Assembly: GCA_977020255.1 (NCBI GenBank)
Contig: CDROCS010001279.1
Coordinates: 248,001 to 312,000, forward strand
Direction of reading: 5' to 3'
Source: Obrimoposthia wandeli
Taxonomy: Eukaryota
Length of the DNA stretch: 64,000 bases
The number at the start of each line of letters is the position of its first letter. Position 1 is the stretch's first letter. The position numbers and the translations under genes were made by a program. Positions 1-64,000 of the stretch are shown in pieces. Under the pieces are notes generated by a model. That model worked only from the letters and a program-made list of their open reading frames with translations, did no database searches and had not been told where the DNA came from.

Positions 1-1
1 C

Positions 2-469
2 GAGAGAATACCAGTCTCTCCGATCGAGATTAGTTCTCCTCCCAGTCAACGCTGCCTACAGGAGACGGCATCAGCTTCATTAAGCATCAGCCAAAATTTG
101 TCCAGAGTTTTGGAGACGGCCTCTGCTATGCTAACAGCATCTACCAGGCAGAACTTGAAGAGGGTCTGGAATGAAGTTGGATTGGATGATTTCCTGGTGG
201 AACTGGAAACTCCGCAACAGGCCATACTTCCAGATTCACGAGGGCAGCAGGATGCTTTCTCTCGTCAGCTTCAGCGTGAGAAGGAGGAGAAAATGAAGAA
301 AGCTCCGCGGAAAAGGAATACTACAAAACCGGCAATTTCTTCGTTGGGGCCATATACATTGACTCCTCCCAAAACGTTGCGGCAACTACTGCCAAAACCT
401 CAGGTAAGGCAAATTGCTGCACAGCAACCGGGGCAGCCGAAAAAGAAGCCAGGGCGACCAAAGAAATAA
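2..469 (+). CDS. 3' part of an ORF of unknown function, open from the window edge, with a basic/proline-rich C-terminus ending in an AT-hook-like KKKPGRPKK; probably Polinton/virus-derived
   Basis: No stop from 2 to 469 (extends the ORF-track call 98..469). Internal repeat (Q/L)ETASA...QNL. Higher GC than flanks. Lies upstream of Polinton relics. Confidence 0.45.
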   Translation, partial: ERIPVSPIEISSPPSQRCLQETASASLSISQNLSRVLETASAMLTASTRQNLKRVWNEVGLDDFLVELETPQQAILPDSRGQQDAFSRQLQREKEEKMKKAPRKRNTTKPAISSLGPYTLTPPKTLRQLLPKPQVRQIAAQQPGQPKKKPGRPKK

Positions 470-1685
470 AAGGAGCATATACCAATCAGTTGGAGGGATA
501 ACGATGATTCCAATAAATACTTTGTGAAGTGTTTTAGAAGCAATATAATTCGTAAAAATTAATTTTATGTTTTATTTAAAAAAAAATTGTATTCATTTAA
601 AAAAAAACTTTTTCATTTTAGATTTTTTTAACAAAATTTAGTTATATTAAAATACAATCATAGGTTAGAGATTTATTAAAATGTAATGTCTCATTTGAAA
701 AAAAAACTTATTCGAATGTGATTGGATTAATTAAGAATAATATAATTCTACATGTCTTTAAATTGTTTTACTTTAATTTCAAAAATATAAGTTTAAAATT
801 TATTTATATAGAAATGCAATGATTAGTTATACAGATTAATTAAATTATAAACTCTAATTTGATAAATAATATTGTATCATTCAATTGAATGTAATTGGAT
901 TAAAAATATTTCAAATTTATATAAATATTTAAATTTATTAACCTCTTCATAAATAAAAATGGAATTTACTAAAATGCATAGTCTCGTGACGAAGATAGAA
1001 CACAATATAAAAAGAAACGTGAAGAAAGGAGATTTATGAAAGAGGGTCCTCAATCAGAATCTGTACGTTGCTGTTGAGACCGAGTGGAATCGACAAGTGG
1101 AGATTCGAGACAGGCGCTTAGCTGAGCGATGACAGATGGTGGAGTGGAATAGGAAGATTGAATTGGAGCAAATACAACTGGCTGAAAAAAGAAGAGTGGA
1201 AATGGAGGACAATCGGCGAGCTGCAATAAAGAGAATCCTCCAGATTAAACCTGAAGAATAAAAATTTTTAATTTATTTTGACTTTATTGATTATTTTTGT
1301 GTTACATAATTGTCTAAATATTTTACATAACCATACTAAATATAAACAATTTTATATATAGTGTTTTTTATGAGATGGATGATAAAATAAATTGGAATAA
1401 GTTATACATTAAATTATCTCCAGATTTAATGAAAGATTATGAAAAAAATTATTTCTCAAAAAATGTTACTCCGGAAATTGTTGCAAATAAAAAATGTCAT
1501 TTACTTTCAAAATATTTAGGTAGGTTTACATTTAATATAATTTATTTTAATATTCATAGGAGAATTGAAAATATGTACCAATCTTAACGAGAAAAATTAA
1601 TCCTGAGTACTTTTATATTTTAATAAATTTTTAATTAATGATTTTTAATTTTTATTCGTGGGATTTGTTACATATTTGGGTAATT

Positions 1686-1930
1686 ATGCAAGAATATATC
1701 ATAGACTTTGAGGCTTTCATTAACAAAAATGGAGATTTTATTATAAAATAATTATGTATTATGGATATATGCGACGTTTTTCATCCTTTACATTTCATAA
1801 AGATATCCCGTTTAAGAGTTTACCTTAAATATTTCACGTGATCATCTATTAAAAATTCCACGAAATATTTGTTGACCATATCATGATCATGGTGACCATT
1901 GCGCATATAAAACATGTTTAAGTATATCTT
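1686..1930 (+). pseudogene. Degenerate Polinton/Maverick-associated small gene (putative DEDD-type exonuclease-like family)
   Basis: MQEYIIDFEAFINKNGDFIIK*LCIMDI...HPLHF, then frameshifted KDIPFKSL...HDHGDHCAYKTC. Resembles from memory the D-x-(E/Q)-(G/A)-F...FIxKELxI family found near Maverick genes. Confidence 0.4.
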
Positions 1931-2435
1931 AATATTACTTGACATGTAGATAAACTATACTTCTAATTGGAGAAATTCATTATTTACAATATAACATTTT
2001 CAGCCAATGAGAAAATACCTAAATACAAATGAACAATTCTTTTAATTGGAGGAATAAATTCAATATTTTCATCCAATAAGAAGAGAGCATGTGTGCATAA
2101 AATTTAGTATATAAGCAAACACTTTTTTCATTTCAATTCCCGATTTTTGAAATAATGAATATGGTAAGAACCTTTATTTTTTAATTCTTTATTAATATTT
2201 ATTATTTCAGATTACGTGTAACCTGTTTCCAAGCTATTGTGGTGCTTTGGCTCCGCATGGAGGAAATTCGTGCATGGCGATAATGTCCGCCTAATATCAG
2301 ACAAATTCTCATGGGCGGGTATTCTTCGTTTGCCCCTTCTGTAGAACTATAGAAGACAAGGAGTTTCGAGACTTCTTCAATGAACACCGAAATCACTTAT
2401 CCTGCTTCACGACCAACAACAAGAAGAGGGCTATA

Positions 2436-2720
2436 GTGCAATTGGTGAGCGATTCGCAGGTCGCTCCAGCTCAAGCTCCAGTTCCAGTTGAAGCCTTTCA
2501 ACTTGTTTACGGTCCTGCAATTGATCCTTCTCTCCCGTCTCTCGATTCTGCAGCTGGCTCATCAACTCAAATGACTAACAATGAATGGATGAACTTCATC
2601 TCCCAAGAAGATTTTGAGGAATTGACGACAGCATCCCAACTCTTGAACAATGACTGGATGGAAAATATCACCCAGTCAGATTTCGAGATGGAGCAGCCTC
2701 ATTGGAGTGACAATCTATGA
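2436..2720 (+). CDS. Acidic 94-aa ORF of unknown function directly upstream of a pPolB fragment
   Basis: ORF track; higher GC than flanks; duplicated motif NNEWMNFISQEDFE / NNDWMENITQSDFE. Confidence 0.35.
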   Translation: MQLVSDSQVAPAQAPVPVEAFQLVYGPAIDPSLPSLDSAAGSSTQMTNNEWMNFISQEDFEELTTASQLLNNDWMENITQSDFEMEQPHWSDNL

Positions 2721-2729
2721 TAATTTTGT

Positions 2730-3190
2730 AATTGAAATTGGAAGAAACCTAGATGAAAAATTGCTAATTATAGCGAGTTAAGTAGTGTTTGGACTCTGGT
2801 TAGAATTCACGATGTTAGCTTTGTTCTAACAAAGTTCACTTACATTATATATCTTTTGGGGAGTTCATACATTCCTTCACCTAGATCTCTTCAACTTTCA
2901 CATTCCATTGTTAACGTACAAAACAGTGATAACCTTTGCTTTCTGTATAGCGTGATGGCCATCTTCAAAATATATGTAAATACTGAGCACAGAGAGCGTG
3001 TCAGTAAATATATCCCTTTTTAAATGAATTGCAGAATCACCGAATATATTTTCCTGTTAAATTAACTGCGATATAAAGATTTGAACACCTTAATAACTTG
3101 AGGATTAATGTATTCAAATATAATACTGATATCCCAGTTTATGTATCAGATGAAGAAATTTTTTTAAATACTTTTGTAGATGTTATTTAT
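2730..3190 (+). pseudogene. Polinton/Maverick protein-primed DNA polymerase B, N-terminal fragment
   Basis: LDEKIANYSELSSVWTLVRIHDV...LGSSYIPSPRSL...SIVNVQNSDNLCFLYSVMA...RERVSKYIPF matches the pPolB N-terminal pattern (SGW...GSSYIPLP...IN.KN.DN.CFL.S...RVSKY). Contains stops and frameshifts. Confidence 0.75.
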
Positions 3191-4409
3191 AGGAGCAAAA
3201 ATTAGGGGAGTGCGGCCGTATCCACGATTTCAAGATTTCATTATTTTTGAGTCATTTTTCAATGATCTTTGTGTATTTTTGAGCGATTTGTGTGGTTTTG
3301 ACCATTATCATCAAACTCATGTACATATTATTTAAGCTTCCATTATTTGAAAGGTAAGTATGAAATATCGTATTATATTCTTCCTATATAAATTAATACA
3401 AGTTTCAATATACAAAAATTGTTTTCTGTAATAATCTACTTTTATATGAATGAACTTATAATGTTATTGCTCAACTTTGAAAATATCTAATAAAGCTGTT
3501 ACAATTGAATGCATAAAAATTTCTTCTAAAATGCAATTTTAAAAAGTAATTTGGTTTAATTAAATTCAATCATTTCGTTATATTAAACATTTAGATTTGT
3601 CTTTGTTATAAATTATCATAAAATAAGTTTTCATTGAAGAACTAATTATAATAAATACGTTCATATCAAAGACAATTATCAATGGTGGAACAATGCCAGC
3701 AAATATGAAGCGATGATGAAGATGCCTGAACGTGCTCATATCCCTAAGTTTTGATTAATTCTTTCAGTTCTTTCCTCCTGCATTACTTTAAATTTTATTT
3801 TATCACGTTTATTTCAATTGTATAATTCTGTGTGTATTGACTATTGACCTTATTCAAGTAAAAAATTGTAATATTTTTTTCATTTCTGGTTATGCTGTTT
3901 AATAATATTTGATTAAACGTCTAATGGAGATAAAATCCAGCCTTCACCCTCATTGATCAATTATGATGTAACACTTCCTTTACGAGTCCATGCACAAGTT
4001 GTATTAATATATATGTACATGTATTACGTCATACTATCTACCATGTGTATTATTGGAAAATAATTATAATCCCAAATTCATTGTCAGTGTAGATAATTGT
4101 AAATTTAAAAATGGGTACGCAAAATAACTACTTATTTTGTTTGCGCTATAATATGTGAATAAAATGTCACATAACATAGTTTTTGAATGTCAACCATAGC
4201 AAAAATAAGAGTATTTAATATTACAATATGAAACCCGTACAATTGTACTGACCTGGGTTGTTAAGTGTTAAAGAGAAACTCTTAGAAAAAATTGTATTTA
4301 CAAGCTTTTGTATTTAATATCTTTTTAGCATGGATCATCTTCTGAGTTATATACGATTTTTTTTAAACCTGATAGAATTTTCAAAGAAAAACATTGTAAT
4401 ATATATTAA

Positions 4410-6742
4410 CACTAGAACCACCAAAGCAGTCAAAGTGACTGTTTATATTATAAAATGAACTGTAACTTACTTTTTTAATAATATTTTTTCTGATATTTCA
4501 TGACATTTACTAATTTTTGTTCTACTTTAAAAATTTCAATACATTAGTGCTTCAAGATGCACAAATAATGGATTATTTAAAATTTATAAATAAACCGCCG
4601 AAACAGTCCTTCTGACTGTTTAAAAATTAATGGTAATATTTAAGTTAAAAATAATTAGTAACAAATGTCAATACATTAAAATATATTAAATAGATATCAA
4701 ATACAATTTTTACACTTAATGAGTGTTGATTTTGTCCCAATACACAGCAAATATTTTCACAATTTGAACATAGATCAGTAGTCTGTACTCTAATATTTCT
4801 GGATTCTCATTGATCTATTGTCTACCTAATTTTAAAAGTGTGCATAACTCTTCTCATTCAGCTAGTAAAAAAGCTTTACGACTAAAAGCTTTTCTATAAA
4901 TTATCCAGGAGTTTATTCCAGCAAAATCAATTATATTATCAAATACCGCTACTGGCCATCTTTAAGTCCCTGAACGAAATAATTAATCATGCAAATCCAT
5001 TTCTATATCTAACATATTGATAGGAAGTTCCATTTTGTTACTACGCATTGTATCAACTAAGCTACATTTTCTTTTAGCTAAATCTTTAGCAAGAGCAAGC
5101 GATGTAAAGAAATTAACTTTAGTGGTATATCCAGACCATTATATAGTTCTACCAGCGTTTTTACAAGATATTGACTCAGTTGTATATCAGGTGGTTGGGC
5201 TTCATCTTTGCCAAAATATGGAATACCATTCAAACATATTTTGAATCTACTTCGCATAAAAGCCAAAACTTTATTCCAAATTTATCCGGTTTATTAGACA
5301 TATATTGTATAAATGGACATCTCATTTTACAGGACATCAATTGATCTTCGACAGTCAAATTTTCCGTTGGGATATAAGTGTTGAGGTCCAAAATCGGACG
5401 AATTTAATAAAATAATAAAAATAATTGGCATGAGATATGAGACACCACATCGCACAAGAAAAACAAAGTGGAATTTAGTAGACACAGAATCGATTTCTGT
5501 AATACACCACGACTTGTGTGGATTTGTCAGAAACAGAAATGAACGAATCCTTTCGAACCATCGACGAACATATCCGCCTATTGACCAACATGAATCATAC
5601 AAAAAGGAAGAAATAGCTAGAATCGAGGCACAATTTTCGACGCTTGTCGAAGAATCAGACAAGACTGAATTTTCCTACGAGAGGAAAACTCAAAGCCGGA
5701 TACAACAAAAAGCAAATACCGACAGTAATCGCGAGGACGAAATCGCGACAGGACCAAGGACCGAATTACAAACGGCGAGTGGATTGATTTGAGATGGTAT
5801 TTTGTTAAAATCGTTTGAATTTAATTTAGTAATTATCATTACTTTAGTTTATTTAGTATATTAATTGTGAACATTGAGCTATTCTGTACACGGACAGTCT
5901 CTTGTTAAGTAACTAGAAAACATCAGGGCAAAATCTATCTAGCCTGAAACAGGCCCGAGCCTTATATAACTTTTATCCCTTTTCTGTATTGATAAAATTA
6001 GCCTGTACACGACCCAAAACATTTTCCAGACACTTCTGGATAAATTGGACTGAGTTCACGAGACTCTTTTTTAGTATTTTATATTTGTGAGTTGACGTAT
6101 TTTAGTTTGATTTGGTTTTGAATAAAATATTGGTTTTTGAATGTAATTGTATTTTCGAATAAGATACATATGACCAGGAAAGCCTGATAATTTCTGAGAA
6201 TAGTTTTTACCGTACACGATTATAGAATCTAGAGAATAGCCTCATGTTTAACCGAAAACATACATCTTAGAAGTCATAGGTTCACTGATCAAGTGAACGT
6301 TTGAAATTAAAATTGTGGCAGATAAAAACATATACCTTCAGATAATGTTTGAGGCTGAAAGGGTAGGCCGTCCATACAAGACCTATCACTCTAAAGAACT
6401 CACAAATCATAGTCTTCCATAAGAAGTACTTCAACTCTGGTCCCAACAAAATCTAACTGACTGTTTTCTAAGAATCTATTCCATATCCAAGATACAATAC
6501 CAAATTTGTCAGACATCAATCGAAAACTTCTATTTTGTTTATCATCTAATCTTAAGAAACGCATAATATCACGGAATCTCTTTCGAGATAAAGCATTTTT
6601 GAATATTTGCATAACCAATTTATCTGACCACAAGTCTTCTAAATTCATTTTATAATTTCCTGTCACTCCATTTATTATAAATAGCAGTCACAATAACTGT
6701 TTTTGGCGGTTTATATATTAAAAAAATTCGGCGGTTCTAGTG
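4410..6742 (-). mobile_element. piggyBac (PGBD4-like) element, internally deleted, interrupted by a solo-LTR-like insert
   Basis: TTAA at 4406-4409 and 6743-6746. TIRs CACTAGAACCACC / CACTAGAACCGCC. Subterminal inverted repeats AAACCGCC.AAACAGT...TGACTG near 4593 and 6685. Transposase pieces SRKRFRDIMRFLRLDDK...WNRFLENSQ | YIPTENLTVEDQL..FIQYMSNKPDKFGIK...NGIPYFGKDE, and a C-terminal Cys motif near 4700. Confidence 0.9.
5379..6448 (+). mobile_element. Solo-LTR-like insertion (1070 bp)
   Basis: Starts TGTTG, ends CAACA. Splits the piggyBac transposase between ENSQ and YIPTENLT. TATA-like sequence near 5960 and AATAAA near 6121. No clean TSD. Confidence 0.65.
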
Positions 6743-9700
6743 TTAAACAGGCATCAAATTATACGTGTTATAAATCACGTGACAATATCAAAAATTAAAA
6801 ATAAATATTTTTTTGAAATTTTGTCATGTAATACTGGATTAATCTTAGGAAACAGCATCTAACTAGAAGCCAACATCAAGCTGGTGGATATTCATTCATG
6901 TGCAATAAGTGACAGTAAAATATCAGAGTTGTAATTTAGTAAACGAAACACTAAATAGTGAAAGATATAAGAATTAGTTGCAGGCGGACGTATTAAACAC
7001 AGTGAATGAGATGAGCTTTAATGCACTACTGTATGGGTCAAAATCAACAATGAAATACTTGAATATTATTAATATATTTTTTAAAGTAGCCTTTCTCTAG
7101 ATTTTAATTTGAGACATGTGGAATTACTGTTGAAACTTTTTTACAAATATGACCGTTAATTTAATTCAAAATATGATATAAAGAAAAAATAATTAAACAT
7201 GGTAAAATTTTCCGAAAGCATGTATGAAAGAATATTTACTTGTGTTATTAAAATGTTTTTCAGCAAAATATTAATAATAATATAAATTTATTGTTTTTCA
7301 GATCTTTATCTTTTACTATTTAAAAAAATCCATTATTAGATTATCTATTTCATAATTTACCTTTTTTTGTATGATACAAGATGAAATCATGATTTAAATA
7401 AACATAATCTATTATAAATTACTTCACTGTTTTTTTTCAAAATTTGCTAATTTAAAATTATTCCATGTGATATGGTGCTATTGCTTTCTATCGCATACTA
7501 CTAACTAAATAAAATTGTTTCAGAAATAGAAATTTATACGAGTATTTTCAATTTATTTACTTAGAATAACAAATTTAGAAGCTTCGCTGACAACTTCTAA
7601 CTGGTTTATGCAATTTTATTTTTTAAATATTTTCTAGTGTTAAAATCAATAGTAAAAATTTCTGATCTAATCGAATGATCACAATTTTCTAACCCAATCA
7701 GTGTTTATTGGTTTTAGCTATTACTTAAACGTTATCGTATTTATAATCACCATTCATTTAAATTTTTTAAATTAGATACACTAATTTGACTGGTAAACTA
7801 AAATACTTTCTACTAAGGTTACATGATAGCAAATGTCAAAGAAAAAAGGTCAAAAAGCTGGATAAAGAAGCGAATATAACGATTGGAGCTTCTCAGATTA
7901 AATATGACACATCACAAAATAGTATTTGCAAGCAGCTATTCCCAAACGGATGCATGAAATCAAATAAAAAATTCAGCCAATATATTTGAAGCGACGTAAG
8001 GGCATTTTGAGACCATCAAAGATTCAAAGATACGCCTTGAAGACGATTAGCGACAACTTTATTGCAACATGTCCTAAACAATTGAAATAATGTAGCGGCA
8101 AAATTTTCTAGGTCTTGATGTGTATAATCATTCTGGAGAATAGTCAAAGTAAGCAAATTTTTAAAACAAGGCACATGTATGTGAATTTGTATCGCAAAGG
8201 CTGTATTAAGATAGTTTGGTTACCTTTAAAAACCCATCATGAATATATTGTAATATGGCTTGATAGAACTGCAGTTCACTATAAAGAATGTTCCTAGCAA
8301 TTTTTAAGACAAACAAATATGGTATGTTGTTCGAAATGAGAATTCTCCCAACGTCCAATTGAGGGATGGTGTTCTATTATATTACCATATTCTGATAGTT
8401 CTGATATTTAGTTTGTTTTATTTGAAATATACTATTTTCTAGAATACTACGATAGATTTTTCTTTATTTTTAGTTTAGACGCAATTGTTAGTGAATTTTA
8501 AAACAAAACTTCAAGTGTTTCTTTATCAGTTTATTTATGGAAAATAATAATAGTAATAGCAATAATAAATACATCGTCAAAAAGTCCGCGAAATGAACAA
8601 AAAAACCACGGTCAAAATTATATATAAAAGCCATCCAATCCCGAATCATGTATGTATCTGTGTACAGAGATAGTTTGTAGTCCCTTCAAACAACGGTGTA
8701 TATGAAGTGATTGGTGGAAGAGGGAGTGTAGAAAGTAAAATACAATGAAACTTGAGTGTTTATGTGCGTGAAAATAATCATCAGTAATGATTGAGAATGC
8801 AGCCTGTGATCCAGATCCAAAATGGTGGTGATAACAAATGTCGTCGTGGCTTTTCTATAACCAGAAATTAAGACTCTAAAATCGACCTTATGCCCAGAAA
8901 ATGATTATTTTAGTGTTAATCAATCAACTGAAAAAAAAACAGAATATCTTTTACAATCTGATGGCCATTTAAATAACTATTTCCAAGTTATTTTGATTAA
9001 TTCAATCTAATAATTTTTCTATCTCTTTTTGACAATAACTTTTCCAGATTTGAAATTGAATTAGTCTCTGTTAACTGACCGATTTATTTGTTTCAAACAT
9101 GCAGATTTTGAGTAACAAAACCACAATGTACAGGAAAAGCTCGAATCTTTGAGAATGTCGACCCTTATATTTTCGCATTAGCTATACATGTTTAATTATT
9201 CCAGTTCAATTAGAAATGCTCCTGCAGATTTATTGGTCCTGAAACTTAAAGTTATAGACAAATAGAAAATGAGATGGAATCTTATTTTAATTCAACTTTT
9301 ATAATATCTTAGATTTCTTTTCTCTGAATGTAATTCTTATAAATTAACTTTACTTCACACATAAATAATGCAGCGATTTTCGATGCTATGGTTTACGGTT
9401 TAATAAGATTCCAAAGTATGTTCTGAGACATTTTCAAAAATCGAGTACATCAACATTGAAGGACACGGAAAAAAGAAAGAGGACACTGGAAAATTGTGAA
9501 TGTGTGCAATTGGGACATGTACAGTAAATCACAATAAAATTCAAAGCATACCGACTTTTAATGCCCTTTTTACTCAAATAAACATCAATTAGGTTCTAAA
9601 ACTGTCCTTGTGGACAAAATTGTAACTCGATAGATCTTCGGAAATTCGTTACTCGACGATGATAATTGATTTAGAATAACGTATATGTACAAGGACGTAT

Positions 9701-11399
9701 TTTGAGCATTGATGATAGTCTAGCAATGTCTGTTTTATTATAGCAAAACACAGTTGGAAATAAACACACTAAACACAAAGAGATCGATATTGGCTTAAAG
9801 ATATATAATCTCAAGAAAACTGAATGGGAACTCCACTTCTGGTGTTAAGAAACAATTCTGTCAAACAAAGAAAATTAGAAATGTTATTTCTATAGTGTGG
9901 ACAATACAAATTTCCCCAATAAATTTGTCCGACACTGTTATTATCTCTCTAAATTGTATCATTAATGTTTTTTCATGTTTATTAAGTATGAATATGTTTA
10001 ACAAATTGTAAAGATTTTGGGAGAAAATGGGAATTTGGTAATGTAAGACTGATGGGAAATGTTTGATGGGAGTTTTAAAAGGCCCAATTTGTATTATTTT
10101 TGTTTCTAAACTACTAATTGTGTTGTAAGTTAAGTTTATATAATTACGTCGGATTTAAGTCATTTTCTCTTTGTACTTAGAATTGATAACTGTTTTCACG
10201 TCAGTATTTTTGATAAAATTCAGCAGGAAAATCAGTGGGAGAGAAGAAGCAAATCGAGAGAAAAGAGAGGTAAAAACGAGTGAGAGTGGGTGGACAACAG
10301 CTGAAAAACAGAGCAAGAAAGCGAGGAAGAAAGCATCATTGGTTGCGTAAAGAAGACGGATGATATATTTACAGTAAGTAGAGTGAATTGATAGAGTGAA
10401 TTGAGTGGATGAAAGATAAGTCTGCTTGAGTGTGTGAGAGCGGGAAAGTTGTGTCTGTTTATGTGTGAAATATCTGTACAGTTTAGTGAGGTGATTGAAT
10501 ATAAATCTTATTTACAAAATAAATTACAAAATGAGAAAAATTATAAACAGCAAATGATACTTGTGTTTCTGTTTTGACTTCTATTCGCCAACGGACATCT
10601 TTGGCAGTGTTTTTGAGAACAAATTGTCTGCGAGAAGAAGCATAGGTAAATTCATTGTGATACATTTCAATGAACCAGTGGAGTTCTTTCTTTGAATAGT
10701 TTTGAAATTTAAAAATAATTGAAATAGTTAATAAATATTGTTGAAAATGTTACATTTAATAAATGGCAAACAACGGGTTAGCAAAAAAAAAGAAACATTC
10801 CCACAAGTCGGTATTATGAGGATGTGATATGGGTTAGACGACAGACCATCACGAATTCTTGGAGTTCTTGTTTCAGTCAATGGGTTTGTGAACATTGACA
10901 TTAATATTGTGTACAAAGAAACAATAATTGGTCACTACCACATATGAATTGGTAACATATATTATAATTTATATGAATATTATGGTTATTCTATGAAAGC
11001 GTAATTAAAATTCGCCTTTATTGAATGAACAATTAATAATGGCTGACTGAAGTAAACGTACTGAAGAAATTTAGCAGCCTAATAGTATCATTATTGTGCC
11101 AAGTATTGCAGTAAATACAGTTTAAGAAGATAATATGAGAAATATTTATTATTAATGAACACACTCGTGTTATTTAAGCATGCGAAAAATTGTAAGAACT
11201 GAAAAATTGGTGATCAGAAACGAATAGGAAGACCGAATGAGGCGATCAAGACATAAATATGATAACAAGCGACGTGAACGACTATTTTTGTCAGGTAAAT
11301 GTGTAATTTATGCAGAAAGAAAGGGCAGTATTCAAATGTTATTTTGGTCTAAGGAAAATCCGCAATTTCACCAGGTTTCTACTTTAGAAGCGAAGGGAT

Positions 11400-11700
11400 A
11401 CTCTTGTGCTCCTACTGTAAAACAGATTGGGCTCATGCTCACACAGTCGCGGTCATATGAGAATACCTGAAGGAGACCTTCCAGTACAGGTGAGTAGTTT
11501 GGCCTAACACCTTTATCACCTCAAACTCCTGTCTTGAAGTAGTGTGATACCTTGATGTATTTTGAAGACCACCATTTATTCACTGAAGACTCAGACTGTC
11601 AACAAATCGTTGGCAATTGTCACACAAGAAATACGTCCCTTTCTGCAATAAGGGCCTCAAAGTATTAATGACCTCTGGCTACATTTGTATATCGAAAAGA
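11400..11700 (-). pseudogene. Very degenerate mariner-like transposase fragment
   Basis: GITLLQDRS... followed by ILI*PRLCEHEPNLF, loosely resembling LLHDNA...HPPYSPDLAPSDFHLF. Confidence 0.3.
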
Positions 11701-12199
11701 AGGATTTGTAGATCGATCCTTTGTTGTAAATATTGGGAATATTTGTGTAACAGAGTGAAATTATATACACTCTTAATTTTAAAAATTCTATGAGGTAGTG
11801 ACTCGTGGGACATACTGTACATATTATGGATGTCAAGAAATAATATATACATTTTATGTACGCGTAGGAACACGAAAATTGTTACCTTATAAGAATCTAG
11901 GTTTAGTTTTCTTTGAGTAAACATTAGATTAATTTTGAAATGATAGGATTTTGCATCTTATTATTTATTTTAATCCTCGTAAATTGTTGCATGAGTTTTT
12001 TTTTCAGTCAAAGATACAAATATTATAGATTAAGCAATCATGTATAGCTCGGAATGACTAGTGAGTCACTTATGGTAAGTACAACTGCCAATGCGGAGTT
12101 CTGCTTATCAAAAGTGATCCACTCGGCATTTGTATTTAATCGTTTGACTTCAATAAAGCCACAAATCGAAGTCATTTAAAATGTCATTGAAAAGACTCA

Positions 12200-12329
12200 C
12201 TATTCCATGACAATATCATCTAACTCGAAGGCATCCATCATACAGTCATCTGGATCATCTTCCTGCCGTTCTTCCTCTTCATCGGCCTCCTCATCAGCAT
12301 CATCGTTGTCACTATATTGGGAGCGAATA
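12200..12329 (-). CDS. MITF: MiT/TFE exon 9 (terminal, acidic tail ...DAFELDDIVME*)
   Basis: Acceptor tttag|t; phase 2 join cg|t gives R-IRSQYSDNDDADEE...; stop at 12200-12202. Confidence 0.75.
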
Positions 12330-15300
12330 CTAAATATCTGACATATTCACTACATTAAACATGTATTCCTGTTTAACTTCAAAGGTATAGGTTTCCAATT
12401 TTAACGATTGGAAGTGAATGAATGTTGGTATACAGTGGTTAATTGTTATACTCCCTTTTTCCCATAGGAACCCCAAATTGCTTGTTTCTAATGAAATCGA
12501 AAATTTAGATTTGAATTATACTTAACATATGTATTTTGAATATATTACAAATTTTAAATTTCTTTCATTAAAATTCATACTAAATATCTTTAAAAATTTA
12601 TAAATTAATATTGAAATTAAGATATAATTTAAATTTGCTGCAAAAATTAATTTATCTTTTCAACAAAAAATAACATTATAATAAATATAAAATAAATTTA
12701 ACTTTTTTAAAAAAAATTAGAATTTTTTGCATATTTATTTTATTATTTTAACATAAGTTATTATAATATGGAAATTTTGAATTAAATTAATTTTTAAAAA
12801 TATTATTGACATTTTCACTTGACGCTGTTTTAACTTTTTTCTTTGTTTTATCTTAATAATTAATTTTATATTGATGATAATATAATTAAAATACAATATA
12901 TAATTTGTTATGAATTTTCTGATTATGAAATCAAAAAATAATAAAAGTTTCTTATTTGTGAGACAATATTGAAATACAAAGTGGAAACAATAGGATTTAT
13001 ATTTCACTATATCTATAAAATAAATTTTTAGATTGCAAAACTTTGATATATATTTTGATATTCAATGTTTCATGATAACAATTTGTTATTTCTAATTTTA
13101 AATATATTTGTAATATTGCTTTATTAAATATTCATAACACTTTTGTAATCTTGCATTTTAAAAATTAACAAGCTAGAAAATGTCGTCTAGTATTTTTAAT
13201 GTCAAAACGATAACCTTAAATCAAATAATTACAGTTTTACATAAAAATTATAAATATATTGTCAAAAATATTTTGAAAAAAATTTAATATAAAATATGTT
13301 TATTCTGATATTTCAAAATAATATAATAACCTTTGTAAAAATATAAATAGAGCAAATTTGTAACAAAAATAGTTAATTGTATATTTTAGATTACACATAT
13401 TATAATATAAATTATAAAGAAAAATAGTTTTTCTTGAAATGTCATTTTTCAGAAATTCAATAATTAGTTATTGATTTTTAAAAAATAATAAAAGTGAAAT
13501 TTACTTAAAAGTTTTAAATGTCTAATATTTTTCAAAGAAATATATTAAATATAAAATATTTACAAAGATCCTTTAGCGTAAAATCAGATTTATTTTGAGA
13601 CAAAACGGAAAGACTTAGAGTAATATATTTTAACATAACTATCTGTATACAAAATCCCTTTAATCTCGAGCATCCAAGTAGAAAACCTTTCCTTATTTTG
13701 CCAAAGTGATAGATGAGGTGACTATTCAATGAACTGTGTTCGTAGAAATAATTATGTACAAAATTATATACTTATTACTTATAAATACAAGTAATATACA
13801 TGTAGGTGCAGAAGAATGTAAATAGTGCCTCACCGGTACGCCTTGCCGGATGTGCCAAGACGGAAATTGCCGGAGACCCCACTCTGTCTGCCGCGATTCA
13901 GGAACCTCTGTTGTTGCTGAACTTGTTGCTGCATCACCATGTGACTGAGCACCGGGTCGCTCTCTTCCGTGTCTGCATCATCCTCCTCGCCACCACTCAT
14001 GCTGCCCCGGAGCCGCTTCAGCTCGCAACCAGTTGCCACAAAATGTAGCTTCTTGGCGGCCGCAGGCCCTCCGCGACCGCCTCCCCTTGCTCCCAGATGG
14101 CCACTCTGCCCAGCCCCGCCACCACCGCTGATTGGGATCGCATACCACTGCATCAATCGAGCATCAGTTAAACTAAAAAATGGTTACAGGAATGTATAAA
14201 TCGAAATTTAAGAAAATAAACGATATATTAATTTTTAATTATCATCTATACCAGGTGTTCCCAAACTTTTTTGGCCGCGGAATTCTTTTGAATTATTTTA
14301 AAAAATATTGGAAACACTACCTATTTAAAAATACTTAAAAAAGTGAAGAATAAAACTTATTTATATTGAAAAATAAATAAAAAATGATATATCCAATTTA
14401 AATCACAAAAATTTTAAATTAAACTAATGAAGTATTTATTAAATAGTTATAGTGGGCCTATGTCCGGATAGCCAGTAAATATTCCATCACTATGTTTGTT
14501 ATTTGAGAATTTCTTAACCAATTTGCAGTCATCATCGTTGCTACAAAGAATTATATGCATGATCACTGCACCAAGCTCTAGAAGACCACATAAATATTTA
14601 AGATTTTGTGAGAATACAATTTTTGATAAAATGTAGGATCTTCAATTAAATTCTGGCTTTGATTGATAGCCAATGGAGCTTCAATAAGTGTTCACTTGTA
14701 CTAGCATTTTTCTTTAATATTAATATCATTTTGACAGATTGGTTTAGTATTTTTAACAAGTGATTTAATTGATAAACTAGAATATTAAACAGTAAAGAAA
14801 TTTGAAAATCATGCGTTAGAATTGTAGTTATGATTATTGTATGTTCTTATTACTTTACTAATTTGACAATTCATGGTAATGTTTTTATCGAGGACACAAC
14901 AATATTTTTATTTTTCAATCAATAATATTTTCACTGATATGTATGAAACTTATATTTTCTTTAATTTGGTATAATGATTTTCTTAGATCCAAATAACGAA
15001 GCCTCAGTTTCTTACATGCTCTTAAAACCCCGGAAATCTGAAGCCAAATTCTTTAGGGTGTGTAAATTAATCACTGGCTTGCTCTAATGGTATGTTATAC
15101 ACGGGCAAATAAATAGATACTGCCTCACATTACAATCTGGCTAATTATATAATTAGAGCTTTTGTTCTCTATATGGTGCTGGTACACACAACTGCCTCAG
15201 AAAAACCTAATAGTTGGTCTATAGTTATCAACTGCAATATGATCGATTTAGATGTACACAATATTTTCATTGCCATGAAGTCAGAAATAAGGTCGACTTT

Positions 15301-18300
15301 CTAAGGAAAAAAACATTCCGTTTCTCAAGACATCCTGCTCAAACCGCATATCTGACAGGTAAGTCAAAGTTTGCGGCTGTTGAAATGGATTTCATCGATA
15401 ACACACACATTCCCTCTACTCCCCAAGACAACAAGCGTAGAAGGGGCTACAACTGCAACAAGCACACCAGGTCTACATGCAAAAAAAAATCGAAAGTAAC
15501 ACTGAAAGAGTAATTACAAAGAGCAATAATAATTAAAAATATATCTGACATTTCGAGCAGGAAAGAAAACAAGGGTTGGATTTGAAACGTACAATCTATT
15601 ATTTTGTCAATAAAATACAAAATCATTAATTCGTAAAATATGTGTTTTGTTATTGATAAGTTGATCTTTATTTCAATGACAGTATTTATTTATGAACGAT
15701 GACCAACTGAATGCAGCAGTAATAAAGGCTGAATTATGTAACACACACAACACTGCTGTACACAACCGAAACACAATTGTTTACAACTTGGAATGACTTC
15801 AACGGAATGAAATGCATCTCGGATTGCGCATAAATGACCGGAGCAGTAAGTGGAAAACTCAATGAGGGTGTCCGATGAAACAAAATAAAGACAAGAAATC
15901 CAATATAAATTAGAGTTCTGTCAACTCAGAACAACGAAAACAAGTGCCGATCGACCATTAGAAAAACAACAAATTTTTCAAAGTCTGTCACGTACTCTGA
16001 CAAATCCAGCAGGTGGGCATACGTACACCAGCTTTCCAACTCCATTGAAATGATACTTCTTCGATGTCTTTGGAACGTCAAGGGCTAGAAATGATATATT
16101 GAACCGTTTAAAAAATTAAACGAAAACTTAATAATTATATATAGCTTATTTAAAGAAACACATTTATTTATTGCTTTTAAAATGTTATCTTCTAAACTCA
16201 AATTAAACTTATTAAAACAATAAAAATAACTAATTTGTAAGTAAAACACGTATAACCGATTTCCAGAAAATAGGAATAATTTTCTATTGTGGACACGATC
16301 GACTAGAAAACCTCCCGTGATCTACTGGATGATCATTACTGGATGATAGATAGCCCTTGGTACAGACGAACAGAATTTAACGAACTTCCAGATATAACAA
16401 ACTATTTTTACTAAGATTTTCTTTTTGATTCAAAAGAACCTTTGGCTACCTATCTACAGTTCACATAAAGCATTTCAAAATTATAGTTTAATAACTTGAC
16501 ATTTAAATAAATTATAATGATGAAATTATGTTACTATATATGTAAAAATATTTTGCTGAACTTTTGTTTACGTTTATTAGCAATTGAAATTAATATAATT
16601 GAGAATATAAATTCATGTAATAAGTTGTCCCTAAAAGTATTATTTATATGTATTAAAAATAAATACCTAAAGCAGGTTGGAAATTCCTAAAATACATGGA
16701 GAAGGGAAATCCCCAAATATGACATCAAAATTTAGACACCCTGTTTATTCTTCTTCTCCTCATTAAAACAGAATCACCAACATAAAACTGCTAAAATTCA
16801 CATGTATTGCAAATGTACAATTGGTGTCCTGATATAGCTAGACATTCATTGGCCCATTTTAATTAATTACTGATTAATACTCCAAATATATTATAAACCC
16901 TTTTACTGTATATTTAGTGGCGGTATCTAGTTATATATATCTTGTCATATATATATTATTAGTAGTCCATTTATTATGTTGCACACATTCTTTTGCAAGT
17001 ATTATATTGTACACACACATATTTTTGTAATACATACATATCCAAATAATTATGGTAAAAAAATTTGAAAAAGACAGAAAGGGTCAGATAATAATGAGAA
17101 TAACCTTTCAACGACATTCTGCGTCAAATGACAGTACAATTTTTCAGAAGATCATTTATAATCTCAATGAAATCAGCTGATATACAATTAAAATAATCAC
17201 CATACAACCAACCCTAATTATAATTTAATATATTAACTTAAAAGTGACCACAGCCAATTGTAGAATCGTGAAAATAGCATTCGAATACTCAACAATAGGA
17301 TTTGTTAATGTTTGTCGCATTGAGATTATATATGGCTTACGTTTATGTGACAAAAGGTGAGAGTTAAAATAAAGCAACTCAAAATAGTTAGTATGAATGT
17401 AGACAATAGTCTAATTTTAGTTATAAGTAATGTAAATATTAATGAAATAAAATTATATCAAAATGCTTTTTTGGCCAATTACCCGGTCATTGTCCATGGT
17501 GAGGAAGGTGTTGCGACCGGAGTCCGGCACACTGTTGCTTAGGCCATGGTGCCCGGACCCCGTAGTCCCTGTAGTGGCTCCGACGTGTGTAGCGTGCCTA
17601 CCACCTAGGATGGAGCTCAGCACCGGACTGTCGCAGGCCACCAGCTGCATTGGCCGCGACTCCCCACTTGCTGCGCTCACCAGCACCCGTGGCCGACCAG
17701 TGGCAGCCGCTCTCTTCCCTGTTTGGCCGGTCAGACACACGCCGCTCCCGCCACCTCCACAAACCGAGGTCGAGGGCGAATTAAAGTTAGTCGCTGCTCC
17801 CGCAGACGGCGTGGTTCCAGCTGAGCTACCACCACTGCTCACCGTGTGAGTGCGGTTTAACGAGCCTGTACACCAGTCAGAGCGTCATCGATATGAGAGT
17901 TCAAGTAGAGGTAAACTCACTAGAATTGAGCACATAGTCCACCGAGAAGGCCTCTTCCTTGACGCCGGGTGGCGAAGTGAGATCATGGGAGAGACGCAAT
18001 TGTTGATGGTGCTGTTGCGGTTGTTGCTGCTGCTGCTGGGGAGACTGTTGCTGTTGCTGGGGAGACTGTTGCTGCTGCTGGAGTTGTTGCTCGTCCATCG
18101 GCTGCCACGGTGTCGGCGTAGAGTTGAGCTTGTGTAGGACCTGGCTGTTGTGCTGGTGCAGGCTGAACCAGTCCTGCATCCTTTGCAGCTGTTCCTGTTC
18201 CTGCTCCGCTGGTATGCTCAGACCCGCTGACGACAGCTGCTCCTGTAGACCCTGCAACAGTGGTTATTAAATGTCATTGTTTAGAATCAATAATTAATTA

Positions 18301-21300
18301 ATTACCACTGGAGATAACAGACTAAACAGAAATTTATATCATATTGCCCCTTTACTCTTTCGAGCTTGTGCAATAATTAAAAACATATATTTTAGATTTG
18401 TTTAATTTATTATCCTTCGGTTAATTTAACGATTAAACTTTGTGTAAAATTTATCAATACTATATTTTAAAGGATTTAGTTTTATAAATGTAGATTAGTT
18501 CAAGAATAGTTAAATTATAAAGCAGAAATTTCTCGAAGTCTGTGAATTATATTTTGGAAAACCTATGTATGATCAAGCAATAATCATTTGTTAGTTAATG
18601 GACAATTAACAATTTCTAAAACAAATATTTTCTCTTTTTCACTTCTCTTGATTGCGAATTTTGTTGAATCCACTCAGTAAAAGCAGTCTTACAAAATGAA
18701 AGACAGTGGTAGAAACTCGAGAGTCAGTTTGTCAACTATTTCTCATCAGCAGAGTAGAGTAACTACTCTGAGTAATCCCAGTCACACTTGATTGGATGTG
18801 AAGATTGAATTTTAGATACGGTTGAGTAATCAGAAAGAGATTCGATTCATATCATGCTACGTAGTGAAGAAATAAATAATCCTCAAAATAATAATTAATG
18901 CACTTTGAAGATTATATGATCTGATTTGATTAATTTTATTTTGATTTGACATCTTAAAATAGGAAATAAAATAATTTCAACCCAATTATCTGTGTGAGTA
19001 CGGTTATGTGTTTATTTATATACACAGGGTGAATCAAAATAACTGTTACAACCTCAATTCCTAGTAATTTATAAAATAGACTGTATGAAACGCTGCCTTA
19101 AGCTTGTTCAACACCTCCATATCATCGAAAAAGCCAACAGGAAAGCGTGGATGACAGGACAACCGAAGCACCATTGTCAGTTATACAACCTCTTAGCTTA
19201 AGGTCATGAAGCATGATTATCTATTTCCCCAATTACAACACTTCAATACTTTTTCTCTGATATTTTCGAACAGGAAAAATTTAGTGACTGTTTACTTGTC
19301 CCAGTATTTTCCAAGGGATTTTACACAGTTATCTGTTCCACGTATTGTTTTACAATTGTGGTTTAAGTATGCAATATTATTTTATATCTATATACAGACA
19401 TACATTCTCCATAAATAGTATAGAATTTTGGTTTGTGTAAAATATGTAAATTAGAGGATATACACGTCCTACGGGCGATGTTTGAATAATATATGTTGTC
19501 CTCAAAATGCATCTAAACTGCGAATACAATTTTGTTAAATCCGGATTAAACTGTATTCTCAATTATTAGGTTGCTGTATAATTAATGACGGTTTTTAATC
19601 AATAAAAATACAACCAAATATACACATATTAAAACAATAATATATCAAACTCAGACCACTCTGAGTTGGGCATGGGGCTTCATTAAATGTTCACTTGTAC
19701 TAACTATTTTTTTAAAATTTGAATATAATTCTGACGGCTTTGTTTGAGTTATTTTACATTCGAGAAAATTGATAAGCTGGAAAATTAAACAGCACACAAT
19801 TTTGAAAACCAAGTCTTGATATAATATTCGCATGCGTTAGCATTGTAATGATCTCAGTAGTAAGGTATTTTCTCATTAGATAGATATTTTTAATGTGCAT
19901 GTTGCACATTCTTATCACTTTATTAATTTGACAATTCATTGTAATATTGTCACCGAAATGTTCCTTTTTTAACTTTTTAAATAATATTATTTTTATTGTC
20001 ATATATGAAACTTCTTTATTTTTTTAATAAAGTTTATAAAATTTTTAGATTCAAATAATAGTCTCAGATTTCATTTAATTGATCTTCAATTATCTTGATT
20101 TCATTAATACGAATTTTCATTTCAGAATCAAATGATTAGAATAAAAATCAACATAAAGTTGTGTCATCAGCATAAACGTGAAAATGAATATTATTTTTTT
20201 AATAATCACTGTGATTGGCGAAGTATAAATAGAAAATAAGATTGAATAAAGAATTGAACCCTGCATTTTATATATTCAGAATCTGAGTGTCATAAATTAT
20301 AACAGATTGTTTGAGCAAAGGTAAATAACTTTCAAACCCATTTAGTTTCTTCCCATTGATTCCAATATATTCCAAATTCCTTAATAATATTTTGTGCTAA
20401 ATATTTGTTAAAACATCTCACAGGAACCTATAAAGCATCCATTTTATGAGATGCACTGTACTTCTAAAAAGTTACGAAAATCTGTAATTTGTACTTATAA
20501 GTGAGTTTCGCTACAAAATCTAATGACTCCCTCAATCAAAATAACAACAACCAGTTGAACCAAATTTTTTGATCAGCTTCAGTCCTTTGTCTCAGCGATC
20601 TTTGTTGAGTGGATCCTTGAGAAAAGTCAGCCAATCTACAGATTATGCACCAAACTCTGACCTAGAGATTTCCAGAGCGATAACTGATCTAATCGTGGCC
20701 ATGCACGCAAAACAATTACGCCAATAACTCATATAATCAACATGTTATTGCTCTATGTTGAAGGAATTGGATATTTGATTTTGTTATAAATACTTTAGTT
20801 TCTAAACGAACATGACAAATATCTAGAGCTTCTCAAAATCTCGTTCAAATTAAACTCAAAACACTGACAAAGAATGATGAATAAAAATTTCAAATAATTA
20901 ATTAATAAAATCAGTCAAAAGTAAAATCATTATGCACTTTTCTCACATGATCTTTCTTAGTCTCTAGATATTTGAAAAATCCGAAATTGAGCAGGACATT
21001 ATACGTATTTATTTTTCAGACGCCAATCAGCTATTCAAACTGTGAGAATGTATAATTACGAGAAAAGCTTGAAACCATATGTTTAAGGAATGCAAAGTTC
21101 GAAAGACCACACAGAAGATTAATGAAAGATATTTTATGCGCAGACGGATGGGTTTGAAGAAGAAAAAGCAACAGTTATCCGTGCTGATTAATTGTTGATG
21201 GCTTAATGGAAGATAAGTAAGGCAGTTGGGTGCAGAAAAGACACATTTCACAGGTTATCGAAATATTTAATTTCCAAGCCTTATGAAGAGTGAAAACTAT

Positions 21301-24300
21301 TAAAAAAACTCGAAGAGTGCAACATCTAAGATTTACAGCTTTGGCAGAACTCAATTCCAAAGATATCCTCTGAACAAATGAGGCATATATTATTCACTGG
21401 ATGGTGATGTCTCATCGTTACGATGAAATTTTTGGTCTAATTTGTCTGTTTTAGTTCTTGTGGAAAAACTACTTCTTGTTTCATGCTTGATTTACTTTGA
21501 AATATGTTGTAAGTATGTAAGTATCACTCAACAACAGAGGATATCTAGAGATTAAAACCAATCAAGTTGTGCCCATTCTTCGTCTCTAATGATGTATGGA
21601 TTCATTCTGAGCGAAATAAAAAACCTTTTCTCAATGAAAGTTCACATGCAAAAACTTGTACTAGCACTTTCCTTTAAATTAAATTAAATTCTGACGGGTT
21701 CGTTTAATTTTTTTGCAAAAGATGTATAAGCTGTAATTTTAACAGAACAAAATTTTGAAATTCAAGAATTGATGTAATAATCCCATGCATTAACATTGTA
21801 GATATCTCAGTAGTAGGGTATTCTCTTCTAAGATTAATGTTTTGGATATGACTGTTGCATGTTCTTATCACTTTATTAATTTGACAATTCATTGTAATAT
21901 TTTCATTGAGAACGCAACCAATTTTCTTAAATTTTTAAAATACAGTTTATATTACTCTTAGATTCAAATCATATAGCATCAATTTTCATTTCATTCCTAT
22001 AGCTATTGTATGTGAAAACGTGATTTAATAGTCAAAAGAATCAAAATCAACATAAATCAAAGACATTATATTCAAAGAGTAATGAATTAAAATTTAGACA
22101 AGAAATCAGGATGACCAAATAAAATTGGTGGTGACAAAAATGATACTGTAAATCATTCAAGATGAAATAGTAACACAAAGAGAGTTTGTAATGAATCTCA
22201 ATAAGTGTAAAGATAAATCATTTATGGTGTAAAACATTAAAACAAAAACCACAAAACTGCAAAAACATTACAGCACCTTCCTAATGATTTCTGCTTCTCC
22301 CCATATTTATAAAAAAACATAGCGATTTAAACACTTAGCAATGAAATAAGAAGTTATGCAATTTGAAGAGGATTAACTAATCGAATTCTTCACAAAAATC
22401 TGCAAATGGTTCAGAGAGAATAAATTTTGTAAAAAAATGAAGTGCATATGAAAAATTTATTCATGTAGTTATTTAAATAAAAAGAGTATAGAAGATAATA
22501 GAAGAGGATATTTTTAAAAAATAATAAAAATGATAGCATCTTTGCAATAGATCCAAAATCACAGGTCACACAAACAGTTGAAATAAATCTGAATAACTTG
22601 ACATTTACAATTCCATTAAAATTCAGAAATTCCTCAAACCGAAAATTAGATTGATAACAAACATCTATTTTTAGTAACACCAGAAGTTCATTATTAATAA
22701 TATCAATATGGGGGCGTATGACTAAGAAGAAAAAGTCCATCTGAAGCTCGAGTGCTAAATGTGATTGGTATGTAGCGATTAATAAGCATATGAGATATAC
22801 AGATGTATGTGCATCTCGAATGTCTAATTCGAGAAAGTCAGTCGACCAAAATCAGAACCTGAAGTCAATCTAAACGAATGCACTTTTGGTTACAATCTGT
22901 GAACTTTTATAGTACAGTCGGTCGTTTATTTCTTTAGCAACTTAAATATTTATTCAGTAAACCTTGGTCAAATTTCAGATTTCTCAATCGTAAACATTGC
23001 GGGTTTCAATTTTGGATTACGACCCATAAGAGTCTAGAATTGCGTGTACGCAACAAACGTCATGTTGTGAATAAAACAAATTACAGGGGTTGTTCGAAAA
23101 GTTTCGATAATTGAATTATACTTCTTATGAAGATTAAAATTGGCTGAAACTTCTCATGAACATATGATAATTTCTCTAAAAACGGGATGCAAAATGTCGA
23201 GTTTTTATTTTAAAATCATTCATTTTAATCAAACCTTCGAATTATTTCGCAATATTGTTTCAAAAGAATTTTGACTTCAATTTAAACAAAAAAAAAGAAG
23301 TTCTGTTTATGGGGTTGCATCTATAAGTCTGCAAAAGTGTCAAGGCGGTTTCTTCTGGTGATTTCAATTTGGAGGATGGGAATGACAGAGCACAAATCAG
23401 ATAAAGGGCTTGATGATCAAATTGAAGAAATTCTAACTGAAAATCCCCATCATTCAAATAGAGAAATCGCTCTTCGATTAGATGCAGACTACTTAATTGT
23501 CTTAGGTCACTTGTATGTCATGGGAAAGCGGCTTCTTGTTCATCGATGGATACCTTACAAGTAAAGTAAAGATAATAAGTATGAAAATATGCAGGTACCT
23601 TTGAAAAGAGAGCACCGACAATTTTTTTGAACCACCTGATACAATTGGACTAAATATGACAATAGGGGTCATGGATAACTAAATCGATTATGGAGAGAAG
23701 GAGACACACCCGTAATGGTACCCAAAAGAATCTCAATGACAAAACGAAAGCAAATATTTTTTTGTACTATCTCAGAATTTAGCTATGCATAATAATTACA
23801 CTACAGAAAAATTGTGGCGAAATAGAAATGTTTTCAAGAAAAAAGAAAATATCTCACTCAAGCCACACTCAATTTGTATTTTCTTCACGATAATACTAGA
23901 CCATGCACTACCCCATGCAGAGTTAAAAACTGAATAAATTAAGTTTCGAAGTTTTCCCGTACCCACCTTGCTTGTCAAATTTGGCTCCTAGTAACTACTG
24001 TTTGTTTGACCCACTGAAGAAATCTTTTGAAGGACAATCTTTGAAAATATGTATCAGGTGCATTTATATGTATTGAAGCTCATTTTTAAACTGAATTATT
24101 TATTATTGTTCATTATTTTATAACATTTAATAGAAATTTAATAGCAACTTATTGATAACAAAGGTCAAACTGGCTTGCTCTTTAGCATTGCTTATACTAA
24201 ATTAATTTAAAACGCAGTTCAAAATTTTAAATATTTATTATTTTAAAGCTTTTAATTGTAAGTTCTCATTTTGTCACATTTAGCTTAAATCTTCCAATCG

Positions 24301-27300
24301 TAATTTATCTTTTCAATAACTATTCTTTGTAAGTACTAAAGAAACTTTGAATTTGCTAATTAAAGTCACTAAAATATGCTGTTATACTTTTAATGATACT
24401 TTTAAGCTAAAACAGTCCTTTTTCCAATGTATTTCTTCTATTTGACTAATTTGAAAAAAAATAGTCAAATTATGATTAAGAAAACAAAATTTATATTATA
24501 ATGTGCACAAAATAAAATATTTAATTAATCATTTTGCTATACATTTGCCCTATTTAAAAATTATATTAATTAAAATAATAATTCAAAAAATAAAGTCCCA
24601 AATAAAAATAATTTTAAAATATTACTGACATTGCACATGATTAATTAACGTAATATGGTGATTTTAAAGAATTGAAATAAAAGCTAAAATCGTTCAATGC
24701 TATACCCCGGTTGCAATAATAATGAAAACATATTTTAAATACTATTAGATATTAAATTAATATATTTAGATAGTAAAATAAAGAGGAATCATCTCATTCC
24801 AATCTGATACTGTCGATATTTTCTCACGAAGTCATGAAATGGTGATCATATTTAAATGTTTATTTGATAACAATTACACTATTATTGCAATATTGAATAT
24901 CGTCGTTATACAAAAAACAGTTATGAATTAAGATAATACATAGAAATGTGAAAATATTCAGAATATTTCAAAAAAGCTAATTATTAGTTATTCAGAACTT
25001 TCAAAAAATTATATAAATTTGATAAAATAATATAATAAATTTGAAATTTATTATATTTTCAACATAATAAATATTTTAAAAACGGACTTATTTTGAGCTC
25101 GTACCGAAAAGCCTTTGGGAAGTTGAGCGTCAAAGTTTTAAGTCTTTCCTTTAATAAAAAATAATTATGTAACGTAGTGCTTCTTAGTGAGGACTGTAAC
25201 GGTCCTCCAGGGATCAAAATAAACCCATATTACTAATTACATTATATTATTACCGTTCCTATTCAAACTTAACTTAAGGTTTCAATACAAATTTCTAAAA
25301 TAAAAAAGCACAAGAAATTAAATAAATATCATAAAAAATCAATATTTAAGTAAATTTTGTTGAAATAAATTTTTTTTTATGGCTTCTGTTTTTAAAACGA
25401 AAACAAGACAATATTCTGTTGAATACATATTTATTGAATTAATTTATTGGGATTTATTGAACCTTCTTACGACCCTCAATTACCACTCTACATTTTGTCT
25501 AGACAAACTTTCGATATTGTGGCTATATAATATACTACAGTATATCAGGTCAGATGAAAAAGACGGGAGTTGATCAATAAAACAAGTTGCTCTTTAATTA
25601 GCTCTTTTGATTGCAAAACCATGAAAACTACACTCAGTTGGAAATAAACAATGAATTAGCGTTAAAGGTAATTATCTAATGTTCATAATGAATATTACAT
25701 TTTCACGCGTCCGTATTGATGACATTTCTGAAAATCTATTAAATCAGCTTCTATTAAATTTTTAATACATATCAAACATTGTCAGATACAAGGTTTACAC
25801 TAGAATTATGTTGTTTTTTAATAAATCTTTGAGATGTAATTTTTTCTTTCTTTCTTTTATTTGTATTTTAATAATGGAATACTATATAATGCGTTGAGGA
25901 TCATAATGTAAAAATAGAGACCACTGAATTCCGGAAAATTGATGTAAAAACACCTGTGTAATGTGTGGGTGAAAGTTAGAGAATTTCAATACGTTAAGGG
26001 ACGGTTGTCCAAAAAAGGTTAATAAACACTGATTTAAAGAATAATTTTTTTCAGGGATAAGAACAGAATCTGAACTCTGAACCTCATTGAACCAAAATTC
26101 CAAACGAATTTTGGCTTCAAAATAAAAAATCTAAAATGACAACTTAAATTTTTTTTTAAATTTAAATTAAAATTAACTAAAACAGTACTTAGTTTACATT
26201 TTAAAACATTAATGCTTTCATCAAGCAGCTCTAGTTGCTTTAGCAGTTTCAATGATGCAAGTTAGGGTTGCAAAAGAGCTCCTTAAAACGTTGTTTGTCA
26301 ATTAAATCAAACGACAAAAAAATCAATTCAGTATGCAGTCGAATCAATATTATTAAATTGGGAGTGTTAAATAAAGTAGACTGGTATTATAAAATCAATT
26401 ATTCCAATCACAGTAACCCAATTTATTCGTCACAACATAATTACAAACTGCGAACACGATCAATTATAGCACCCACAAAATAATAGGCTTAGTTATGGAC
26501 TAACCCAAGAAGATGCCATATAAATTAGTTTTACTACTATAAATGCGTTTTTGAATGGTTAGTATGTGGGGTTCAAATAGTTACAGCAATTCAATAATGT
26601 TGTCAAATTTGCACAAGTTGCGTAGAGAATTTAATTTTATATTATTCAAAAACTTCAATAATAAATATGTTGCAAAAATGAGAATTACAGTGATTTATTA
26701 ATCTGTGATTAATAATCAATATGCACACGAAACTTTTGATTTTGGAAGCAATATTTACATTTTAAAGTAGAATAATTATGGCATAAAGGAATTTCTCAAA
26801 GTCTACAGTATTTTTTGGCCCTATAGCCTACCTGGATATGCTTGTAGAAGGATGTGATGACAGTCTCAGCAACTTGGGTCTCCTTTAGAAGATTCTGCAT
26901 GCAGTTCAGACTATCTTGCATCTGCTGGATATAGATCACCGAGTTCTTCAGGATACCACCCTTATTCCGCTTGGACTCCCTAAATTACAAGATTACGTAA
27001 TAGTTACGCAATCCAGATATTAAATATTTTAATGCTTTTCTTATTGTTTTATAATTCAAAAATCTGTTCATTTGATTTAATATATTTTTGCTATTAGGTA
27101 TATTCAGAATATTTGCATGTATACAAACTGTAGTTCGTGAAATACTAGGAATTGAAGTTGTAACAATTAATTTTAACCACCCTGTATTAATGGTTCGTTT
27201 ACGTTTGTGGTTCTATCAGACTCCAGCCATGTTCACCATTATGTAGTTAACTGGCAGAAAAAACTCTATTTCACGATTCCCTTTGAGTTTTCCTTGTTAC

Positions 27301-30300
27301 TAGTGACTAATAAATGGAGAGTACACTAACTAAAGTCCCACATTGTTATTTCAGAAGCATGTAAACGTAAACTACCTAGTTTTCAAAATGCCGCAAACAA
27401 ATCGTTAAAACTAATCTATTTATGTACGTATTTACTGGTATATTTTAATTATTGAAATGAATTTAACCCGTTTTCTTGTAAAATTAAATTATCTAAAACG
27501 ACATTTAAAAATAACAATGATAAAATAGTTAAGACGGTAATTTAAATGCAAACCCTTTTTTTTTAAATGTGTCTTTACATTTGAGTTTTGCTCATTTGAG
27601 TTTTTCCACCTTTTGGTTTATAGCTTTGTGGATATTTGTTGAATCCCGGAAAAAAACATATTCAGACAGATGTACATTTATAGACACTTCTGTTCTTACG
27701 TGCTGAGAAAGAGCTTCTCTGGAAGAAGTTGACCGAGTTCCTGGATCTGATTGTTGATGTAGTCCCGCCGTTTTCGTTCAACTGAGATTGGAAAACGGAC
27801 TTAATCGTCGAATATACAACCAAATAAACTCGATATTTACTAAATACAGAAAAACCAAATTTAATATATTTTTGTTATTATTTTAGGAAATGGAACATTT
27901 TTTGTATTTTTTTCAGTTAATCAAATTAATAAATGATACTTAATAAAGCTCTGAAACAAATATAATTATTAAAACTCGACATTTGTGGACAGTCAATAAA
28001 AATAAATATGTACCGTAAAATATGAAACTTTTCAATATCATGCAGATAATAGCAGAGAACTATATAAATTATTTTTCTCGTTTTCTTATCGGCGTTATTG
28101 GATTAATCGGTGTTTTATAAATTGAATTACCTAATTCAACAGTCAAATGAATTTTGCACAAACTCTGAAGCCTTTTCCTCGGTACCGATAATTTCGTGAA
28201 ATCTTATAAAATGTTCACCGTAGAAAACTGTTATTTTACAGAAATATATATAAATTGTAAAATTTTATTACTTTTAAAAATTGAATTAAACCTACCAGAA
28301 GCTTCTAAATAAAGGGGAGGAATTTAGATCTTCACGATTACATAAAGTGGAATTTAAAGTGTTAGGTCCATTTAAATGCTAAAATTCAGGTGCATATTGT
28401 AAATGGAAGCGTATTATATTAGAATTTTACACTGGTTTTATATGTTATAATATACTTGTTTTTGCTTAAATAATCTACTTGTGAAATATGTAGTCTTACA
28501 TTTAGACGCTAATATGCATACACATATACGTTTATTTATTTTCTATGTAAGTTAATATGATTTCAAAGATGCACTCTCACTGACAACCAATCAATCATTG
28601 TAAAATATATATAGTAGAAATTTAAACATTATTTTGCTCGTGTCATTAATAAATTAAATATGTTAGATTTTCATATTTGGAAATATTTAGAAATCTAGAA
28701 ATAATAAGGTATAATGTAATTAATAAGAGATATAAGCACTATAGTAAAATTTGAATTTTTGTTAGTTTATCAAAATCCATCGTGGTTTAAAACTACAATT
28801 AAAACTGATTTCTCAGCTAACAAAACTGACTAATAGATAAAAGAATAATTTGTTGGAAATTTTATTTTTAGTCCAAGAAAGTGAATAATTGATAGGGCTT
28901 TATTGGTTTCATGGGTCTGATTGATTCCAATAACGAATGACATGTTAACCTGCTAATATTTACTAAATTTGCGTATATTTTATAAATGAATACAATTTTT
29001 CTATTTCTCTAACCACTATATAATAAACAAATGTTTATCAAATTTATTTTGGTATATCGCAATAATTTATTTTTCATTAAATTAAATTTAGATACAATTT
29101 TAAATAATATAATCCATTTAAATCACAAAATTTATTATAAAACATTTTACAGGCATCAAAATGTTTAAAATTTTCATTTGCCTATTTCAATGGTCAGTAC
29201 TGTAATATTCGGAGCGACACACGAACTGCAATGTCAGTATGAGTAAGTATTCAATCCTAGCTAGAAATGCCCGGATTATCTCGGTCATATCAGGAATTGT
29301 AGATTATAATTTTTCCACATTAACGAACGCTGATTACATCACTTTCTTTTGTACACACTGACTATCGCTAATATTGATTGAATCTCATATTATTCTATGA
29401 TTTGTGTTCACCATGTAAAACATGTATTATATAGATACTAAAAGTGTAAAATAAATTTAAAAAATATCAATGAAAAGGTATAATTCTTCTAATTAAAAAA
29501 GAACTCGGACAAACAGACATCTATTAGAATAGAAAATAATTGTATTTCTGACCTTATTTATTAACAGATTGACACTATATTAAATACTATATTGTAATAT
29601 CTAAAAATATTGAGCCACTTCTTATTTTTAGAAACTGCAATTAAATCGTTGTTCACGTTCCGATGTAGACATATAGTTGCTTAGCTGACGTATATAACGC
29701 TGATTGGTGGCCCATTCTCGAAGTATTAGAGCACCAGTTGTGTCTAAATTGAGGATGGACTTTTGGTGGTCTACTTTTTCTCGAATATCCAAACTACGGC
29801 TGCAAATTATCCGGCTCCACCGTCTAATCTTTGGAGACTTTATTTTAAAGAGTAGTTTACTAAAAAATCAAGGTGCAAAGAATTCATTAAAGACATTTTT
29901 CAATTCATTAAATAATGTAGTGTTATGCATTAAGCTTAAAAACGCTGTTACGATACAATACGATACAATTTTCTGCCTTTCTATTTAGCAGAATTCATAT
30001 TTTTATTTCTAATTTACATTACCGTAACATTTTTAATGAAAATGTAACTGAAAATCCTAACTTTATGGCCCTAGAAAAGTTGATATGTTGTAAATTATAA
30101 CCTATGCTCATATGAAAGTTCCATTTATCTGGAAGCTGATGTCAAAATTAGTTTTCGCATGGCGTTACAATCGGATTTGATTTTCTATTGGTGTGCCTAA
30201 AATTATTATAAAGAAACGTGACATGACAACATCAGTTTTGGGTTTAATTATGCTACTTCAGGGGTTTTCAATCAGCGGTACAAAAAGCTTTCTGTATATT

Positions 30301-33300
30301 GCTGCATTTTCTACGCTGTATTAATAAATAAAACAATAAACAGTCTTTTTGTATAAAGGCTATCTATTTGATGGCAATTGCCGAATGAGTGACACCCAGC
30401 ATCAATTCACACCATATGCGACATAGAATTTCTGTTACACACACTCAAATATTTTAACTTTTTGTACTTACAAGGGAAAATACACTGACATATATGAACA
30501 CAATTAGCATTCAAACTCGTAAAAAATACTATCACAAAAAATTGTTCGTTTTTTGGAAATTTTCAAAAAAATTAAATTATGTCAACTTTACTTAAGTTTT
30601 GAAAAAAATCTGATTTACGTTTGTTTAGCTGTTTTGTTTACACTAATCAGAAAAGCTCTTTAAATTCTGTCAAGATGCGAGTTAAGTCTGATGTCTCTAT
30701 GTTGAAAAATAAAATAAAAAATAATTTTATAAATGAAATTCCAAGGAAAAATTTATAAAATTTAAATCGGTAACTAAAAATGAAAATACATTTAGCAAAT
30801 ATCCATATACATAGTTTGGAATTTTTAGGTTTCCGTAATTGGGAGTATAGAACAGATACAGTTAAACATAAAAATGTTACTGCACAAAAATAGTATCCGT
30901 AATGGAGGGAATTTTTTTTTTAAATTGTTAAATTTGATGTTTGATTTATTGTATATCAAAGTTGGAAACTGGTCCCAGACCTCTCCAGTGTCATTTAGAG
31001 TTTTTTTTAACAACTGTTCACATTTTTTAAAGCAACATTTATGAACCATTATTTGATATTTTAATAAAGTATTTATTATTTGCACCTACTTTTTTAATCG
31101 TATTTGTAATATATTTTATTTATGCAAAATATTGAAAAGTTGAATTTAAGTCATACATAAATATATTACTTATAAAAAGTTATATAATCAGAAACCGTAA
31201 AAACCCATATTGGTTCATAAATATTCTGTTTACATTTAGAAATCTTGTGTTTGTATCTGAATCAAACTGTTGAATGATGTATATTAGTTGATTGAAGACG
31301 AGTATTAACAATGTCAATCATTTATATTTATAATCAAAATTGTGCCAAATTTTGCGGTAGTTAAAACACTGAGGAATCTAAATATATTTAGTAAATATAG
31401 CAATATCATTCATACCACATATTACATAACATAAAAATATTACAAACATTCAATCCTTAAATTAGATAACATCTCACAATCTCTACGATAGAAAAATAAA
31501 AACATAACTGATTACATAACTTAAAACAAAGTAGTAAATTATACATTAAAATACATGCCGTATTTTCCAGACTATAAGGCGCGGCTTTTTAACATTTAAA
31601 ATGGAAATATAACTGGAGTTCATCTATTACAAAAGTGCACAAAACATATGAATCAGATACCAAAACAATCACTATATCTAATTAAAATATATGAAACGCC
31701 TTTAATAAGGAAACTCCTGTTTTATTGGCATTCTAAAAGTTAAAAGGCCGCGTCTTATAGTCCGGAAGATACGGTAATATAAATTTTAAAATTTAGACTC
31801 CAGCCTGGCGAGATATAATTATAGTTTTCTGTAGTTTCCTAAAATATTTATTATATTTTACTGTTAAATTTCTTTATCTATAATCATTTTAATAAAAGAA
31901 GCAAAATGAAAAGTTTACTATGTAAATAAAATTGAAAGTCTAACGTCAAAGAGAGTATTTTTGTGCATATTTTTTATAGTTTGCTAAATAAATATCAAGA
32001 AAATTTTAGTTTAATTATTTATAAAATGTTAAAAATCCTGTTTCCATCGAAAAAGTTGTGTCAATTATATTTAAAAATAGTCAACGAAAATATAATTCTT
32101 CAGTTTTAATCATTTTAATTTGATTGGTTAAGAATATTAAATTGACGACGAATCTGCTAATATTTATAATAAGAAAGAAAATGAGTAAAAAAATGGGTAA
32201 TTTATTTTAAAGTTTGTAATATATTGAATTATAAGTTATTTAAAATAATTTAAATAAAATTTTGAGTTTAAACATCAAATAAAATATTTCAATTGTTACA
32301 ATTTGTAATAATAAATAAATGTTACAAAAATTAATTTGAATTTCAAATAAAATCTAAATTATTAATATTATTAGCTATCGTTTTATTTATATGAAAAAGT
32401 TAATATTACTTATTTATTAATATAATCAACATTTATAATTGTATAATATAATTCTGTCAAAACAAGTTTTGTTGGAAATTTTGATTATTTTAATAATGAA
32501 GTATCCCACTGTGAAAGGTAAATTTATTGTGAAATTAACAGTAATTTAATAAAATTTCACCTATTTTAATTTGAAGTTTTAGTTAACTTCAAATGTATGT
32601 GAAATAAATGAAAATGTAATTCAAAATCAAAGATAAATTTTGCATATTATTTGTAGTTTTTCTATAATAACCAAAAATAAAATCACATTTTTCACGATCA
32701 TGCAACAAATCAAACAATTGACCTTTGGAACAAAAAATGTCATCCATTAATTCTGTACAAAGTTCGTCGTGATGTATCTAATATTTTTATGTCCAAAAAT
32801 AGTGTAAATATTGCTTTTGTTCCACTATAAAAAGGGAGAAACAACACCTGAACAGTGTTAAGAATATCTAAATAGCACATGATACAACTGTGATACGACA
32901 TTCGTTAATTTAGATCTTGGAGTTGGACCAATAATATAAATGAAGAACAATTCAACATACAAACAATATACAATGTTTTATACAAGTAAGTTATTTGTAT
33001 ATGGTTAGCAAACTGTATATTTAGAAAATGATCATTTATTATAATAATGCACTATTATTTAATTTAGGTGAAAACTATATGGGTGACTTATAATGGTTAA
33101 TTAGTTCTTATAAACAGTGTCTTTTAAACCATTTTCATACCTTGATCCATTTTACTTACTGGTGCACAATCCCGAGCTCCAATAAGCGAACAAATATTTA
33201 CACTATATATTGTCATCGGAATTAAGATATTTTGTGATTAGGAGTGATCTAAATTTGAACCATAACCCATAAGTTGATAGACAGAAAGTAGAAAGGAAAA

Positions 33301-36300
33301 TTGGTCAGAAATGTGGGTTATGTGTAAAAGATTCAATCAATAAACTGGGATTTTTTATACGTAACTGAAAATGAATCCAGAATTTATTTTGTCAAAAGTT
33401 TTAACTATCAACTAATAAGAATAAATGAAATGAGAATTTTATAACAAAAGAAACCACATCAATTTTTATGAATGTCACTAAAAATCCAAATCAAAGAAAC
33501 CCGTATTTCCCGGGTATATACATATAAGCTTTACAATAGTTTTTCATTAGCAGTAAGAAAGTGAAATAAAATTGAATAATTCAGAATACATACGTGGTAT
33601 GTTCAATAAGTCCCTAGCCTACCATAGAAAAAAAGAAAGTAATCAAATATATTTTTATTTTACAACATGTAACTATATAGAGTCTATTTTTCGACATATG
33701 ATCAATTTTTGTCGACATCTTTTTTCCAGCGGATGAAAAGCTCCCGAAAAGCCTTTTCAAAGAAACCAGGCTCACATTTATTGAAAAATCACGAACATTG
33801 TTGATAAAATCATCTCTACTGTCGAACTTAATGCCTCTCAAATGCTTCTTAAGATACCGGAACATGTAGAAGTCACTAGGTAGAAAAAAGAAAAAAAGTA
33901 GAGAAAAGCCCATCTCCAGAATTGTCTGTCCTGTGAGGTTTGCAGTGTGCACTGACGCATTATCCTGCAATAGTCACAAAGGTGTGTTTCGTGTTTTGCG
34001 TCTGTTCTGTCTAGTAGTTGTTACAAGATTACTGTAGTATGTTGCATTGATAGTTCTGCCTTTCTCAGGGAAATCTAGTTTTATACACCCGTTGTGTCCC
34101 AAAACACTGTCAGCATTGTTTCTTTTCGATGATTTGTTCCCGGTCTCATTTTGTTTGACGGCTTCTCATTTGGAAACTTCCATTCCTTGGATTAACGACG
34201 AGATTCGGGCAAGTACATAGAAAGAGTTGTTTCATCAATTGTTACAATGTTACTTAGGAAACGGTCACCCCACTGTTCATAAAGTTTCAAATTTTCAACA
34301 CAACACTCCAATCGACGATTCATCATTTCGCCAGTCAAAAACATGGGCATCAAATCTTGAAGACAATTTTCGAATACCCATATCTTTCACCATTGTGTGA
34401 AGGCTTCCCACACTGATATTAAGACGAATGGACAGTATTTTAAAAGAGATTCTGCGTTCATCATTCACGATCTTGATTAATTTTTCCTTAACTTGATCTG
34501 GAATTTCTTGAGGTCTACCTGTTCTTTCATTATCAAACACAGAAGTGTAACCATTTTTAAAATACTTGACCCACGTTTTCACAGTAGCGTAACATGGAGA
34601 ATCGCCCTTGTACGTATCTTGAAGCATTTTATTTATTTCAGTTGCATTTAATCCTTGCAAAACAAAAAACTTGATAACACTCCTGTATTCCACTTGATTT
34701 ATCATAAATTTGAAAATGTGCCACTAAAATTATAAATAAGAGTAACACATTAAAATAAAGTATATAGTTTTTACTTATATATAATTATGTAGTTATATGA
34801 AAAAATCAATGATTGTATCTATCTTTTTTCTATGGTAGGCTAGGGACTTATTGAATGTACCACGTATCAAGACGTTCTTATTTAGATCAACACGCCTTCA
34901 GATTTGAACAATAAATCAAGTAATCCTATTGTATTGTTTTTTAACTTATTGTTTTTAATTCTAACTCCGTTTGTTTCGTGTCTTTTTAATATCAAAAAGG
35001 ACTTCAAAACTCAGTTCAAAATCTGGTATTATCGATATCAATAATATATATTCTATAGAAGAATGTACGCAAAAAATATACAAATACATCAATTTTTGAA
35101 TGATAACAGCCACATCAAAGTTCAGGGAATATTAGCTCCACAAAGATAGGAGCATAAGCAGCTCGAAATAATTATTCACAAAAAATACACTAACAATATA
35201 TGAATGTAATTTTATAGCGTACTAATTTTATGACCCAACATCATTAGATGTTTTTAAAATGAATAATCGGAACTTAACGCCAAATAAGAGTTCCAATGCT
35301 TCTTTTATTTTAATTAAAGACAACAAAATTTAAACAAGTGTAACCTAAGAATGAAAGAAACATGATAATTTTTTTAAAATTATATACAATATTCGAAATT
35401 ATACACAAACATCATTCTTCTATATAACCAACATAATTATCGAACCATTTTTTAGCGAATCACTAAATCAGAAAAAGCATTTTCGAAGCATTCTGAACCA
35501 CAATTGTCGAAGACTTGTTCAAATTCTTAATACAGTACAACTTTGTCTTCAAATATTTTTCTACATACATATTTTTGAGATGGTACAACATCCAAAACAC
35601 CTCTTGGAGCACGATCTGGGTTATATGGCGGTGTGGAATCAATATAAAGCATATTTTTGAAAATATTGTCAAAGTATATATTAGAGCATTATCATGAAGA
35701 TACCATACATAATGTTTCTAGTCTTTCTACTTTGCATTGTTACACATTTTACTAATTTAGTATAATATTCAGAATTCAACTTCACATACTTATCAGCAAA
35801 TAAAACATTATTATTCCTTGTCAATCAGAAAAAAATGGGTATCCATTGCTCCTTTGTGATTTGTACTGCGCCGTACTTTCCTTGTAGGCTTTTCTGGTGG
35901 AAACTTCAATATGACACAAACTCAATATGACACAACCTCAATATGACACAACCTCAATATGACACAACATCAATATGACACAACATCAATATGACACAAC
36001 CTCAATATGACACAACCTCTATATGACACAACCTCAATATGACACCACCTCGATATGAAACAACCTCAATATGACACCACCTCAATATGATACGACCTCA
36101 ATATGATACAACCTCAATATGATACAACCTCAATATGACACAACCTCAATATGACACCACCTCAATATGACACAACCGCAATATGACACAACCTCGATAT
36201 GATACCACCTCAATATGTTACAACCTCAATATGACACAACCTCAATATGACACAACCTAAATATGACGCGACACAACCTTGATATGATACAAGAATTTCA

Positions 36301-39300
36301 GTTAAATTTTCATTAAAACTTTTACGGTAATGTAAATTGGAGATAAAAATATAACATTTTGCTAAATAGAAAGGCAGAAAATTGTATAGTATCGTAAAAA
36401 AATCATACTTAACAGTTAGTATTAATTACTCTATTTAATGTTGTTAATTTCTCTTAATTTTCTGTACCAATAGTTCAAGAACTTATTTAATGAAGTCTCG
36501 AAGTCACAAAATGTTGATGCGTCAACAAATCATTTAAGAGGAAAAAAACTCTCATCCGCAAAAATGTAAATTTAATTCTCCTTCTATATTTATTTGCAAA
36601 TTAATGCTAGACGGAAATGCAAAATCTGTTTCTCTTAACAAACTCAATAAATTCAATAATGCAAACAGAACAATAATTATTAAAACTGAAAATCCGCAAA
36701 AGAATTATCTAATAACCAATGCTGTCAATTTAAATAAACGTCAGAGATCTGCTAGTTATTCTTTATCATCGGAATTAAAGACTGAACCATTTTCTCCAAA
36801 TGCAAAATTGGTAAGCATTTTTATGTGATTAATACCTAAAGATTATTTAATGTCAAGCAATTAAATTGTAAAATATAACATCAGAATTTTAGTTATTGGT
36901 GCATTTTACCTTACCAAGAAAATTAAATATTTCAAATAATACTAAATTTGTTTTATATGGTCTAAAATAAATTATGCATAAATCAAATAGCATATGTTTA
37001 ATATAGCATTAATTTCTTAAAAAATAAAGGAATTATTATTCAAATGCGCTCTACTGATTAGCAACTGAGTAGTTAACAGTATTTTTAAACAGAAACGTCT
37101 TAATGTGTAATTGGTAAATAATCTTCATTACTTTGTTCATAATTACTTTTAAAATGTTAAGATAAAATGGTGATGGATTGATGGAATCTTTTGCATATAT
37201 CTCACTGCTACCGACTTTAATATAACATTTTAGCTGCATTAATAACTTTAATGTAATTTGTTTTTCAAAAATAATGATTTCTGCGCTTCTTTATTTAATT
37301 TATGATGTTTATTTTTTATTTCATCAATTACATGTTAAATTTCTGCAATTTTTACAAATTTGAGCTTGAAATATGTATACAGAGAGTTCAGAGACAGGTA
37401 AATAAAACATAAGCGACACAACTCGATATGACACAACTCGATATGACACAACTCGATATGACACAACTCGATATGACACAACTCGATATGACACAACTCG
37501 ATATGATACAACCTCAATATGACACAACTCGATATGATACAACTCAATGACACAACTCGATATGACACAACCTCGATATGACACAACTCGATATGATACA
37601 ACTCGATATGACACAACTCGATATGACACAACTCGATATAACATAACTCGATATGACACAACTCGATATAACATAACTCGATATGACACAACTCGATAAG
37701 ACACAACTCGATATGACACAACTCGATATGACACAATTCGATATGACACAACCTCGATATGATACAACTCAATGACACAATTCGATATGACACAACCTCG
37801 ATATGATACAACCTCGATATGATACAACTCAATGACACAACTCGATATGACACAACCTCGATATGATACAACTAAACGACACAACTCGATATGACACACA
37901 TAATCTATTTGATACAACCTCGATATAGCTCAACCTCGATATAATGTCATGTTAATCTATAATACAAATTTATAGTTATTTTCTGAATACTGCAGTAGCA
38001 TATGTGTTACAAATACTCACTTCTGTTGTGGCAGTCTTTTTTGTTGCGGTCTCGCACCCATTGCAGTCTCTGGTCATCGGGGATATTGGAGGGAAACGAA
38101 GAGCTGGATGTGGCAGCTGCTGCTGCCGCAGAGTTTGGTGTGGTCCGACTCGAACTAGACGGTGTAAGAGTACTGTTGTTACCTCCGGCTTGCTTGTTGC
38201 TGGTACTAGTAACATTTAGCTGCTGTTGTTGCTGGGAGTTCTGATGGAAGTTCTGAAGTAACAGAGAGGTCTGCAGTAGGGTTGACGAGGCAGCCGTGTT
38301 ACTATTGCCGCTATGCTGCTGCTGATGTTGTTGTTGATGTGGCTGGAAGATGAAGGGGTTGGCCATGTTGGCAGGGCACGAGGTGGACGACTTGAGGTTG
38401 GCGGGTGACTGCTGTGAGTTGTGACTGTGATGTGACTGATGGTGCTGAGACACTGTCTGATTATGATGACGAATGTGAGAGTGCTGCTGTACCAATACAC
38501 CCTCCGGACTGCGGTTTTGGATGCACAGTTCGGGCATTATGCCGTCGTTGCGATTAATTTGCTCCATAATGTCCTGAGCCGATATCTGCGTGGAGATTCG
38601 ATCACTGTTTACCCAGTGTTAAATATGTTCTAGGACACATGCCACTGACAAAGTTAACCCCGGACAAGCTGAACCAGTAGTGAACTATTTTGAGGACATA
38701 TAAATTGACTGTCAGCAACCGTAAAATTTATGAGTGGCCATATGAAACCCAGATTATAACTGGGCATAAGTTTTATTGGATATGGTATTTTCGTAGAAAC
38801 AGTGATCTGAGATTTCCAAATATCAAATGCATTCATATGATATTTCAAATCTGACCTGAAATTTGGGGACACAAAATTTCATTTTGTACTGAACACCCCC
38901 AATCAATATTCAATTAATATAAGAAATCAACAAAAAATTAATTTTGGAAAAAACGTATTAGTCGGGAAGTGAATTGTTGAATCATCGGGTTTAATGTTTT
39001 TAGCATTTCCTTGGCCTATTTTACAGAATACAAACTGATTCAACACTTAAGGTTACTGTAAAATGTCATCAATTAAATCACAAAGATTTTGATGATCACA
39101 GGCAATACTTAATATGCAACATATATATTAATAAACTTTCCCTCTAAAAAATAAATAAAATAAAATCCGGGCCCCATATCCAAAGACTATAGATTGCAAA
39201 ACACAGCTCTAAAGATAAATTTCAACCTAATAAAATTATCCAAATTTAAATGAGACTGGCTGAGTCCATCAACAATCAAATTCTGAGCATAGTCGAGTAT

Positions 39301-42300
39301 ATATCGAAAATTAAGAATGTTCCTATATTAAAAGTAACATATAAATATTTTCAGATCTCCAAAATTCAAAATGTTAATAATAAAAGAGCAATAAATTTAT
39401 TTTAAAAGTTATACCGTATTTTCCGGAGGATTGTTCAAGGGTTATTTATTAATTGTAGTCTCTCTATGAGAATGTACATGTAATCTATTTGTGAGAAATC
39501 GGGTAAACTCTGAGGTTCATTTGCTTCATTTAGAAAATAAACTTTGATAGCCTTGAAATATAGAGTAGAAAGTTTGACAAATTCATTTTCTTTTAAAAAT
39601 ATGATCTATACACTCAAAGTAATATTCTTTTAAAAAGATTCCGGGAAAATAATGGTATTGCATACAAGCTCCAGGTTACGTCCAAAACGAAGAAAACTGA
39701 AAATAAGTTGGATCCACAAATCGATGCCGCTCTTTTGAATGTATTTCTCAGCGACAAGGGGGATGAGTATTTCCGGGGGTTTGATGGACATTTTATGTCA
39801 TTTAAGACAGAAACATCTTATAAATAAACCTTGTTATACATGTAGTTTAATTAATGAATAAATTAGATACTTGTTACCTGCAGTTCACCTAATCATTCGG
39901 AAAATACGGTGCCTAAATGTTTTAAATGGATTTATTTTTAAAATAATTCAAAAAAACGAAAGATTATTTTTTATCTTCAATATCTTGAAAAAGAAAATCG
40001 TGACACCGAGAAACCAAAGAGACTGGAAATTGGATAAATCAGTAAGTTTGGAATATAATCCAATTTCAGTCATTTAAAATTTGATGTCAGTTAAATTAAG
40101 CTCCAAAGGGGTAAACTATAAAACATTGTTGTCAAAGTGTCTAAACACACATCCCTCCGCCTAATATTTGTCCCCTGAATTCACCAATTGTTACTTGTTA
40201 ATGAGATCTGCTGTAGCAACAGGCGCATGGTGGTTAAGGTGTGTATATGTGGGTGGTAAATATTGCATAATTGACAGGCCAATATTTGAGCGCTTACAGC
40301 TCAAATCAGACTACAACTTCTGACTTCGTTTGAGTATACTAAACAGTCTCAGTTGTAGTTGTAGCTAATACATATGTTTAGTTTGTCCTGTTTTCATGAA
40401 AAGTTGTATATCGTGTCACTTGTTGAGGTTTGAGGCTCGTATTGTTAAGTCAACTTCTTTTAGTGAAAGTCAATGGACTCAAACCTCGGTAGAATCATTT
40501 AGAACAATCTGACGAAAGAAATTAATTTAGTTCATAACAACTTAGATTTCATTAATTTGATTTAAAATATATTTGAAAATTGATCAATGTAACTTTCAAC
40601 TATACTTTAAATTCGTAAGGATTTAAATCTCGTCCTCGGAGTTTGTTTATTTAATTACTAATTCCATCAGAAATTTTCCTAAATCCTATATGTTGGCTTC
40701 CAGAGAACTAAGAACGCTTTACTGAGAAACTTTATCACTCCGATTACACTGTAACTAATGTAAAGTAACCCACAACAATGGCATCATCTAAAATTACATG
40801 TGAAAAACTCAGATAAAACTGGTTAATATTCCGGGTTATCAATTAAATCACTTGCAAAAACTTCAACTAAGCCATCAGAATTATATTCAAATTAAAGAAA
40901 AGTGCTAGTATGGGTGAACATTCAATGAAGCTTCAAATCAGAATTAAATTCAAGATCCGAATTATTATCAAAAAAAATCTCTCACAAAATCGCAAACCTG
41001 GAGCAAACACATATATATGCATTTTGATAGCAACAATTATAACTGGGGTTGATCCGAAACTCTACAACAATTTACTGATGAATAAAAGAAACTGTAACAA
41101 TGTTGAGAAATTCTAGAAGCAGCCGACTTTACTATTCATAAAATATTACAAATAATAATGGAATTCACAAAGTGCCTTTAAGTAATAAATCAAAGATTAA
41201 TTATATATTATCGCTATTTTAAAGACAGGAAATACATAAGTTCCACTTACATCTGAGGTAGCGGTGATAGAAGGCTCGATCTGATTCCAGTCCAGAACAT
41301 CGTCATTACCCAGTTCGGAAAAGGCGAGATCCATCGGCTGTTGAGGTTATAAATAAGTTTTGATTTTTCACTATAAAGTTACAATCCGAGAATCATTTTC
41401 AAATGTGTTAATATCAAAAATGTCTTAGATCATCTCCTGATTTAACTGGCAGACATTCAGATAATTTTTATACTCACATTTAACTCCTTCAGTTGTAACA
41501 ATTTCACAATGATTTCGTAGTCTTTTATTTAATTACTGTTACCGTAACATTTTCCTCTGTTATATTTAGAATAGAAAGTTACATTTTTTGATTTTCTTTA
41601 TATTTTATACTTTTTCTTACACTTTTTAAATAATAAAAACAATCAAAGAAATGTATGACTCTATAATATCCTTACCAATATAACATGAACAGACATATTT
41701 TTAAAAGGTAAAACAATGTTTTTACAGTTGAATATTCACTAATTTCTGATTTACTTAATCATTATTTGATTTGGACACAATTTAATCTCCTGAATACCTC
41801 CTCTATTCCACTATTGACAATTTAGATGCTTTCGTATTTTTCTATATCATTAAGTACTTTGACGATAAATAAGATGCTAACTTTTTTATTATTTATTTGT
41901 TAATCAAAGAATTGCAGAAAATTGTGTTCTGTACTGAAGTATATTTTACTAAATGGATTTGATTTTAATTCATAGAAAAAATTACATTCATGAAATTGGA
42001 AAATACCATTTTTATAACCGAATATATATATGGAATCTTTTTATGGAAGTGTTACTTTCTCAATTTTCCATTCTTTTGTATAATTAAGTAGAAATTAGTA
42101 ATAATAACTAAATTGGCAAAAATGACTATTTTTAGAATAGACAATATGAATTATTCAAATTATCATCCTCAGATCAAAATATCGAAGGGATATCAAGTAC
42201 TTTCAGTATTTATTTAATCTTGGTTTTGAACTTTAATCGATCTCTTGAAAACAAATTTTCTCGAATACCCAAACTACGGCTGCATAATAACCGGCCCCAC

Positions 42301-43972
42301 CGTCTAATCTTTGGAGACTTTGGATTTTTATTTTAAAGATTAGTTTACTTAAAAAATCAAGATCCAAAGAATTCATTGAAGACATTTTTCAATTCATTGA
42401 ATAATGTAGTGTTATGCATTAAGCTTAAAAACGCTGTTACGATACAATACGATACAATTTTCTACCTTTCTATTTAGCACAATTCATATTTTTATTTACA
42501 ATTTACATTACCGTAACATTTTTTTATGAAAATTTTACTGAAAATCCTAACTTTATGGACCTAGAAAAGTTGATATGTTGTAAATTATAACCTATGCTCA
42601 TATGAAAATTCCATTTATCTGGAAGTTGATGTCAAAATTAGTTTTCGCATGGCGTTACAATCGGATTTGATTTTCTATTGATGTGCTTAAAATTTTTATA
42701 AAGAAAAGTGACAACATGACAACATCAGTTTTGGGTTTAATTATGCTACTTCAGGGGTTTTCAACCAGCGGTACAAAAAGCTTTCTGTATATTGCTACAT
42801 TTTCTATGCTGTATTAATAAATAAAACAAACAATATTTTTTGTATTAAGGCTATAAAAATTAACAATTATACAAAACTGTATTTGCATAAATTTTATAAT
42901 TTTAACTAGTTTAATGAGTTTTTTACTAATATTAACATACAATTTGACTCATCTAAAAGTCCTTTGGTGCCCATCAAATTATTTAACCAATTTAGACGTT
43001 TAGGAAATAATTATCCTCGATGTGTCAGGTCAAAATGTCGCTTATGTTTTATTTACCTGTCTCTGTGAACTCTCTGTATACATATTTCAAGCTCAAATTT
43101 GTAAAAATTGCAGAAATTTAATATGTAATTGATGAAATAAAAAATAAACATCATAAATTAAATAAAGAAGCGCAGAAATCATTATTTTTGAAAAACAAAT
43201 TACATTAAAGTTATTAATGCAGCTAAAATGTTATATTAAAGTCGGTAGCAGTGAGATATATGCAAAAGATTCCATCAATCCATCACCATTTTATCTTAAC
43301 ATTTTAAAAGTAATTATGAACAAAGTAATGAAGATTATTTACCAATTACACATTAAGACGTTTCTGTTTAAAAATACTGTTAACTACTCAGTTGCTAATC
43401 AGTAGAGCGCATTTGAATAATAATTCCTTTATTTTTTAAGAAATTAATGCTATATTAAACATATGCTATTTGATTTATGCATAATTTATTTTAGACCATA
43501 TAAAATAAATTTTGTGTTATTTGAAATATTTAATTTTCTTGGTAATGTAAAATGCATCAATAACTAAAATTCTGACGTTATATTTTACAATTTAATTGCT
43601 TGACATTAAATAATCTTTAACTATTAATCACATAAAAACGCTTACCGATTTTGCATTTGGAGAAAATGGTTCAGTCTTTAATTCCGATGATAAAGTATAA
43701 CTAGCAGATCTCTGACGTTTATTTAAATTAACAGCATTGGTGATTAGATAATTCTTTTGCGGATTTTCAGTTTTAATAATTATTGTTCTGTTTGCATTAT
43801 TGAATTTATTGAGTTTGTTAAGAGAAACAGATTTTGCATTTCCGTCTAGCATTAATTTGCAAATAAATATAGAAGGAGAATTAAATTTACATTTTTGCGG
43901 ATGAGAGTTTTTTTCCTCTTCAATGATTTGTTGACGCATCAACTCTTGGTGAACATTAGTTCGAGACTTCAT
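12200..43972 (-). CDS. MITF: MiT/TFE-family bHLH-leucine-zipper transcription factor (MITF/TFEB/TFE3 homologue), 9 coding exons, about 788 aa
   Basis: Exons 43646-43972, 41251-41337, 38021-38585, 27700-27781, 26832-26979, 17921-18251, 17483-17865, 13834-14147, 12200-12329. All introns are GT-AG with compatible phases (2367 nt = 789 codons including stop). Motifs MKSRTNVHQELMRQQ, KTENPQKNY, KS|PMDL, DDVLD, TSCPAN, KKDCHNR|IERKRRDYINNQIQELGQLLP, NKGGILKNSVIYI, HIQ|GLQEQLSSAGLSIP. bHLH intron positions match those recalled for vertebrate MITF. Which vertebrate paralogue it is closest to cannot be resolved. Confidence 0.9.
13834..14147 (-). CDS. MITF: MiT/TFE exon 8 (Gly-rich, DPVLSH motif)
   Basis: Acceptor tgcag|tgg, donor cg|gtgagg, 314 nt, phase 0 to 2; GC-rich island. 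Confidence 0.8.
14680..15030 (-). mobile_element. L2/CR1-type LINE 3' RT fragment
   Basis: Homologous to the better-preserved copies at 19640-20400 and 21640-21980. Confidence 0.55.
15230..15513 (+). pseudogene. Probable piggyBac transposase C-terminal remnant
   Basis: VDFLRKK...KRRRGYNCNKHTRSTCKK resembles a decayed piggyBac cysteine-rich domain. Confidence 0.35.
17483..17865 (-). CDS. MITF: MiT/TFE exon 7 (Ser/Gly/Thr-rich, DSPVLSS motif)
   Basis: Acceptor tacag|gc, donor cgg|gtaatt, 383 nt, phase 1 to 0; separated from exon 6 by a 55-nt intron (17866-17920). Confidence 0.8.
17921..18251 (-). CDS. MITF: MiT/TFE exon 6 (end of zipper, poly-Q tract)
   Basis: Acceptor ttgcag|ggt, donor a|gtgagt, 331 nt; GLQEQLSSAGLSIP aligns with MITF ELEMQARAHGLSLIP; QQQQQSP tandem units. 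Confidence 0.85.
19025..19065 (+). repeat. Tc1/mariner-type TIR, inverted relative to 27144-27184
   Basis: CAGGGTGAATCAAAATAACTGTTACAACCTCAATTCCTAGT. Confidence 0.65.
19640..20400 (-). mobile_element. L2/CR1-type LINE reverse-transcriptase 3' fragment
   Basis: HFHVYADDT (YADD) near 20165; NLRLLFES; MNCQINKVIRMCNMHIKNIYLMRKYLTTEIITMLTHANIISRLGFQNCVL matches the L2-type RT C-terminal region. Confidence 0.8.
21640..21980 (-). mobile_element. L2/CR1-type LINE 3' fragment, same family
   Basis: MNCQINKVIRTCNSHIQNINLRREYPTTEISTMLMHGIITSILEFQNFVL. Confidence 0.7.
23084..24050 (+). mobile_element. Degenerate mariner element
   Basis: TA|CAGGGGTTGTTCGAAAAG terminus; SSGDFNLED, DDQIEEILTENPHHSNREIA...MGK...WIP, FLHDNTRP, FPYPP..SNLAPSNYCLF. 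Confidence 0.8.
26832..26979 (-). CDS. MITF: MiT/TFE exon 5 (loop, helix 2, zipper)
   Basis: Acceptor tttag|g, donor cag|gtaggc, 148 nt; ESKRNKGGILKNSVIYIQQMQDSLNCMQNLLKETQVAETVITSFYKHIQ. Confidence 0.92.
27144..27184 (-). repeat. Tc1/mariner-type TIR, same family as 19025-19065
   Basis: ACTAGGAATTGAAGTTGTAACAATTAATTTTAACCACCCTG followed by TA. Confidence 0.65.
27700..27781 (-). CDS. MITF: MiT/TFE exon 4 (basic region, helix 1)
   Basis: Acceptor ctcag|tt, donor ac|gtaaga, 82 nt; (I)ERKRRDYINNQIQELGQLLPEKLFLS. Confidence 0.93.
29776..30363 (+). repeat. Interspersed ~590-bp non-coding repeat (family X), copy 1
   Basis: Direct repeat of 42256-42854, around 90% identical by eye. Confidence 0.85.
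31558..31774. mobile_element. pogo/Tigger-type MITE (217 bp)
   Basis: TIRs CCGTATTTTCCAGACTATAAGGCGCGGC and (reverse complement) CCGTATCTTCCGGACTATAAGACGCGGC; TA at right end, TG at left. Confidence 0.8.
33593..34864 (-). mobile_element. Full-length (1272 bp) mariner with frameshifted DD34D-type transposase
   Basis: ~42-bp TIRs CGTGGTA(TG/CA)TTCAATAAGTCCCTAGCCTACCATAGAAAAAA with TA on both sides; MINQVEYRSVIKFF...ERTGRP..., IVTIDET, LLQDNASVH, LPSDFYMFRYLK. Confidence 0.92.
35440..35900 (-). pseudogene. Mariner transposase 3' fragment, truncated at the minisatellite array
   Basis: KFPPEKPTRKVRRSTNHK (compare WKFPNEKPSNKMRPGTNHRK in the 33593-34864 copy), LHDNA, STPPYNPDRAP...KIFED. Confidence 0.6.
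35903..36292 (+). repeat. Minisatellite array, about 24 units of 16-bp CCTCAATATGACACAA
   Basis: Direct reading of tandem units with variants (GATACAA, GACACCA). Confidence 0.95.
36292..36394 (-). repeat. Inverted, more diverged ~100-bp fragment of repeat family X
   Basis: Reverse complement reads CGATAC..TACAATTTTCTGCCTTTCTATTTAGCA...TTTACATTACCGTAA...TAATGAAAAT, as near 29950-30055. Confidence 0.75.
36395..37418 (+). pseudogene. Inverted duplicate of the MiT/TFE N-terminal exon plus adjacent intron sequence (copy of 43036-44066)
   Basis: ATG at 36490, 6-nt deletion, nonsense TAA at 36535-36537, donor GT at 36811. Identical 62-aa spurious ORFs at 37051-37239(-) and 43217-43405(+) confirm the inversion. 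Confidence 0.92.
37414..37943 (+). repeat. Minisatellite array, about 35 units, mainly 15-bp CTCGATATGACACAA with 16- and 13-bp variants
   Basis: Direct reading; same orientation and family as 35903-36292. Confidence 0.95.
38021..38585 (-). CDS. MITF: MiT/TFE exon 3 (SCPA motif, Q/S/N-rich linker, start of basic region)
   Basis: Acceptor cgcag|ata (an in-frame alternative ctcag|gac lies 12 nt downstream), donor a|gtgagt after KKDCHNR. Confidence 0.88.
39414..39800 (+). mobile_element. pogo/Tigger remnant
   Basis: TA|CCGTATTTTCCGG terminus; RPKRRKL..PQIDAALLN.F resembles the CENP-B-type HTH. Confidence 0.45.
40855..40960 (+). mobile_element. Short L2/CR1 3'-end fragment, opposite orientation to the other copies
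   Basis: Reverse complement of the segment near 19680-19760. Confidence 0.5.
41251..41337 (-). CDS. MITF: MiT/TFE exon 2 (acidic activation-domain-like)
   Basis: Acceptor caacag|ccg, donor gat|gtaagt, 87 nt, phase 0/0; PMDLAFSELGNDDVLDWNQIEPS resembles MITF PMAML...MDDVIDDIISLESS. Confidence 0.82.
42256..42854 (+). repeat. Repeat family X, copy 2
   Basis: Direct repeat of 29776-30363. Confidence 0.85.
43646..43972 (-). CDS. MITF: MiT/TFE N-terminal coding exon (Rag-binding-like motif and ENP motif); a further upstream exon is possible
   Basis: MKSRTNVHQELMRQQIIEEEK resembles MITF MTSRILLRQQLMREQMQEQER; IKTENPQKNYL resembles THLENPTKYHI; donor tcg|gtaagc, phase 0; candidate acceptor aatag about 16 nt upstream of the ATG. 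Confidence 0.8.
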
Positions 43973-44959
43973 TAAATAAGTTCTTGAACTATTCGTACAG
44001 AAAATTAAGAGAAATTAACAACATTAAATAGAGTAATTAATACTAACTGTTAAATATGATTTTTTAGCATTATTAATTCATGTAAAACACAAAGCAGTTT
44101 TTTATAAAATTTTCAAAATAAATCAAATTAAATGATAAATATTGCAGGATTAAAACACGTGTGTAAGATATTATATAACTGCTCTAAAAAATTTAAAACT
44201 TAAACATATTCATGGATTTTGTGGTTTTCCCTTACATCTTCATTTTCATCATTTTTTCTAATTCTTTCAATCAACAACATTAAAAAAATATTATATTTCA
44301 TTTAATTTATATTCAATATTGTATAACTATGGATCAATTATGAAGTTTCGTCTGTGTCGTTTATTTTTCACATAAACTTTCTGCAAATAATAAAAATTAT
44401 ATACCTGTGAATTATTTACAAAGCTGGGAATAAAGAAGACTTATGAACTATTTAACATTTCAAACATATTTTCAAATAAAATCTATTGATTATTATTTTT
44501 TTTGACCCCGATCACTTTGCTGACAGTTGTCATTTAATATCTAATTTTGGTAACGGTTAAAAATAAGAACAATTAATCAATCAATCGTTTTTGCTACGCA
44601 ATAAATGTCCAGGTCTGATTTCTTATACGTTACTTTTCATATTATGACTCACATCTTACACCACACATTTCTTCATCTTTTCAAATTCCAAATTCGTCAA
44701 ATATGGTTAGAAATGAAAATAAAAGAAACACCATAGTCGGAATCAAGCTGTATTAAGTTGCAATGTAACTCAAGATTTATGTTCAAATACTAACTGATCT
44801 TCTTCCGTTCTTTATAACAAGGGCCTAGGCTTTAATTTATATATTTAAATTACATATTCTAAAATGATTATTTTTAGTGGTACCAATAAAAACAATCTAT
44901 GTACTATTATTTCCAGGGATTTCATATACGATATTTTTTTAAAAAGTGCAACACTTCTT

Positions 44960-46345
44960 TGTAAGCAAGAAGTTAATTAAATTTTAAATTTGTGTTAGGA
45001 TTAGGAATTTAATAATTTTCAAAATAATTAATCATTAAATAGTGAAATAAATCTTTGAAAGTAAGATTAAAAATAAAATAAAATAGAATATAAAATTAAA
45101 ATTAAATATAAAGTTATCATAAAGAATATTTAGGACCTTGAAAGGTCATGTTTAATGTGCTGTATATAAGGGATTTTATAAAATTACAAAGGGCCAAGAA
45201 TTAAAGAAGCTAATTAAGCTAGAAAATAAGAAAGAATTCAATTAAGAAGACATAGTGGGAATTTGCCACCTGCACAGGACTAGAAACTTCCAACGTAAGT
45301 GCTTTTGTCTACGAATCAATTAGCTTAATTGATTTATTACAGGCTACTCCGGAATCAAGGAATATTACATTAGGAGAAAATAGTGGGAATTCGCCACCTG
45401 CACAGGAACTCGTCGAGAAAACTCTCAACGTAAGTGCTTTTGGTTGCAGATAGATTTGCCTAAGTGATTTATTTCAGGCCACGTATAAAAGAAGAAGACA
45501 TTTGCTCCAAGAGGCCAGAGTGGCTTTTAGATCAGAAAGCCAGCAATATTCAGAATCCAAAATAAACCTAACATAAACGGGAACGGCACGAAAAAATATT
45601 TAGAATTCGAAAATGTGGTTGATCCGAAAGCGATAAAGAAGTCAGAAGAGGAAAGCGAGCACCACAGAGTCGAATGGACGTGCGATGGTCTAATTATACC
45701 AAGACAATCCGAGAGACAACAAGCACGAGCGCCAGCGGATACAGAGGAAAAAGGACTCCACCTTACCCCGGTACCAAACTCACAGCCGGACGCAATTATA
45801 TCACGGATTGGAGAAAGGTGGGTAAAGCAGGGTGACTGAACGATTGAAAGTAATCCATAATTTTAGAATTGAATTTTACTAAACTCGAAACTGAACGATT
45901 AAAAGTAATCCATAATTTTAGAATTGAATTTTGTTAAAACCCAAATTGAACGAGTAAAATTAACCTGTAGTTTTGAAGTGAATACACCGATATTGGATAA
46001 GAAATTATATTCATATTTTGGAGTAGGTTACCCTATTTAAAATCAGTACACTACGTTGCCATATTTTAGAGTGTTTACTCTGCATAAACTAAATCAACTA
46101 ACTTGCCCATATTTTTAGAGCTACTAGCTCTCTAAAATCAGCCCATATTTTTAGAGTAAACTCTAGTAAACAAACGACCCTAAAATAAAATCGATACGTG
46201 GATCATCTCCACTTGTGTAGAGACTTTGTGCAAAGTAACTAGGATTAGTATTGTTGTTTTTAGAATGTGTTAGAATGTAAACTCGTGTGTTTAGAAATAA
46301 AGATTTCCTACATTAGGCAGTGTTGTATTGAACAGAACCCTTACA
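44960..46345 (+). mobile_element. Probable solo LTR (~1.39 kb)
   Basis: TGTAAG...CTTACA termini, AATAAA near 46296, internal ~130-bp and ~55-bp tandem duplications; no TSD found. Confidence 0.5.
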
Positions 46346-47439
46346 AGCAAGTAGGTGTCAACTACTAAATATACAGCACCACACTAAGGGAATTTTGCAG
46401 TAACCTTATACACAGCTCTTCACACATTTCGCAACACCTAGACATAATAAACCTTCAGATATAAATTGAGATAGGCAAGCATAACTTAAGTAGGCTACAA
46501 ACAACTGCAAGTCCTACTTCTATAGAACTCACGTTGAGGCCCTCCATCAGAGGATCTATATCTAAACTCCAAGGTAGTTTCATATAGAAACCCCAACATT
46601 TGCAATTATCTTTTAAAAGGAACGAAAATTATATTATTTAAGTAATTTACAAACATCCAGATATTCTTTTATTTATTATTTATCGCTTTATTTAAATTCT
46701 AAAAAAAAATTGCATATTTATCTGATGTTTAAACGCTAAATATTGAAAGTGGTTAATTTTATGTTTTAAATTGGTTCCATTAACAAAACTAATAATATTT
46801 ATGACAGTAGCAATATTTACAATTTTAATTCAGATATTCATTTTAATTTTAATATAACTTGATTAAAATTTAAATTACTCGATATTTATTTTTATATTAT
46901 GTTTTACACTTTTTACATTCTGAAAAAAAAATGAAGCTGCAACTTTCAATGAATAATATTAAATAATAAGTATAATTAGAAAAGAAAAGCATAACAGTTC
47001 AAACATTTGTTTTTTACTTTGTTCACATCAAAAATAAAATTTCTGTAAATATATAGTAACACACTCTTTACTCGATTTAATCTATGCTTATAGAATTTTC
47101 ATAATAAAATCGTACTAAAATAGGTAAATAAAATAAGCAAAAACTAAGACTGAAAGTTAAAAGTGTACCTAAATATGTCATAGTTAATATATTCTCGAAT
47201 ATTTCTTTGAGAACTCATATCATTAATAATCATTGTTTATCACAATTGACTGCGAGTGAGAAAATCGCGATATCACTGCACTGTTTGTGCAGACCATCCA
47301 ACTCTGCATATGGGCCATTGCTTAGAAGCATACCACGCAACACTGTGAACATGTTATATACTATTGTGATATCGATTTTGTATTTTTATGCATAATATTT
47401 AGTATTATTTTTAAATATAGCTGGAATTCAGAACCAACT

Positions 47440-47468
47440 TTTTAAAATTAGCCGTGCGCAAAGGGTTA
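47440..47468 (-). repeat. Possible piggyBac-type terminus
   Basis: GCCGTGCGCAAAGGG|TTAG (CCCTTT-type end with imperfect TTAA); no partner end found. Confidence 0.3.
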
Positions 47469-48235
47469 GTTGTAAAAGACGACAATATTTTATATGTATG
47501 TATATCAAAGACATATTGCATCTAAGTTGAAAAAATGTAATTATTTATCATAAAGACATTCTATTTAAATGTATCAATTTTATAATTACATTATTTAAAC
47601 AAGATTCATTAATTAAAATCATTAAGTTCAATGTATGTAGGTTATTATATATCGTGCGTATTTTATTTAATCCAAAAATGTATTTATTGTCTTTATCAAA
47701 TGAAATAAAATTTGTTTTACAGCAATTATAAAATTAATTAGCTCAGAAAGAGTAAATAAGATAAATATTTTAGTTTCATTTCATTAAATCTGAAAAGTGA
47801 TTTTCAACCACTAATCGATGCAATTATAGTTGCTGAGAAGTTTTCTCAGGAAGAGAAGATTTTCCATCTCACTCCATTGATTCTCTGATGTGTATGGGGA
47901 AAATAAATCCTTAAAACGTTATATAGATTTTTTTAATTTAGCTACATACTATTAAAATTACCTAAAATTTTAAACATTTAAATTAATTTCTATCTACTTA
48001 TAAAAAGTAAATAATATGTACAAATTTAATTAAAGATTACTAACAACTTATAAATATAAGTATTATATAATTACCTAAAGTTATTTAAAAAATTTATTCG
48101 TTACAGTTATTTAAATTAAAGTAAATTAGAAAATGGTATATTAATATATTTTGAAAATAGTTTATCGTTTACATAAGAAGAAGTAAAACATGTGTAAGGG
48201 TCAAAAATTTCAATATTTTAAAAGCAAGTAGTCAA

Positions 48236-48318
48236 GCCAAAATGGATGAGTGATTAATGCGGCGGACTTAAGATATACTGGAGGTATCTTTGTGGGGGTT
48301 TGAACTCCACTTCTGGCA
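48236..48318 (+). tRNA. tRNA-Leu(UAA) pseudogene
   Basis: 83 nt; acceptor stem GCCAAAA/TTCTGGC with one mismatch; anticodon loop CTTAAGA; variable arm; T-loop GGTTTGAAC; anticodon stem disrupted (GCGGA/TATAC). Confidence 0.75.
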
Positions 48319-48699
48319 ACCTATTTTTTATTATCAGAAACTATGTTTGTAACAAAGGTGGTCACGTACTGCAAAAACTTGTATAAAGTTGCAATAACTT
48401 GCAACTATATGTGTGTGTATGTGTTGGGAGAAACATTTATTGCTAAAATAATAAGACAAACTTATTTAATTTGATTAATAAAGATGTTTTATACACACAC
48501 GCAGATGGATGTAAACACAGGAGTCAACAGAATAAACATCACTAATAAACGATAAAAAGCATCTGTATAGAGATAACGACCGTAGTCAACAGATCGATGT
48601 TTTTCAATTCCTTTTCTTTTATCATAATGATTGATAAAATTTTATTTTTCTTAACTGTATATTGAAGGGTTGATGATTAAGTGAAATAATGTGCTCATG

Positions 48700-51200
48700 T
48701 TGCACTGTTTCACTTACTCCACTCTCATATACAGCCAAGTATATAGCGTGTGATAAGATATTGGTCGTAAAAATATCCACTGGTTATATGTTACAACCCC
48801 CTTACTTTCATATTTGATTTTACAACAAACAGTGTTAACCATTGCAAAATGCAGGTGAAATGTGGGAAATTTAGAAGTATCCAAAACCACATCCCTAATC
48901 CTTAACCGTAACAAATCTGCTTGGACATTTAAGTCTATACACTTTAAGAAAAAGCTGTGTCACCGGCAATAACCTTGATTTTGCTGTTAAATTGACTCCT
49001 ATATTCTCAAGCTCAATGTACTGTAAGACATATATTCGCAATTTACTTAAGTCTAAAACTGCTTGCCCAATATAGCCCAAACGATCCAAAACGATATTAT
49101 TCTTATTTAATAATATAGTAATTAAATTACCATCGATTTTAATAGTCCGCCTAAATTAAGCCTTTCTACAATATGTAACGAGCTTTTGAGGAGTATTACA
49201 AATACATTAGTTACATATTCTCTTCCTTAAAATTTCAATTAACTTGCCGAAAAGAGAACTAAATTTTAATTTGTAGTAATCCTATTCAAATTCGTTAGTG
49301 GCCTGGGCTCTTTTAATGCTGCTTGTCTCTATATAATCCTATAAAAACATTAGTTTGCGCAAACTTGATGGATCAATGCACACAATCTAAATTTGCACTT
49401 AATATAAGGTACATTTGTAACAAACGAGAGTGTATCACATAATATTTTTTCGGATAGTGCCTCAATAGTAGTCAAGTGTTTTTCTACCTATAGGGATTAT
49501 TTTGTAGAAGTGATCAGCAGGTCATCTAACTTATCATGTAAGTTATTTGGGATAGATAAATCCATTTCCAATAAATAAACAAAGCTATTATATCCAAAAT
49601 CCATAGATGAGAGCTTGGAAATAATAGTTTCTCTAATTGGTCTATTATCCACGTAAAATATCCTACAGGTAAAATTTGTACATAGCTCATCCATATAGAT
49701 TATTAACGTCTATGTATAAACGTTCAATAACAGTTATTGAATCCCCTCGATGTTTGTTAAGAAACGTCATATCGCTGTGGATTCGCGAAAGACCTGATAC
49801 ATTTCGGGATCTTGTACCAACTCACCTTGACGGAAGTAGTGATATTAGTAGATCCCTCAGGCCATAGTAACAACTTGAATGCTGATGCAAAAGTAGGTCC
49901 TGTATTGGGGAGAAATAAGTTAACAAAATATAACTCTAAATAATTACTTCAACATTGTTAAAAGTAATTGCTACAAGATTACTTTATATAATTACCACAA
50001 AATTACTTTAAATAATTAATAAAGAGACTAGATTACTTATGATTATTTCTTTAAATAATTACTAATAATTTACTATTAAAAAATAATAAAAGATTTTAAA
50101 CCAGGAATGCTGAAGAATTTGAGTGGCTTCAGCCCATCGTCACTGATCGACTTGGCTTGAAAAGCATTAGTACGTCCGTTAGCAGGTGTTGGCCAGTAGA
50201 CTATAGAGACTATCTCCCGGTTTTGACCCAAACTAGTTAGCGAGCAGGTAAGCAGGAGGATTGATTGATTCTCTCCATATTGGTGGCAGGCTTTTAATGA
50301 CCCGGAGAGCAGTCTCAGATGTGCCTATGTTGTAATAGAAAATGCCCTTTCTTTTTTGCCACATGAGGAGAATAGATGGTCAAAGTGATCAGTGTTTCCG
50401 GAACATTCTGGACGAGTTTCTCCAAGGTACTGCTGATACATTGCAATGAATCAATGAATCTAGGAAAACTCCATCGATATGCACTATCAAAACCATGAAT
50501 TTCTCACTGGATTGTGGAATCACAGTACAATCCCAATGCAGAAAGTTACTCAACGCATGCTTCATGATGTGATGCATATCGTAGCCTCGCAGGATATGAA
50601 AAATCACAGGGAGACTACGACTCAACCATCTATTGAAATTGCATTTCGAGTGTGCAGCGCCGAAATTCTCGCCAGTCATGTGATCATGATCGTGAACCTA
50701 GTTTTCGACTCTCTTCTTACAAAAAAATAAACAGTAAACGAGTGAAAGCTAACTATCTGCTCCAATGTAAACGGATGCATAACTTCACTGTATGATTACA
50801 AGCTGCTTCAACTTCTTCAAAAACTCGACAACACAAGACTCTTCGGTGAAAACAGAGTACTCATATTGGAATGTGTTGATATCTGCTGAAACGGAAGAAA
50901 CATCATAACATCTGCAATAGGCAAGTGAATCTGATAGTAGATCACATGCACTGGCAGTATGACTTCAAAGTTGGCATAAATTGCAAAATGCGGGAAATTG
51001 TTTTACTGAAGAATGTGAACTCGCAATATTTATCTACAGGCATCTGATACAGAGTTGTATGTTCTGTATTCGATTTACAGAGTGGTGTATGCTTGTTAAA
51101 TGACTCAACGCGTGAAAATCTATGGAGTCACTTATGGCACTAAGTGCATTGAATACCTATTGCTGCTCCTCTGTTTGTATAGTTAAATAAATAATTTAGG
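48700..51200 (-). pseudogene. Polinton/Maverick pPolB, central and C-terminal part, degenerate
   Basis: CHK.LHRFSRVESFNKHTPLC; FAIYANFEVIL (Exo I); VHDHDHMTGENFGAAHSKCN; IFHILRGYDMHHI; PQSSEKF; FLDS; KGIFYY; LLTDVL; GLKPLKFFSIPG; ELVQDPEMY; YLLEMDLSIPNNLHD; YIGQAVLDLSKL; DTSKFP. Confidence 0.9.
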
Positions 51201-51664
51201 AACTGCAACATAATGATAGTGATCACTAATTTGTAAATTAATTGGTTTCCCCAAATGATTACTCGTTTGGTAAATAACATCAATAAAATGGATTTTTAAA
51301 AATATCCTTATCAGTATGAATATTTCCGAACGAGCTAAAAGTCAAAAATTTATAGAGAGCCGAAGGTTCCGTATCTCAAATCGTGGGTTGTTGCAGAGAT
51401 TGTCTTAGAAATATCTGCTGCATCATAAGCCAGCTCAGTGAAAAAGTCCTCATATCCACTTGGTCTCTCTTTATGGGATGTAAAAATATCCTCGAAAAGT
51501 ATAGCTACAATGCTGTACAGGAAGAAGCAGTTATATATGTATTTTGATATTAACTACCGCATGTGAGTACCTTAAGATGGTATGTGTCCCAAGTGTAGTT
51601 AAGTATAATTAACTATCTTGATGGTAGTTAATTGTTGCTGTTTTTGTAAACATAATATTATCTC

Positions 51665-51727
51665 GATAAAACGAGAAATCTGCCTATTACTGCCTATAAA
51701 ACGAGAAATCTGCCTATCTGCCTATCT
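51665..51727 (+). repeat. Short direct repeat ATAAAACGAGAAATCTGCCTAT x2 with CTGCCTAT sub-repeats
   Basis: Direct reading. Confidence 0.7.
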
Positions 51728-52486
51728 GAGAGTCAGTCTCAATCTTTTTCTTGAGGGCCTGAATCCTATCAACTACGAAACTATTTGAGAAAGGTATTTC
51801 CTTATAAGAAATATTTCAATTTCATGTCTTCATTCTATTATAAAACTCAACTTGGACGCCAAATTGAACTTTACCAGTATCCAAACAATGTCATATCTCT
51901 TCTAAACTGTTCAGAAGGAAATGAAGCACGTATAAATTCAACATATTCGAGGCTGAAACTTCAAACGTATCAGATTCAATTGTTTCCCGTAAACTTACAT
52001 TTCACTTAACAGGCTTACTGGTTCTAATAGTTTTAGCGGTAGAGCTATCTGAAGTGGGCATAACACTTATTTTACGGGTAGGTGTTTTCGCAGTTAGTGG
52101 TACGTTATCTTGATCATTCAATAACTGGTGCCCTAATCACCAAGGCATCATTTACTAAAATACCATCTACCAGTGTCGGTGTGCCTCTTCCCCTGCCTCT
52201 ATTGATTGACCATCTTCCGATCTCTCTGTCTCGGACCAGCAGTACAATATAAGGAACATCAATCAATCACCTGATGTTGGCTTGTTCGCGGGTACAAATA
52301 TGTCCTGGTGCTGCAGCCATCACAACACTTCTTACCTCGCTATTGATATATATATGTGTGTGTTTGTTGCACAGATTTTTGGAAGAAGAATTGTGTATGC
52401 CGATTTTGATATATATTTTATATAGAATTTTTGAAAATTTGATGATTGATGCTATTTGAAATAAAAAGAAAGGAAAAAAGTAGAAT

Positions 52487-52612
52487 CTGATACAATTTTA
52501 TTGTTCCTGTACAAAATCTCATTTGATATTACAGAAAAGTAGAATCTAATACAATTTTATTGTTCCTAAACCAAATTCCATTTGATATTAAAGAAAAGTA
52601 GAATCTAATATG
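52487..52612 (+). repeat. ~57-bp tandem repeat x2.3 (AAAAGTAGAATCT.ATACAATTTTATTGTTCCT...)
   Basis: Direct reading; immediately precedes the Gypsy RT. Confidence 0.75.
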
Positions 52613-52682
52613 CCTACAGAGATGAGGCTAAAAGACATATAAAAGGAATGTTAAAAAATGCAATTATTATAAGTTTTTCTGC

Positions 52683-54648
52683 ATGGACATCACCATAAAA
52701 AAGAAAAATATATCTTTAAGATTCTGCGTAGACTATAGAAAACTAAACGAAGTCACTCAGAAAGATACTTATCCACTCCCAAGAATTGATGAAATATTAG
52801 ATAAACTTAAAAATGCAAAAGTATTTACGACGTTAGATCTACAAAGTGGATACTGGCAGAGAGAATTTGAGGAGTCAGATAAAAATAAAACAGCTTTCTC
52901 GACCGGAGAAGGATTGTATGAATTCAATGTCTTACCATTTGGACTAACCGGAGCTCCAGCAACATTTCAGAGATGTATGAGTCATATTTTATTGGATGCA
53001 GATCATGTGATGGTATACATTGACTACTTTCTTATTTTCTCAAAAATTTTTGAAGAACATTTAAAAAATTTAGAAAACGTATTATTAAAATTACAAGTAG
53101 CAGGATTAAAATTAAAACCAAAAAATATGAATGGATTAAAGATAAAGTAAATTATTTAGCTGTCTCAGCTAAAGGAATCAGAAATTTTCCAATTTCAAAA
53201 ACAGTAAAAAATATACAAGAATTTTTAGTACTTGCAGGATATTATCGTAGATTTATTAGGAATTTCACACAAATAGTAACACCATTGAATAAACTTATTT
53301 AAAAAAATGAAAAATTTGAATGGGAAAAAGAACAACAAGAATCTTACGAATATTTAAAACAAAAATAATCGAAAAACCTATACTCAGATATCTTAATTTT
53401 AATAATTCATTTTTAGTTATAACTGACGCCAGTGGTTATGCCTTAGGAGCAGTTTTAGGACAACAGGATAATACGTGATTTTTTTATAAAATATAAAAAC
53501 AGTAATATAAAACAGTAATAAGAACAGTAATATAAAAAACATGAATTAAACTACTCAACAATAGAAAGGAAATACCTAGCTATCCGTTTTGCAATGGAAC
53601 ATTTTAAACATTACTTATTAGGTCGAAAAGTTTAAGCTTACACAGATCAAAGACAATTATAATGGCTTTTAAATCATAAGGATACAACATCTAGATTAAT
53701 GAGATAGATATTAATTTTACAAGCGATAATGAAAGATAATGAAATTCAACAAATAACTAAATACATTAGCACAAATGAAGTACTAACAGATGAAAAATTA
53801 AGAAAACATTTAAAAATGCAAGAATCACGATACAAATATAGTAACGAAATATTAAATTATTTAACTGTCAAAAATTTATATTCACTAGTAATTCCCAAGG
53901 AAATTTAGTGTCAATTACTTCTTCAATATCATAATGGAGCCCTAGGAGGACATTTATAATCAAAAAACACACATTTACGATTAAACTTAAAATACTATTG
54001 GATCGACATGAAAGAAAATGTAAAAAATTGGTGTAAAACATGTGAAATATGTCTTAACGAAAAAATATTTTATGTACCACAAAAATACCTTTAAAACTAA
54101 CACCTTATCCATCAGCCCCCATGGAAACTGTTGTCATGGATGTAATGGACCATTGCCTGAAACACCCCGAGGAAATAGTATTATTTTAATAAAATTATTT
54201 TACAAGATGGCCAGAGGCTTTTCCAATACATGACCATACGGCTGAAACTATCGCGAAGGATTTAGTCGAAAAATCTAAAATATTTGTAAAAAACATACAA
54301 GAATATTATGATAGAAGAACTAAGCCATCAAATATAAAAAGCGGAAGTAAAGTGATGATTCATAATCCACAAATTAACGTAGGACTGTCACACAAACTAT
54401 CAAAACCATACAAAGAACCATATACAGTTATTAGTACCAACGGAACCAACATAACAGCTAAACTTGATAATGAACCAAAATCAAAAGAAATAAGAACACA
54501 TATAAACAAATGTCGAGAAATACCTGAGGAAAATTCAAACGTAAAAAGTCACAAATATAACTTAAGAATAACTAGCGATAATACTGTTCTACAAATGTTA
54601 ACAATAAAAAACTCACAAAAACAAAACAAGACTATTTTGAGCCATTAG
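52683..54648 (+). mobile_element. Ty3/Gypsy pol remnant (RT, RNase H, integrase), 5'-truncated and frameshifted
   Basis: [10 protein letters not shown]...[10 protein letters not shown]...LDLQSGYWQ...KTAF...LPFGL..APATFQR...VYIDY; TDASGYALGAVL; HNGALGGH...YYWIDM...WCKTCEIC; PMETVVMD; KPYKEPY. Confidence 0.92.
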
Positions 54649-54692
54649 ACCAGAAATACAATAAAATGTCAATAAAATAAATTTGTAAAATA

Positions 54693-55960
54693 ATGATATT
54701 ATTGGTAATATATTTTACAATAAAAAGTAACCTACTGAAAGTAAACGCAACAAACATAAATGACAATCAATCAATCATACAACAAAAAACAAATAAATAC
54801 GACTCAACAACTAATTACATAAAATTTTTTAGATTAATAAAAATAATACCTGCAATCACATCAGTAAGGTTAAAAATAACACTTTTCACAAGAAAATTAG
54901 GAAAAATTCAAATAATACAATCTGAGAAAAATCAAATCATAAATATTTACAAAATTGAAACAAAAAATTACATAATACCATTTTTAAGAACAGAAACACA
55001 ATACAAAATAAGAGTGTAATCGAATTTAAACAATATAACACTTTATGAAAGATTTATAGAAACTCATATATACTTAGCATCTCATTAGAATTAGATATAG
55101 AGGACATAATGCTCATTTTCAGAAAGACACAGAAAAACAATTAGAAAAGTTACTAACTAAAACAAATTTAACCATAGAAAATATAAGATATCCAGAGAAA
55201 ATAATTGTGGATAATAGAGAATGCTTAATCACTAATAAACCAATGATATAGACAATGGTGACAAAAGTTTGAGATTTGTAGAAATCTAACAAACTTAATG
55301 ATTTTAGGAAATAAAATATCCAAATTATATCAATCTACGATTTTTGTGGTCATTTATTGGTCAGTAATTAAACTTAAGAAATATATCAAAGAAACCACCA
55401 CAAAACAAATACTACATACCGCAACATTCACAACAAAGACTTATAAAATTACAAATCAAATTAATATCACAGAAAATTTAAAAAATAACTTAAATTTAAA
55501 AACAATACCCTATAAATCATTTAATAAAAGTTTAAAAATAAACTATAGTAAACAAAAATATTCAAAAAATGAAAATAAAAAAGAACTCATAATAATTGAA
55601 ATAATTACATTTATCAATAAAATATCATGGAAATTCTAAATTTTAAAACATACAAAAATGGCAGAAACAAAACAACGAAAAAACTTTTGCGTCAACAGGC
55701 CCCTTTACTACTTATATTATTCCTAGAGATGAGAATTCTTCATAATTATCAATAAAAACTGTAATAGAAAATAGAGAAAGAAAAATGACACAATAACTAA
55801 TTTAAAAAAAACAAACATTTAATTAATAAATACTGTTATTGGTTTTACGTAAATCTAAATTAGTTTAATATAGAATAAATATTAATAAGAAAAATATATA
55901 TATCAACGAAAATTAATAGAAATAATGTTATAAAACAAAATCACCAGGAAACGTATCCTG
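54693..55960 (+). pseudogene. Possible env-like ORF of the Gypsy element, degenerate
   Basis: Follows integrase; hydrophobic N-terminus MILLVIYFTIKSNLLKVNAT; A-rich plus strand continuous with pol; no fusion motif recognised. Confidence 0.35.
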
Positions 55961-56916
55961 AAAATTTTATAATGGCTATTTTTAGATATAAATGAACAGT
56001 CGCTAAAACTTGCAAAAAATTAGAATAAAAGATCCGAGATGTTTACAAGCAGCATAACGACTACTGTATAAAGATCACAACTCAAAATGAATCACTGAAC
56101 AATTAATTAAACAAAATGGGGAAGGAAAATTAAACAATTAATTAACAATTGATGAATTGGAAAGGAGGCTGACACATAGTTTTGGCTGAATAGACTATTT
56201 AATACAACAAACACTAAACCAACGATCGACTATAGCCTCATTTCGAAGACAAATGATGACCTATAGCGACATGATAAACTTATATATAACCATAAATCCT
56301 TCTACTCCAACTAATACAAAATTTGATGATGGATATGACTCAGATACGAACTTTAATGAACATAACTCTGGTTAAAATATAACCAATTATCCTATCCTTC
56401 TTTTGTACAAACCATCTGGTTTTTGTTGATAATACAAATTAATTTTCATGACAAATCCCACATACTGCATGAATAGACCAAGAAGAGCTCACTCGATCAG
56501 TTCAAACGAAAAACACAGCAAAATAGTAATAGGAAGAACGGAAAACATGACAGGAAGATGGTATTTAGCAAAATTCCTTTATCAAAAAATGTGCCAATTT
56601 AGCACTGCATATTTTAGAAATAACAGAAGAAAAATGTTTTCGAGTCAAACATTCCTTCCTAACAAATTAAAAATTACCACAGTGAAAAGAACAAGCGCAC
56701 TAATATTTTCCAATGAAAAAAGATCAACCCACATGGCCCTCAGCGAGTTATTCCCCAATAATGATTGTGAAAAATCGATATTCACTTAGCACTAGGAGTA
56801 GCCCATTTGAAAACTAAATCAGATAAGACTTTACCATATTACCACATTTTAGCGATATTAAACTCATGTCGAATTGAAAACATAACATCACAGTAAATTA
56901 CATATTAACATAATCA

Positions 56917-61869
<4,953 letters not shown>

Positions 61870-62369
61870 TTTTTGAAACACAAAAAATTCAAAATGATAT
61901 CCCAAACAAAAATATGTAGTCGAGTTTTCACAGTCCAAAATTAATATCAAATCGGTCAAACGAAAATAACTAATAGATATACATTAGTCATATGTTTATA
62001 ATTATAATTGTTTAATTTTCTTTTATTATTAAGTTTTATTAATAAAAATTTACTAAACAAACGTTTTTCTAATATGACATATATTTTTAAATAATATTAA
62101 AATAAATACTACAGAAAATTAAAAAAAATATATATTAGAATACATTTAAATGCATATTTTTAATCAGAAGCCAGAAAAATCCTACCGAAATAAATGATTA
62201 ACATAAAGAAATATATCTTCTGTTTGTAGAATCTGACTCTCTTGAATTATGTCTACGAAGGAAAATATAACTGGCGACCACGCCGAAATAAATGTATTGA
62301 TGAGAAATTAAGCAAAGAAGAATATTCTCGTCTCTTTCAAAAGATACTAGAATGATGTTGCAGTATAAC

Positions 62370-62560
62370 ATAAGAAGATATAATGGGATGAGTTCAAAGG
62401 AAAGTGAAAAGTGGTTAAAATAAATCGGAAAGTGGGTCAAAGCAAATAATCTTAATATCGGGGATGAATTTGATTTACTGTTGTTCGATGAAGCTGCGTT
62501 ATTAATGAAGGATATCCGTAAAACAGTAAATTCAAATAAAAGTTTATTAATCAACTCTAA
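62370..62560 (+). pseudogene. Possible Gypsy gag remnant
   Basis: SSKESEKWLK*IGKWVKANNL...DLLLFDEAAL resembles retrotransposon capsid F.G.E....WL..FE.....N.W...L.L...A. Confidence 0.35.
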
Positions 62561-63500
62561 CTTCCTCAATTATTTTCCATATCGGTGTTTCCAATCCAGA
62601 GGGCCCACTCTTGCATCCTTGAATTCTGATTGAGAGAATCCATTCTAAATTAGGAGGAGTAGGTCCATCGAATATTGATCCAGTTTCCTGCTTAAAAGTG
62701 GCATTTGGTCATTTGAATATGAATTTGTTTTCTTGAAGCTCATATTTTATTCCGTATTGATTGAAGAGAATATTGATTATCTCTTTATCTACTGAAGTCT
62801 AATTTGATATTTACCTGAAAATTTCTAAGATAAAAATTATATTAAAATACAGTTCTTGGATATGCAAATTAATACTTTATTTCCAATTCCTCGAAATTGT
62901 GACAAAATTTTTGTGTTAAAATAAAATATTTAGAATCATACTAAGTCACAAGAAATTTGTTGTCAAATAAAAAGTAGAAAATTTAAAAGATTTCAATGCC
63001 AAAATTTCCAGTGTTAAAAGATTTCTTCACTTAGTTTGTGACATTTTTAGAATAAAATAATTCATCTAATAAAAGTACATATTTTTGTACAAATTTGTGA
63101 AATTTAAAAACAAGAAGTATTTAATAAGATGTTAAAGACCACAAAACAACCGTTCGCGTAGTATAGTGAATAAAGTTAGCTGTCCTGAAATTATAATTTC
63201 ACAACTAAATACGTTAACATGCAATATAATGTGATATTGATTCACTATAGAAACAAGACTAGGATGATTTTTCAAATCTTGAAACTGCAATTTTAATGTA
63301 AATTAATTATTTTTCATTATAATCTTTGAATAAAAATTAAATAAGGTCAATAACTAAAGTTTAAAATATTAAAAGAATAATTTAAAGTCTAAGTCATCCA
63401 AAAAGACTGTATTTAGTTTCAACAAAAAATATAAAACTGACGAGAGAAAAAATTAAGTCAAATTATTTATATACTCGGTGAAAATTTGATTTAATGCAGA

Positions 63501-63704
63501 ATGGGATGTCCTATATGCCGGGAGAAAATTTTAGAACCTCACGTATGGATACAATGTAACCATAAGTTTCATGCACATTGCCTTAGACAGTGGCTTCAAT
63601 CAAACAGAACATGCCAATGTTGTAGACGCGAAGTTACTCTATATGCACGATATCCAAGTATACAAGAGCCACAAACGCTAATAGAAATCTCATCAACGCA
63701 ATAA
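63501..63704 (+). CDS. RING-H2 zinc-finger ORF (putative E3 ligase), intronless, probably truncated or pseudogenised
   Basis: CPIC-x12-C-N-H-x2-H-x2-C-x10-C-x2-C; coding-like acidic sequence continues after the stop in another frame (EHNEDDIIPDVLSEENELLAWIERK). Confidence 0.65.
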   Translation: MGCPICREKILEPHVWIQCNHKFHAHCLRQWLQSNRTCQCCRREVTLYARYPSIQEPQTLIEISSTQ

Positions 63705-64000
63705 CAAGTAATAGAAACGCATTAAGAATGCAGAATACAACCATAGAGCACAACGAGGATGATATAATACCAGATGTCTTGAGTGAGGAGAACGAATTAT
63801 TGGCATGGATAGAAAGGAAGGCATCAAATCCTACACCAAGATACCCAATCTCGTCGTGGGAGTAGATATACGCTCTAATGAGAAGAACGAGCCATGCTCC
63901 GACAAAACTCTAATCCAAGAACACCACACAATTTGTGATAAATGAAACCAAAATAAATTTTTATTCTTAAAAGGAGTATTAATTTTTAACCTAAATATTA

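What the first reader, a model, noticed from the sequence alone, without database searches (positions are those of the whole stretch)
35903..44066. A transcription-factor gene carrying an inverted copy of its own first coding exon inside intron 3
36395-37418 is the reverse complement of 43036-44066 (roughly 96-97% identical by eye). It covers the acceptor region, the whole N-terminal exon, its 5' splice site and about 610 nt of intron 1. In the pre-mRNA the two arms could form a ~1-kb duplex with a 5.6-kb loop holding exons 2 and 3, masking the exon-1 donor. Possible outcomes are endo-siRNA or A-to-I editing, back-splicing of exons 2-3, or isoforms lacking the Rag-binding N-terminus. The last would be analogous to vertebrate MITF-M, which lacks that region and is constitutively nuclear. 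The copy lies between minisatellite arrays and truncates a mariner relic, resembling transposon-mediated gene-fragment capture reinserted into the donor gene. The structure is seen directly; the functions are inference.
Basis: partly seen in the sequence, partly recalled or inferred. Interest (0 to 1): 0.85.

Follow-up and report, generated by a model that had tools for sequence, protein, structure and literature searches.

The report
Inverted first-exon copy within own gene
A bHLH-leucine-zipper transcription-factor gene really does carry a young, decaying, upside-down 1-kb copy of its first coding exon inside a later intron, but the mRNA seen is spliced normally, so it looks like an ordinary by-product of DNA repair that could form double-stranded RNA, with no function shown.

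Summary
36397-37418 (+) is the reverse complement of 43036-44066, with 21 substitutions and two indels in 1030 columns. These are the only two copies in the 1.35-Gb genome. Word depth in DNA contigs fits two homozygous copies (shared part 87; single-copy DNA and each variant type about 46).

A spliced 2.9-kb RNA contig confirms the minus-strand gene model and refines it. The "first exon" is two exons split by a 45-nt GT..AG micro-intron, and an upstream untranslated exon exists. That RNA carries only source-arm letters, has no A>G changes and shows normal exon 1-2-3 splicing.

The copy came from genomic DNA. It has no promoter, has a stop codon and a 6-nt deletion, and sits 602 nt into a 10.2-kb intron, inside a satellite array. 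Its junctions share 3-4 nt of microhomology, and it abuts an older inverted 104-nt piece of the same intron.

The mariner nearby is full-length and 1 kb away, and no transposon hallmarks were found. The bHLH-Zip domain is closest to TFEB, with USF almost as close. The N-terminus matches no MiT/TFE model, so the "Rag-binding" reading is unsupported.

Best reading: a real, probably neutral template-switch duplication. A 1-kb intramolecular duplex, circRNA or siRNA remain untested possibilities.

The parts
43036..44066 (-). Arm B, the source copy: 78 nt of upstream intron with the acceptor, exon 1a, the micro-intron, exon 1b, the donor, and 610 nt of the following intron
   Evidence: expressed and spliced in RNA contig X4 record 25
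36397..37418 (+). Arm A, the inverted pseudo-copy inside the 10.2-kb intron (27782-38020). The exon-1 equivalent is 36475-36810 and the intron equivalent is 36811-37418. It carries a stop (GAA>TAA at 36535) and a 6-nt deletion after 36502
   Evidence: A-type letters present in DNA contigs at single-copy depth
43891..43988 (-). Exon 1a (ATG at 43972-43970). Its 5' edge is a used splice acceptor; the RNA contig has 20 more nt from an upstream exon
   Evidence: table 8, record 25
43846..43890 (-). 45-nt GT..AG micro-intron, identical in both arms
   Evidence: contig skips it; sequence
43646..43845 (-). Exon 1b
   Evidence: record 25
41251..41337 (-). Exon 2, inside the loop between the arms
   Evidence: record 25
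38021..38585 (-). Exon 3, inside the loop. It is Q/H-rich and ends ...KKDCHNR. 38200-38585 is confirmed by RNA; the donor at 38020 is predicted
27700..27781 (-). Exon 4 (predicted): basic region and helix 1, IERKRRDYINNQIQELGQLLPEK
   Evidence: Pfam HLH E=1.2e-5
26832..26979 (-). Exon 5 (predicted): helix 2 and zipper, NKGGILKNSVIYIQQMQ...
17921..18251 (-). Exon 6 (predicted): end of the zipper (GLQEQLSSAGLSIP) and a Q-rich tail
36293..36396 (+). Older inverted 104-nt piece of intron 1 (87% to 42443-42546, 89% to 29954-30056). It abuts arm A in permuted order
   Evidence: (I4)
35902..36267 (+). 16-nt satellite array to the left of the insert; degenerate units run on to about 36292
37415..37898 (+). 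15-nt variant of the same satellite to the right of the insert, with 16-nt units up to about 37956. It ends about 65 nt from the exon 3 donor
42256..42854 (+). Intron-1 segment with an older direct duplicate at 29776-30363 (92%)
29776..30363 (+). Direct duplicate of 42256-42854, in the same large intron as arm A
33585..34867 (-). Full-length mariner with both TIRs. It is a neighbour only and not part of the duplication

Best explanation
Arm A is a real, young, DNA-level inverted duplication within the gene (about 2% diverged overall). It copies 1,022 bp from the 5' end of a bHLH-Zip transcription-factor gene.

Origin (inferred). A break or stalled fork in a satellite array at the start of a 10-kb downstream intron was repaired by copying from the gene's own exon-1 region. 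The mechanism would be template switching with microhomology, of the MMBIR/FoSTeS or templated end-joining kind. The far half of the arms was later homogenised, probably by gene conversion.

State of the copy (shown). It includes introns, so it is not a retrocopy. The 5' UTR exon and anything upstream of it are not included, so it has no promoter. It is decaying as coding sequence.

How it can act (inferred). It can only be expressed as part of the host intron. There its RNA is antisense to exon 1 and intron 1, so the pre-mRNA can fold into a duplex of about 1 kb that loops out exons 2 and 3. The likeliest effect is minor: some back-splicing of exons 2-3, or some Dicer or ADAR substrate. The main product is the normal linear mRNA (shown). 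I rate it as most likely neutral or slightly harmful, not a regulatory device.
For: - Structure and copy number.
- Two homozygous copies by depth: (87.3 against 39-56; each variant type about 46).
- Genomic origin: arm A keeps the acceptor, the 45-nt micro-intron and 610 nt of intron.
- Decay: a stop, a 6-nt deletion, at least 5 non-synonymous against 2 synonymous changes, and 3.2% divergence in the coding part.
- Junctions: GACA is shared between the arm end and the satellite unit at 37418|37419; TAA is shared at 36396|36397.
- Insertion is inside a satellite that also forms an array of more than 2.4 kb on another contig.
- The locus is prone to this kind of event: an older direct 600-bp duplicate and an older inverted 104-nt piece come from the same intron.
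- Uneven divergence: 20 of 21 substitutions lie in the first 554 nt (K2P 0.037 against 0.002; binomial P = 5e-5).
- Normal mRNA: X4 record 25 joins 1a-1b-2-3 with B-type letters only and no A>G changes.
- Duplex potential: 1008 pairs, with perfect runs up to 383 bp in the intron part and 178 bp in the exon part.
Against: - All read evidence comes from one sample and from k-mer contigs, some of them chimeric between the arms (X1 record 8, X3 record 24). The long-range arrangement therefore rests on the assembly alone.
- The 104-nt piece is 11-13% diverged and joined in permuted order (42443|44066). A single simple template switch does not explain that, so the history is more complex than stated.
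- The near-identity of the intron-derived half is exactly the part that would flank exons 2-3 for circularisation. That is also what selection for pairing would produce.
- No small-RNA data, no raw RNA reads and no second individual or species were available, so neutrality is an inference.
Confidence: 0.68

Rival explanations
1. The inverted copy is a working RNA element. Within the pre-mRNA it pairs with exon 1 and intron 1 and so acts in one of three ways. It may drive back-splicing of exons 2-3 into a circRNA of about 650 nt. It may feed Dicer to make siRNAs antisense to exon 1, giving self-limiting autoregulation like a built-in hpRNA. Or it may shift output to isoforms that lack the N-terminus.
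For: - The geometry fits circRNA rules. Complementary intron sequences of 610 nt flank exons 2-3, and 30-40 nt suffice in reporters (PMC4201285; Drosophila laccase2, PMC4617980).
- The intron-derived half of the arms is almost identical (1 substitution in 468 nt).
- hpRNAs are known to be born from inverted fragments of nearby target genes (hp58/CG17385, PMC10317233).
- Duplex potential is high.
Against: - The only RNA contig is the normal linear mRNA containing exon 1, at fair depth (19.7). No back-splice or strand-change joint appears for X4, and there are no A>G differences.
- The exon part of the copy is diverging freely (3.2-3.7%).
- The intron after exon 1b ends about 4 kb upstream of arm A in the transcript, so it may be spliced out before arm A is even transcribed (inference).
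- Gene conversion explains the identical half without any selection.
Confidence: 0.15
2. Assembly artefact: arm A is a misplaced or mis-joined haplotype, or a chimeric read, and is not a second genomic copy.
For: - The assembly has uncollapsed duplicates elsewhere (identical bHLH loci on C2378 and C4492).
- Arm A lies between satellite arrays, where assemblers do err.
Against: - Depth is doubled over the shared part (87.3 against 39-56), and both variant types are at full single-copy depth. Haplotypes of one locus would each have half depth.
- The arms are 5.6 kb apart, 2% diverged, have defined microhomology junctions and lie far from contig ends (window at 248-312 kb of its contig).
- The window has no gaps.
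- X1 and X2 hold 86% of the sampled 31-mers of 36300-38600.
Confidence: 0.08
3. Transposon-mediated capture: a Pack-type DNA element, Helitron or mariner-associated event picked up the exon-1 fragment and reinserted it.
For: - The genome is rich in transposons: more than 100 copies of the neighbouring mariner, piggyBac-like ORFs at about 5-6.7 kb, and a very high-copy repeat at 40.8-41.2 kb.
- Some Helitron-like elements carry internal tandem arrays (own knowledge).
Against: - The mariner is complete, with both TIRs, and ends 1,035 nt before the array.
- No TIRs or target-site duplications bound arm A or the 600-bp duplicates.
- The other array of the same satellite shares no flanking sequence with this one.
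- The fragment occurs nowhere else in 1.35 Gb.
Confidence: 0.05

Closest known systems
Drosophila hairpin-RNA (hpRNA) loci born from inverted fragments of a nearby target gene (e.g. D. simulans hp58 / CG17385; PMC10317233)
   Same: An inverted duplicate of an exon fragment of a protein-coding gene, lying close to its parent, that could form a long near-perfect RNA duplex complementary to the parent mRNA.
   Different: hpRNAs carry both arms in their own separate transcription unit and are defined by Dcr-2-dependent 21-nt siRNAs. Here one arm is the functional exon itself, the other lies in a later intron of the same transcript, the loop is 5.6 kb with two exons, and no small-RNA data exist.
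circRNA biogenesis promoted by complementary repeats in flanking introns (Liang & Wilusz 2014, PMC4201285; Drosophila laccase2, PMC4617980)
   Same: Reverse-complementary intron sequences (610 nt, almost identical) flank internal exons 2-3. They lie about 1.7 kb upstream of the exon 2 acceptor and 0.6 kb downstream of the exon 3 donor.
   Different: The repeats are a gene-derived duplication rather than transposon copies, and they extend into an exon. No back-splice junction was seen; only contigs of one RNA run were available.
Complex rearrangements by replication template switching or microhomology-mediated repair (FoSTeS/MMBIR, templated insertions); from my own knowledge, not read here
   Same: A kilobase-scale templated insert from a nearby site on the same chromosome, in inverted orientation, with 3-4-nt microhomology at junctions, more than one templated piece, and a tandem repeat as the recipient site.
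   Different: The two pieces differ in age (11-13% against 2% divergence), so there was probably more than one event. The mechanism cannot be shown from one genome.
MiT/TFE family (MITF, TFEB, TFE3, TFEC) of bHLH-Zip factors
   Same: The bHLH-Zip aligns end to end with TFEB, and the zipper aligns without gaps down to the '(H/A)GL' motif (E=1.5e-12). It also has the KKD.HN and NKG.ILK.SV.YI motifs.
   Different: The basic region, helix 1 and loop are as close to USF (E=1.5e-11). Neither the N-terminal domain (PF15951) nor the C-terminal domain (PF11851) of the family is detectable. Several paralogues share the unusual ERKRRD[YF]IN basic region.

Membership tests
MiT/TFE transcription factors | bHLH-leucine-zipper domain closest to MITF/TFEB/TFE3 | tested here: inconclusive
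   Pfam HLH on exon 4. For the spliced 107-aa bHLH-Zip against the PDB: TFEB 1.5e-12 (50.9 bits, residues 3-101), USF1 1.5e-11, MITF 9.4e-11. Taken separately, helix 1 ranks USF first and helix 2 ranks TFEB/MITF first.
MiT/TFE transcription factors | N-terminal MITF_TFEB_C_3_N domain (PF15951), which holds the Rag-binding region | tested here: not met
   No Pfam hit for the exon-1 ORF or the spliced 138-aa N-terminus, even at E<=10. No match to full-length TFEB 7ux2_P. No credible hit among 1.84 billion representatives. No PF15951 hit in the genome, though that search had no positive control. The only resemblance is short motifs (SR..LMRQQ, ENP.K..L) recalled from memory.
MiT/TFE transcription factors | C-terminal DUF3371 domain (PF11851) | tested here: not met
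   No Pfam hit on the C-terminal exon ORFs. No genome hit, again without a positive control. No PDB match.
hpRNA / endo-siRNA hairpin locus | Long inverted repeat with arms homologous to a protein-coding target | tested here: met
   1,022-nt arms, 98% identical, covering exon 1.
hpRNA / endo-siRNA hairpin locus | Dicer-dependent 21-22-nt small RNAs from the duplex, and a primary transcript that rises without Dicer | not testable with these tools
   No small-RNA run was found for this organism.
Repeat-driven exonic circRNA | Reverse-complementary sequences in the introns flanking the circularised exons | tested here: met
   Intron parts 43036-43645 and 36811-37418 flank exons 2-3.
Repeat-driven exonic circRNA | Back-splice junction (exon 3 donor joined to exon 2 acceptor) in RNA | tested here: inconclusive
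   No such joint appears for X4. Only assembled contigs of one probable RNA run were available, part of the joint table was not shown, and contigs drop rare forms.
Transposon-captured gene fragment (Pack-type element or Helitron) | Element termini (TIRs or Helitron ends), target-site duplication, and further copies of the carrier | tested here: not met
   No TIRs at the boundaries. Only two copies in the genome. The satellite at C384 shares no flank with this one. The mariner is intact and 1 kb away.
Template-switch / microhomology-mediated segmental duplication | Short microhomology at breakpoints, a nearby template, and several templated pieces | tested here: met
   GACA at 37418|37419 and TAA at 36396|36397. 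The template lies 5.6 kb away. A second piece (104 nt) adjoins. This is consistent with the mechanism but is not proof of it.

The most novel reading that the evidence does not exclude
The gene carries a natural self-targeting hairpin embedded in its own intron. Each pre-mRNA would fold exon 1 against its own antisense copy and yield siRNAs, or an exon 2-3 circle, that lower or re-route output of this bHLH-Zip factor. This would be a one-gene negative-feedback device. The near-identical intron half of the arms would then be maintained for pairing.
Probability: 0.08. Interest if true: 0.7.

Novelty: new member of a known kind. Interest (0 to 1): 0.3.

Why it matters
If the duplex forms in vivo, this locus would be a natural version of the intron-spliced hairpin constructs used for silencing. 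It would also be a snapshot of how hairpin-RNA or circRNA-producing structures are born from a gene's own sequence. As it stands, it documents a clean, datable example of repeated intragenic template-switch duplication at a satellite array. It also corrects the gene model, adding a 45-nt micro-intron and an upstream UTR exon. On present evidence it does not change what is known about MiT/TFE regulation.

Tried and rejected
- Exon-1 peptide homology. phmmer against 1.84 billion representatives gave only two spurious repeat proteins. PDB and Pfam searches of the ORF, of exon 1a, of exon 2 and of the spliced 138-aa N-terminus gave nothing relevant.
- Genome searches with PF15951 and PF11851 were empty, but their controls were empty too, so they are uninformative.
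- No paralogous exon 1 exists elsewhere in the genome.
- ESM Atlas look-alikes gave only a generic bHLH signal.
- No Rfam family matches in 26-46 kb.
- The look-up of encoding contigs found nothing for either arm's ORF.
- Transposon capture is rejected.
- Haplotype artefact is rejected on depth.
- I considered simple extension from the older 104-nt homology as the source of the 1-kb piece. It is rejected because synthesis would have continued into 42442 and below, not into 44066.
- I did not lay reads on arm A itself. Only one read-laying run of 6 kb was allowed, and I avoided the satellite arrays.
- No run on record as RNA was found. X4 is inferred to be RNA because it covers exons only and holds a spliced contig.
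Full report
**1.

The repeat finder on 34-46 kb reports three adjoining inverted pairs. A MAFFT alignment merges them into one block. A = 36397-37418 on the + strand equals the reverse complement of B = 43036-44066. The block has 1030 columns with 21 substitutions, a 6-nt indel and a 2-nt indel, giving K2P 0.021.

A search of the whole 1.35-Gb assembly finds only these two copies. The remaining hits are 60-200-nt matches at 70-87% to old dispersed repeats that lie within the intron part. The window has no N.

**2. Is it real DNA?**

All public runs that hold the stretch come from one sample and one study, so they are not independent of the assembly. They were, however, assembled differently, as k-mer contigs. 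I laid them on 38200-44199.

- In X1, single-copy pieces have word depth 39-56.
- The piece covering the identical part of the arms (43036-43505) has 87.3.
- At 43506-43576, A-type letters have 46.2 and B-type letters about 47.

Two haplotypes of one locus would each show about half the single-copy depth. A heterozygous insertion would give 1.5x over the shared part. The numbers fit two homozygous copies.

Some contigs switch between A-type and B-type letters across long identical stretches (X1 record 8, X3 record 24), as expected from bubble-popping. I put the chance of an artefact at about 8%.

**3. The host gene**

X4 covers exons only. It holds 0.88 of the exon 3 words but only 0.27 of 36300-38600, and it contains a 2,913-nt spliced contig. 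I therefore read X4 as an RNA run.

Its record 25 lies on the minus strand in four pieces: 43988-43891, 43845-43646, 41337-41251 and 38585-38200, and it continues past the laid stretch. Three conclusions follow.

- The 5' edge at 43988 is a used acceptor, with 20 nt of an upstream exon in the contig.

Downstream I predict three more exons.

- Exon 4 (27700-27781) joins ...KKDCHNR to IERKRRDYINNQIQELGQLLPEK. It hits Pfam HLH at 1.2e-5.
- Exon 5 (26832-26979) encodes NKGGILKNSVIYIQQMQ and the zipper.
- Exon 6 starts at 18251 with GLQEQLSSAGLSIP.

The intron holding arm A is 27782-38020 (10.2 kb), and arm A begins 602 nt from its 5' end.

**4. Which family?**

The spliced 107-aa bHLH-Zip matches TFEB best (1.5e-12), and the zipper part of that alignment has no gaps. 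USF1 (1.5e-11) and MITF (9.4e-11) are close behind. Helix 1 alone prefers USF. Helix 2 alone prefers TFEB/MITF.

The genome has paralogues with the same unusual ERKRRD[YF]IN basic region, and it has separate USF-like exons. The N-terminal 138 aa match no MiT/TFE model and no solved TFEB. The C-terminus matches nothing either. So the gene is "MiT/TFE-like bHLH-Zip". The "Rag-binding N-terminus" and the MITF-M analogy rest on a few remembered residues and are not supported.

**5. What the copy is**

Arm A contains 78 nt upstream of the acceptor, both exon-1 parts, the micro-intron (identical in both arms), the donor and 610 nt of the next intron. It was therefore copied from genomic DNA, not from mRNA. 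The upstream UTR exon and anything before it are not included, so the copy brought no promoter.

As coding sequence it is decaying. TNVHQE has become SHKM through a 6-nt deletion and four substitutions. Glu18 is now a stop. There are two more non-synonymous and two synonymous changes, for 3.2% divergence in the coding part. The mRNA carries only B-type letters.

**6. How it probably arose**

Arm A sits inside a satellite. A 16-nt array lies at 35902-36267 and a 15-nt variant at 37415-37898, with 16-nt units again up to about 37956. The same satellite forms an array of more than 2.4 kb on contig C384, but the two loci share no flanking sequence.

The right junction shares GACA between the arm end and the satellite unit. 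The left junction shares TAA.

Directly left of arm A lies an inverted 104-nt piece (36293-36396) from further down the same intron. It is 87% identical to 42443-42546 and 89% to 29954-30056, and it is joined in permuted order (42443|44066). The same intron segment (42256-42854) also has a direct 92% duplicate at 29776-30363, with no TIRs.

So the 5' end of this gene has been copied into the big intron at least three times. Kilobase-scale inverted templated inserts with microhomology at a tandem repeat are what replication template switching or templated break repair produce. That is my own knowledge and an inference here. The different ages show there was more than one event.

The mariner at 33585-34867 is complete, with both TIRs, and ends 1,035 nt before the array. 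Nothing points to transposon capture.

**7. Uneven divergence**

Twenty of the 21 substitutions lie in the first 554 nt of arm A, which hold the upstream 78 nt, the exon part and the start of the intron (K2P 0.037). The last 468 nt have one substitution and a 2-nt indel (K2P 0.002). The binomial P is 5e-5. Recent gene conversion between the inverted arms is the simplest cause. Selection for pairing of the intron parts cannot be excluded from one genome.

**8. How it can work**

Arm A has no promoter, so it is transcribed only as part of the host intron. There it is antisense to exon 1 and intron 1. The two arms can form 1008 pairs (-1533 kcal/mol), with perfect runs of 383 bp in the intron part and 178 bp in the exon part. 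The spliced exon 1 alone can form 285 pairs with arm A.

This geometry matches two known kinds of system.

- Intron complements that promote back-splicing of the enclosed exons (PMC4201285, PMC4617980). Here that would give an exon 2-3 circle of about 650 nt.
- Hairpin-RNA loci born from inverted fragments of nearby genes (PMC10317233).

Against a strong effect, the RNA contig seen is the normal linear mRNA with exon 1, at fair depth and with no A>G changes. Also, the intron after exon 1b ends about 4 kb before arm A in the transcript, so it may be spliced out first (inference).

My estimates are as follows.

| Proposition | Probability |
|---|---|
| The structure is real | about 0.9 |
| Some detectable dsRNA or circRNA by-product forms | about 0.4 |
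| The element has an adaptive role | about 0.1 |

**9. Verdict**

This is a confirmed, tidy structural oddity of a known kind. It is an intragenic inverted segmental duplication with hairpin potential, in a repeat-rich genome and at a locus with a record of such duplications. No function is shown. The transposon-capture reading is not supported, and the Rag/MITF-M reading is unsupported. Interest is modest unless RNA data show that the hairpin is processed.

Noticed in passing
window 43846-43890 (-): A 45-nt GT..AG micro-intron inside what looks like one open reading frame. An RNA contig splices it out. Such tiny in-frame introns could mislead ORF-based gene calls in this genome.
   Followed up: yes
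window 40800-41199: A very high-copy dispersed repeat just upstream of exon 2. X1 word depth is 15,000-38,000 against about 50 for unique DNA, with many loose ends around 40865-40911. X4 also has short contigs on it.
   Followed up: no
window 29776-30363 and 42256-42854: An older direct duplicate (92%) of a 600-bp intron-1 segment, lying in the same large intron as arm A. It has no TIRs and occurs only in this window. A 104-nt inverted piece of it lies at 36293-36396.
   Followed up: partly
window 33585-34867 (-): A full-length mariner (about 1.28 kb, both TIRs, HTH_48 and Transposase_1 remnants, frame broken). More than 100 copies at 85-94% identity occur across the genome.
   Followed up: partly
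L028/L034 (C2378) and L029/L035 (C4492); L027 (C681:229700-230317): Paralogous bHLH loci share the basic region KKE[ST]HNR[IV]ERKRRDFIN. C2378 and C4492 give the same translated ORF and the same match scores, so they are an uncollapsed haplotig or a recent duplicate. The C681 copy has the whole bHLH in one 206-aa ORF with no intron and may be a retrocopy. USF-like exons lie at C368 and C4810.
   Followed up: partly
L011 (C384:168452-170900): The same 16-nt satellite (CAACCTCGATATGACA) forms an array of more than 2.4 kb on another contig. The checked flank (the array runs off the other end of the locus) is unrelated to those in the window.
   Followed up: partly
window 5000-6700 (-): ORFs that, judged by eye, resemble a piggyBac-type transposase (e.g. 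6400-6666). Not checked with any tool.
   Followed up: no
runs X1-X4: Run X4, of unrecorded kind, behaves as RNA: it covers exons only and holds a 2.9-kb spliced contig. It is the only expression evidence available for this locus.
   Followed up: yes
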